From Longivirga aurantiaca (GTDB lineage: Bacteria; Actinomycetota; Actinomycetes; S36-B12; CAIYMF01): a DNA stretch of 32,000 nucleotides. The position numbers and the translations under genes were made by a program. The notes beneath the pieces were generated by a model. That model was given only the letters and a program-made list of their open reading frames with translations. It made no database searches and was not told where the DNA came from. Where the stretch lies: positions 1,989,876 through 2,021,875 of the forward strand of contig NZ_JBHSTI010000008.1 of assembly GCF_042660085.1 (NCBI RefSeq), read 5' to 3'. Below are positions 1 to 32,000 of the stretch, in pieces. Position 1 is the first letter of the stretch, and the number at the start of each line of letters is the position of its first letter.

Positions 1-1
1 C

Positions 2-274
2 CTCGAGCTGGTGGAGGACGTCGCCCGACTCGACGAGCTGTCCGCGCGCGACTGCCGAACGCATGCCCTCGACCACCTCGACATCGGCCGGACCGTGCGC
101 GGTTACGAGGCCGTGTTCGCCACGACGGTGGCCTCGGGCGCCAACCGTGCCCGGCCCCAACGCCTCCCCCTACCGCCTCGACAACGCGGCCATGAGCCGC
201 TCGCCGACGTACGGACCGCGGCCGTCGACCTGACGTTGCGGGTGCCCCAGCTCATCCCCAAGGAGAACTCATGA
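2..274 (+). CDS. 3' end of a gene entering from upstream; the C-terminal fragment weakly resembles the tail of a GT4-type glycosyltransferase
   Basis: Open frame from base 2 (LELVEDVARLDELSARD...GRTVRGYEAVF...) to TGA 272-274. The stop overlaps the next start (ATGA). No start codon in the window. The family call rests only on a short C-terminal resemblance. Confidence 0.35.
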   Translation, partial: LELVEDVARLDELSARDCRTHALDHLDIGRTVRGYEAVFATTVASGANRARPQRLPLPPRQRGHEPLADVRTAAVDLTLRVPQLIPKENS

Positions 275-582
275 AGAAGCTCATCCTGATCGGCATCGGC
301 GGAGCCATCGGCTACGTGCTCGGCGCCCGCGCCGGACGACCCGCGTACGACCGGCTCCGCGACGGCTGGCAGGGCCTCACCCGCCGCGCAGGGCTCGACG
401 ACCTCGCCACCACGGCCAAGGAGGCAGCCGTGGACGTCCGTGACGTCGCCGCCGAGCGTGCATCCGACGCCATGTCCAAAGGCGCCGACGACCTCGCCCG
501 GCGCATCGACAACCTCGCGCCGAACCGCAGCAACGACGCGCACCGCACAGGGTCTGACCTCCCCCTTCCCTCCGGTCCGTGA
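271..582 (+). CDS. Small membrane-anchored hypothetical protein (YtxH-like general-stress flavour)
   Basis: ATG 271 is preceded by AAGGAG. N-terminal hydrophobic helix KKLILIGIGGAIGYVLG is followed by a charged Ala/Asp/Arg-rich tail. Strong GC3 bias. Confidence 0.6.
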   Translation: MKKLILIGIGGAIGYVLGARAGRPAYDRLRDGWQGLTRRAGLDDLATTAKEAAVDVRDVAAERASDAMSKGADDLARRIDNLAPNRSNDAHRTGSDLPLPSGP

Positions 583-608
583 CCGGCAGGCCTCGGACGA
601 CCGGGCGC

Positions 609-634
609 GTTTGCCGGGCACCGTCAGCGGGCAT
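609..634 (+). promoter_or_regulatory. SigF/SigB-type promoter candidate P1: GTTTGC-N14-GGGCAT
   Basis: GTTTGC 609-614, 14-nt spacer, GGGCAT 629-634. The ATG at 644 lies 10 nt after the -10 box, implying a leaderless or near-leaderless mRNA. Confidence 0.55.
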
Positions 635-643
635 CCAGCGGGC

Positions 644-835
644 ATGACCGAGCAGATGCACGAGCCGGACGCCGTGGCCGACGAGAAGGCACGCGCCCAG
701 AAGGTCGAGCGCGAGGCCCTCGCCGACGGCGGCGGCCGTGCCTCGCCCGCCGACGAGGCAGCCGACGACGAGTCGAGCTATTCCACCGAGGCGGAGCAGG
801 GCGCTGCTCAGCCCACCCCCGACGGCCGGCACTGA
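644..835 (+). CDS. 63-aa acidic hypothetical protein, probably translated from a leaderless mRNA
   Basis: MTEQMHEPDAVADEKARAQKVEREALADGGG... has very strong GC3 bias. The longer 440..835 version overlaps the 271..582 gene in another frame. The P1 motif sits immediately upstream. Confidence 0.55.
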   Translation: MTEQMHEPDAVADEKARAQKVEREALADGGGRASPADEAADDESSYSTEAEQGAAQPTPDGRH

Positions 836-851
836 CCACTGCGTCACCCAG

Positions 852-876
852 GTTTAGCCCTGGCCTGCCAGGGAAC
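852..876 (+). promoter_or_regulatory. SigF/SigB-type promoter candidate P2: GTTTAG-N13-GGGAAC
   Basis: GTTTAG 852-857, 13-nt spacer, GGGAAC 871-876. It lies 48 nt upstream of ATG 924, which has the SD AAAAAGGAGAAGG. Confidence 0.55.
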
Positions 877-923
877 CGCTGAGGTCGCGCCACCGGACGG
901 GTGGCGGAAAAAAGGAGAAGGAC

Positions 924-1193
924 ATGCTCTGGTTCATCATCGTCACCATCGTGATCGGCTTCGTGGCCGGTCTCATCGCCCGTGCGATCCTGCCCGGCAA
1001 CGACTCGATGGGTCTCCTGGCGACGACCGCCCTCGGCATCGTGGGGTCGCTGCTCGGCGGCTTCCTCGGATACCTGATCACGGGTAGCGACCGCGCGGAC
1101 GGCGCGTTCCAGACGTCCGGGCTCATCGGCTCGGTGATCGGCGCGGTCCTCGTGCTGCTGCTGGTCCGGATGCTGCGTCGTGCTCGCGCCTGA
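924..1193 (+). CDS. GlsB/YeaQ/YmgE-family (transglycosylase-associated) stress membrane protein
   Basis: 89 aa with three Gly-rich TM helices (MLWFIIVTIVIGFVAGLIARAILPG...GIVGSLLGGFLGYLI...GLIGSVIGAVLVLLL), typical of the family. Strong SD. Confidence 0.85.
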   Translation: MLWFIIVTIVIGFVAGLIARAILPGNDSMGLLATTALGIVGSLLGGFLGYLITGSDRADGAFQTSGLIGSVIGAVLVLLLVRMLRRARA

Positions 1194-1767
1194 CCGGGGC
1201 GTCACGCCCCTGCGCCCCGCCGAGGACTTCATCCGCGACGTCGAGGCGTTGCGCACCCAGGCCCGGGAGAACCTCGACCGGGGCGCGGTCTCCGCGGCGT
1301 ACGGCGCGGACCTCGAGCGGGTCGTGCAGATGCTGCAGACGGCGCTTGCCACCGAGCTGGTCTGCGTCCTGCGCTATCGCCAGCACCACTACGCCGCCAC
1401 GGGTATGGACGCCGAGCCGATCGCGGCGGAGTTCCTCGCCCACTCCGAGGAGGAGCTGGGGCACGCCGGCCTCATCGCCGCGCGCATCAGCCAGCTCGGG
1501 AGCAACCCGGACTTCTCGCCGTCCACCCTCGAGGGGCGGGCGCACAGCGAGTACGTCGAGGCCGACTCGCTGCGCGCGATGGTCACGGAGAACCTCGTGG
1601 CCGAGCGGGTGGCCGTCGCCGCGTACACCGACATCATCGAGTGGCTCGGGTCGTCCGACCCGACCACCCGGCGCATGCTCGAGCAGATCCTCGCCGTGGA
1701 GGAGGAGCACGCCGACGACCTCGCCTCGATGCTCGACGGCCTTCCGGCAGCGACCGGCCCGGCCTGA
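1180..1767 (+). CDS. Ferritin-like / bacterioferritin-family domain protein
   Basis: Di-iron four-helix-bundle style motifs: ELVCVLRYRQHHY, EFLAHSEEELGHAGLIAARISQLG, EQILAVEEEHADDL. GTG 1180 overlaps the preceding gene by 14 nt, so the start is uncertain. Confidence 0.75.
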   Translation: MLAPDRGVTPLRPAEDFIRDVEALRTQARENLDRGAVSAAYGADLERVVQMLQTALATELVCVLRYRQHHYAATGMDAEPIAAEFLAHSEEELGHAGLIAARISQLGSNPDFSPSTLEGRAHSEYVEADSLRAMVTENLVAERVAVAAYTDIIEWLGSSDPTTRRMLEQILAVEEEHADDLASMLDGLPAATGPA

Positions 1768-1812
1768 TCGACGCGCCGGCATCCCCGGCGCGAACCACTC
1801 TGGAGGCACACC

Positions 1813-1968
1813 ATGATCATTCTCGGACTCATCCTCGTGATCGTCGGCTGGCTCACCAGCACCTCGATCCTCATCACCCTCGGGGCCATCCTCGCGGTGG
1901 TCGGCGTGGTGCTCGCGCTGCTCGGCGGCACGGGCCGCCCGGTGGCCGGCAGGGCGCACTGGTACTAG
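1813..1968 (+). CDS. 51-aa two-TM hydrophobic peptide (DUF6131-like small membrane protein); absent from the supplied ORF track
   Basis: ATG 1813 is preceded by GGAGG. Sequence MIILGLILVIVGWLTSTSILITLGAILAVVGVVLALLGGTGRPVAGRAHWY, stop TAG 1966-1968. Near-perfect GC3 bias. Confidence 0.65.
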   Translation: MIILGLILVIVGWLTSTSILITLGAILAVVGVVLALLGGTGRPVAGRAHWY

Positions 1969-2003
1969 GAGGACCTGAGCCTCGCACGACCTGGCTCACC
2001 GTC

Positions 2004-2039
2004 GACGGCGCGGCTGCGGGCGACCGCGGCCGCGCCGTC
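2004..2039 (+). terminator. Hairpin terminator candidate after the glsB-like/ferritin-like/small-peptide operon
   Basis: Perfect 11-bp inverted repeat GACGGCGCGGC (2004-2014) / GCCGCGCCGTC (2029-2039), with additional GCGG/CCGC pairing inside. No U-tract, which is common in actinobacteria. Confidence 0.5.
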
Positions 2040-2059
2040 GTCGTCCGCGTGGCCCGGAT

Positions 2060-2085
2060 GTTTGGGACCTCGCACGAACGGGCAC
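2060..2085 (+). promoter_or_regulatory. SigF/SigB-type promoter candidate P3: GTTTGG-N14-GGGCAC
   Basis: GTTTGG 2060-2065, 14-nt spacer, GGGCAC 2080-2085. It lies 56 nt upstream of the GTG 2141 start of the PP2C gene. Confidence 0.45.
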
Positions 2086-2140
2086 AGGGGCACCGAGCCG
2101 CGCCCTCCACCGGGGGCCCGACCCGCCACGACCACGAGGG

Positions 2141-3928
2141 GTGGTTGCACTGCCGATCGACAACGACACCGACGCGCTGCACGCGCTCTCCGTCGAGCTC
2201 GCCGGTGCCGTCGACGCGGCCGAGGTGGTCGAGGTCATCACCGCGCACTGCGCACCGCTCCTGCGCGCCAGCATGGTCACGGTCTCCACCGTCGAGGACG
2301 ACGGCACGACACTGCGCCTCGTGTCGTCGGTGAACACGCCGACCCCTGTCGTCCTCGCGTTCGACACCCATGAGAGCGGAGCGACGTTGCCCGCAGGCGA
2401 CGCGCTGCGCTCGGGCCAGCCCGTGGTGATCCGGTCCGTGGACGAGCTGCACGAGCGCTACCCGGGCCTCACGGAGGTCGACCTCGAGCACAACGCGCTG
2501 TGCGTCCTCCCCCTCCTGCGCGGCGAGGAGCCGGTGGGGGTGCTCGGCCTCGGCTGGTGCGACGCCGCCGAGATGACGGCCGAGGTCGTCGAGCTCTCGC
2601 AAGCCGTCGCCGAGGTCTGCGCGTCTGCGCTCTACCGCGCGGTGGCCGCGGCGCACCCAGGGCACGACCGCACACGGTCCGAGGCTGCCCTCGCGAGCCT
2701 GCGCTCCCTGCAGGCCGTCGCCGCCGAGCTCGCCCATACCGTCGACCTGTCGCAGGCCGCGGCCGTCGTGCTCGAGCACGCCGTCATCGCCCTGGGCGCC
2801 GAGGCCGGTGCCCTCAACGTCCTCGACGACGACGGCACCGAGTGCACGCAGATCGCCACAGTCGGGCTCGACGGGACCGAGATGGCCGGCCTGACCTCCT
2901 GGCAGGTGCGCGACTCGTCGCTCGCTCGCGAGCTCGTGCGCACCGGCCTGCCGATACTGATCACCGATTCCGAGTGCCTGCGCCGGCGCTTCCCCGACCT
3001 GGTCACGCAGGAGCCGCGGCAGGAGGCCTGGGCCACCCTGCTGCTGACCTCGGGATGCCGCAACCTCGGCATCGTCTCGATCGGCTGGCGCGAGCCGCGG
3101 GAGTTCAGCAGCGAGGACGTGAGCCTGCTGCAGACGCTGGCCGACCACCTCGCGGCGGCGCTGGACCGCAACCGCCTGATGTCGAGCAACGACGCGCTGC
3201 TCACGGAGAGCACCCGCATCGCGGAGACGCTGCAGCGTTCACTCATGCCAGGGCCGCTGCCGGAGTGGCCCGGGGTAACGATGGCCGCCGGCCTCCAGCC
3301 CGCCGAGCTGGGCACCGAGGTCTGCGGGGACTTCTACGACGCGTTCCCCGCGGTCGACGGGTCGCTCGTCGTGGTGATCGGCGACGTCGCCGGACGCGGT
3401 GTCAACGCTGCGGGGCTCACGGGCATGGTGCGCCATACGCTGAGGGCGCTCGCGCGGGACATGCCCCCTGCCGAGGCCCTCTACCGGCTCAACCGCGCAC
3501 TCGTCGAAGGTGCATGGGTGGACGAGCCGCGGCTGCTGACCGCCGCGATGCTGCGGCTCACGCGGCTCGACCACGGCATCCGGGCCGAGATCTCCCTCGC
3601 CGGCCACTGCTTGCCGGTGGTGGTCCGCGACCGTGTCGCGGAGCACGTCGGGGTGCCGGGGATGCTGCTGGGCGCCTTCGCCGACGTGCGCATCGGCACC
3701 GTGACGGTCGACCTCTCCCCCGGCGACCTCCTGCTGCTGCACACGGACGGCGTCACCGAGGCGAGGCGTCACGGCGTCGAGTTCGGCGAGTCCCGGCTGC
3801 TCAAGCTGCTCTCGGCCATGACCGACCCCCGGCCCGACGACACCGTCGAGCACGTGCTCGGGTCGGTGGACTGGTACCGCACCACCGCGCCCGATGACAT
3901 GGCCGTTCTCGTGGTCCGCGCGACCTAG
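2141..3928 (+). CDS. GAF-GAF-PP2C (SpoIIE/RsbU-type) serine phosphatase, a probable partner-switching input phosphatase
   Basis: 595 aa. Two GAF-like N-terminal modules. The C-terminal PP2C has GDFYDAF, VVIGDVAGRGVNAAGLTGMVRHTLRAL, LLLHTDGVTEAR and DDMAVLVV motifs. Confidence 0.85.
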   Translation: MVALPIDNDTDALHALSVELAGAVDAAEVVEVITAHCAPLLRASMVTVSTVEDDGTTLRLVSSVNTPTPVVLAFDTHESGATLPAGDALRSGQPVVIRSVDELHERYPGLTEVDLEHNALCVLPLLRGEEPVGVLGLGWCDAAEMTAEVVELSQAVAEVCASALYRAVAAAHPGHDRTRSEAALASLRSLQAVAAELAHTVDLSQAAAVVLEHAVIALGAEAGALNVLDDDGTECTQIATVGLDGTEMAGLTSWQVRDSSLARELVRTGLPILITDSECLRRRFPDLVTQEPRQEAWATLLLTSGCRNLGIVSIGWREPREFSSEDVSLLQTLADHLAAALDRNRLMSSNDALLTESTRIAETLQRSLMPGPLPEWPGVTMAAGLQPAELGTEVCGDFYDAFPAVDGSLVVVIGDVAGRGVNAAGLTGMVRHTLRALARDMPPAEALYRLNRALVEGAWVDEPRLLTAAMLRLTRLDHGIRAEISLAGHCLPVVVRDRVAEHVGVPGMLLGAFADVRIGTVTVDLSPGDLLLLHTDGVTEARRHGVEFGESRLLKLLSAMTDPRPDDTVEHVLGSVDWYRTTAPDDMAVLVVRAT

Positions 3929-3935
3929 CCCGGCG

Positions 3936-4823
3936 TCAGCTCCCGCCCTCCGCGAGCGCCGTGGCCTCCGCGAGCGTGCGCTGCACCAGTCCGCCCGCCT
4001 CGACCTCCGTCCAGCTGACCGGCGTCGCCGCCGTCGGCCGCTCCCTCCCCCGCAGCGACCACGGGACGATCGTCGTCTTGGCCGGGTTGTTCTGGCTCCA
4101 GTCGACGAGCACCTTGCCGGGCCGCAGGTCGCGTGCCTGCCGGGTGACCACGAGGGCGGGCAGCGCCGCCTCGAGCCGCGCGGCGAGCGCGTGGGCGTAG
4201 TCGCTCTCCGAGCCGGCGTCGTGCACCGCTTCCGCGCCGTCACCGAGATCGGCGTACAGCTGCATGCCCTTCGAGCCGCTGGTGACTGCGCGGGCGACGA
4301 GGCCGTCCGCGACCAGCAGACCGCGGGTCGCCAGCGCCACCTCGGCGCACGCGTCGAGCCCGGCCGGCGCCCCGGGGTCGAGGTCGACGACCAGCCGGTC
4401 GGGCGCCAGCGGCTCGCCCGTCGCGCGGTCGACGCGCCACTGCGGCGCGTGCAGCTCCAAGGCGCCCGACTGCGCGAGCCACACGAGCACCGCCTCGTCG
4501 TCGACGAGCGGGTAGTCGAGGTCGCGCCCCTCGTGGCCGGACCGCTGACCCGTGTGGTGCTGCGTCATGCGCGGCACCCAGTCGGGCGCGCCGCGCGGGA
4601 GGTTCTTCTCGATGAACGGCTTCTGCTCCACGCCGTCCGGCCAGCGCTTGCGCGTGACCGGCCGGTCGCGCATCTCGGGCAGGATCGACGGAGCGACGGC
4701 GAGGTAGTACTGCAGCACGTCCGCCTTGGTGGTCGCGGTTGCCGGGTACAGCACCTTGTCGAGGTTGGTGACCCGCACCTCCCGCCCGGCGACCGACAGC
4801 CACCCACCCTCGGCGCCGCTCAC
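3936..4823 (-). CDS. ligD: Stand-alone LigD polymerase/primase domain protein (NHEJ PolDom)
   Basis: 295 aa. Opening (V)SGAEGGWLSVAGREVRVTNLDKVLYP, then VDLDPG, SGSKGMQLY and KVLVDWSQN motifs are typical of the LigD Pol domain. No ligase or nuclease domain. Divergent from ku. Confidence 0.85.
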   Translation of the reverse strand: MSGAEGGWLSVAGREVRVTNLDKVLYPATATTKADVLQYYLAVAPSILPEMRDRPVTRKRWPDGVEQKPFIEKNLPRGAPDWVPRMTQHHTGQRSGHEGRDLDYPLVDDEAVLVWLAQSGALELHAPQWRVDRATGEPLAPDRLVVDLDPGAPAGLDACAEVALATRGLLVADGLVARAVTSGSKGMQLYADLGDGAEAVHDAGSESDYAHALAARLEAALPALVVTRQARDLRPGKVLVDWSQNNPAKTTIVPWSLRGRERPTAATPVSWTEVEAGGLVQRTLAEATALAEGGS

Positions 4824-4868
4824 ACGAGGACCTCGTCCGCAGTCTTCGACAGGCGCCGTTGCGCGCTG

Positions 4869-4894
4869 GTTTGGCTCCCGGTCATGGCGGGCAT
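4869..4894 (+). promoter_or_regulatory. SigF/SigB-type promoter candidate P4: GTTTGG-N14-GGGCAT, upstream of ku
   Basis: GTTTGG 4869-4874, 14-nt spacer, GGGCAT 4889-4894. It lies 40 nt upstream of ATG 4934, with SD GGAGGAG at about 4921. Confidence 0.55.
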
Positions 4895-4933
4895 CCTCTC
4901 CGATGGTGTACGTCCCGACGGAGGAGAACGACG

Positions 4934-5923
4934 ATGCAGTCGATGTGGAAGGGGTCCGTCTCGTTCGGGCTCGTCAACGTGCCGGTCAAGCTGTACGCCG
5001 CCACCGAGGACCACGACGTGCGTTTCCACCAGGTCCACGCCGCCGACGGCGGCCGCGTGAAGATGGTGCGCACCTGCTCGGTCGACGGGCAACCCGTCGC
5101 CTACGCCGATCTCGCGAAGGCGTACGAGACCAGCAGCGGTGAGCTCGTGGTGATGGAGGAGCGCGACTTCGACGCCCTGCCGGTGCCGGGCAAGCGCGAG
5201 ATCGACGTGCTCGAGTTCGTACCCTCGGACCAGGTCGACCCGGTGCTGTTCGACCGCAGCTACTACCTCGAGCCCGAGGCCCGGGCCCTCAAGCCATACG
5301 TCCTCCTGCGCGAGGCGCTGCGCACCACCGAGCGCACCGCCCTCGTGCGCGTGGTGCTGCGCCAGAAGGCCCAGCTCGCGGCGCTCCGCGTGCGCGACGA
5401 CGTGATCCTCATGCAGACGATGCTGTGGCCGGACGAGGTGCGGCGTGCGACGTTCGATGTCCTGCACACCGACGCCGAGGTGCGCCCGCAGGAGCTCGCC
5501 ATGGCGTCCTCGCTGATCGACAGCCTGTCGAGCGACTTCGACCCCGACGAGTACCACGATGACTACCGCGAGGCCCTCCTCGAGGTGATCGACCGCAAGG
5601 TCGCGGGCGGCGCCGGAGTGCCGGCCGACACCGCAACCGTCCCCGAGGACGAGGGCGACGCCATAGTGGTCGACCTCATGGCCGCGCTGCGCGAGTCGGT
5701 GAAGAGGACGAGCGCAGGCGAGGACGCCCGGGCCCAGAATCGTCCGGCGGGCCCTGCGACGAGGGCCGCCCCGAAGAAGGCCGCTGCCAAGAAGGCGGCG
5801 GCGAAGAAGGCTGTCGGCACGAAGTCTGCCGCGAGCAAGCCGACGCCGCGGAAGGCCGCTGGTCCCACCAAGGCGGCGGCGAAGAAGGCCGCTTCGAAGC
5901 CCGCGCGGAGGCGCAGCGCCTGA
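4934..5923 (+). CDS. ku: Ku DNA end-binding protein with a Lys/Ala-rich basic C-terminal tail
   Basis: MQSMWKGSVSFGLVNVPVKLYAATEDHDVRFHQVH... is a canonical bacterial Ku N-terminus. The tail reads AAPKKAAAKKAAAKKAVGTKSAASKPTPRKAAGPTKAAAKKAASKPARRRSA. Confidence 0.95.
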   Translation: MQSMWKGSVSFGLVNVPVKLYAATEDHDVRFHQVHAADGGRVKMVRTCSVDGQPVAYADLAKAYETSSGELVVMEERDFDALPVPGKREIDVLEFVPSDQVDPVLFDRSYYLEPEARALKPYVLLREALRTTERTALVRVVLRQKAQLAALRVRDDVILMQTMLWPDEVRRATFDVLHTDAEVRPQELAMASSLIDSLSSDFDPDEYHDDYREALLEVIDRKVAGGAGVPADTATVPEDEGDAIVVDLMAALRESVKRTSAGEDARAQNRPAGPATRAAPKKAAAKKAAAKKAVGTKSAASKPTPRKAAGPTKAAAKKAASKPARRRSA

Positions 5924-5981
5924 CGGGCGGGGCAGTGCGGGACAGCGGCGCATCGGTGTGCTGGCCTCCCCCGGGGCGAGT

Positions 5982-6017
5982 GGTGCCCGGGACGGGAGGG
6001 GTCTCGTCCCGGGCACC
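5982..6017. terminator. Strong hairpin between convergent ku and hemerythrin genes (bidirectional terminator candidate)
   Basis: Perfect 13-bp arms GGTGCCCGGGACG (5982-5994) / CGTCCCGGGCACC (6005-6017), extendable to about 16 bp around a GGGG loop. No U-tract. Confidence 0.6.
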
Positions 6018-6023
6018 TCCGAA

Positions 6024-6048
6024 CTACCCGGCGGCCCAAGCGGCAAAC
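6024..6048 (-). promoter_or_regulatory. Orphan SigF/SigB-type promoter candidate P5 (minus strand): GTTTGC-N13-GGGTAG
   Basis: Minus-strand read is GTTTGC (6048-6043), 13-nt spacer, GGGTAG (6029-6024). It points into the 5982-6017 hairpin and the antisense of the ku 3' end. There is no plausible downstream ORF. Confidence 0.4.
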
Positions 6049-6069
6049 CTGGGACGTCGGGGAGCGTGG

Positions 6070-6486
6070 TCAGCGCGCGGCCTCGGGGCTGCCGCTCATC
6101 CGCTGCCCCAGCTCCTGCAGGTCCTTGCGCCCGAACGCCTCGCGCACCGCGGGGAAGAGCTCGCTCTCCTCCTCCTCGATGTGGTGCTTCACGTTCTCGA
6201 TGAGCACCGTGGCCTTGGCCCGGTAGGTCTCCGCGCCGGGGTCCATCGCCCGCAGCTCGCCGATGAGCATGTGCACCACGTGGTGCTCCTCGATCGACTC
6301 CAGCACGAGGTCGCGGCCGGGGATGACGTCCTTGACCTCGGGGTAGAAGTAGGTCTCCTCGATCGCAGCGTGGCGGTCGAGCTCGTCGCAGATCGTGGGC
6401 ACGACCGACGTCTCGCCCTTGTCGAACCGGGTGAAGAGCTTCTTCACGGCTGCGTGGTCCTCGCGCAGCATGACGATGGCGTCCAT
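6070..6486 (-). CDS. Hemerythrin-domain protein
   Basis: 138 aa: MDAIVMLREDHAAVKKLF...EETYFYPE...EEHHVVHMLIGEL...VKHHIEEEESELFP (His/Glu/Asp di-iron ligand pattern). SD GGAGAC lies before ATG 6486. Confidence 0.85.
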   Translation of the reverse strand: MDAIVMLREDHAAVKKLFTRFDKGETSVVPTICDELDRHAAIEETYFYPEVKDVIPGRDLVLESIEEHHVVHMLIGELRAMDPGAETYRAKATVLIENVKHHIEEEESELFPAVREAFGRKDLQELGQRMSGSPEAAR

Positions 6487-6529
6487 GGTGGTCTCCTGTC
6501 GTGGCGGTGCGGGTTCGCACCGGTCCCGA

Positions 6530-6554
6530 CTACCCCCGCGGCGCACGGCGAAAC
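6530..6554 (-). promoter_or_regulatory. SigF/SigB-type promoter candidate P6 (minus strand): GTTTCG-N13-GGGTAG, upstream of hemerythrin
   Basis: Minus-strand read is GTTTCG (6554-6549), 13-nt spacer, GGGTAG (6535-6530). It lies 44 nt upstream of ATG 6486. Confidence 0.55.
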
Positions 6555-6567
6555 GCGCAGGGACCGG

Positions 6568-8679
6568 TCACGGCAGCTGGTGCGCCACGAAGGGGGTGAC
6601 GCTGCGCGCCCCGGCCTCGCGGAGCAGAGCCCCGGCGAGCGTGGCGGTCCAGCCCGTGCGCCAGGTCTCGTCGACGAGCAGCATCGGGCCCTCAGGCACC
6701 TCGGCGCCCGGGGCGAGCGAGATGCGTGCTGCCTGCGCGCACGCGCGCCCGGCGGGCGAGAGGTCGGAGCCGGGCGGAGGCCCGTCCAGCACGATCGCGT
6801 CGAGGAGGGGGATGCCCACCCCGTGCGCGATGGTCACGGCGATCGAGTGCACGAGGCGCGGATGCCGCGAGCTCGGCACCGGCGCAACCGCCTCGAGCCG
6901 CTGCGGCAGCGACGGGAGCCAGCGGCCGAACGACCGCTCCAGTGCGGCGAGCAGCCAGTCAGGCGCCGGAGCATCGGGGGCCAGGGGCCCGGTGACCGTG
7001 GCCATCCGGTCCCACGCCGGGTCGTCGGCGAAGGCGAGCGCGCGACCGGGCGAGAGGGCGAGCGACGGCGCGATCCGTCCGCGCCATGCGGGCCGTCCGC
7101 TCGCGGCGTCGATGCCGGAGGTGAACATCTTGCGCGGCTCGAGCGGCACGACGAGGTCGCGCAGCCAGGCGCGCGCCGCCTCGCGAGCCTCGGGGTCGGT
7201 GGTGGTCGGGAGCCCGGCCGGGAGCGTGCCCGTGCACACCGAGCAGCGGCCGCACCGTTCTCCCTGCTCGGTCGGGTCGTCGAGCGAGCGCCGCAGCAGC
7301 ACCTCGAGGCAGTCCCCGCCGACGACGTACTCGCGCATGATGTCCGACTCGCGCCGGCGCACCGCGACGAGCGCGTCGTACTTCTCGTGGTCGTAGGTCC
7401 AGTCCTGGCCGGTCGCGGCCCACGACGTGCCCTCGCGCGACACCGCGCCGTCGACCGCGAGGACCTTCACGAGCAGCTCCACGCGGGTGCGGCGTACGCC
7501 GGTCGCGGCCTCGAGGGCGGGCACGCTCAACGCGCCCTGGTAGCGCAGGGCTGCGAGCACGGCGGCCGCCTCGTCGGGCCTCGGCACGCTGGCGGTGGCG
7601 AACCACTCCCACAGCCGCTCGTCCGAGTCGCCGGGCAGCAGCACCACGCTCGCCTCGGGCAGCGCGCGGCCGGCGCGGCCGACCTGCTGGTAGTAGTCGA
7701 CGGGCGACGACGGCGAGCCCACGTGGATGCAGAACGCGAGGTCGGGCTTGTCGTAGCCCATGCCGAGGGCGGAGGTGGCGACGACGGCCTTCAGCTCGTT
7801 GACCTTGAGCGCAGCCTCGATCCGCGCGCGGTCCGCGGTCTCGGTCTTCCCGGAGTATGCCGCCACCGCGTGACCGCGCTCGGCGAGGAACCCGGCGAGG
7901 CGGTCGGCGTCCGCCACCGTGAGGCAGTAGACGATGCCCGACCCCGGCAGCTGCCGCAGCGCCTGGTCGGTCCACGCATAACGGTCGAACGACGACAGCC
8001 CGGCGAGCACGCCGAGGTGCAGCGACTCGCGCGCGAGCCGGCCGCGCTGGACGAACGTGTTGGCGCCGAGCTGGTCGGCGACGTCGGCCGTCACCCGCGA
8101 GTTGGCGGTGGCGGTCGTGGCCAGCACGGGGAGGTCCGGGTTGGCCAGCAGCAGACCGGCGATGCGCTGGTAGTCGGGGCGGAAGTCGTGGCCCCACGAC
8201 GAGATGCAGTGGGCCTCGTCGATCACGAGGAGGCCGAGCTGCGGCAGCAGCACGTCGAGCACGGTCGCGGAGAAGCGCGGGTTGGCGAGGCGCTCGGGCG
8301 ACACGAGCAGGACGTCGACCTGCCCCGCCATCAGTGCGCGCTCGACGTCGGGCCAGTCGTCGAGGTTGGAGGAGTTGAGCGTGGCCGCGGTGAGCCCTGC
8401 GCGCTGAGCGGCGACGACCTGGTCGCCGATAAGCGAGAGCAGCGGCGACACCACGAGCACCGGGCCTCCCCCGGCGTCGCGGACGGCGCGCGCGGCGATC
8501 CAGTAGACGGCCGACTTGCCCCATCCGGTGGCCTGGACGACGAGCGCGCGACGCCGCTCGAGCACGAGCGCCGACACCGCCGCGCGCTGGTCGTCGCGCA
8601 CGATCGCGTCGGGCCCTGCGAGCGCGGTGATGACGCGCGCAGCCGCCGCGTCGAGCGCTGCCGCGGTCACGGCGGTCAC
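6568..8679 (-). CDS. RecQ-family (RqlH-like) DNA helicase with a tetracysteine module and a C-terminal phosphoribosyltransferase-like (ComF-like) domain
   Basis: 703 aa. Helicase motifs ATGWGKSAVYW, VIDEAHCISSWGHDFRPDY and ATTATAN. A Cys cluster (GGDC...CGRCSVC). The C-terminus has LLVDETWRTGWTATLAGALLREAGA, resembling a degenerate PRTase loop. GTG 8679 overlaps the upstream stop (GTGA). Confidence 0.85.
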   Translation of the reverse strand: MTAVTAAALDAAAARVITALAGPDAIVRDDQRAAVSALVLERRRALVVQATGWGKSAVYWIAARAVRDAGGGPVLVVSPLLSLIGDQVVAAQRAGLTAATLNSSNLDDWPDVERALMAGQVDVLLVSPERLANPRFSATVLDVLLPQLGLLVIDEAHCISSWGHDFRPDYQRIAGLLLANPDLPVLATTATANSRVTADVADQLGANTFVQRGRLARESLHLGVLAGLSSFDRYAWTDQALRQLPGSGIVYCLTVADADRLAGFLAERGHAVAAYSGKTETADRARIEAALKVNELKAVVATSALGMGYDKPDLAFCIHVGSPSSPVDYYQQVGRAGRALPEASVVLLPGDSDERLWEWFATASVPRPDEAAAVLAALRYQGALSVPALEAATGVRRTRVELLVKVLAVDGAVSREGTSWAATGQDWTYDHEKYDALVAVRRRESDIMREYVVGGDCLEVLLRRSLDDPTEQGERCGRCSVCTGTLPAGLPTTTDPEAREAARAWLRDLVVPLEPRKMFTSGIDAASGRPAWRGRIAPSLALSPGRALAFADDPAWDRMATVTGPLAPDAPAPDWLLAALERSFGRWLPSLPQRLEAVAPVPSSRHPRLVHSIAVTIAHGVGIPLLDAIVLDGPPPGSDLSPAGRACAQAARISLAPGAEVPEGPMLLVDETWRTGWTATLAGALLREAGARSVTPFVAHQLP

Positions 8680-9488
8680 GCGGGCACCGCGTCGAGGGAG
8701 TCGACGAGGGCGGCCAGGGCGGCACCGAGCCGGGCGACCTCGGCGGCCACCGGCTCGCCATCGCCGTCGAGGTACTGGTCGCGGCGGATCTCGACCATGA
8801 GCGACGACACCCGCCGGTCCTTCCCGTAGTGGCGCAGCGGCACGTACGTGCCGGCGAAGGGCTGGTCGACGGCGGTCTCCCACTCGCGGAACGCTTCGGC
8901 CGCGCGGTCACGAAGCCAGCCCGGGGTGTGCCGCTCGTCGAAGCCGAGGCACACGGCCGGGCGCGCGGCCTCGGGGTGGCGCTCGTAGGGCAGGACGTCG
9001 CGCGGGTAGGAGTGCACGTCCACCACCAGCGCACGTCCGTGCGCGTCGAGCCGCGCCGACACGAGGTCGGCGAGCGACTCGGCGTACGGCGTGAAGTAGC
9101 GCGCGAGGAGGTCTGCGCGATGGGCCGGGTCGGCGTCGCGCAGCGGCCCGAGCACCGACGTCGCGGTGTAGACCGCCCCCATGCCGATCGCGTCCATCTC
9201 CTCCGCGCCGGGCTCGGTGAACCGCTCGGGGTCGACGACGAGGCGCGAGAGCCGGTTGACGAACGACCACGGCCGGATGCGCGCCGCCGCCGCCGCGTGG
9301 GCCGCTACGACATCGGTGGACGCATCGGTCATCGCGCGCAGCTCGGCGGCGAGCGCGTCGTCGTCGAGCAGGATCCGTGCGCGGACGTCGGACGGGATGA
9401 CGGTCGAGGCGTGCGGAACGTGCAGCACCACGGACGACGAGGCGTCACCGGGGACGACGTCGAACGAGGACTGCTGCGCGGAGGCCAT
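8676..9488 (-). CDS. N-formylglutamate amidohydrolase (FGase) family hydrolase
   Basis: 270 aa. VVLHVPHASTVIPSDV, LVVDPERF and ALVVDVHSYP are typical of the FGase family. Translationally coupled to the helicase. Confidence 0.75.
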   Translation of the reverse strand: MASAQQSSFDVVPGDASSSVVLHVPHASTVIPSDVRARILLDDDALAAELRAMTDASTDVVAAHAAAAARIRPWSFVNRLSRLVVDPERFTEPGAEEMDAIGMGAVYTATSVLGPLRDADPAHRADLLARYFTPYAESLADLVSARLDAHGRALVVDVHSYPRDVLPYERHPEAARPAVCLGFDERHTPGWLRDRAAEAFREWETAVDQPFAGTYVPLRHYGKDRRVSSLMVEIRRDQYLDGDGEPVAAEVARLGAALAALVDSLDAVPA

Positions 9489-9495
9489 GGGAGCG

Positions 9496-9501
9496 ACCGT
9501 A
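9496..9501 (-). promoter_or_regulatory. Candidate -10 box TACGGT (TANNNT) 7 nt upstream of ATG 9488; a leaderless FGase-helicase transcript
   Basis: Minus strand reads TACGGT-cgctccc-ATG, with no SD. This geometry is typical of actinobacterial leaderless genes. Confidence 0.35.
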
Positions 9502-9595
9502 GGCGACGGGTGCGACGGCAGTGGGGCGGGGCGGCGCGCGCGGTCCGCGGCGGTGGGCCGCACGGACGCACGCCCGGACCTAGCATGACCACGAT

Positions 9596-9620
9596 GTTTG
9601 GCCCGCCTCCGAGGGGGTAC
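9596..9620 (+). promoter_or_regulatory. SigF/SigB-type promoter candidate P7: GTTTGG-N13-GGGTAC, upstream of the HATPase/STAS pair
   Basis: GTTTGG 9596-9601, 13-nt spacer, GGGTAC 9615-9620. This is the best match to the consensus in the window. It argues against the upstream ATG 9585 as the start of the next gene. Confidence 0.6.
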
Positions 9621-9662
9621 TGGCATCTCGTGAGGTGCGCTCGGACCAGCCGAAGGACTGTT

Positions 9663-10088
9663 GTGACGCAGAGGCGGAAGCCCGCCGCCACCGGTCGTGG
9701 TGGGGGCGCGGTGACGCTCGTCCTCGACGAGGACGGGCGCGCGGTGTGGCGATCGACTCTGCGCAGCGCGCTCACGGAGGCCGCGTCGCCTGGCACGGTG
9801 GAAGACGCGATCATCGTGGCGGGAGAGCTCGTGGCGAACGCGCTCGAGCACGGTCTCCCGCCGGCCACCCTCGAGGTGGTCGTCGAGCCTGCGGGCTCGG
9901 TGCTGGTGTCGGTGCTCGACCATGGCTCGGTCGTTCCGCTGTCACCGATGCCGATCTCGCTCGAGGCGGTGCGGGGGCGCGGGCTCCTGATCGTGGACTC
10001 CCTCACGACCGAGTGGGGCGTTCTCGAGAGCGCGAAGGGAAAGGCCGTCTGGGCACGGGTGGCCAGGGACGGCGAGGCAGGACCGTGA
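9663..10088 (+). CDS. RsbW-like HATPase serine kinase / anti-sigma regulatory factor
   Basis: N-box ELVANALEHG, G1-like VSVLDHGSV, G2-like GRGLLIVDSL. Start chosen at GTG 9663 (SD GAAGGA, downstream of P7). ATG 9585 or other GTGs are possible. Confidence 0.75.
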   Translation: MTQRRKPAATGRGGGAVTLVLDEDGRAVWRSTLRSALTEAASPGTVEDAIIVAGELVANALEHGLPPATLEVVVEPAGSVLVSVLDHGSVVPLSPMPISLEAVRGRGLLIVDSLTTEWGVLESAKGKAVWARVARDGEAGP

Positions 10089-10111
10089 AGACCAACGAGA
10101 GGCAGACCCCC

Positions 10112-10429
10112 ATGTCACCAGCACCCGTCGTGATCACGCTCGCGGGCGAGTACGACATCGCCAATGCACCCGAGCTGCTGGAGATCCTGACCAGCGGCGG
10201 ACCCGAGGCGCCCGTCGTCGCCGACCTCCGGGACGTGACGTTCCTCGACTCCGCGGCGCTGTCGCAGCTCGTGCGCGCGAACTCCCAGCTCTCGGAGGCT
10301 GGCGGCTCGCTCACGCTGGTGCTGCCGACCTCGGGGCCGGTCGCCAGGGTCATGTCGATCACGCAGCTGGACTCTGCCCTGACCACGACGGGCTCGGTCG
10401 AGCAGGCGCTCGCCGATCTCGGCGGCTGA
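10112..10429 (+). CDS. STAS-domain anti-sigma-factor antagonist (RsbV/RsfB-like)
   Basis: 105 aa. VVITLAGEYDIANAPELLE...ADLRDVTFLDSAALSQLV, with the conserved phosphorylatable Ser in the DS(A/G) context. Confidence 0.85.
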   Translation: MSPAPVVITLAGEYDIANAPELLEILTSGGPEAPVVADLRDVTFLDSAALSQLVRANSQLSEAGGSLTLVLPTSGPVARVMSITQLDSALTTTGSVEQALADLGG

Positions 10430-10450
10430 GGCGGTCGGCCGGGCTGCCGG

Positions 10451-11311
10451 TCACTCGTCGAGCAGGCCTTCGCGCAGCACGGCGAGCGACTTGGCCAGCA
10501 GCCTCGACACGTGCATCTGCGAGATGCCGACCTCCTCGGAGATCTGCGTCTGGGTCATCCCGCGGAAGAACCGCAGCACCAGGATCCTGCGCTCGCGCGC
10601 CGGCAGCTGCGCGAGCAGGGGCCGCAGCGACTCGCGGTACTCGATCGTCTCGATGCCCGGGTCGTCGGCGCCCATGAGGTCGGCCAGCGACCCGGAGTCG
10701 TCGGACGAGCCGACGTGGGCGTCCAGGCTCGTGTAGCTGTACGCCTGCGCGCCCTCGAGACCCTCGAGCACCTCCTCCTCGCTGATGCCGAGCTGCACCG
10801 CGAGCTCCGCCACGGTGGGCGTGCGTCCTGTTCGCTGTGAGAGCTCAGCCGTCGCCTGACCGAGCGACATGCGCAGCTCCTGCAGGCGCCGCGGCACGCG
10901 GATCGCCCACCCCTTGTCGCGGAAGTGCCGCTTGATCTCGCCGATGACGGTGGGCGTGGCGTACGTCGCCAGCTCGACGCCGCGCTCGAGCTCGAACCGG
11001 TCGACCGCCTTGAGCAGGCCGATCATCCCCACCTGGGTGAGGTCCTCGAGCGGCTCGCCGCGGTCACGGAACCTGCGGGCGAGGTACTGCACCAGCGGGA
11101 TGTGCAGGGTGACGAGGTCGTCGCGCGCCCGTTGGTGCTCGGCGGACTCGGCGTCGGTGCTCGCCAGCACCTCGAGCAGCTCGCGCTCGCGCGCCCGGTG
11201 GGCGTCGCCCCAGCCGCGCGGCAGCACGGCGTCGCCCGACGGCTCGTGGGCGGGCGTCACGTCCTCGTCGGTCGGCGGCGGCGCGCCCGCATGCGCCGCG
11301 GAATGGTTCAC
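10451..11311 (-). CDS. sigF: SigB/SigF/SigG-family alternative sigma factor (closest in look to mycobacterial SigF)
   Basis: Regions 2-4: EDLTQVGMIGLLKAVDRF, YATPTVIGEIKRHFRDKGWAIRVPRRLQEL, LVLRFFRGMTQTQISEEVGISQMHVSRLLAKSLAVLR. GTG 11311 overlaps the anti-sigma stop (GTGA). Confidence 0.9.
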   Translation of the reverse strand: MNHSAAHAGAPPPTDEDVTPAHEPSGDAVLPRGWGDAHRARERELLEVLASTDAESAEHQRARDDLVTLHIPLVQYLARRFRDRGEPLEDLTQVGMIGLLKAVDRFELERGVELATYATPTVIGEIKRHFRDKGWAIRVPRRLQELRMSLGQATAELSQRTGRTPTVAELAVQLGISEEEVLEGLEGAQAYSYTSLDAHVGSSDDSGSLADLMGADDPGIETIEYRESLRPLLAQLPARERRILVLRFFRGMTQTQISEEVGISQMHVSRLLAKSLAVLREGLLDE

Positions 11312-11742
11312 GACGGGTCGGCCGACGAGGTGCCGGTCGACGTGGTGCCGGTCGACGTGGTGCCGGCGGTGGCGCTCGAGCGCGACGCGCGCAGCGAGAT
11401 GGTGACGCCGTCCGGCGTCTCCTCGGCCCACAGGTCGACCACCAGCGCGGCGAGCACGGCCCAGGCGAAGCTGTCCTCGCTCGGCAGCACCGATCCCTCG
11501 CACCGGCCCGTGATGCTGATGAGGACGGCGGCGTCCTCGACGTCGAGCCGTACGTCGATCACCGAGCCCGGCTCGGCGCTCGCGGCCAGGAGTCCGGCCG
11601 CCTCTCCGACGGCCAGGCGGATGTCCTCGAGCTGCTCGAGGTCGAATCCCACGCGCGAGGCGACCGCGACCGCGGTGGAGCGCACCAGTGACACCCAGCC
11701 GGTCTCGGCCGGCACGGACAGTCGAACGGCGTTCTGGGTCAT
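11308..11742 (-). CDS. rsbW: UsfX/RsbW-like anti-sigma factor
   Basis: 144 aa immediately upstream of, and overlapping, the sigma gene, as in mycobacterial usfX-sigF. Has EDIRLAVGEAAG and DSFAWAVLAALVVDL. SD GAGGAG. No clear N/G1/G2 kinase boxes seen. Confidence 0.75.
   Translation of the reverse strand: MTQNAVRLSVPAETGWVSLVRSTAVAVASRVGFDLEQLEDIRLAVGEAAGLLAASAEPGSVIDVRLDVEDAAVLISITGRCEGSVLPSEDSFAWAVLAALVVDLWAEETPDGVTISLRASRSSATAGTTSTGTTSTGTSSADPS
11329..11366. repeat. 15-bp tandem repeat (about 2.5 copies) inside the anti-sigma 3' end
   Basis: GGTGCCGGTCGACGT x2 plus a partial third copy. On the minus strand it encodes TSTGT-TSTGT in the Ser/Thr/Gly tail. Confidence 0.8.
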
Positions 11743-11860
11743 CCGAGCTGCTCCTCGTCACCGGTGGGCATCGTGCCTGCGACGCTAACGCCGTGGCCGG
11801 GTCGCCACCAGCGCGCGCACGGTGGCGCGGACGGGGCGAGGGCACAGATCACGATGCGTG

Positions 11861-11886
11861 CTGCCCCCGATCCGGCCATCCCAAAC
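11861..11886 (-). promoter_or_regulatory. SigF/SigB-type promoter candidate P8 (minus strand): GTTTGG-N14-GGGCAG, upstream of rsbW-sigF (autoregulation)
   Basis: Minus-strand read is GTTTGG (11886-11881), 14-nt spacer, GGGCAG (11866-11861). It lies 119 nt upstream of ATG 11742. Confidence 0.45.
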
Positions 11887-11905
11887 CTCGGGCCTGAACG
11901 GATGG

Positions 11906-11959
11906 GCGATTCGTTAGTGGAATCTCGCACTCGGCCCCGAGTTTCCACTACCGAATCGC
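11906..11959. repeat. Long imperfect inverted repeat / hairpin in an AT-richer intergenic patch
   Basis: 17-bp arms GCGATTCGTTAGTGGAA (11906-11922) / TTCCACTACCGAATCGC (11943-11959) with 1 mismatch. A nested perfect 6-bp repeat ACTCGG/CCGAGT (11929-11942) lies inside. Confidence 0.8.
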
Positions 11960-12016
11960 GCGCGGATGCGCCGATAGCAGTCGCTTCGCGCGTGGCGGCC
12001 GAGCATCCTGGCCCGT

Positions 12017-12259
12017 ATGGCGGCGGCAGGGACAAGGACGCGAAGCAGGGTTCCCGCGCTGCTCGCGGGCGTCGGCAGCGGCCTGGCGGTGGTCTTCCTG
12101 CTGCTTCCGGCGAGAGGTGTCGATACCGACCCTCCCGCCTGCTCCTCCGCGCTCGGCTACTCGGTGCCCTGCGGCTCGGGCTGGGCCTTCGGCGCTGCCC
12201 TCGCTGTCGGTCTGCTCGCCGCCGGGGCGGTCGCGTGGGTCCTCGGCCGCAGGCCGTAG
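12017..12259 (+). CDS. Hypothetical 80-aa two-TM small protein with a Cys-containing loop
   Basis: MAAAGTRTRSRVPALLAGVGSGLAVVFLLL...PPACSS..VPCGSGWAFGAALAVGLLAAGAVAWVL. GC3 bias is moderate, with several rare codons. No clear SD. Confidence 0.4.
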   Translation: MAAAGTRTRSRVPALLAGVGSGLAVVFLLLPARGVDTDPPACSSALGYSVPCGSGWAFGAALAVGLLAAGAVAWVLGRRP

Positions 12260-12423
12260 CCCCCTCCCGCGACCCTGCACTCAGCCACCGATGGGCGTCA
12301 GGCGGTATGCCGTGTTCGCTTGGGGCTGAACGCTTCTCCGCGATATGGCTCCCGATCCGGATCCTACTGTCGGAGGTGGCTGAGAGGCTTTCATCAGTCG
12401 TCCAGCAGATGAGGGAGGTGACC

Positions 12424-14118
12424 ATGTCGACCACGTTCGACTCCGTCGAGACGTCCGCGTCGTACGACGAGGCGTTCCCGCCAGGGTGGTCACCGGTCAC
12501 CCGCGAGCAGGAGCACGCGTTCGCCGAAGCGCTGCGGCGCGACTTCCCGCCCGAGCGCCACGTCGACCCCGCCGGTGACGACCTGCCCGACCCGGGGCCG
12601 TTCTCCGAGCTCGGCCTCGTCGCTGCGGTCGACGGCCCGGCGGACCCGTTCGACCTCGTGCTGCTGCACGCCCTGGACCCCGAGTCGCTGTCCGACCCCG
12701 GCGACCAGCTGCGGATGCTGTCGGCGCTGGACAAGGTGGAGTGCCTGACCCAGTCGCTGCGGATCCGCACCCTCATGGCGCTCGGCGACGACGACGAGTA
12801 CTGGACCGGCCTGGACGAGCAGGACCTGCAGCACGAGATCGCCATCGCCCGGCGCACCTCGGAGTACAACGCCGGCAAGGCCCTCGAGCTCGCCCGTTCC
12901 ATCACCCGCGACTACCCCGACCTCCTCGCCGCGCTCACCGACGGACGGGTGTCCTGGGGCCACCTCGCGGTGCTGGTCGACCGCACCCGCTACGTCACCG
13001 ACCCCGCCGCGATCGCGGCGATCTCCGCCCGCGCCCTGACGCGGGCGCTGACCCGCACGCCCGGGCAGTTCGCCACCGAGGTCGAGAAGCTCGTCGCCCG
13101 GTTCGACCCCGACGCCGCCGAGCGCCACCGCCGCGCCAAGAAGAAGGAGCGCAGGGTCTGGGTCAAGCGCCTCGCCGACGGCATGGGCATGCTCGGCTAC
13201 GTCGACGACTGGGCCATCATCAGCGCCGTCCACGAGACCATCGCCGCCGACGCCCGCTCGAGCAAGAAGGCCGCCCGCGCCCAGAAGCGCGCCCGCACGG
13301 CCGCCCGCCGTGACGGCACACCGTCGGAGCCGACGCCCGGCACCGACGTCGTCCTCGCTGACGAGGCCGACGTCGTCCCGACCGACGGCGACCACAGTGG
13401 CCCGCGCCACGGCGACCACGCCGCCTCGGGCGGCAGCGACCACCGCGCCTCGACGACGGACGACGCGGACGACGTCGAGGACGAGGAGCCCGACGCCGAC
13501 ACCGCCCGCGCGGACGCGCTCGCCGCCCGTGTGCTGGGCACCCTGAACCCCGACGGGTCCGTGGTCTGGGACCGGGCCGCCTCGGTGGTGTTCGAGGGCC
13601 ACCTGGTCATCGACTTCCTGACCCTCACCCGCGAACGCGACCGTGTCGCCCTCCTGGACGGGCAGCCCCTGCCGCCGGAGACCGCCCGCGAGTACGCCGG
13701 CACCGTGAAGACCTGGCGCCGGTTCGTCACCGATCACCTCATCGACGTGGGCAACCGCTACACCGACGACACGCTGCACCGCTTCATCCTGGCCCGCGAC
13801 ATCTGCCGCAACCCGGTCCACGACCACATCCCCACCTCCACCCGGCTGCAGATGGACCACGCCGAGGAAGCACCCCACGGCCCCACCAGCGCCGACAACT
13901 GCGGCGGCATCTGCATCCCCAGCCACCAGCTCAAGACCGCCCGCCGGGTCGACATCACCGACTCGAGAGCAGACGGCTCCTGCACCTGGACCACCCGAGC
14001 CGGGCAGGTCGTCCACATCCCACCCCGCCCGTTCCTCGACCACCCCGACCCACCGCTGCTCCCCCGGCGTCGCCATGGGCCGGCGCCCGACCCTGCCGAC
14101 GACATCCCGCCCTTCTGA
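12424..14118 (+). CDS. DUF222-type (13E12-like) HNH endonuclease-family protein with a degenerate HNH zinc finger
   Basis: 564 aa. ATG 12424 follows GAGGGAGGTG. DUF222-like N-terminal half (ALDKVECL..., RRTSEYNAGKALELAR, GRVSWGHLAVLVDRT). C-terminal CRNPVHDH...QMDHAEEAPHGPTSADNCGGICIPSHQLKT. Confidence 0.8.
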   Translation: MSTTFDSVETSASYDEAFPPGWSPVTREQEHAFAEALRRDFPPERHVDPAGDDLPDPGPFSELGLVAAVDGPADPFDLVLLHALDPESLSDPGDQLRMLSALDKVECLTQSLRIRTLMALGDDDEYWTGLDEQDLQHEIAIARRTSEYNAGKALELARSITRDYPDLLAALTDGRVSWGHLAVLVDRTRYVTDPAAIAAISARALTRALTRTPGQFATEVEKLVARFDPDAAERHRRAKKKERRVWVKRLADGMGMLGYVDDWAIISAVHETIAADARSSKKAARAQKRARTAARRDGTPSEPTPGTDVVLADEADVVPTDGDHSGPRHGDHAASGGSDHRASTTDDADDVEDEEPDADTARADALAARVLGTLNPDGSVVWDRAASVVFEGHLVIDFLTLTRERDRVALLDGQPLPPETAREYAGTVKTWRRFVTDHLIDVGNRYTDDTLHRFILARDICRNPVHDHIPTSTRLQMDHAEEAPHGPTSADNCGGICIPSHQLKTARRVDITDSRADGSCTWTTRAGQVVHIPPRPFLDHPDPPLLPRRRHGPAPDPADDIPPF

Positions 14119-14255
14119 CCACCCCCGCACGGCCGTGAGCCGGACCCCACCCCGGAGTCCGGCGCACAGCCATGCCCGGTGACCGCACGGACGTCGGAGG
14201 AAGCGGGGAGGAGGGGGCACGACCCGAGGGCGACGAGTTCTGCGTCGGCCGACCG

Positions 14256-15080
14256 CTACTCGGTGAGGAAGTCGAGGACGAGGCGGCTGAAGGCCGCGGC
14301 GTGCTCGATCTGGGTCCAGTGCCCGCACCGGCCGAACACGTGCAGCCGTACGTCGGGCACCACGTCGAGCAGGTGCAGCGCATTCGACAGCGGGATCACC
14401 TGGTCCTCGCGGCCGTGCACCACGAGGGTCGGCTGAGGCAGGCGCGCGATCTCGTCGTCCGGCGTCACCATCGCGTCGACCCAGCGCTGGCGCGGGGCGG
14501 GGAACATCGCCGAGAACGACTCCTGGAAGCCGGGCTGGATCGACGCCTCGTAGCGCACCTGCGCGAGCTCGTCGGTCACGAGCTCGCGCGAGTGCGCGAA
14601 GATCCCGAGGAGCTCGCGCATGCTCTCGAGCGACGGCTCGTAGCCCCACACGCGGTCGAGCCCGTCGGTGATCTCGAACGGCACCCCCACGCTGCCCATG
14701 AGCACCAGACGCGAGACGCGGTCGGGGTGCCGCGCCGCCACCCGCAGCGCCAGCGCGCCGCCGAAGCTGTTGCCCACCAGCGCGACCTTCCCGAGCCCGA
14801 GCGCGTCGAGGAACCCGACGACCTGGCCGACCCACGTGTCCATGGAGTAGTCGACGCCGTCGGGCCGCTCGGTGAAGCCGAAGCCGACCAGGTCCGGCGC
14901 GTACACCGCGAGCTGCTGCGACAGCACCGGGATCGTGAGCCGCCAGTTGGCGTACGCCGTCACCCCCGGGCCGGAGCCGTGCAGCAGCACCACAGGGTCG
15001 CCCGAGCCCGCGTGCAGGTAGTTGGTGCTGATGCCGGCGGCGACGACGGTCGAGCCGAGCTCGGGGCGCGGTGCGGTCAT
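14256..15080 (-). CDS. Alpha/beta-fold hydrolase of the meta-cleavage-product (BphD/HsaD-like) hydrolase type
   Basis: 274 aa. VVLLHGSGPGV, nucleophile elbow GNSFGG, HGREDQVIP, GHWTQIEH. Confidence 0.8.
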   Translation of the reverse strand: MTAPRPELGSTVVAAGISTNYLHAGSGDPVVLLHGSGPGVTAYANWRLTIPVLSQQLAVYAPDLVGFGFTERPDGVDYSMDTWVGQVVGFLDALGLGKVALVGNSFGGALALRVAARHPDRVSRLVLMGSVGVPFEITDGLDRVWGYEPSLESMRELLGIFAHSRELVTDELAQVRYEASIQPGFQESFSAMFPAPRQRWVDAMVTPDDEIARLPQPTLVVHGREDQVIPLSNALHLLDVVPDVRLHVFGRCGHWTQIEHAAAFSRLVLDFLTE

Positions 15081-15154
15081 GCGCACCAGCATCGCGCACG
15101 CCGCAGCGGCGGCACGCGAGCATCCCGGCACACGGAACGCCCGGAGCCGGGACG

Positions 15155-16153
15155 TCAGGAGGTGGCGACTGCGTTCGCGAGCACCTCGGGGGGCAGCGTC
15201 CAGTGCTCGCCCAGCAGCAGGTCGAGCGTGTCGGGTTGGAAGATGCGCCGACCCCCTGACGGCGTGCTGGTCAGCTCGCCCACGAGCACGCGGCCGTCGA
15301 CGTCGTAGAGGTCGACCCGCAGCATGTCCATGCCTGCCGCGAGCTCCTCGGCGAGCGCGACCATCTCCCCCGACGTCGAAGGCGCGGCGCCCTCACCATC
15401 CGGCTTACCCGCATCCGTGGAACGGAGCAGCGGCCTCCAGTCGCGGTCGCGCAGCACGCCCGGGCCCAGACCGTCGGGGTCGAGCACCTCGATCGCACGC
15501 ACGACGCCGTCGGCCACGAAGAGCTTGTACTCGCGCGCAGGGACCTGCGCCGTGCCGAGCAGCTCCTCCGCGAGCACGCGGTGCGGCACGTCGCGGTAGG
15601 CCCACTCGGGGTAGCGGTTCGGGCCGTGCTCGAAGCCGAGCGTGAGCCACCAGCGGAGCAGCCCCGTCGCCCGCGCGACGTCGAGGTCGTCGGGGTGGAT
15701 GCGGTACCTGCTCCACAGCACGCTCCGGGGCCGGCTCGGCAGCTCCACGCCGCGCGCGAACCGGTCGCTCACCAGAACCGCACCGCCCGACCCGTGGGTG
15801 GCCTTGACGGCGACCTCGCGCGGCAGCTCCGCCCAGGGCACGGCGCCGGCGGCGTCCCACACGCCGTACAGCGTCGGGAGCCGGTCGGCCCCCACCCTCT
15901 CGGTCACCACCTCGCGCACCGCGACGCGGTCGGCCAGCGTCGTGAGGATCGGACGTCGGTCGTGGGCGAGCCGGAACAGCAGCTTGTCGTGGAAGCCCTG
16001 CGGTTCGGGCCCGGCGAGCGAGGCGAGCGTGCGGTACGCCCGCGCAGTGGGCCAGAGCCCGGCACGTGCGTCGACCACCGCGTGCAGCGCCGTGCGGGCA
16101 CGGCGGGGAAGGCGGTCGCGCACGACCGCGAGCGATCGCGTCGTCGACCTCAC
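15155..16153 (-). CDS. ATP-grasp fold amidoligase family protein (TupA-like)
   Basis: 332 aa. VAVKATHGSGGAVLV, EYKLFVADGVV, LRVDLYDVDGRVLVGELTSTPSGG. GTG start with a GGGGGAGG SD. Confidence 0.7.
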   Translation of the reverse strand: MRSTTRSLAVVRDRLPRRARTALHAVVDARAGLWPTARAYRTLASLAGPEPQGFHDKLLFRLAHDRRPILTTLADRVAVREVVTERVGADRLPTLYGVWDAAGAVPWAELPREVAVKATHGSGGAVLVSDRFARGVELPSRPRSVLWSRYRIHPDDLDVARATGLLRWWLTLGFEHGPNRYPEWAYRDVPHRVLAEELLGTAQVPAREYKLFVADGVVRAIEVLDPDGLGPGVLRDRDWRPLLRSTDAGKPDGEGAAPSTSGEMVALAEELAAGMDMLRVDLYDVDGRVLVGELTSTPSGGRRIFQPDTLDLLLGEHWTLPPEVLANAVATS

Positions 16154-16309
16154 ACGGCCTCCCCCTCGTCCCCACGCACCCTAGCCACGCGCTCCGGCAC
16201 AGGACGCGTACGCACCGGCAGCACGGCACCCACGGGTCGTCACCGGACGTTCACCGACGCGTCGGCAGAACACGATCCCGATGACCGAATCCGCCGCTGG
16301 TCTACGCGC

Positions 16310-16876
16310 GTGAGCGTGCTGACGCAGCCGCTGGTCGCCCCCGCCCCGCTGGCGCGACCGGCCCAGGACTCCGACCTGACCGCCATCCTCGACGTGTACG
16401 CCGCCTGCCGCGCGAGCGATCCGACGTACCCGGCTGCGGTCGGCAGCGCGACGACACCCGACCTCGCCGAGTGGTTCTTCCGCAAACCGCTGGCCGCGTG
16501 CCTCGTGGTCGAGAACGCCGACCGGGTCATCGTCGGCGTGGCGGGGCTGAGCGCCGCCGCCCCGCCCCAGTCCGCGCGCGGCGACCGACGCGTGCACTGG
16601 ATGGAGTCGTGCCGGCTCGCGGTCCATCCCGAGCACCGAGGCGGCGCCGCCTCACGGGCCCTGACGTCGGCGCGGATGCGCGCGGCCTCCGACCTCGGGG
16701 CCGATCGGCTCTGGCTGCGCTGCCTGCCCGGCTCCCCCGCGCACGGCCTCTACCTGCGCGTGGGCTGGTCGTTCCTCTCCCGCGGGCACATCGACGTGCC
16801 TGGCGAGGCGTCACGCCCCGCCGTGCTGCTGCAGCGCGCCGTCCCCGCGATGCCGACGTACCGCGTGGTGACTTGA
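16310..16876 (+). CDS. GNAT-family N-acetyltransferase
   Basis: LAVHPEHRGGAASRALTSARMRAASDLGADRLWL fits the acetyl-CoA motif A pattern (R/QxxGxG/A-like). Start is uncertain (GTG 16310 or 16316). Confidence 0.6.
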   Translation: MSVLTQPLVAPAPLARPAQDSDLTAILDVYAACRASDPTYPAAVGSATTPDLAEWFFRKPLAACLVVENADRVIVGVAGLSAAAPPQSARGDRRVHWMESCRLAVHPEHRGGAASRALTSARMRAASDLGADRLWLRCLPGSPAHGLYLRVGWSFLSRGHIDVPGEASRPAVLLQRAVPAMPTYRVVT

Positions 16877-16924
16877 CCCGACACGGTCCGCGACGGGCAG
16901 TGTCCGCTGTGGTGGGATCGGCGC

Positions 16925-17992
16925 ATGGCCCCCGACCCGGTGACCGCGTCCGGGCGTGCCGATCCCCTGCTCGTCGCCCGCCTGCGCGCGCAGCTGCTGA
17001 CCAGCCGCGCGGCGACCGACCCGGTCGACGTCGTCGAGCGCCTCCTCGCCGTCCAGGCGCAGGACGGCCGCGGCTTCCGGCTCGCCGTGCGCGCCCGGTC
17101 CAGCGTCGCCGGCGCCTCGGCGGTCGACCACGCGCTCACCCACGACCGCAGCCTCGTCGTCGACTGGCTGAACCGCGGCACCCTGCACCTCGTGCGCAGC
17201 GAGGACCACGCCTGGCTGCACATGCTGACCACGCCCCGGCTGACGACGGCGGGCAACCGACGGCTCGCGCAGGAGGGCGTCGACGCGGCCATGGCCGAGC
17301 GCGCGGTCGCGCTGGTGACGACGACCCTCCGCGAGGACGGGCCGCACACCCGCGCGCAGCTGCGCGACGTCCTCGACGCGGCAGGTGTGCGCACCGCCGG
17401 CCAGGCCCTCGTGCACGTCCTCGGGGCCGCGTCGTTCGCAGGGCTCGCCCTGCGCGGCCCGGTGGTCGACGGCGAGCAGGCCTTCGTCGACCCCGAGTCG
17501 TGGCTCGGCCCGCGGCCCCCGCTGCCCGAGAGGGACGTCGCCCTCGCCGAGCTCGCGCGTCGCTACCTGGCCGGGCACGGGCCGGCGCGCGACCACGACC
17601 TCGCGTACTGGACCGGCCTCCCCCTCCGCGACGCGCGACGCGGGCTCGCAGGCGTGCGCGGCCTGGTCGACCATGGCGACGGGCTCGTCTCGCTGCACGC
17701 CGACGACGATGCGCCAGCCGTCCCCGATCCCGTGCTGCTCGGGCCGTTCGACCCCCTGCTGCACGGGTGGAAGTCGCGCGCCCTCGTCGTGGGCGACGAC
17801 GAGGAGGGCGTGGTGACGAGCAACGGCCTCTTCCGCCCGGTCGCGCTGGTGGACGGTGTCGCGGTCGCGGTGTGGGGCCTCGCGGGCGGCCGGCTCACCT
17901 GGACGGTGCGCGACGGCCACCGGCTGAGCAGCCCCGTCGAGCAGGCGCTGCGCATCGACGCCGCACGGGTCGTCGACTACCTCGGCAGCTGA
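16925..17992 (+). CDS. Winged-helix DNA-binding domain protein of the AlkZ/YcaQ (HTH_42) DNA glycosylase family
   Basis: 355 aa. VERLLAVQAQDGRG (Q-A-Q at codons 44-46, nt 17054-17062). The C-terminal FRPVALVDGVAVAVW block is typical of the family. Confidence 0.7.
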   Translation: MAPDPVTASGRADPLLVARLRAQLLTSRAATDPVDVVERLLAVQAQDGRGFRLAVRARSSVAGASAVDHALTHDRSLVVDWLNRGTLHLVRSEDHAWLHMLTTPRLTTAGNRRLAQEGVDAAMAERAVALVTTTLREDGPHTRAQLRDVLDAAGVRTAGQALVHVLGAASFAGLALRGPVVDGEQAFVDPESWLGPRPPLPERDVALAELARRYLAGHGPARDHDLAYWTGLPLRDARRGLAGVRGLVDHGDGLVSLHADDDAPAVPDPVLLGPFDPLLHGWKSRALVVGDDEEGVVTSNGLFRPVALVDGVAVAVWGLAGGRLTWTVRDGHRLSSPVEQALRIDAARVVDYLGS

Positions 17993-18185
17993 CGGGCGAG
18001 ACGCACGAGCCGCTCATGACGACGGCTGAGGCTGTGGAGCTGGCGCGACCCGAGCTCGGCCTCGACCAGCGCCCGCGAGGCCGCCGAGCACACCGACGAC
18101 CTGCACGACCCCGAGGCGTCGCCGCGGCCTATCTGACGGTGGCCGCCGTCCTGCGGCTCTGAGGGCGGACGGAGCGAGCGGCGCT

Positions 18186-19463
18186 CTAGTGACCGGCGAG
18201 CTCCAGCTCGCGGACGTCGGAGCGCAGCCTCGTCGAGGGCCAGCGCACGAAACCGATGCTGACCACCAGGAGCCCGATCGCGGCCATGACGGTGACGGCG
18301 AACGCCGGGCTGGTGCGGTCGGCGATGAATCCGGTCACGAGGTAGCCCAGCGCGGTGACGGCGGCGAACCCCGCGCTGGCGATGCCGACGACGCGTCCGC
18401 GGTGCTCGTTCTTCGTGAGCAGCGTGGTGAACGACATGACCGGCACGAGGAAGGCCTGCGCGACGCCGGAGACGAACCACAGCACGACCAGCAGGACGAT
18501 CGGCGGCTCGATGCCGGTGAGGAGCAGGGGCAGGCACACCGTGATGGCGAGCGGCAGCACGAGGTCGAGCTGGTCGCGCGGGGTACGGCGTCCGACCAGG
18601 ATCGACCCGAGCGCCGCCCCCGTGATGACCGACGCCATGAGCACACCGCCCCAGGCATCGAGCTCGCCGGCGTCGCGCACGTAGGCCAGGGCGACGGCCT
18701 CGGGCGCCACGAGCGAGGCGGCCATGCCCCAGCCGAGCAGGATCAGCGCGCGGCGCGACCTGTCGGCCATCAGCATCCGCCAGCCGTCGGCGAGGTCGGT
18801 GAAGAGCTGGCGCACCGACTCGGTGGCGTCGAGCATCGCGGGCCGGTTGCGCAGGAACGCCGCGAGCAGCGCGTACGACACGATGAACGAGATCGCATCC
18901 ACGAACAGCGCGGCCTGCGGGCTGCTGAGCTGCACGACGATGCCGCCGAGCACGAGGCCGATGGCCTGGTTCGCGAGGTGCAGCGAGCGCGTCAGGCCCG
19001 TACCGGCCGTGACGAGCCGCGGGCTCCCGAGCACGTCCGGGATGGACGCCGCCCGCGCCGACTCGAACAACGGCGTGAACAGCTCGGCCACGAAGAGCAG
19101 CGCGAACAGGACCCAGAGCGGGGCGCTGGTGCCGGCCATGAGCGCGAGCACACCGATGGTGATCGCGCGTGCGACGTCGGCGAGCAGCATGAGCGACTTG
19201 CGGCTGAAGCGGTCGGCGAGCGAGCCGAGGAGGGCGCCCCCGAGGAACGTGGGCACGAACGAGACCGCGAACGTGGCAGCGGCGAGCAGCGCGGAGCCGG
19301 TGTCGGACAGCACCAGCAGGGCCAGCGCGACCCGCGCGATCTGGTCGCCGGCCTCGCTCGCCACCTGGGCGGCCACGAGACCACGGAACTCGCGGACGGC
19401 GAGCACCTCACGCAGACCTGCGCGCTGACGCTCACCAGTCCGACCCACGTCGGCAGAGCTCAC
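18186..19463 (-). CDS. MFS transporter (EntS/MFS_3-like, 12 TM)
   Basis: 425 aa. REFRGLVAAQVASEAGDQIARVALALLVL..., hydrophobic throughout. GTG 19463 overlaps the glnE stop (GTGA). Confidence 0.85.
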   Translation of the reverse strand: MSSADVGRTGERQRAGLREVLAVREFRGLVAAQVASEAGDQIARVALALLVLSDTGSALLAAATFAVSFVPTFLGGALLGSLADRFSRKSLMLLADVARAITIGVLALMAGTSAPLWVLFALLFVAELFTPLFESARAASIPDVLGSPRLVTAGTGLTRSLHLANQAIGLVLGGIVVQLSSPQAALFVDAISFIVSYALLAAFLRNRPAMLDATESVRQLFTDLADGWRMLMADRSRRALILLGWGMAASLVAPEAVALAYVRDAGELDAWGGVLMASVITGAALGSILVGRRTPRDQLDLVLPLAITVCLPLLLTGIEPPIVLLVVLWFVSGVAQAFLVPVMSFTTLLTKNEHRGRVVGIASAGFAAVTALGYLVTGFIADRTSPAFAVTVMAAIGLLVVSIGFVRWPSTRLRSDVRELELAGH

Positions 19464-22400
19464 GCGTAGAACACCCTCTCCACGACCCCCCGTGCACGTC
19501 GCGTGATCCGCCGGTAGTCGTCCAGCAGCGCTCCGCTCTCGCCGGGAGGGTATCCGAGCACCTGCGACACAGCGGCCAGGTCGCGCGTGTCGGTAGGCAC
19601 CATGTCGCTCGCTCGGCCCTTGACCAGCATCACGGCGTCGCGCACCCTCGTCGCCATCCGCCAGGCGGACGCGAGGTGCTCCGCATCCTCGGCCTCGAGC
19701 AGGCCCGCGGCGACCGCGCCGTCGAGCGCGGGAACCGTGCGGGTCGTCCGCAGCGCGGGCACCGCGTGCCCGTGCTGCAGGGTGATGAGCTGGGCCACCC
19801 ACTCGACGTCCGAGAGGCCACCGCGACCGAGCTTGGTGTGCAGGCCGGGGTCGGCACCGCGCGGGAGCCGCTCGGCCTCCATCCGCGCCTTGAGCCGCCG
19901 GATCTCGCGGACGTCGCTCTCGCCGATGCCACCCTCGGGGTAGCGCAGCGGGTCGATGATCGCCACGAACTCGCGGCCGAGCGCGTCGTCGCCGGCTACG
20001 GGCTCGGCGCGCAGCAGCGCCTGCGCCTCCCAGGCAGAGGACCACTTCTCGTAGTACGAGGCGTACGACGCGATGGTGCGCACCAGCGGGCCGTTGCGTC
20101 CCTCGGGCCGCAGCGAGGCGTCGACCTCGAGCGCCGGGTCGGGCGTGGGGATCATGAGCAGGCGCCGCAGCTCGGCGGCCACGGCGAGCGCAGCCTCGTG
20201 GGCGTCGCGGTCGTCCGCCCCGGGGAGCGGGTCGTGCACGAACAGGACGTCGGCGTCGCTGGCGAAGCCGAGCTCGCCGCCCCCGAAGCGCCCCATCGCC
20301 ACGACCAGGAAACGGGTCGGCAGCGCGCTCCCTCTCTCGGCGGTGACGGCGCGCTCGGCGATCTCGAGCGCGCCGGTGATGGTCGCCCCTGCGATCGCCG
20401 ACAGCGCGACGCCGGCATCGTCGACCTGCGCCAGGCCGAGCAGCTCGGCCACGGCCGTGCGGAACAGCTCGCGCCGACGCAGCGCGCGCACGGCCGCCAC
20501 CGCTACCTCGGGGTCCTCGTAGCGCCGCGCGGCGGCCAGCGCCTCGGCATCGAGGGCCTCGCGGGTCCGCGGAACCAGCTCGTCGTCATCGGCGAGCATC
20601 GTGACGCCCTCGGGGGCCCGCATGAGCAGGTCGGACGCGTAGCGGCTCGAGGCGAGGATCGTCGCGAGCCTCTGCGCGGCGAGCGACTCGTCGCGCAGCA
20701 GGCGCAGGTACCACGGGGTCGAGCCCAACGAGTCGCTCATGCGTCGGAAGGCGAGCAGGCCCGCGTCCGGGTTGGGTGCACCCGCGAACCAGCCGAGCAT
20801 CACGGGCAGCAGAGTCCGCTGGATGGCGGCGCGGCGCGTGACGCCCGAGGTCAGCGCCTCGAGGTTGCGCAGCGCGCCCGCGGGGTCGACGTAGCCGAGC
20901 GCCTCGAGCCGCTGCCGCGCAGCCTCGTGGGTGAGCCGCGCCTCGCCCGCGTCGAGGCGCGCCACGGCGTTGAGCAGCGGCCGGTAGAACAGCTTCTCGT
21001 GCAGCCGACGGACCTCGCGCCGGTGCTTCTTCCACGCGTCGTTCAGCTCGGCGACGGGATCGGTGCGCATCCCCATCGACCGCGCGATGTGCCGCAGCGC
21101 GACGTCGGAGTCGGGCACCACGTGGGTGCGCCTCAGCCGGTGCAGCTGGATCCGGTGCTCGAGCGTCCGCAGGAAGGCGTACGACTGCGCGAGGTTCGAC
21201 GCGTCCTCGCGTCCGACGTACCCCCACGTGGCGAGCGACTCCAGCGCAGTCATCGTGGTGCTGCTGTGGAGCATCACGTCGCTGCGCCCGTGCACGAGCT
21301 GCAGCAGCTGCACGGAGAACTCGACGTCGCGCAGCCCCCCGGAGCCGAGCTTGAGCTGCCGGTCGGCGTCCTTGGCCGGCACGTTCTCCTCGACGCGGCG
21401 ACGCATCGCCTGCACGTCCTCGACGAAGTTCGGCCGGTCGGCCGCGCTCCACACGAACGGCGTCACGAGATCGACGAAGGCTGCCCCGAGGTCGAGATCA
21501 CCGGCGGCGGGGCGTGCCTTGAGCAGCGCCTGGAACTCCCACGTCGAGGCCCAGCGCCGGTAGTAGCCGTCGTACGACGCCAGCGTGCGCACGAGCGCGC
21601 CGGACTTGCCCTCGGGCCGGAGGTTGGGGTCGACCTCCCAGATCGATCCCTCGGGAGTGGGTGCGTTGCACGCGCGCATGAGCGACTGCGCGAGCCGGGT
21701 GCCGGCGCGGATGGCCTCGGTCTCGTCGACGCCGTCGCGCGGCTCGACGACGTACACGACGTCGACGTCGGAGATGTAGTTGAGCTCGTGCCCGCCGCAC
21801 TTGCCGAGCGCGAGCACGGCGATGCGCACGAGGTCGGACGCGTCCGGGTGCTCGGACCGCGCGATCGCGAGCGCGGCCTCGAGCGTGCCGTCGGCGAGGT
21901 CGGCGAGCGCAGCGGACACCTCGACGAAGGCGGCGCCGTCGGCGAGGTCCGCGGCGGCGATCGCGAGCAGGCGCCGCCGGTAGGCGACCCGCAGCGCCGA
22001 CAGCACCTCGGTGCCCGAGCCGGAGGCGACCGGCGGCGTGGCGCGGGGGTCGGCCCCCACCGCGCGCAGCAGCTCGGATCGCACGACGTCGACGGGCGCG
22101 AAGTCGGGCGCGCCCTCGTCGTGCGCCCGCAGCACGGTCCAGTCGCCCGGGTGGCGCACCAGGTGGTCGCCGAGAGCGACCGACGCGCCGAGCACGGTGA
22201 GGACCCGGCGGCGCGACTCCTCGTCCTCGTCGAGCTCGGCGACGAGGGCGCGGGCGGCGGGGTCGCCCGTCTCGGCGATGCGCGAGAGCGTCGCGAGGGC
22301 GAGGTCGGGGTCGGCTGCCAGCGAGAGGTCGACGACCGCGTCGGTGCCGAGGCCGACGAGGCCCGGGTCGGACAGCAGCCGGACCGCGAGGGCGGCGTCG

Positions 22401-22471
22401 GCGAAGCCGAGGCGGGCGAGGCGGCCCTGCAGGCTGCCCGACCGTCCCTCGGCCGCGCCGTCGAGGGTCAT
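19460..22471 (-). CDS. glnE: Bifunctional glutamine synthetase adenylyltransferase / adenylyl-removing enzyme
   Basis: 1003 aa with two nucleotidyltransferase halves (GKCGGHELNYISDVDVVYV and GRFGGGELGFASDADVLFV). N-terminus aligns by eye with mycobacterial GlnE. The ATG shares its A with the upstream TGA (TGATG). Confidence 0.95.
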   Translation of the reverse strand: MTLDGAAEGRSGSLQGRLARLGFADAALAVRLLSDPGLVGLGTDAVVDLSLAADPDLALATLSRIAETGDPAARALVAELDEDEESRRRVLTVLGASVALGDHLVRHPGDWTVLRAHDEGAPDFAPVDVVRSELLRAVGADPRATPPVASGSGTEVLSALRVAYRRRLLAIAAADLADGAAFVEVSAALADLADGTLEAALAIARSEHPDASDLVRIAVLALGKCGGHELNYISDVDVVYVVEPRDGVDETEAIRAGTRLAQSLMRACNAPTPEGSIWEVDPNLRPEGKSGALVRTLASYDGYYRRWASTWEFQALLKARPAAGDLDLGAAFVDLVTPFVWSAADRPNFVEDVQAMRRRVEENVPAKDADRQLKLGSGGLRDVEFSVQLLQLVHGRSDVMLHSSTTMTALESLATWGYVGREDASNLAQSYAFLRTLEHRIQLHRLRRTHVVPDSDVALRHIARSMGMRTDPVAELNDAWKKHRREVRRLHEKLFYRPLLNAVARLDAGEARLTHEAARQRLEALGYVDPAGALRNLEALTSGVTRRAAIQRTLLPVMLGWFAGAPNPDAGLLAFRRMSDSLGSTPWYLRLLRDESLAAQRLATILASSRYASDLLMRAPEGVTMLADDDELVPRTREALDAEALAAARRYEDPEVAVAAVRALRRRELFRTAVAELLGLAQVDDAGVALSAIAGATITGALEIAERAVTAERGSALPTRFLVVAMGRFGGGELGFASDADVLFVHDPLPGADDRDAHEAALAVAAELRRLLMIPTPDPALEVDASLRPEGRNGPLVRTIASYASYYEKWSSAWEAQALLRAEPVAGDDALGREFVAIIDPLRYPEGGIGESDVREIRRLKARMEAERLPRGADPGLHTKLGRGGLSDVEWVAQLITLQHGHAVPALRTTRTVPALDGAVAAGLLEAEDAEHLASAWRMATRVRDAVMLVKGRASDMVPTDTRDLAAVSQVLGYPPGESGALLDDYRRITRRARGVVERVFYA

Positions 22472-23235
22472 CAGGGCCGCGGACTGCCGGCCGACGCGCG
22501 GACGACCTCGGCGAAGGCCACCGCGAACGGACGCCACCCGTCGAGCATCTCCTGCTCGCGGTCCACGACGTCCTGCATGACCTTCTCCACGCTCGCGCCG
22601 GCCTTCTCGACCGGCTCGGGGTCGTCCGGGAACCAGGAGGCGAGGATCTCGGCGTCGACCTCGGGGTGGAACTGGATCGCCCAGGCGCTTCTGCCGAGGC
22701 GGTAGGCCTGCACGGGGCAGGTCGGGGTCGAGGCCAGCACGACGGCCCCCTCGGGCACCTCGAGCATGGCGTCCTGGTGGTACTGCGCGACGGGGATGCC
22801 CTGCGGGAGAACGGAGAACAGCGGGTCGCCCTGCGCCTCGGGCAGCAGGTCGATCTCGTAGATGCCGACCTCCGCCACGGGGGCGCGGTCCACGACGCCG
22901 CCTGCGGCGAGGGTCATGAGCTGGCCTCCGAGGCAGACGCCGAGGAGCGGCGCGGACGACTCGACCGAGCTGAGGATCAGGGCCCGCTCGTCGGGCAGCC
23001 ACGGTGCGCGCTCGTCCTCCCACGCGGCCATCTCGCCGCCGAGCAGCACCACGCCGTGGTAGCCCGCGGGGAGCTCGCGCGGCACGGGCTCGCCGAGGTC
23101 GGCGCGCACGACGTCGTAGCCGATGCCGTGCTCGTCCCACCAGGTGCCGAGCAGCCCGACCGGGTCGGTCGGGTCGTTCTGGATGACGAGGAGGCGTGCC
23201 GGCGCGGCTGCGCCCTCGATGGTCTGGGAGGTCAT
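22471..23235 (-). CDS. Class I (type 1) glutamine amidotransferase-like protein
   Basis: 254 aa. Nucleophile elbow GVCLGGQ. AIQFHPE His/Glu pair. Confidence 0.85.
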   Translation of the reverse strand: MTSQTIEGAAAPARLLVIQNDPTDPVGLLGTWWDEHGIGYDVVRADLGEPVPRELPAGYHGVVLLGGEMAAWEDERAPWLPDERALILSSVESSAPLLGVCLGGQLMTLAAGGVVDRAPVAEVGIYEIDLLPEAQGDPLFSVLPQGIPVAQYHQDAMLEVPEGAVVLASTPTCPVQAYRLGRSAWAIQFHPEVDAEILASWFPDDPEPVEKAGASVEKVMQDVVDREQEMLDGWRPFAVAFAEVVRASAGSPRP

Positions 23236-23283
23236 CGGGGCCTGATTCTGTGCGGGACGGTGTTCGCGTGCGGACGGGTCGGG

Positions 23284-24621
23284 CTAGAGGACGGGCAGGT
23301 AGCGCGCGAGCTCGAACGGTGTGACCTGACGACGGTAGTCCGCCCACTCCTGGCGCTTGTTGCGCAGGAAGTGGTCGTAGACGTGCTCGCCGAGGGTCTC
23401 GGCGACGAGCTCGCTGCGCTCCATCACCGTGAGCGCCTGGCCGAGCGACGTGGGGAGCGGCTCGATGCCGAGCGCGCGGCGCTCCGCCTCGGTCAGCGCC
23501 CAGACGTCGTCCTCGGCGCCCGGGGGCAGCTCGTAGCCCTGCTCGATGCCCTTGAGGCCGGCGGCGAGCATGACCGCGAACGAGAGGTACGGGTTGGCCG
23601 CGGTGTCGATCGACCGGAACTCCACCCGCGTCGAGTTGCCCTTGCTCGGCTTGTACATCGGCACGCGGACGAGGGCGCTGCGGTTGTTGTGGCCCCAGCA
23701 CACGTACGCCGGAGCCTCGCCGCCGCCGCCGAGGCGCTTGTAGGAGTTGACCCACTGGTTGGTCACCGCCGTGATCTCCGGCGCGTGCCGCAGCAGGCCG
23801 GCGATGAAGCTGCGCCCGACCTTGGACAGCGAGTACTCCGCACCCGCCTCGTAGAACGCGTTGCGGTCGCCCTCGAACAGCGACAGGTGCGTGTGCATGC
23901 CGGAGCCCGGGTGGTCGGCGAACGGCTTCGGCATGAAGGTGGCGTACACGCCCTGCTCGAGCGCGACCTCCTTCACGACCAGCCGGAAGGTCATGATGTT
24001 GTCGGCGGTGGTGAGCGCGTCCGCGTAGCGCAGGTCGATCTCCTGCTGCCCGGGCGCGCCCTCGTGGTGGCTGAACTCCACCGAGATGCCCATCGCCTCG
24101 AGCATCGTGATGGCCTGACGGCGGAAGTCGTAGCCGAGGCCGTGCGGCGTGTGGTCGAAGTAGCCCACCTGGTCGATCGGCGTCGGCACCTCGCCCTTGG
24201 CGAAGCCCTGCTCGAGCAGGAAGAACTCGATCTCGGGGTGCGTGTAGAACGTGAAGCCGAGCTCGGCGGCCTTGGCGAGCTGCCGCTTGAGCACGTGCCG
24301 CGGGTCGGCGTACGACGGGCTGCCGTCGGGCATGAGGATGTCGCAGAACATGCGGCCGACGCCGGGGCTCTCGCCGCGCCACGGGAGCACCTGGAAGGTG
24401 CTCGGGTCGGGCTTGGCCAGCATGTCCGACTCGAACACGCGCGCGAAGCCCTCGATGGCCGAGCCGTCGAACCCGATGCCCTCGGAGAAGGCGCCCTCGA
24501 GCTCGGCCGGGGCGACCGCCACCGACTTGAGCATGCCGAGCACGTCGGTGAACCAGAGCCGCACGAAGCGGATGTCGCGCTCCTCGATGGTGCGGAGCAC
24601 GAACTCGGTCTGCTTGTCCAT
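23284..24621 (-). CDS. glnA2: Type I glutamine synthetase, GlnA2-type
   Basis: 445 aa. MDKQTEFVLRTIEERDIRFVRLWFTDVLG closely mirrors the mycobacterial GlnA2 N-terminus. MPKPFADHPGSGMHTHLSLF and NRSALVRVP motifs. Alternative ATG at 24630. Confidence 0.92.
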   Translation of the reverse strand: MDKQTEFVLRTIEERDIRFVRLWFTDVLGMLKSVAVAPAELEGAFSEGIGFDGSAIEGFARVFESDMLAKPDPSTFQVLPWRGESPGVGRMFCDILMPDGSPSYADPRHVLKRQLAKAAELGFTFYTHPEIEFFLLEQGFAKGEVPTPIDQVGYFDHTPHGLGYDFRRQAITMLEAMGISVEFSHHEGAPGQQEIDLRYADALTTADNIMTFRLVVKEVALEQGVYATFMPKPFADHPGSGMHTHLSLFEGDRNAFYEAGAEYSLSKVGRSFIAGLLRHAPEITAVTNQWVNSYKRLGGGGEAPAYVCWGHNNRSALVRVPMYKPSKGNSTRVEFRSIDTAANPYLSFAVMLAAGLKGIEQGYELPPGAEDDVWALTEAERRALGIEPLPTSLGQALTVMERSELVAETLGEHVYDHFLRNKRQEWADYRRQVTPFELARYLPVL

Positions 24622-24640
24622 GCGGCCCATCTTGGACCAC

Positions 24641-24655
24641 CGCACGTCACGTGCG
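24641..24655. promoter_or_regulatory. 15-bp palindrome CGCACGT-C-ACGTGCG in the glnA2/nadE divergent intergenic region (operator candidate)
   Basis: Perfect 7-bp arms around a central C. It lies 20 nt upstream of glnA2 ATG 24621 and 51 nt upstream of the nadE GTG. Confidence 0.35.
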
Positions 24656-24693
24656 TGTGTCGGCTCGCCCCATCCCCCGCGACCCCGGCGTCC

Positions 24694-24699
24694 TAGGCT
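24694..24699 (+). promoter_or_regulatory. Candidate -10 box TAGGCT (TANNNT) 6 nt upstream of the nadE GTG; likely a leaderless transcript
   Basis: Reads TAGGCT-tccccc-GTG, with no SD upstream of 24706. Confidence 0.4.
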
Positions 24700-24705
24700 T
24701 CCCCC

Positions 24706-26439
24706 GTGCCCCAGATCCGGCTCGCCCTCGCCCAGGTCAACCCGTGTGTCGGCGACCTCGCCGGCAACGTCGACCGCGTGCTCGCGGGTGCCCGCGACGC
24801 GCACGGGGCCGGAGCCCGACTCGTGGCCTTCCCCGAGATGGTGCTCACCGGCTACCCGGTGGAGGACCTCGCCCTGCGCCCGTCGTTCCAGGCTGCCAGC
24901 CGCCAGGCGCTCGACTCGCTCGCCGCCCGCCTGGTCGAGGAGGGCCTCGGCTCGCTCGTGGTCGTCGTCGGCTACCTCGACGTCATCGACGACGGGCACG
25001 ACCGGCTCGGCCGTCCGCGCGGCGGTCCGCAGAACGCCGCGGCCGTCGTCACCGGCGGCCGCGTGGTGGCCCGGTACGCCAAGCACCACCTGCCCAACTA
25101 CGGCGTGTTCGACGAGTTCCGCTACTTCGTGCCCGGAGCGTCCACGACGGTCGTCCGCGTGGACGGCGTCGACGTCGCGATCGCCATCTGCGAGGACCTC
25201 TGGCAGGACGGCGGCCCGGTCGCCCAGGTGCGCGACACCGGTGCCGGTCTGCTCGTGGTCATCAACGGGTCGCCGTACGAGCGCAACAAGGACGACGTGC
25301 GCCTCGAGCTGTGCGCCCGCCGTGCGCGCGAGGCGGGCTGCCCGCTCGCCTACGTGAACATGGTCGGCGGCCAGGACGAGCTCGTCTTCGACGGCGACTC
25401 GCTCGTCGTGGGGGCCGACGGCGCGCTCGTCGCGCGGGCGCCGCAGTTCGAGGAGTCGCTGCTCGTCGTCGACCTCGACCTGCCGATGGCAGACCCCACC
25501 ACCAGCGCGTCGACGGCGGCCATCGGCTTCCCCCTGCCGGCGTACACCCCCGAGCCGCCGTCGGTCGCGCCCCGGCTCTCGGACGACGCCGAGGTGTGGC
25601 AGGCCCTGGTCGTCGGACTGCGCGACTACGTGGGCAAGAACGGGTTCCGGTCGGTCACCCTCGGCCTGTCCGGCGGAATCGACTCGGCGGTCGTCGCCGC
25701 GATCGCGTGCGATGCGCTCGGTGCCGACAACGTGCACGGCGTCTCGCTTCCGAGCGTCTACTCCTCCGACCACTCCCGGGGCGACGCCGCCGACATGGCC
25801 GAGCGGACGGGCCTGCACTACCGCACGGTCGAGATCGCGCCGATGGTCGACGCGTTCCAGGGCCGGCTGCACCTCTCCGGGCTGGCCGAGGAGAACCTGC
25901 AGGCGCGCGTGCGCGGCACCACGCTCATGGCGATCTCCAACGCCGAGGGCCACCTCGTGCTCGCCACCGGGAACAAGAGCGAGCTCTCGGTCGGCTACTC
26001 GACGATCTACGGCGACGCCGTCGGCGGCTACGCGCCGATCAAGGACGTGCCCAAGGTCGACGTCTGGGCGCTCGCGCGCTGGCGCAACGAGCATGCGCTC
26101 GAGCGCGGCGAGACCCCCCCGATCCCTCCGAGCAGCATCGACAAGCCGCCGTCGGCCGAGCTGCGCCCCGGCCAGCTCGACTCGGACTCGCTGCCCGACT
26201 ACGCGGTGCTCGACGACCTGCTCGACGACTACGTCGAGAACGACCGCGGGGCTGCCGAGCTCGTGGCCGACGGCTTCGACCAGGCGCTCGTCGAGCGGGT
26301 GCTGCGGCTGACCGACGTCGCGGAGTACAAGCGCCGGCAGTACCCGCCGGGCACGAAGATCTCCTCCAAGGGGTTCGGCCGCGACCGCCGCCTCCCGGTC
26401 ACGAACCGGTGGCGCGAGACCGTGCCCGACCAGGACTAG
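24706..26439 (+). CDS. nadE: Glutamine-dependent NAD+ synthetase (nitrilase-like glutaminase domain plus synthetase domain)
   Basis: 577 aa. N-terminal CN-hydrolase (IRLALAQVNP..., AFPEMVLTGYP, AIAICEDLW). C-terminal LGLSGGIDSAV P-loop. Confidence 0.93.
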   Translation: MPQIRLALAQVNPCVGDLAGNVDRVLAGARDAHGAGARLVAFPEMVLTGYPVEDLALRPSFQAASRQALDSLAARLVEEGLGSLVVVVGYLDVIDDGHDRLGRPRGGPQNAAAVVTGGRVVARYAKHHLPNYGVFDEFRYFVPGASTTVVRVDGVDVAIAICEDLWQDGGPVAQVRDTGAGLLVVINGSPYERNKDDVRLELCARRAREAGCPLAYVNMVGGQDELVFDGDSLVVGADGALVARAPQFEESLLVVDLDLPMADPTTSASTAAIGFPLPAYTPEPPSVAPRLSDDAEVWQALVVGLRDYVGKNGFRSVTLGLSGGIDSAVVAAIACDALGADNVHGVSLPSVYSSDHSRGDAADMAERTGLHYRTVEIAPMVDAFQGRLHLSGLAEENLQARVRGTTLMAISNAEGHLVLATGNKSELSVGYSTIYGDAVGGYAPIKDVPKVDVWALARWRNEHALERGETPPIPPSSIDKPPSAELRPGQLDSDSLPDYAVLDDLLDDYVENDRGAAELVADGFDQALVERVLRLTDVAEYKRRQYPPGTKISSKGFGRDRRLPVTNRWRETVPDQD

Positions 26440-27038
26440 CGCGCGAGGAAGCCCGCGAGCGCCGCGTCCACGACCTGGGTCGAGCCGGCGCCCGGCGCCG
26501 GGTCGCGGCCGCTCGAGCGCACCTGGTTCATGTAGACGCTCGTGCCGATGATGAGCGTGATGAGCAGCTCGAGGTCGGCGTCGGGGCGGATCTCGCCGCG
26601 CTCGATCCCGCGACGCAGCACGACGCGGAACAGCTCGCGCCGCGGCTCGATCACGGTGTCGTAGAACGACTCGAACAGGCGCGGGTTCGACTTCGCGTGC
26701 GCCATCACACGGTGGAAGACGAGCCCGTTCGGTGTCTGGACGTACGACCGCCACCAGGCGTCGACGAGGAACAGGATGCCGTCGCGGACGCTGCCCTCGG
26801 GCACGTCGTCCGGCAGACCGGTGACGAGCGCACCGAGCGAGGCCACCACGAGGTCGTCCTTGGTGGGCCACCGGCGGTAGATCGTGGCCTTGCTGACGCC
26901 GGCGCGGGTCGCGACCTCCTCGACCGAGAGACCGGTGGGCCCGACCTCGGCGAGCAGGTGGAGCGCCGCGTCGAGGATCGCCGAGTCGGCCCGGACGTCA
27001 CGGGGACGTCCGGGCGCACGCGTGCGGCTGACGGTCAC
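26436..27038 (-). CDS. TetR/AcrR-family transcriptional regulator
   Basis: 200 aa. HTH LSVEEVATRAGVSKATIYRRWPTKDDL. GTG 27038 overlaps the upstream MFS stop (GTGA). Confidence 0.9.
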   Translation of the reverse strand: MTVSRTRAPGRPRDVRADSAILDAALHLLAEVGPTGLSVEEVATRAGVSKATIYRRWPTKDDLVVASLGALVTGLPDDVPEGSVRDGILFLVDAWWRSYVQTPNGLVFHRVMAHAKSNPRLFESFYDTVIEPRRELFRVVLRRGIERGEIRPDADLELLITLIIGTSVYMNQVRSSGRDPAPGAGSTQVVDAALAGFLAR

Positions 27039-28831
27039 GGCCGCTCGGCCTCGCCCTTCGCGATCGGGGCGATGTACTCCTCGGCCGCCTCGGTGGCGTA
27101 CGTGTCCTCGAGCGCGGCCGCCTCGGCGTTCGCCTCCTCGCGGGTGTGCGCCTCGCCCACGTGCGGGTGCTCGTGGCCCGGGGTGCCGGGCCCGGCGGTG
27201 CGGCCCTTCTGCGGCGGGGTGATCGGCGGCAGCAGGAACCAGACGACCAGGGCCGCGACGAGGACGAGCGCCATCGAGATGAGGCTCGTGACGTGCGCGG
27301 CCGAGAGGAACGCGTCGAACGCGATGGCCTTGCCCTGCGCGACCAGCTCTGCAGGGGCGCCGTTCGCCTCGAGGTCGGTGAGGACGCGCACCGTGCCGCC
27401 GACGGAGTTCGTGGCAGCGTCGACCGCCTCCGGCGGGAGTCCGGCGGGCAGCGTGGCGAGCACCGGCTGCACGTTGGACGCGTACTGCGTCGCCAGCACG
27501 GTGCCGATGACCGCGACGCCGAAGGCGCCGAACACCTGCCGCACCGTGTTCTGCACGGCAGAGCCCGCGCCGGCGCGGGCGAGCGGGAGCGCGTTCTGCA
27601 TCACGGTCGAGGCGGGCGCGATCACGTTGCCCATGCCGAAGCCGAAGACGAAGAAGATGACCAGGACGAGCCACAGCGGGGTCGAGAGCGACAGCGACGC
27701 GACGCCGAGCAGCGCGAGCGTGACGGCGACGAGGCCGAAGGTCATGACGCGCTTGTAGCCGAACCGCTCGACCATGGCGGCGCTGCGGGGCGCGGCGATG
27801 ATCTGGCCCACGGCGAACGGCAGGAAGCAGAGACCCGCAGACAGGGTCGAGTAGCCGCGGATGGACTGCAGGAAGAACGGCAGCGTGAACGTGATGCCCG
27901 AGAGGGCGAAGAACGCGAGGCTCACAGCGGTCAGGCTGACGGCGTACCCGCGGTTCTTGAAGAGGGTGACGTCGAAGCTCCGGTGGTCGCTGCGCGCCTC
28001 CATCACGATGAACAGCGCGAGCACCGCGATGCCCAGCACCATCGGGACCCACACCGACGGCGTGAGGAAGGTGAGCGTCACCGAGGCGTGGATGATGCCG
28101 TAGACCAGCAGCACGAGACCGGTGAACGAGATGAGCAGGCCGGGGATGTCGAGGCGCTGCGGGTGCGGGTTCTTCGTCTCGGGGACCACGAGGATGATCC
28201 CGACGAGGCCGACTATCACGATCGGCACGTTGATGAGGAAGACCGCGCCCCAGTCGTTGCCGGTCAGGCCGTTGAACCACTCCGGGTGCTCGAGCAGCAG
28301 GCCGCCCAGCACCGGGCCGAGGGCGACGGCAGCACCGACCGCGCCGGCCCAGGCTCCGATGGCCTTGCCGCGCTCGTGGGGCGGGAAGACCACGGTGATG
28401 ACGGCGAGAGTCACCGGGAGGACGGCGGCGCCGCCGATGCCCATGACGCCGCGGAAGAGGATGAGCATCTGCGGCGTCGTCGCGAACGCGCAGATCGCGG
28501 AGGCGACGGCGAAGATGACGAGGCCGATCATGAGGATGCGCTTGCGGCCGTACTTGTCGCCGAGCACGCCCCACGTGAACAGCAGCGCGGCGAACACGAG
28601 GATGTAGGAGTCGACCGCCCACACGAGCTCGCTCTGGTCGGCGCCGAGGTCGCGCTGGATCGTCGGCAGGGCGATGTTGAGGATCGTGTTGTCGAGCACG
28701 ACCACCAGCAGGCTGGTGACGAGCACCCCGAGGATCGCCCAGCGGCGGGGGTGGCCTGCGCCCGATGTCTGCCAGCCGCTGGTGGGGGCCTCGGCGGCGG
28801 CCTCGCGGCGGGCGGCGCGTGAGTCGGACAT
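27035..28831 (-). CDS. MFS drug:H+ antiporter, DHA2 (EmrB/QacA, 14-TM) family, with an acidic C-terminal tail
   Basis: 598 aa. LDNTILNIALPTIQRDLG, LGDKYGRKRILMIGL. SD AAGGAGAA lies before ATG 28831. Confidence 0.9.
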   Translation of the reverse strand: MSDSRAARREAAAEAPTSGWQTSGAGHPRRWAILGVLVTSLLVVVLDNTILNIALPTIQRDLGADQSELVWAVDSYILVFAALLFTWGVLGDKYGRKRILMIGLVIFAVASAICAFATTPQMLILFRGVMGIGGAAVLPVTLAVITVVFPPHERGKAIGAWAGAVGAAVALGPVLGGLLLEHPEWFNGLTGNDWGAVFLINVPIVIVGLVGIILVVPETKNPHPQRLDIPGLLISFTGLVLLVYGIIHASVTLTFLTPSVWVPMVLGIAVLALFIVMEARSDHRSFDVTLFKNRGYAVSLTAVSLAFFALSGITFTLPFFLQSIRGYSTLSAGLCFLPFAVGQIIAAPRSAAMVERFGYKRVMTFGLVAVTLALLGVASLSLSTPLWLVLVIFFVFGFGMGNVIAPASTVMQNALPLARAGAGSAVQNTVRQVFGAFGVAVIGTVLATQYASNVQPVLATLPAGLPPEAVDAATNSVGGTVRVLTDLEANGAPAELVAQGKAIAFDAFLSAAHVTSLISMALVLVAALVVWFLLPPITPPQKGRTAGPGTPGHEHPHVGEAHTREEANAEAAALEDTYATEAAEEYIAPIAKGEAERP

Positions 28832-28901
28832 GGGTTCTCCTTGCGGCCGGCGTCCCCCGACGGGCCCTGGTGCGGTGGTCCGACCCCCTCGGCCGGACGG
28901 T

Positions 28902-28917
28902 GTGAGGCACGCCTCAC
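28902..28917. promoter_or_regulatory. Palindrome GTGAGGC-ac-GCCTCAC upstream of the MFS-TetR operon (TetR operator candidate)
   Basis: Perfect 7-bp arms with a 2-nt spacer, too tight for an RNA hairpin. It lies 71 nt upstream of ATG 28831, next to an AT-richer patch (CACCAATAACGAAACGCAA). Confidence 0.4.
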
Positions 28918-29053
28918 CAATAACGAAACGCAACCGTACCGTATCGGACCGGCGGCGCGACGCGATCCGGTAGATGACGCGGGCGCACCCACGTGCCACC
29001 ATGGCTCCTGAACGGGTACCCCAGCACGGGGACTCGAGTCGTTGGAGGTCCTC

Positions 29054-29905
29054 ATGACCAGCACGTCCTCGCACGTCCCGGAGCCCCTGTACGGCGGTTC
29101 TCCGAGCGGACGTCGCATCTCCGTCCACGACCTCGCGAGCGCCAAGGCGCGCGGCGAGAAGTGGCCCATGATCACGGCGTACGACGCCCTCACCGCGCGC
29201 GTCTTCGACGAGGCGGGCATCCCCGTGCTCCTCGTCGGCGACTCCGCCGCGATGGTCGTCTACGGCTACGACTCGACCGTGCCGGTCACGGTCGAGGAGC
29301 TCATCCCCCTCGTGCGCGGCGTGGTCCGCGGCTCCGAGCGGGCGATGGTCGTCGCCGACCTCCCCTTCGGGTCGTACCAGGCCTCCCCCGCGCAGGCGCT
29401 CGAGACCGCGAGCCGCTTCATGAAGGAGACCGGCTGCCACGCGGTGAAGCTAGAGGGCGGCCACCGCGTGCTACCCCAGGTCGAGCTGCTCGTGGCCTCG
29501 GGCATCCCAGTGATGGGCCACCTCGGCCTCACGCCGCAGTCCGTCCACGCGTTCGGCGGCTACAAGGTGCAGGGCCGCGGCGAGGACGGCGTCACCCTCC
29601 TGCAGGACGCCAAGGCGCTGCAGGCAGCCGGCGCGTTCGCCGTCGTGCTGGAGGTCGTGCCGGCTGACCTCGCCGCGCAGGTCTCGCAGGTGCTGCACAT
29701 CCCCACCGTCGGGATCGGCGCCGGCCCGGGCACCGACGCGCAGGTCATCGTGTGGCAGGACATGGCTGGCCTCACGCCGGGCCGCACCGCGAAGTTCGTG
29801 AAGAAGTACGCCGACGTGCACGGCGTGCTGCTCGAGGCGGCGCAGGCCTGGGCGGGCGACGTCGTCTCCGGCGCCTACCCCGCCGAGGAGCACACGTACA
29901 CCTGA
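29054..29905 (+). CDS. panB: 3-methyl-2-oxobutanoate hydroxymethyltransferase
   Basis: 283 aa. [61 protein letters not shown] 29054 follows GGAGG (TTG 29042 in the track is less likely). Confidence 0.93.
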
Positions 29906-30015
29906 TCGGTGGGCCGGGCGCAGTCGGCGAGCCTGACTGACACAAGCTCCGAAACGGTGCATCCTCCGTGACCGAGGGGGCGTCATCCGACGTCCGACGC
30001 GAGAGGAACCGTCCC

Positions 30016-30387
30016 ATGGGCCCGACGCAGGCCGTCAGCTCGGTCTTCAGCAAGTTCGCCACCTTCAGCGGCCGCGCACGCCGCTCGGAGTACTGGTGGT
30101 TCGTCGCGTTCTCGATCGTCGTGCTGGCCATCGCGCTCGTCATCGACAACGTCGCAGGGCTCAAGCTCGAGGGCCAGCAGATCGGCTGGGTCTACACGGC
30201 CGTGGCGCTGCTCCTGGTCATCCCGAGCATCGCGGTGACCGTCCGCCGTCTGCACGACACCGGTCGCAGCGGCTGGTGGTGGTTCCTCTCGCTGGTCTGC
30301 GGCATCGGCGCCATCATCCTGTTCGTGTTCTGCCTCATGGAGGGCACGCGCGGCGAGAACGAGTACGGCCCCGACCCCAAGGCCTGA
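30016..30387 (+). CDS. DUF805-domain inner-membrane protein
   Basis: 123 aa. FSGRARRSEYWWF, AVTVRRLHDTGRSGWW, GENEYGPDP are hallmark DUF805 strings. Confidence 0.85.
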   Translation: MGPTQAVSSVFSKFATFSGRARRSEYWWFVAFSIVVLAIALVIDNVAGLKLEGQQIGWVYTAVALLLVIPSIAVTVRRLHDTGRSGWWWFLSLVCGIGAIILFVFCLMEGTRGENEYGPDPKA

Positions 30388-30401
30388 CACCACCGCGCCA
30401 C

Positions 30402-30435
30402 CACGACGCCCCGGCCACGCGGCCGGGGCGTCGTG
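30402..30435 (+). terminator. Intrinsic terminator-like hairpin after the DUF805 gene
   Basis: Perfect 15-bp stem CACGACGCCCCGGCC / GGCCGGGGCGTCGTG with an ACGC loop, starting 15 nt after the stop. No U-tract. Confidence 0.65.
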
Positions 30436-30487
30436 CTGTCCGGGGCGGCCTGCGGTCCGGGACGCGAACCGGCCGCTCGGGTGGTCG

Positions 30488-31225
30488 TTGCACGACGACG
30501 GCGCGCACGTGCGGCACGATGCACCTGTGGACGTCTCGAGGGTGAACCTGCTGCGCGACGTGCTATCGAGCACCGGCTGGGTCGACCGCACGCGCGGGTT
30601 CGCGCGCAGCCTGCGCCGGTCCACCGATCACGGCGACGGCCTGCTGCTCGTCGGCACGCCCACGCACGAGCCGTGGCACCTGGCCGCGCACCTCGACGAC
30701 GAGTCGCGGTACGCCGGGATCCCCACCCTGTCCCCGACGCTGGTCCGCTGGTCACCGCCCCCAGGCGCGCCGCAGCACCTCAGCGTCGGGCTCGACCGCA
30801 TCGTGGCCGCCCGCCGCGGCGAGACGCTCTTCGTCGTCGCACCCGACGACCCCACCGAGCAGCTGCTCGAACGGCTCGCCGACGCCCGCCGCACCGGCGC
30901 CACCCTGCTCACCATCGACGGTGGTGACGGCGACCTCGCGGGCCTCGCCCACGACCAGCTCATCGTGCCGTCGCGTGGCCTCACCGCGGCCGGCGAGCCG
31001 TCCGGTCTCGCCGTCGCGCTCGAGGGCTTCGGCCTCGGCGACGTCGACCTGTCCCTGCCCGAGGTCTCGTTCGACACCGTGCAGCACCTCGTCTCGGCCG
31101 CCGTGGGCGAGGACGAGATCCTCCGGACCGCGCCCAGCGGAGGGTCGGGACGCCGGGGCCTGCGCGACCGGCTCGCCGGCGCGCTCGACGCGATCCAGGG
31201 ATCGCCCGCGACCCGCGACTGGTGA
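30488..31225 (+). CDS. Conserved-looking hypothetical protein
   Basis: Good GC3 bias across 245 codons. No family recognised with confidence. Start uncertain (TTG 30488 or GTG 30527). Confidence 0.5.
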   Translation: MHDDGAHVRHDAPVDVSRVNLLRDVLSSTGWVDRTRGFARSLRRSTDHGDGLLLVGTPTHEPWHLAAHLDDESRYAGIPTLSPTLVRWSPPPGAPQHLSVGLDRIVAARRGETLFVVAPDDPTEQLLERLADARRTGATLLTIDGGDGDLAGLAHDQLIVPSRGLTAAGEPSGLAVALEGFGLGDVDLSLPEVSFDTVQHLVSAAVGEDEILRTAPSGGSGRRGLRDRLAGALDAIQGSPATRDW

Positions 31226-31278
31226 GCGCGCGAAACACCCGCGCGCTCGACGTCGACCGTGCTCCAGACTGACCGCCC

Positions 31279-32000
31279 GTGAGCTCCGAGGACGCTGCCG
31301 CCGAGCCTGCCCCGCGGCGATGGCGCATCGACGTCTCGCCCCTGCGCACGTCGAGCGACTTCCGCGCGCTGTTCACCGCAGGGGTCGTGTCGTACCTCGG
31401 CTCGATGTTCACGTTCGTCGCGATCCCGCTGCAGGCGCAGCAGCTCACCGGCTCGTTCGTGGTCGTCGGTCTGCTCGGCCTGGCCGAGGTGATCCCGATC
31501 CTCGTGTTCGGGCTGTGGGGCGGTGCGCTCGCCGACCACGTCGACCGCCGCCGCATGATCCTCGTGACCGAGGTGTGCCTCGGCATCGGATCGCTCATCC
31601 TGCTGGCCAACGCGCTGCTGCCCGACCCGCACGTGTGGGTCCTGTTCGTCGTCGGCGCACTGTTCGCCGCGTGCGACTCGCTGCAACGGCCGTCGGTGGA
31701 CGCGCTCGTCCCGCAGTCGGTCCCGCACCACCAGCTCGGCGGCGCAGCCGCGCTCATGTCGCTGCGGTGGAGCGTCGGCTTCATCCTCGGCACGTCGCTC
31801 GGCGGTCTCGTCGCGTCGTACCTCGGCGTCGCGGTCGCCTACGGCATCGACGCCGTCTCGTACGTGCTGTCGTTCCTCATCTTCCTGTCGCTGAAGAGCC
31901 GCGGCCGGATGAAGGACGAGGGCACGCCCGGCATCGGTGCCATCGCCGAAGGCGTTCGTTACGCGTGGGGGCGCAAGGACCTGCTGGGCACCTACGCCGT
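31279..32000 (+). CDS. MFS transporter (EntS/MFS_3-like), 3' end beyond the window; not in the ORF track
   Basis: GTG 31279, open to the window end. SDFRALFTAGVVSYLGSMFTFVAIPLQAQQLTGS..., GGALADHVDRRRMIL. Paralogous in look to the 18186-19463 transporter. Confidence 0.8.
   Translation, partial: MSSEDAAAEPAPRRWRIDVSPLRTSSDFRALFTAGVVSYLGSMFTFVAIPLQAQQLTGSFVVVGLLGLAEVIPILVFGLWGGALADHVDRRRMILVTEVCLGIGSLILLANALLPDPHVWVLFVVGALFAACDSLQRPSVDALVPQSVPHHQLGGAAALMSLRWSVGFILGTSLGGLVASYLGVAVAYGIDAVSYVLSFLIFLSLKSRGRMKDEGTPGIGAIAEGVRYAWGRKDLLGTYA

What the first reader, a model, noticed from the sequence alone, without database searches (positions are those of the whole stretch)
609..11886. Eight GTTT-N15/16-GGGnA (SigF/SigB-type) promoter motifs concentrated in the 12 kb around the sigF locus
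Read directly from the sequence, in the order position / strand / motif / target. P1: 609-634, +, GTTTGC-N14-GGGCAT, 63-aa acidic ORF. P2: 852-876, +, GTTTAG-N13-GGGAAC, glsB-like/ferritin-like/51-aa peptide operon. P3: 2060-2085, +, GTTTGG-N14-GGGCAC, GAF-PP2C. P4: 4869-4894, +, GTTTGG-N14-GGGCAT, ku. P5: 6048-6024, -, GTTTGC-N13-GGGTAG, no gene. P6: 6554-6530, -, GTTTCG-N13-GGGTAG, hemerythrin. P7: 9596-9620, +, GTTTGG-N13-GGGTAC, HATPase/STAS. P8: 11886-11861, -, GTTTGG-N14-GGGCAG, rsbW-sigF. All eight are intergenic. Seven are correctly oriented 10-119 nt upstream of a start codon. My eye-scan for GTTT/AAAC in 12-32 kb found no correctly spaced partner. From memory, the pattern matches the mycobacterial SigF consensus (about GTTT-N15-17-GGGTA) and the Bacillus SigB consensus (GTTTAA-N12-15-GGGWAW). 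Rough back-of-envelope, not a computed statistic: with about 14% each A/T, fewer than one chance hit is expected on both strands of 32 kb. Inference: this is a compact, autoregulated stress-sigma regulon island. Its membership goes beyond classic general-stress proteins, since it includes NHEJ, a sensor phosphatase and a second kinase/antagonist pair.
Basis: partly seen in the sequence, partly recalled or inferred. Interest (0 to 1): 0.8.

Follow-up and report, generated by a model that had tools for sequence, protein, structure and literature searches.

The report
Stress-sigma promoter cluster beside sigF
Eight real, evolutionarily conserved SigF/SigB-type promoter sites sit in front of stress, DNA-repair and sigma-regulator genes next to the sigma factor gene of the actinobacterium Longivirga aurantiaca; the same layout is already documented experimentally next to sigF in Mycobacterium smegmatis, so this is a good new example and not a new kind of system.

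Summary
GTTT-N15/16-GGGNA occurs 8 times in the window, all between 609 and 11886, against 0.2 expected. A weight matrix trained only on relatives scores the eight at 15.8-21.9 bits; the next best position scores 9.2. All eight are intergenic. Seven lie 10-119 nt before a start codon on the right strand. In four further lineages (77-88% DNA identity), all 20 testable orthologous positions keep both boxes, the spacing and the distance to the start codon, while the spacers diverge. The adjacent sigma belongs to the SigB/SigF/SigG family and is translationally coupled to an RsbW-like anti-sigma. Corrections: the cluster continues left of the window (3 more sites). P5 ("no gene") is conserved and sits directly before an invariant 36-nt hairpin, so it is a candidate SigF-dependent non-coding RNA convergent with ku. 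The hemerythrin gene with P6 occurs only in Longivirga among the syntenic relatives. The layout is not new: M. smegmatis MSMEG_1758-1804, next to rsbW-sigF, is packed with SigF-dependent genes carrying the same promoters, including a second RsbW. ku under a SigF-type promoter and the P5 RNA are modest new leads. No expression data exist.

The parts
609..634 (+). P1 GTTTGC-N14-GGGCAT, promoter of the 63-aa acidic ORF; only 10 nt to the ATG, so the mRNA is probably leaderless
   Evidence: (19.7 bits); motif kept in L169, L001 and L165
644..835 (+). 63-aa acidic protein with no family match
   Evidence: orthologue in L001
852..876 (+). P2 GTTTAG-N13-GGGAAC, promoter of the GlsB / ferritin-like / DUF6131 operon; constant 48-50 nt leader with a conserved stem-loop
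   Evidence: (16.6 bits); kept in L170, L169, L001 and L165
924..1968 (+). Operon: Transgly_assoc/GlsB (924-1193), ferritin/Dps-like (1180-1767), DUF6131 (1813-1968)
2060..2085 (+). P3 GTTTGG-N14-GGGCAC, promoter of the GAF-GAF-PP2C gene
   Evidence: (20.6 bits); kept in L170, L169, L001/L163 and L165
2141..3928 (+). GAF-GAF-PP2C (SpoIIE-type) phosphatase, the presumed input phosphatase of the partner switch
   Evidence: SpoIIE 5.5e-37, two GAF domains
4869..4894 (+). P4 GTTTGG-N14-GGGCAT, promoter of ku; constant 38-40 nt leader
   Evidence: (15.8 bits); kept in L170, L169, L163 and L165
4934..5923 (+). Ku with a Lys/Ala-rich tail
   Evidence: Ku 7.6e-48
6024..6048 (-). P5 GTTTGC-N13-GGGTAG, conserved orphan promoter pointing at the 3' end of ku
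   Evidence: 19.6 bits; boxes conserved, spacer diverged in L001, L163, L165
5983..6018 (-). 36-nt hairpin (13-bp stem, C-rich loop on the minus strand) starting about 6 nt after P5's -10 box; candidate 5' end of a non-coding RNA, and/or a two-way terminator between ku and hemerythrin
   Evidence: sequence invariant apart from a 1-nt loop indel; fold; unique in the window; no Rfam family; control terminator does vary
6530..6554 (-). P6 GTTTCG-N13-GGGTAG, promoter of the hemerythrin gene
   Evidence: 18.5 bits; this gene and its site are absent from L001, L163 and L165
6070..6486 (-). Hemerythrin-domain protein
9596..9620 (+). P7 GTTTGG-N13-GGGTAC, promoter of the second HATPase/STAS pair
   Evidence: (21.9 bits); kept in L001, L165 and L081
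9663..10429 (+). RsbW-like HATPase_c_2 protein (9663-10088) and STAS anti-anti-sigma (10085-10429, with the FLDS motif)
   Evidence: PF13581, 31.1 bits against a cutoff of 27.4; STAS; TIGR00377, 55.1 against 53.45
11861..11886 (-). P8 GTTTGG-N14-GGGCAG, autoregulatory promoter of rsbW-sigF with a 119-nt leader
   Evidence: (18.1 bits); kept in L001 and L081
10451..11742 (-). rsbW-like anti-sigma (11308-11742) and the SigB/F/G-family sigma (10451-11311), joined by a GTGA start/stop overlap
1..582 (+). 3' end of a GT4 glycosyltransferase gene (to 274) and a 103-aa ORF (271-582); their motif-bearing promoter lies about 0.94 kb left of the window
   Evidence: (L162 1964-1987 +)

Best explanation
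The eight sites are functional promoters for a group-3 alternative sigma factor of the SigB/SigF/SigG family, most likely the one encoded at 10451-11311. Together they form part of a locally clustered general-stress/dormancy regulon in Longivirga aurantiaca (Sporichthyaceae). Proposed mechanism follows. Shown by sequence and comparison: the sigma gene is translationally coupled to an RsbW-like anti-sigma; a STAS antagonist with the conserved FLDS serine, a second RsbW-like HATPase and a GAF-GAF-PP2C phosphatase lie nearby; each unit carries a conserved GTTT-N15/16-GGGNA site at a fixed distance from its start codon. Inferred from the known Bacillus SigB and mycobacterial SigF partner switches: RsbW holds the sigma inactive and phosphorylates the STAS protein; a signal sensed by the GAF domains activates the PP2C, which dephosphorylates STAS; STAS then captures RsbW and frees the sigma. 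The freed sigma transcribes its own operon (P8), the phosphatase (P3) and the second HATPase/STAS pair (P7), giving feedback. It also transcribes the effectors: Ku (P4), GlsB / ferritin-like / DUF6131 (P2), hemerythrin (P6), a small acidic protein from a probably leaderless mRNA (P1), glycosyltransferases and small proteins just left of the window, and a short non-coding RNA that starts with an invariant hairpin and runs convergent with ku (P5). Gene content of the cluster turns over between lineages. The hemerythrin gene carries its own site. Where the ferritin gene lies between GlsB and DUF6131, DUF6131 lacks the site of its own that it has in L001 and L165.
For: Enrichment: 8 hits against 0.2 expected. 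Clean PWM separation with a matrix trained on other genomes. Background of 0.03 per kb around sigma homologues elsewhere. All 57 strict sites in eight island-type loci fall outside called genes. Footprint: in L170 (88% nt identity), L169 (79%), L001=L163 (78%) and L165 (77%), all 20 testable orthologous positions keep both boxes, the 15/16 spacing and the distance to the start (Ku 38-40 nt, GlsB 48-50 nt), while spacers differ. More distant relatives (L171, L172, L166) again show 4-8 sites per 12-22 kb next to STAS, HATPase, PP2C, CsbD, hemerythrin and GlsB-ferritin genes. Sigma identity: TIGR02980 298 bits against 234; best solved relatives are 8x6g_H, deposited only as 'RNA polymerase sigma factor', and 1l0o_C, 'sigma factor'. 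The motif equals the experimentally defined SigF consensus, and a SigF-dependent gene cluster sits next to rsbW-sigF in M. smegmatis (PMC4694148). rsbW3 feedback: PMC7693655. Invariant GGG and A in the -10 box across Streptomyces SigB homologues: PMC8346170.
Against: There is no transcript, TSS or sigma-mutant data for this organism. The rest of the genome could not be scanned, so I cannot say what share of the regulon the cluster holds or whether other SigB/F paralogues exist; in S. coelicolor nine homologues cross-recognise such promoters (PMC8346170). The sigma scores below the cutoff of the mycobacterial SigF model (312 against 372). Loci around the next-closest sigma homologues (70-76% identity, L082-L085) share no synteny beyond rsbW-sigF and carry at most one strict motif, so the motif-sigma link rests on one clade. 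LigD-PrimPol, the helicase and FGase inside the span have no site.
Confidence: 0.8

Rival explanations
1. The sites are real SigB/F-type promoters but are read mainly by a different paralogous sigma encoded elsewhere in the genome. In that case the adjacency to this sigma gene reflects shared ancestry of a stress island and not direct control.
For: All nine S. coelicolor SigB homologues cross-recognise GTTT/GGGNA promoters (PMC8346170). I could not count paralogues in Longivirga. Loci around sigma homologues of 70-76% identity have no such cluster.
Against: A conserved site sits before rsbW-sigF itself, as in autoregulated sigB and sigF operons. The cluster travels with this sigma gene in L001 and L165.
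Confidence: 0.13
2. P5 and its hairpin do not make a functional RNA. The hairpin is simply the two-way terminator of the convergent genes (ku against hemerythrin or helicase), and P5 fires a short abortive or pervasive transcript.
For: The hairpin lies between convergent genes. It folds slightly better on the ku strand, with a 16-bp stem using a G-U pair, than on the P5 strand. There is no Rfam match. Only three lineages are available and they show no variation, so covariation cannot be tested.
Against: P5's two boxes are conserved while its spacer has diverged, which is the signature of selection on a promoter. The hairpin, loop included, is invariant across about 77% identical genomes. In the same genomes the ordinary terminator after DUF6131 shows compensatory stem changes and loop turnover. 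Neither strand has a U-tract after the hairpin.
Confidence: 0.4
3. The bipartite motif is the binding site of a transcription factor or another DNA-level signal, not a promoter.
For: Nothing specific; this can never be excluded from sequence alone.
Against: The motif is asymmetric and strictly oriented toward genes. It sits at promoter-like distances (10-119 nt), including leaderless spacing that matches known SigF promoters in M. smegmatis (8-11 nt entries in PMC4694148). It has identical -35/-10 architecture and spacing to a characterised sigma family whose gene lies next door.
Confidence: 0.03
4. Chance or compositional artefact: A/T-containing words pile up in the less G+C-rich intergenic DNA.
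For: GTTT is more likely in intergenic DNA of a 73% G+C genome.
Against: 0 of 100 shuffles reach 8 hits. There are no hits in the other 20 kb, which holds a similar intergenic fraction. All 20 testable orthologous positions keep the motif in diverged relatives.
Confidence: 0.01

Closest known systems
Mycobacterium smegmatis SigF regulon, in particular the MSMEG_1758-MSMEG_1804 region beside rsbW1-sigF (Singh et al. 2015, PMC4694148; Oh et al. 2020, PMC7693655)
   Same: Same promoter grammar (GTTT-N15/16-GGGTA, GGGCA or GGGAA). Many separately promoted SigF-dependent units packed next to rsbW-sigF. An autoregulated sigma operon. A second RsbW homologue under SigF control as a feedback element. 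Hemerythrin and Dps/ferritin-type genes in the regulon. Several very short promoter-to-start distances.
   Different: Different order (Sporichthyales, not Mycobacteriales). The sigma scores below the mycobacterial SigF model cutoff. Cluster content differs: Ku, GAF-GAF-PP2C, GlsB-ferritin-DUF6131, glycosyltransferases. ku is not in the M. smegmatis SigF list. Nothing here is experimentally verified.
Bacillus subtilis SigB general stress regulon and partner switch (RsbU/P-RsbV-RsbW-SigB)
   Same: GTTTAA-N12-14-GGGWAW consensus (quoted in PMC8346170). PP2C / STAS / HATPase-kinase / sigma logic. Autoregulated operon. CsbD- and GlsB/YmgE-type small stress proteins (CsbD with a site in L163 and L166).
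   Different: The spacer is one to two nt longer here. The input phosphatase carries GAF domains. The regulon genes are physically clustered.
Stress- or sporulation-sigma control of bacterial NHEJ (S. meliloti RpoE2 on ku3-ku4/ligD4; B. subtilis SigG on ykoV-ykoU; PMC6379672, PMC5124664)
   Same: ku is placed under an alternative sigma linked to stress or dormancy. SigG is in the same SigB/F/G family.
   Different: Here only ku has the site; the adjacent LigD-PrimPol gene does not. The control is predicted, not shown, and in an actinobacterium, where the sigma controlling ku has not been reported in the papers I read.
SfdS/F6, the SigF-dependent small RNA of M. tuberculosis (PMC8557902)
   Same: A non-coding transcript driven by a canonical SigF promoter; this is the precedent for P5.
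   Different: No sequence or Rfam similarity. The P5 RNA would be convergent with or antisense to ku and begin with an invariant hairpin. Its existence is only inferred.

Membership tests
SigB/SigF/SigG family sigma factors (TIGR02980) | Score above the curated family cutoff, with sigma-70 regions 2, 3 and 4 present | tested here: met
   298.1 bits against a cutoff of 234.35; Pfam r2, r3 and r4 all present; the two best PDB hits, 8x6g_H and 1l0o_C, carry only the generic names 'RNA polymerase sigma factor' and 'sigma factor'
Mycobacterial-type SigF (NF005514) | Score above the curated subfamily cutoff | tested here: not met
   312.4 bits against a cutoff of 372. It is SigF-like but should not be filed in that subfamily.
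SigB/SigF partner-switching module | Anti-sigma serine kinase (HATPase_c_2) gene immediately upstream of, and coupled to, the sigma gene | tested here: met
   11308-11742: PF13581, 27.7 bits against a cutoff of 27.4; weak RsbW model hits far below cutoff (39.4 bits against 145); GTGA start/stop overlap with the sigma gene
SigB/SigF partner-switching module | STAS anti-anti-sigma with the phosphorylatable serine in the DS motif | tested here: met
   TIGR00377, 55.1 bits against a cutoff of 53.45; sequence DLRDVTFLDSAALSQL. Assignment of the serine rests on my knowledge of SpoIIAA/RsbV.
SigB/SigF partner-switching module | PP2C phosphatase that acts on the STAS protein | tested here: inconclusive
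   The SpoIIE/PP2C domain is present (5.5e-37) and its promoter carries the motif, but its substrate cannot be tested here.
SigF/SigB-type promoters | -35 GTTT and -10 GGGNA separated by 15-16 nt between GTTT and GGG, intergenic and oriented toward genes | tested here: met
   published consensus in PMC4694148 and PMC8346170
SigF/SigB-type promoters | Transcription start a few nt after the -10 box, and loss of the transcript without the sigma | not testable with these tools
   No transcriptome or mutant data for Longivirga or the related metagenome-derived genomes.
SigF regulon cluster adjacent to sigF (as in M. smegmatis MSMEG_1758-1804) | Many independently promoted motif-bearing units within a few tens of kb of rsbW-sigF, far above the background density | tested here: met
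   8 sites in 11.3 kb, plus 3 more to the left in L162; none in the other 20 kb; 0.03 per kb in control loci
Known RNA families (Rfam 15) | P5 hairpin RNA matches a curated family | tested here: not met
   No hit at gathering score in the window. The best E-value hits are meaningless miRNA hairpins far below their cutoffs.

The most novel reading that the evidence does not exclude
P5 drives a previously undescribed SigF-dependent non-coding RNA, conserved in Sporichthyaceae-like actinobacteria. Its 5' end is a sequence-invariant 36-nt hairpin with a C-rich, CCUCC-containing loop, and it runs antisense into the 3' end of the SigF-dependent ku mRNA. It would tune NHEJ, or Shine-Dalgarno-containing stress mRNAs, during dormancy. 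Together with P4 this would place actinobacterial double-strand-break repair under a stress-sigma feed-forward circuit with an RNA arm.
Probability: 0.3. Interest if true: 0.55.

Novelty: new member of a known kind. Interest (0 to 1): 0.38.

Why it matters
It gives a clean, comparatively validated promoter model and a starter regulon for the stress sigma of a barely studied actinobacterial family and its freshwater and soil relatives. It suggests that the clustering of SigF-dependent genes beside sigF, seen experimentally in M. smegmatis, extends beyond Mycobacteriales to at least one other actinobacterial clade. It predicts that ku is a direct SigF-type target in an actinobacterium; the papers I read report growth-phase control of ku but name no sigma for it. 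It also points to a candidate stress-induced RNA next to ku. None of this changes how such systems are understood.

Tried and rejected
(1) Chance or composition: rejected by shuffles, PWM separation and orthologous conservation.
(2) Conservation near sigma homologues in general: 155 loci from the genome and metagenome scans, excluding the five closest, hold only background levels of the strict motif. The 70-76% identical sigma loci L082-L085 are not syntenic, so they were of no use as comparators.
(3) A small ORF behind P5: candidate starts are not in a common frame in W, L001 and L165, and the long antisense-of-ku frame has low third-position G+C (my reading). Rejected as coding.
(4) Rfam match for the P5 hairpin: none.
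(5) The hairpin as a repeated element: a single copy in the window, and only at the orthologous spot in the loci.
(6) Covariation test for the hairpin: impossible because it does not vary. More distant relatives fetched for this purpose (L166-L168, L171, L172) lack the adjacent ku.
(7) Motif sites for LigD-PrimPol, helicase-FGase and the 12-32 kb genes: none above 9.2 bits.
(8) Canonical sigma-70 promoters and U-tailed terminators in 1-12.4 kb: none useful.
(9) Going further left in the same genome: not possible, because look-ups are restricted to window proteins; only L162 (2.9 kb) was obtained.
(10) The second HATPase as a recent duplicate of RsbW: no significant pairwise similarity; they share only the Pfam domain.

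Full report
**Source and gene map**

The window comes from Longivirga aurantiaca (Actinomycetes, Sporichthyales, Sporichthyaceae). The GAF-PP2C protein is 100% identical to an NCBI entry of that species.

The DNA is 73% G+C. A third-position G+C gene caller plus Pfam and NCBIfam searches give this map for 1-12 kb:
- 1-274 (+): end of a GT4 glycosyltransferase gene
- 271-582 (+): 103-aa ORF
- 644-835 (+): 63-aa acidic ORF
- 924-1193 (+): Transgly_assoc/GlsB
- 1180-1767 (+): ferritin/Dps-like
- 1813-1968 (+): DUF6131
- 2141-3928 (+): GAF-GAF-PP2C
- 3936-4823 (-): LigD primase-polymerase
- 4934-5923 (+): Ku
- 6070-6486 (-): hemerythrin
- 6568-8679 (-): DEAD-box helicase
- 8676-9488 (-): FGase
- 9663-10088 (+): HATPase_c_2
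- 10085-10429 (+): STAS
- 10451-11311 (-): sigma factor
- 11308-11742 (-): RsbW-like anti-sigma

Yes. GTTT-N15-17-GGGNA matches exactly the eight stated sites and nothing else in the 32 kb. Dinucleotide-preserving shuffles give 0.20 hits on average and never more than 2.

To avoid circularity I trained a two-block weight matrix only on sites from related genomes. The eight window sites score 15.8-21.9 bits. The ninth-best position scores 9.2 bits and lies inside a gene.

All eight fall in the roughly 10% of the region that is non-coding. Seven precede a same-strand start codon by 10-119 nt.

As an outside control, 155 loci (2.0 Mb) around homologous sigma genes of other actinobacteria hold the strict motif at about 0.03 per kb, against 0.67 per kb here.

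**Comparative test**

Syntenic relatives were found through the sigma (L001, a "Nanopelagicales" MAG) and through homologues of the GAF-PP2C protein:
- L170: 88% nucleotide identity to the window.
- L169: 79%.
- L001: 78%. L163 and L164 are the same organism as L001.
- L165: 77%.
- L162 and L081 are near-identical Longivirga contigs.

Every orthologous position that these contigs reach keeps the motif:
- acidic ORF: 3 of 3
- GlsB: 4 of 4
- GAF-PP2C: 4 of 4
- Ku: 4 of 4
- P5: 2 of 2
- P7: 2 of 2
- P8: 1 of 1

That is 20 of 20.

The boxes, the 15/16 spacing and the distance to the start codon are kept (Ku 38-40 nt, GlsB 48-50 nt), while the spacer sequences differ. This is the classical footprint of a promoter.

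More distant relatives, with about 60% PP2C identity (L171, L172, L166), again show 4-8 sites per 12-22 kb. Those sites sit in front of STAS, HATPase, PP2C, CsbD, hemerythrin, SDR and GlsB-ferritin-DUF6131 genes.

Across eight such loci, 57 of 57 strict sites lie outside called genes.

**Which sigma?**

The adjacent sigma passes the SigB/SigF/SigG family model (298 bits against 234). It fails the narrower mycobacterial SigF model (312 against 372). Its two best solved relatives are 8x6g_H and 1l0o_C, which the depositors name only as a sigma factor.

It overlaps an RsbW-like gene by GTGA. P8 lies 119 nt before that operon and is conserved in L001.

The motif equals the experimentally derived M. 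smegmatis SigF consensus, GTTT-N14-19-GGGTA with GGGCA and GGGAA variants (PMC4694148). It also matches the invariant GGG..A of Streptomyces and Bacillus SigB-type promoters (PMC8346170).

One caveat remains. SigB paralogues cross-recognise such promoters in Streptomyces (same paper), and I could not count paralogues in this genome.

1. The cluster is truncated by the window edge. L162 reaches 2.9 kb further left and holds three more sites. One precedes a 68-aa membrane ORF. One precedes the GT4 / 103-aa operon whose end is window 1-582. The third is another orphan site.

2. P5 is not a stray site. Its boxes are conserved and its spacer is not. About six nucleotides after its -10 box comes a 36-nt hairpin (5983-6018) that is identical in three lineages apart from one loop nucleotide.
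   - The hairpin is unique in the window and matches no Rfam family.
   - No consistent ORF follows it.
   - As an internal control, the ordinary terminator hairpin after DUF6131 shows compensatory stem changes and loop turnover in the same genomes.
   - The hairpin folds on both strands, slightly better on the ku strand.
   - So it may be a two-way terminator, the 5' end of a SigF-dependent RNA convergent with ku, or both. SfdS/F6 of M. tuberculosis is a precedent for a SigF-driven small RNA (PMC8557902).

3. The hemerythrin gene with P6 is found only in Longivirga among the syntenic relatives. It lies between the helicase gene and P5.

4. In genomes that lack the ferritin gene, DUF6131 has its own motif site.

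5. LigD-PrimPol, the helicase and FGase have no site. The NHEJ membership therefore concerns ku only.

**Mechanism**

Shown by sequence and comparison:
- the parts list of a partner switch: an RsbW-like anti-sigma, a STAS protein with the FLDS serine, a second HATPase and a GAF-GAF-PP2C;
- conserved sigma-type promoters on the sigma operon, on the switch components and on the effector genes.

Inferred by analogy with Bacillus SigB and mycobacterial SigF:
- A signal acts through the GAF domains and activates the PP2C.
- The PP2C dephosphorylates STAS, which then captures RsbW and releases the sigma.
- The sigma amplifies itself and its regulators.
- The sigma also turns on protective functions: iron/oxidative protection (ferritin-like, hemerythrin), membrane stress proteins, cell-envelope glycosyltransferases and DNA-end protection by Ku.
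- P1 lies only 10 nt before its ATG, which implies a leaderless mRNA. Several M. smegmatis SigF promoters have the same 8-11 nt spacing.

**Comparison with what is known, and novelty**

The architecture is already documented. In M. smegmatis the stretch MSMEG_1758-1804 ends in rsbW1-sigF. It is filled with genes that lose expression in a sigF mutant and that carry GTTT-N15/16-GGG(T/C/A)A sites (PMC4694148).

That stretch includes rsbW3, which acts as a positive-feedback element (PMC7693655). Hemerythrins and Dps are SigF-dependent there too.

ku under a stress or sporulation sigma is known from S. meliloti (RpoE2) and B. subtilis (SigG) (PMC6379672, PMC5124664). ku is not in the M. smegmatis SigF list.

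The finding is therefore a new member of a known kind. It is a well-supported SigF-type regulon cluster in another actinobacterial order, with two modest new leads: ku as a direct target, and the P5 hairpin RNA.

**Limits**

- There are no expression data.
- Only three lineages cover P5.
- The assignment to this particular sigma, and not to a paralogue, is inferred from adjacency and from the conserved autoregulatory site.

Noticed in passing
window 5983-6018 (minus strand), with L001 14787-14826 and L165 12143-12182: A 36-nt hairpin right after P5 is sequence-invariant in three lineages, loop included apart from a 1-nt indel. On the minus strand its loop is C-rich (ACCCCUCC), which resembles an anti-Shine-Dalgarno sequence.
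   Followed up: partly
L162 1662-1686 (-), about 1.2 kb left of the window; L165 1744-1768 (-); L001 19773-19797 (+): A second conserved orphan motif site is convergent with a motif-driven 68-aa membrane ORF. In L001/L163 that ORF is gone, and the two promoters face each other about 80 nt apart.
   Followed up: partly
window 889-906 (GlsB leader): A 5'-UTR stem-loop, GCCACC-N4/5-GGTGGC, is conserved in five lineages at a fixed place in a constant 48-50 nt leader; only the loop varies.
   Followed up: no
window 4903-4911 (ku leader): A short block, cGAyGGTGT, lies 8-16 nt after the -10 box of P4 and is conserved in all five lineages. It could be a start-site context or a second regulator's site.
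   Followed up: no
window about 11760-11790 (minus strand, rsbW leader): A block GCGTTAGCGTCGC..GCACGA..GCCCA about 50 nt before the rsbW start is conserved between Longivirga and L001. TAGCGT fits the actinobacterial TANNNT -10 box, so the sigma operon may also have a basal housekeeping promoter.
   Followed up: no
window 11906-11927 / 11938-11959: A 22-nt inverted repeat, 91% complementary with a 10-nt gap, sits just upstream of P8's -35 box. It is relatively A/T-rich, present in Longivirga (window, L081) and absent from L001.
   Followed up: partly
window 1180-1767, against L001 and L165: The ferritin-like gene sits between GlsB and DUF6131 in Longivirga, L170, L169 and L172. Where it is absent, DUF6131 carries its own motif site. 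This is an example of cluster remodelling.
   Followed up: partly
L163 7242-7265 (-), L166 19245-19268 (-): CsbD-family genes, a hallmark SigB-dependent general stress protein family in Bacillus, carry the same motif in relatives. L166 and L172 also hold HATPase-DUF6328 neighbours, with Top1B in L166, which recalls the gene annotations at M. smegmatis MSMEG_1784-1787.
   Followed up: no
window 12409-14118: A DUF222 gene lies directly beyond P8. It is only 54% identical to its L001 counterpart while its neighbours are 75-89% identical, so it is fast-evolving or was replaced.
   Followed up: no

Follow-up and report, generated by a model that had tools for sequence, protein, structure and literature searches.

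The window, by which we mean the whole stretch of 32,000 nt that was analyzed, contains a ku gene and a gene for the primase-polymerase domain of LigD (ligD-pol), which are transcribed divergently from a shared intergenic region of 110 bp. A candidate promoter for ku, designated P4, lies inside this region, and two further conserved features follow the 3′ end of ku:

4934..5923, plus strand: ku, 329 aa with a Lys/Ala-rich C-terminal tail (Pfam Ku, 7.6e-48; TIGR02772, 309.6 bits)
3936..4823, minus strand: ligD-pol, LigD primase-polymerase domain only, with a GTG start at 4823 (PF21686, 1.1e-72; TIGR02778, 232 bits)
4869..4874, plus strand: −35 element of P4, GTTTGG, from the sequence; GTTT is unchanged in all three genomes that carry the island described below
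4889..4894, plus strand: −10 element of P4, GGGCAT, from the sequence; GGGnA is invariant in the three genomes
4902..4933, plus strand: predicted 5′ UTR of ku, its start taken from −10-to-TSS distances, with a CGnnGGTGT box and the Shine-Dalgarno sequence GGAGGAG; these columns are conserved in the alignment
6024..6048, minus strand: second SigF-type motif, GTTTGC-N13-GGGTAG, by pattern match, convergent with ku and directed toward the ku 3′ end
5978..6016, no strand assigned: 13-bp GC-rich hairpin between ku and a hemerythrin gene (folding energy −69.4 kcal/mol for 121 nt, z = −2.9)

The Ku protein exceeds the cut-off of TIGR02772 (Ku_bact) with 309.6 versus 150 bits over residues 3-256, and that of Pfam Ku (PF02735) with 163.4 versus 25 bits. 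Judged by these scores, the ku product is a true bacterial Ku. A longer open reading frame starting at TTG 4859 was rejected as the gene, since all alignments with orthologues begin at ATG 4934. The sole ATP-dependent ligase of the genome is of the LigC type (PRK08224, 529 bits; C8:1391057), and its gene starts 22 nt after a RibD_C gene and has no SigF-type motif. One strict match to the motif is located at C8:1389629, 1.4 kb from the ligase gene; it was dismissed as a ligase promoter, since the genes it faces are a hydrophobic ORF of 44 aa and a GNAT gene convergent with the ligase.

The original prediction had proposed a promoter for a stress sigma factor upstream of ku, and its position and sequence, GTTTGG-N14-GGGCAT at 4869-4894, proved to be exact. 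The two hexamers are separated by the 14-nt spacer CTCCCGGTCATGGC. The −10 hexamer is followed by CC and, as had been noted, P4 shares this combination (GGGCATCC) with P1 at 609-634, where GGGCAT is likewise followed by CC. Between the −10 hexamer and the ATG of ku at 4934 there are 39 nt, which include a strong Shine-Dalgarno sequence (GGAGGAG at 4920-4926). P4 falls within the SigB/SigF-type pattern of GTTT(nn) and GGGnA(T/C) with 13-15 nt between the hexamers. Going by how far transcription starts lie from the −10 element in mapped promoters (PMC8346170, Table 2), we infer that transcription of ku would start at about G4902/A4903, 8-9 nt past the −10 hexamer of P4, resulting in a leader of about 30 nt.

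No other promoter could be recognized for ku. A pattern scan of positions 4700-6100 yielded no sigma-70 consensus, and the actinobacterial −10 sequence TANNNT is absent from both strands in 4701-5060, which leaves P4 as the only recognizable ku promoter. In agreement with the earlier claim that no such motif faces the divergent gene, we found no SigF-like motif directed toward ligD-pol in 4761-5000, even when up to 1.5 mismatches were allowed. Motif scans revealed no recognizable promoter for ligD-pol, neither SigF-type nor TANNNT. Since both ligD-pol and the LigC-type ligase gene lack the motif, there is no visible co-regulation of the entire NHEJ pathway.

In order to judge how often such a motif arises by chance, we counted matches to GTTT-N15/16-GGGYA. 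The 32-kb window holds 7 matches, while 0.07 ± 0.26 were expected from 100 shuffles. The whole genome (3.67 Mb, 72% G+C) holds 20 matches, whereas about 0-7, mostly 1-4, were obtained with any other spacing from 8 to 25. More than half of the matches (12 of 20) are concentrated within 15 kb (C8:1986764-2001761), a segment that corresponds to the first 12 kb of the window plus the 3 kb preceding it and that we refer to as the island. Eight of these 12 island sites stand 9-55 nt before an ORF with high GC3. At the fourth position of the −10 element, C is as frequent as T in this genome. We also applied a position matrix that was trained solely on the island sites of the two sister genomes, with their ku sites omitted. 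This matrix placed the ku site of the window at rank 7 among all genome positions, and 13 of the 18 top positions fall in the island. Outside the island there are 8 matches over the 7.3 Mb of the two strands, so that a match in the right orientation would be expected in a 110-bp gap with a probability of about 1e-4. One of the strict matches outside the island was discarded as a false positive, as it lies within the 16S rRNA gene and the same sequence is present in every relative.

The conservation evidence comes from three related genomes. The two closest relatives, G021 and G018, encode Ku proteins with full-length identities of 76-79% (best-aligned segments, 85% and 83%). Both carry the island with the same order of genes: a 63-aa ORF, a gene for a transglycosylase-associated protein, (Dps), PP2C, ligD-pol divergent from ku, RecQ, FGase, STAS, sigF, rsbW, and DUF222. 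Each of these islands contains 11-14 copies of the motif. The ku gene is preceded by GTTTCA-N14-GGGTAC in G021 and by GTTTGG-N14-GGGAAT in G018, in each case at a distance to the ATG equal to that in the window. The three-way alignment of the region upstream of ku shows GTTT, GGGnA, the downstream CGnnGGTGT box and the Shine-Dalgarno sequence as invariant blocks, and just 4-7 of the 14 spacer bases are identical among the three genomes. Constant GTTT and GGGnA elements together with diverged spacers are the pattern that would be expected under selection.

Outside this small clade the picture changes. The sigF orthologue is kept in 26 of 28 genomes of the genus (66-92% identity), and the ku motif is absent from all other members of the genus that were examined. 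In four of these 26 genomes, rsbW and sigF occur as an isolated pair; the island is missing and no strict motif is found in the vicinity. In G004, 480 kb separate ku from sigF, and in G009 ku is found on another contig; the ku genes of the genus that lie outside an island share a conserved upstream region of another kind, which lacks the motif. G009 has a gene for the LigD ligase domain between ku and ligD-pol (TIGR02779, 232 bits, above the cut-off of 227.75), and this gene is missing in the clade of the window. On a broader scale, 78 of 79 related actinobacterial ku loci lack the motif, the sole carrier being a sister genome. A sample of the phylum (30 ku loci from 300 genomes) contained no strict match (0/30) and three relaxed matches (3/30), which have atypical GGGGA −10 elements or a GGTT −35 element. 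The check for conservation before ku in relatives, as suggested in the original prediction, gave a divided result: the motif is kept in the two closest genomes and is not kept outside the small clade. The predicted ku promoter is a derived feature of one sub-lineage, tied to the placement of ku and ligD-pol in the island and to the loss of the ligase gene. Because ku genes beyond this clade do not share the motif, the predicted wiring is lineage-specific and not a general actinobacterial rule.

The island also encodes the sigma factor that is predicted to read these motifs and the components of a partner switch:

10451..11200, minus strand: gene for a SigF-like sigma factor, start approximate (TIGR02980, 296-299 bits versus a cut-off of 234)
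11308..11742, minus strand: gene for an RsbW/UsfX-like anti-sigma factor, directly upstream of sigF (HATPase_c_2, 27.7 bits; weak RsbW matches)
2141..3928, plus strand: GAF-GAF-PP2C (SpoIIE-type) phosphatase (Pfam SpoIIE, 5.5e-37; GAF_2, 3e-27), with a motif at 2060-2085
9635..10429, plus strand: STAS-domain (anti-sigma antagonist type) region, start approximate (Pfam STAS, 3.5e-11; TIGR00377, 52.1 bits, just under the cut-off)

The sigma factor gene is located 5 kb from ku. Its best model match is PRK07122 (mycobacterial SigF) with 310 bits, which is below the equivalog-level cut-off of 372. Its product is the only protein of the genome above the cut-off for the SigB/SigF/SigG family; the next proteins score 131 and 118 bits versus 234. 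The RsbW-like gene has a motif of its own at 11886-11861, and the STAS-domain region is preceded by a motif at 9596-9620. The GAF-GAF-PP2C phosphatase is likely to be the input of the partner switch. Other genes preceded by the motif encode the 63-aa ORF, the transglycosylase-associated protein followed by a Dps/ferritin-like protein, and hemerythrin (6486-6070).

Considering these data together, we regard it as likely that P4 is a functional promoter that is read by RNA polymerase with the SigF-like sigma factor of the island, and that it represents the main recognizable promoter of a monocistronic ku mRNA. The stress-sigma reading of the ku promoter in the original prediction is supported by the single cognate sigma factor, the rarity and clustering of the motif, the conserved hexamers, the absence of a recognizable alternative promoter and the match to mapped promoters; the predicted wiring is specific to this lineage. 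Induction of the general stress response would then probably also activate end-joining repair. As long as cells are unstressed, the RsbW-like protein would hold SigF. Upon sensing a signal, the GAF-PP2C phosphatase would cause dephosphorylation of STAS antagonists, and these would capture RsbW, so that SigF would become free under stress or growth arrest. RNA polymerase with SigF would initiate at about G4902/A4903 and produce the leader of about 30 nt with the strong Shine-Dalgarno sequence. Ku levels would increase jointly with Dps, hemerythrin, the transglycosylase-associated protein and other products of the island, and stressed or non-replicating cells, which have no sister chromosome for recombination, would have the NHEJ end-binding protein at their disposal. 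Within the pathway, regulation would act on Ku, possibly the limiting component, since neither the gene for the polymerase-only LigD nor that for the sole LigC-type ligase has the motif; these two would be expressed by other means.

It is also conceivable, if unlikely, that P4 is a conditional add-on, and that a housekeeping (SigA-type) promoter missed by simple scans provides the basal and most of the ku transcription, so that SigF modulates ku but does not drive it. Actinobacterial SigA promoters can be very degenerate, and ligD-pol, which starts from the same gap, also lacks a recognizable promoter, yet is presumably expressed. Moreover, the ku start in M. smegmatis was mapped as leaderless in growing or hypoxic cultures, with no link to SigF (PMC6448022 supplement). 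On the other hand, the region 4701-5060 has no TANNNT on either strand and no sigma-70 consensus was found, and the only blocks conserved within the gap are the P4 hexamers, the box just downstream and the Shine-Dalgarno sequence.

It appears improbable that the motif has no promoter activity and either arose by chance or is decaying, as it would be if left over from the rearrangement through which ku and ligD-pol entered the island. Its conservation extends to no more than three closely related genomes, and at least one strict match in the genome, the one in the 16S rRNA gene, is a false positive. Against this stand the chance expectation of about 1e-4 for the 110-bp gap and a core that is invariant in three genomes while spacer identity has dropped to as little as 4-7 of 14 bases; in addition, orientation, distance to the ATG and Shine-Dalgarno sequence all fit a promoter for ku. 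We consider it very improbable that a functional P4 is recognized not by the SigF-like protein of the island but by a different sigma factor. Several SigB homologues of Streptomyces cross-recognize promoters of this type (PMC8346170), but in the genome of the window a single protein exceeds the SigB/F/G cut-off, and the next candidates are far below it (131 and 118 bits versus 234). As the genome is 96% complete, a missing sigma paralogue is unlikely.

The features at the 3′ end of ku may add a further level to this regulation. The convergent motif at 6024-6048 is kept at the equivalent place in G021 and G018, and it could counteract P4. The hairpin at 5978-6016 is almost invariant across the three genomes, including its loop. 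It likely functions as the ku terminator and also as the 5′ structure of any transcript that starts from the antisense motif. A search of Rfam assigned the hairpin to no family and returned only sub-threshold, miRNA-like noise. The idea that the hairpin is a dispersed repeat was rejected, as it is unique in the genome. Combining these features, a more elaborate and rather doubtful scenario can be drawn for the small clade. After capture of ku and ligD-pol into the SigF island and loss of the LigD ligase gene, ku would have come under the sense promoter P4 and a convergent promoter that fires through the hairpin with its C-rich loop into the ku 3′ end. SigF would then produce both the ku mRNA and an antisense or small RNA, and this incoherent feed-forward loop would limit Ku to a pulse or a threshold in stress.

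NHEJ is thought to be most important in non-replicating, desiccated or dormant actinobacteria. Our search of the literature (full text) retrieved no report tying SigF or SigB homologues to ku in Actinomycetota. Little is known about NHEJ regulation in bacteria beyond SigG in Bacillus spores and RpoE2 in Sinorhizobium (PMC6379672), and in S. ambofaciens kuA was described as growth-phase dependent, without an assigned sigma factor (PMC5124664). The locus described here offers a clean, testable case, with a single SigF-type sigma factor, one perfect predicted promoter and a monocistronic ku, and with a polymerase and a ligase that are unregulated by the motif. Since the predicted wiring of ku arose in one sub-lineage, along with the move of ku into the island and the disappearance of the LigD ligase gene, it illustrates the turnover of a regulon and does not represent a conserved rule.

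The mycobacterial SigF regulon (M. smegmatis, M. tuberculosis) and its promoter were reportedly described by Humpel in 2010. For M. smegmatis the SigF promoter consensus is GTTT-N14-19-GGGTA with GGGCA variants (PMC4694148, Singh 2015), the regulon promoters having the form GTTT-N15/16-GGGTA, and the regulon includes hemerythrin, a transglycosylase-associated protein, Dps and RecQ (PMC4694148). The system of the window resembles that of mycobacteria in the sigma family, in promoter architecture and spacing, in the logic of anti-sigma factor, STAS protein and PP2C phosphatase, and in this set of hemerythrin, transglycosylase-associated protein, Dps and RecQ. It differs in the concentration of most of the predicted regulon within a single 15-kb island and in the fourth −10 position, where C and T are equally common. 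In the M. smegmatis SigF regulon tables consulted, ku (MSMEG_5580) is not among the SigF-dependent genes (PMC4694148), and the ku start of this species is leaderless (PMC6448022 supplement, Martini 2019).

For P4 itself, counterparts are found in S. coelicolor, where mapped promoters of SigB homologues include GTTTCG-N14-GGGCAT (SCO2026p) and GTTTGC-N14-GGGTAC (PMC8346170). GGG and the A of the −10 element are nearly invariant in these promoters, GTTT is typical of the SigF/SigH/SigN group, and transcription starts roughly 7-10 nt past the −10 element (PMC8346170). The mapped sequence is near-identical to P4, and the −10 forms GGGCAT, GGGTAC and GGGAAT also occur in mapped S. coelicolor promoters of SigB homologues. 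In contrast to the predicted situation in the window, no ku is among the listed targets, and nine cross-recognizing SigB homologues are present in S. coelicolor versus one sigma factor in the genome of the window.

Control of ku by alternative sigma factors has been described in more distant bacteria. According to the passages in PMC6379672 and PMC5124664 that cite Wang et al. 2006, the ykoV-ykoU (ku-ligD) operon of B. subtilis is under the forespore sigma factor SigG, as the original prediction had also stated. B. subtilis has ku under a sigma factor of the SigB/SigF/SigG family and NHEJ tied to a non-replicating state, and the same is predicted for ku in the window. However, SigG acts within a sporulation programme and on ku and ligD as one operon, while in the window the motif precedes only ku, the polymerase-only ligD lies on the other strand, and the surrounding genes form a general-stress island with partner switching.

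In S. meliloti, ku3-ku4 and ligD4 are under the general stress sigma factor RpoE2/EcfG (Dupuy et al. 2019, PMC6379672), and in about 90% of the alpha-proteobacteria with ku that were examined, one or more of the ku genes had putative EcfG-binding sequences upstream (PMC6379672). Both systems have promoter motifs upstream of ku and, for the window by prediction, NHEJ genes in a general stress regulon. They differ in the sigma factor, which belongs to unrelated families (ECF versus group 3 in the window), in the co-regulation of the ligase in S. meliloti, and in distribution, which is phylogenetically broad there and covers three sampled genomes for the wiring of the window. Of the marks of a stress- or sporulation-sigma NHEJ module, the window shows a predicted alternative-sigma promoter before ku, as read from the sequence, whereas co-regulation of LigD and ligase is not seen, as ligD-pol and the LigC-type ligase gene lack the motif. 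SigF-type control of ku would plausibly add a further case to a known kind of regulation, next to SigG and ykoVU in Bacillus and RpoE2 and ku in Sinorhizobium.

The 15 kb around the sole sigF gene (window 1-12000 and G000:C8:1986764-1989875, where G000 is the window's genome and C8 the contig) contain 12 strict SigF-type motifs (GTTT-N15/16-GGGYA), and at least one further SigF-type motif of the GGGAAC type. In four other genus members rsbW-sigF stands alone, with no strict motif found within 10 kb. This concentration of the predicted regulon in the sigF island is recent and specific to the clade.

Matches outside the island include the following:

G000:C8:1389629-1389800 (73-240 of the extracted locus L118): strict motif GTTTGG-N14-GGGCAT with a small ORF
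G000:C8:1048942: GTTTGG-N13-GGGCAT, the second-best matrix match in the genome

A hydrophobic 44-aa ORF has its ATG 10 nt downstream of the motif at G000:C8:1389629, and its transcript is probably leaderless. This ORF is followed by a gene for a GNAT acetyltransferase, and the unit is convergent with the LigC-type ligase gene. A simple ORF heuristic found no gene downstream of the motif at G000:C8:1048942, which could therefore be another orphan promoter or the promoter of an sRNA. A further strict match (GTTTACGGCGTGGACTACCAGGGTAT, G000:C8:1704870) is identical in every genome searched (G004, G009, G018, G021, and G043). It is presumably located within the conserved 16S rRNA gene region, and it is therefore treated as a false positive to be subtracted from regulon counts.

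A second motif and a hairpin were found at the 3′ end of ku:

Window 6048-6024, minus strand: second SigF-type motif GTTTGC-N13-GGGTAG
Window 5978-6048, minus strand: region of motif and hairpin in the gap between ku and the hemerythrin gene

The two genes are convergent, and the motif between them is directed toward the ku 3′ end. About 8 nt past its −10 element a 13-bp hairpin begins, with a stem and C-rich loop (GAGACCCCTCC) that are nearly invariant in the two closest relatives sharing the island (G021 and G018), while the flanks are variable. The hairpin is present as a single copy in the genome, and an Rfam search returned no family match. The unit is a candidate for a SigF-dependent small or antisense RNA, or may simply represent a shared terminator.

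Just 3′ of the ku −10 element, a CGnnGGTGT box (window 4902-4912) is conserved in all three island-sharing genomes; it could represent the start-site region or a putative binding site for an additional regulator. In other genus members, the regions upstream of ku (L004-L010, L019, L020, L024) share a conserved leader unlike that of the window's clade. Its inverted repeat shows compensatory changes (CACCTCG...CGAGGTG as against CACGAC-type variants, for example), and after the repeat comes a CTTCCCC stretch adjoining the SD sequence. The leader may act as a structured 5′ UTR, masking the ribosome-binding site.

The loci also differ in their ligase genes:

Window 3936-4933: ku/ligD-pol region of the window's clade, ligase-domain gene missing
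L115 10075-12008 (genus member G009): corresponding ku/ligase/ligD-pol locus, LigD ligase-domain gene present
G000:C8:1391057-1391638: LigC-type ligase gene

In other genus members the LigD ligase-domain gene (TIGR02779) is located between ku and ligD-pol, and it was lost from this locus in the window's clade. The LigC-type enzyme, encoded 600 kb from the ku locus, is the only ATP-dependent ligase of the window's genome, and NHEJ in this clade would need Ku, the stand-alone polymerase, and LigC.
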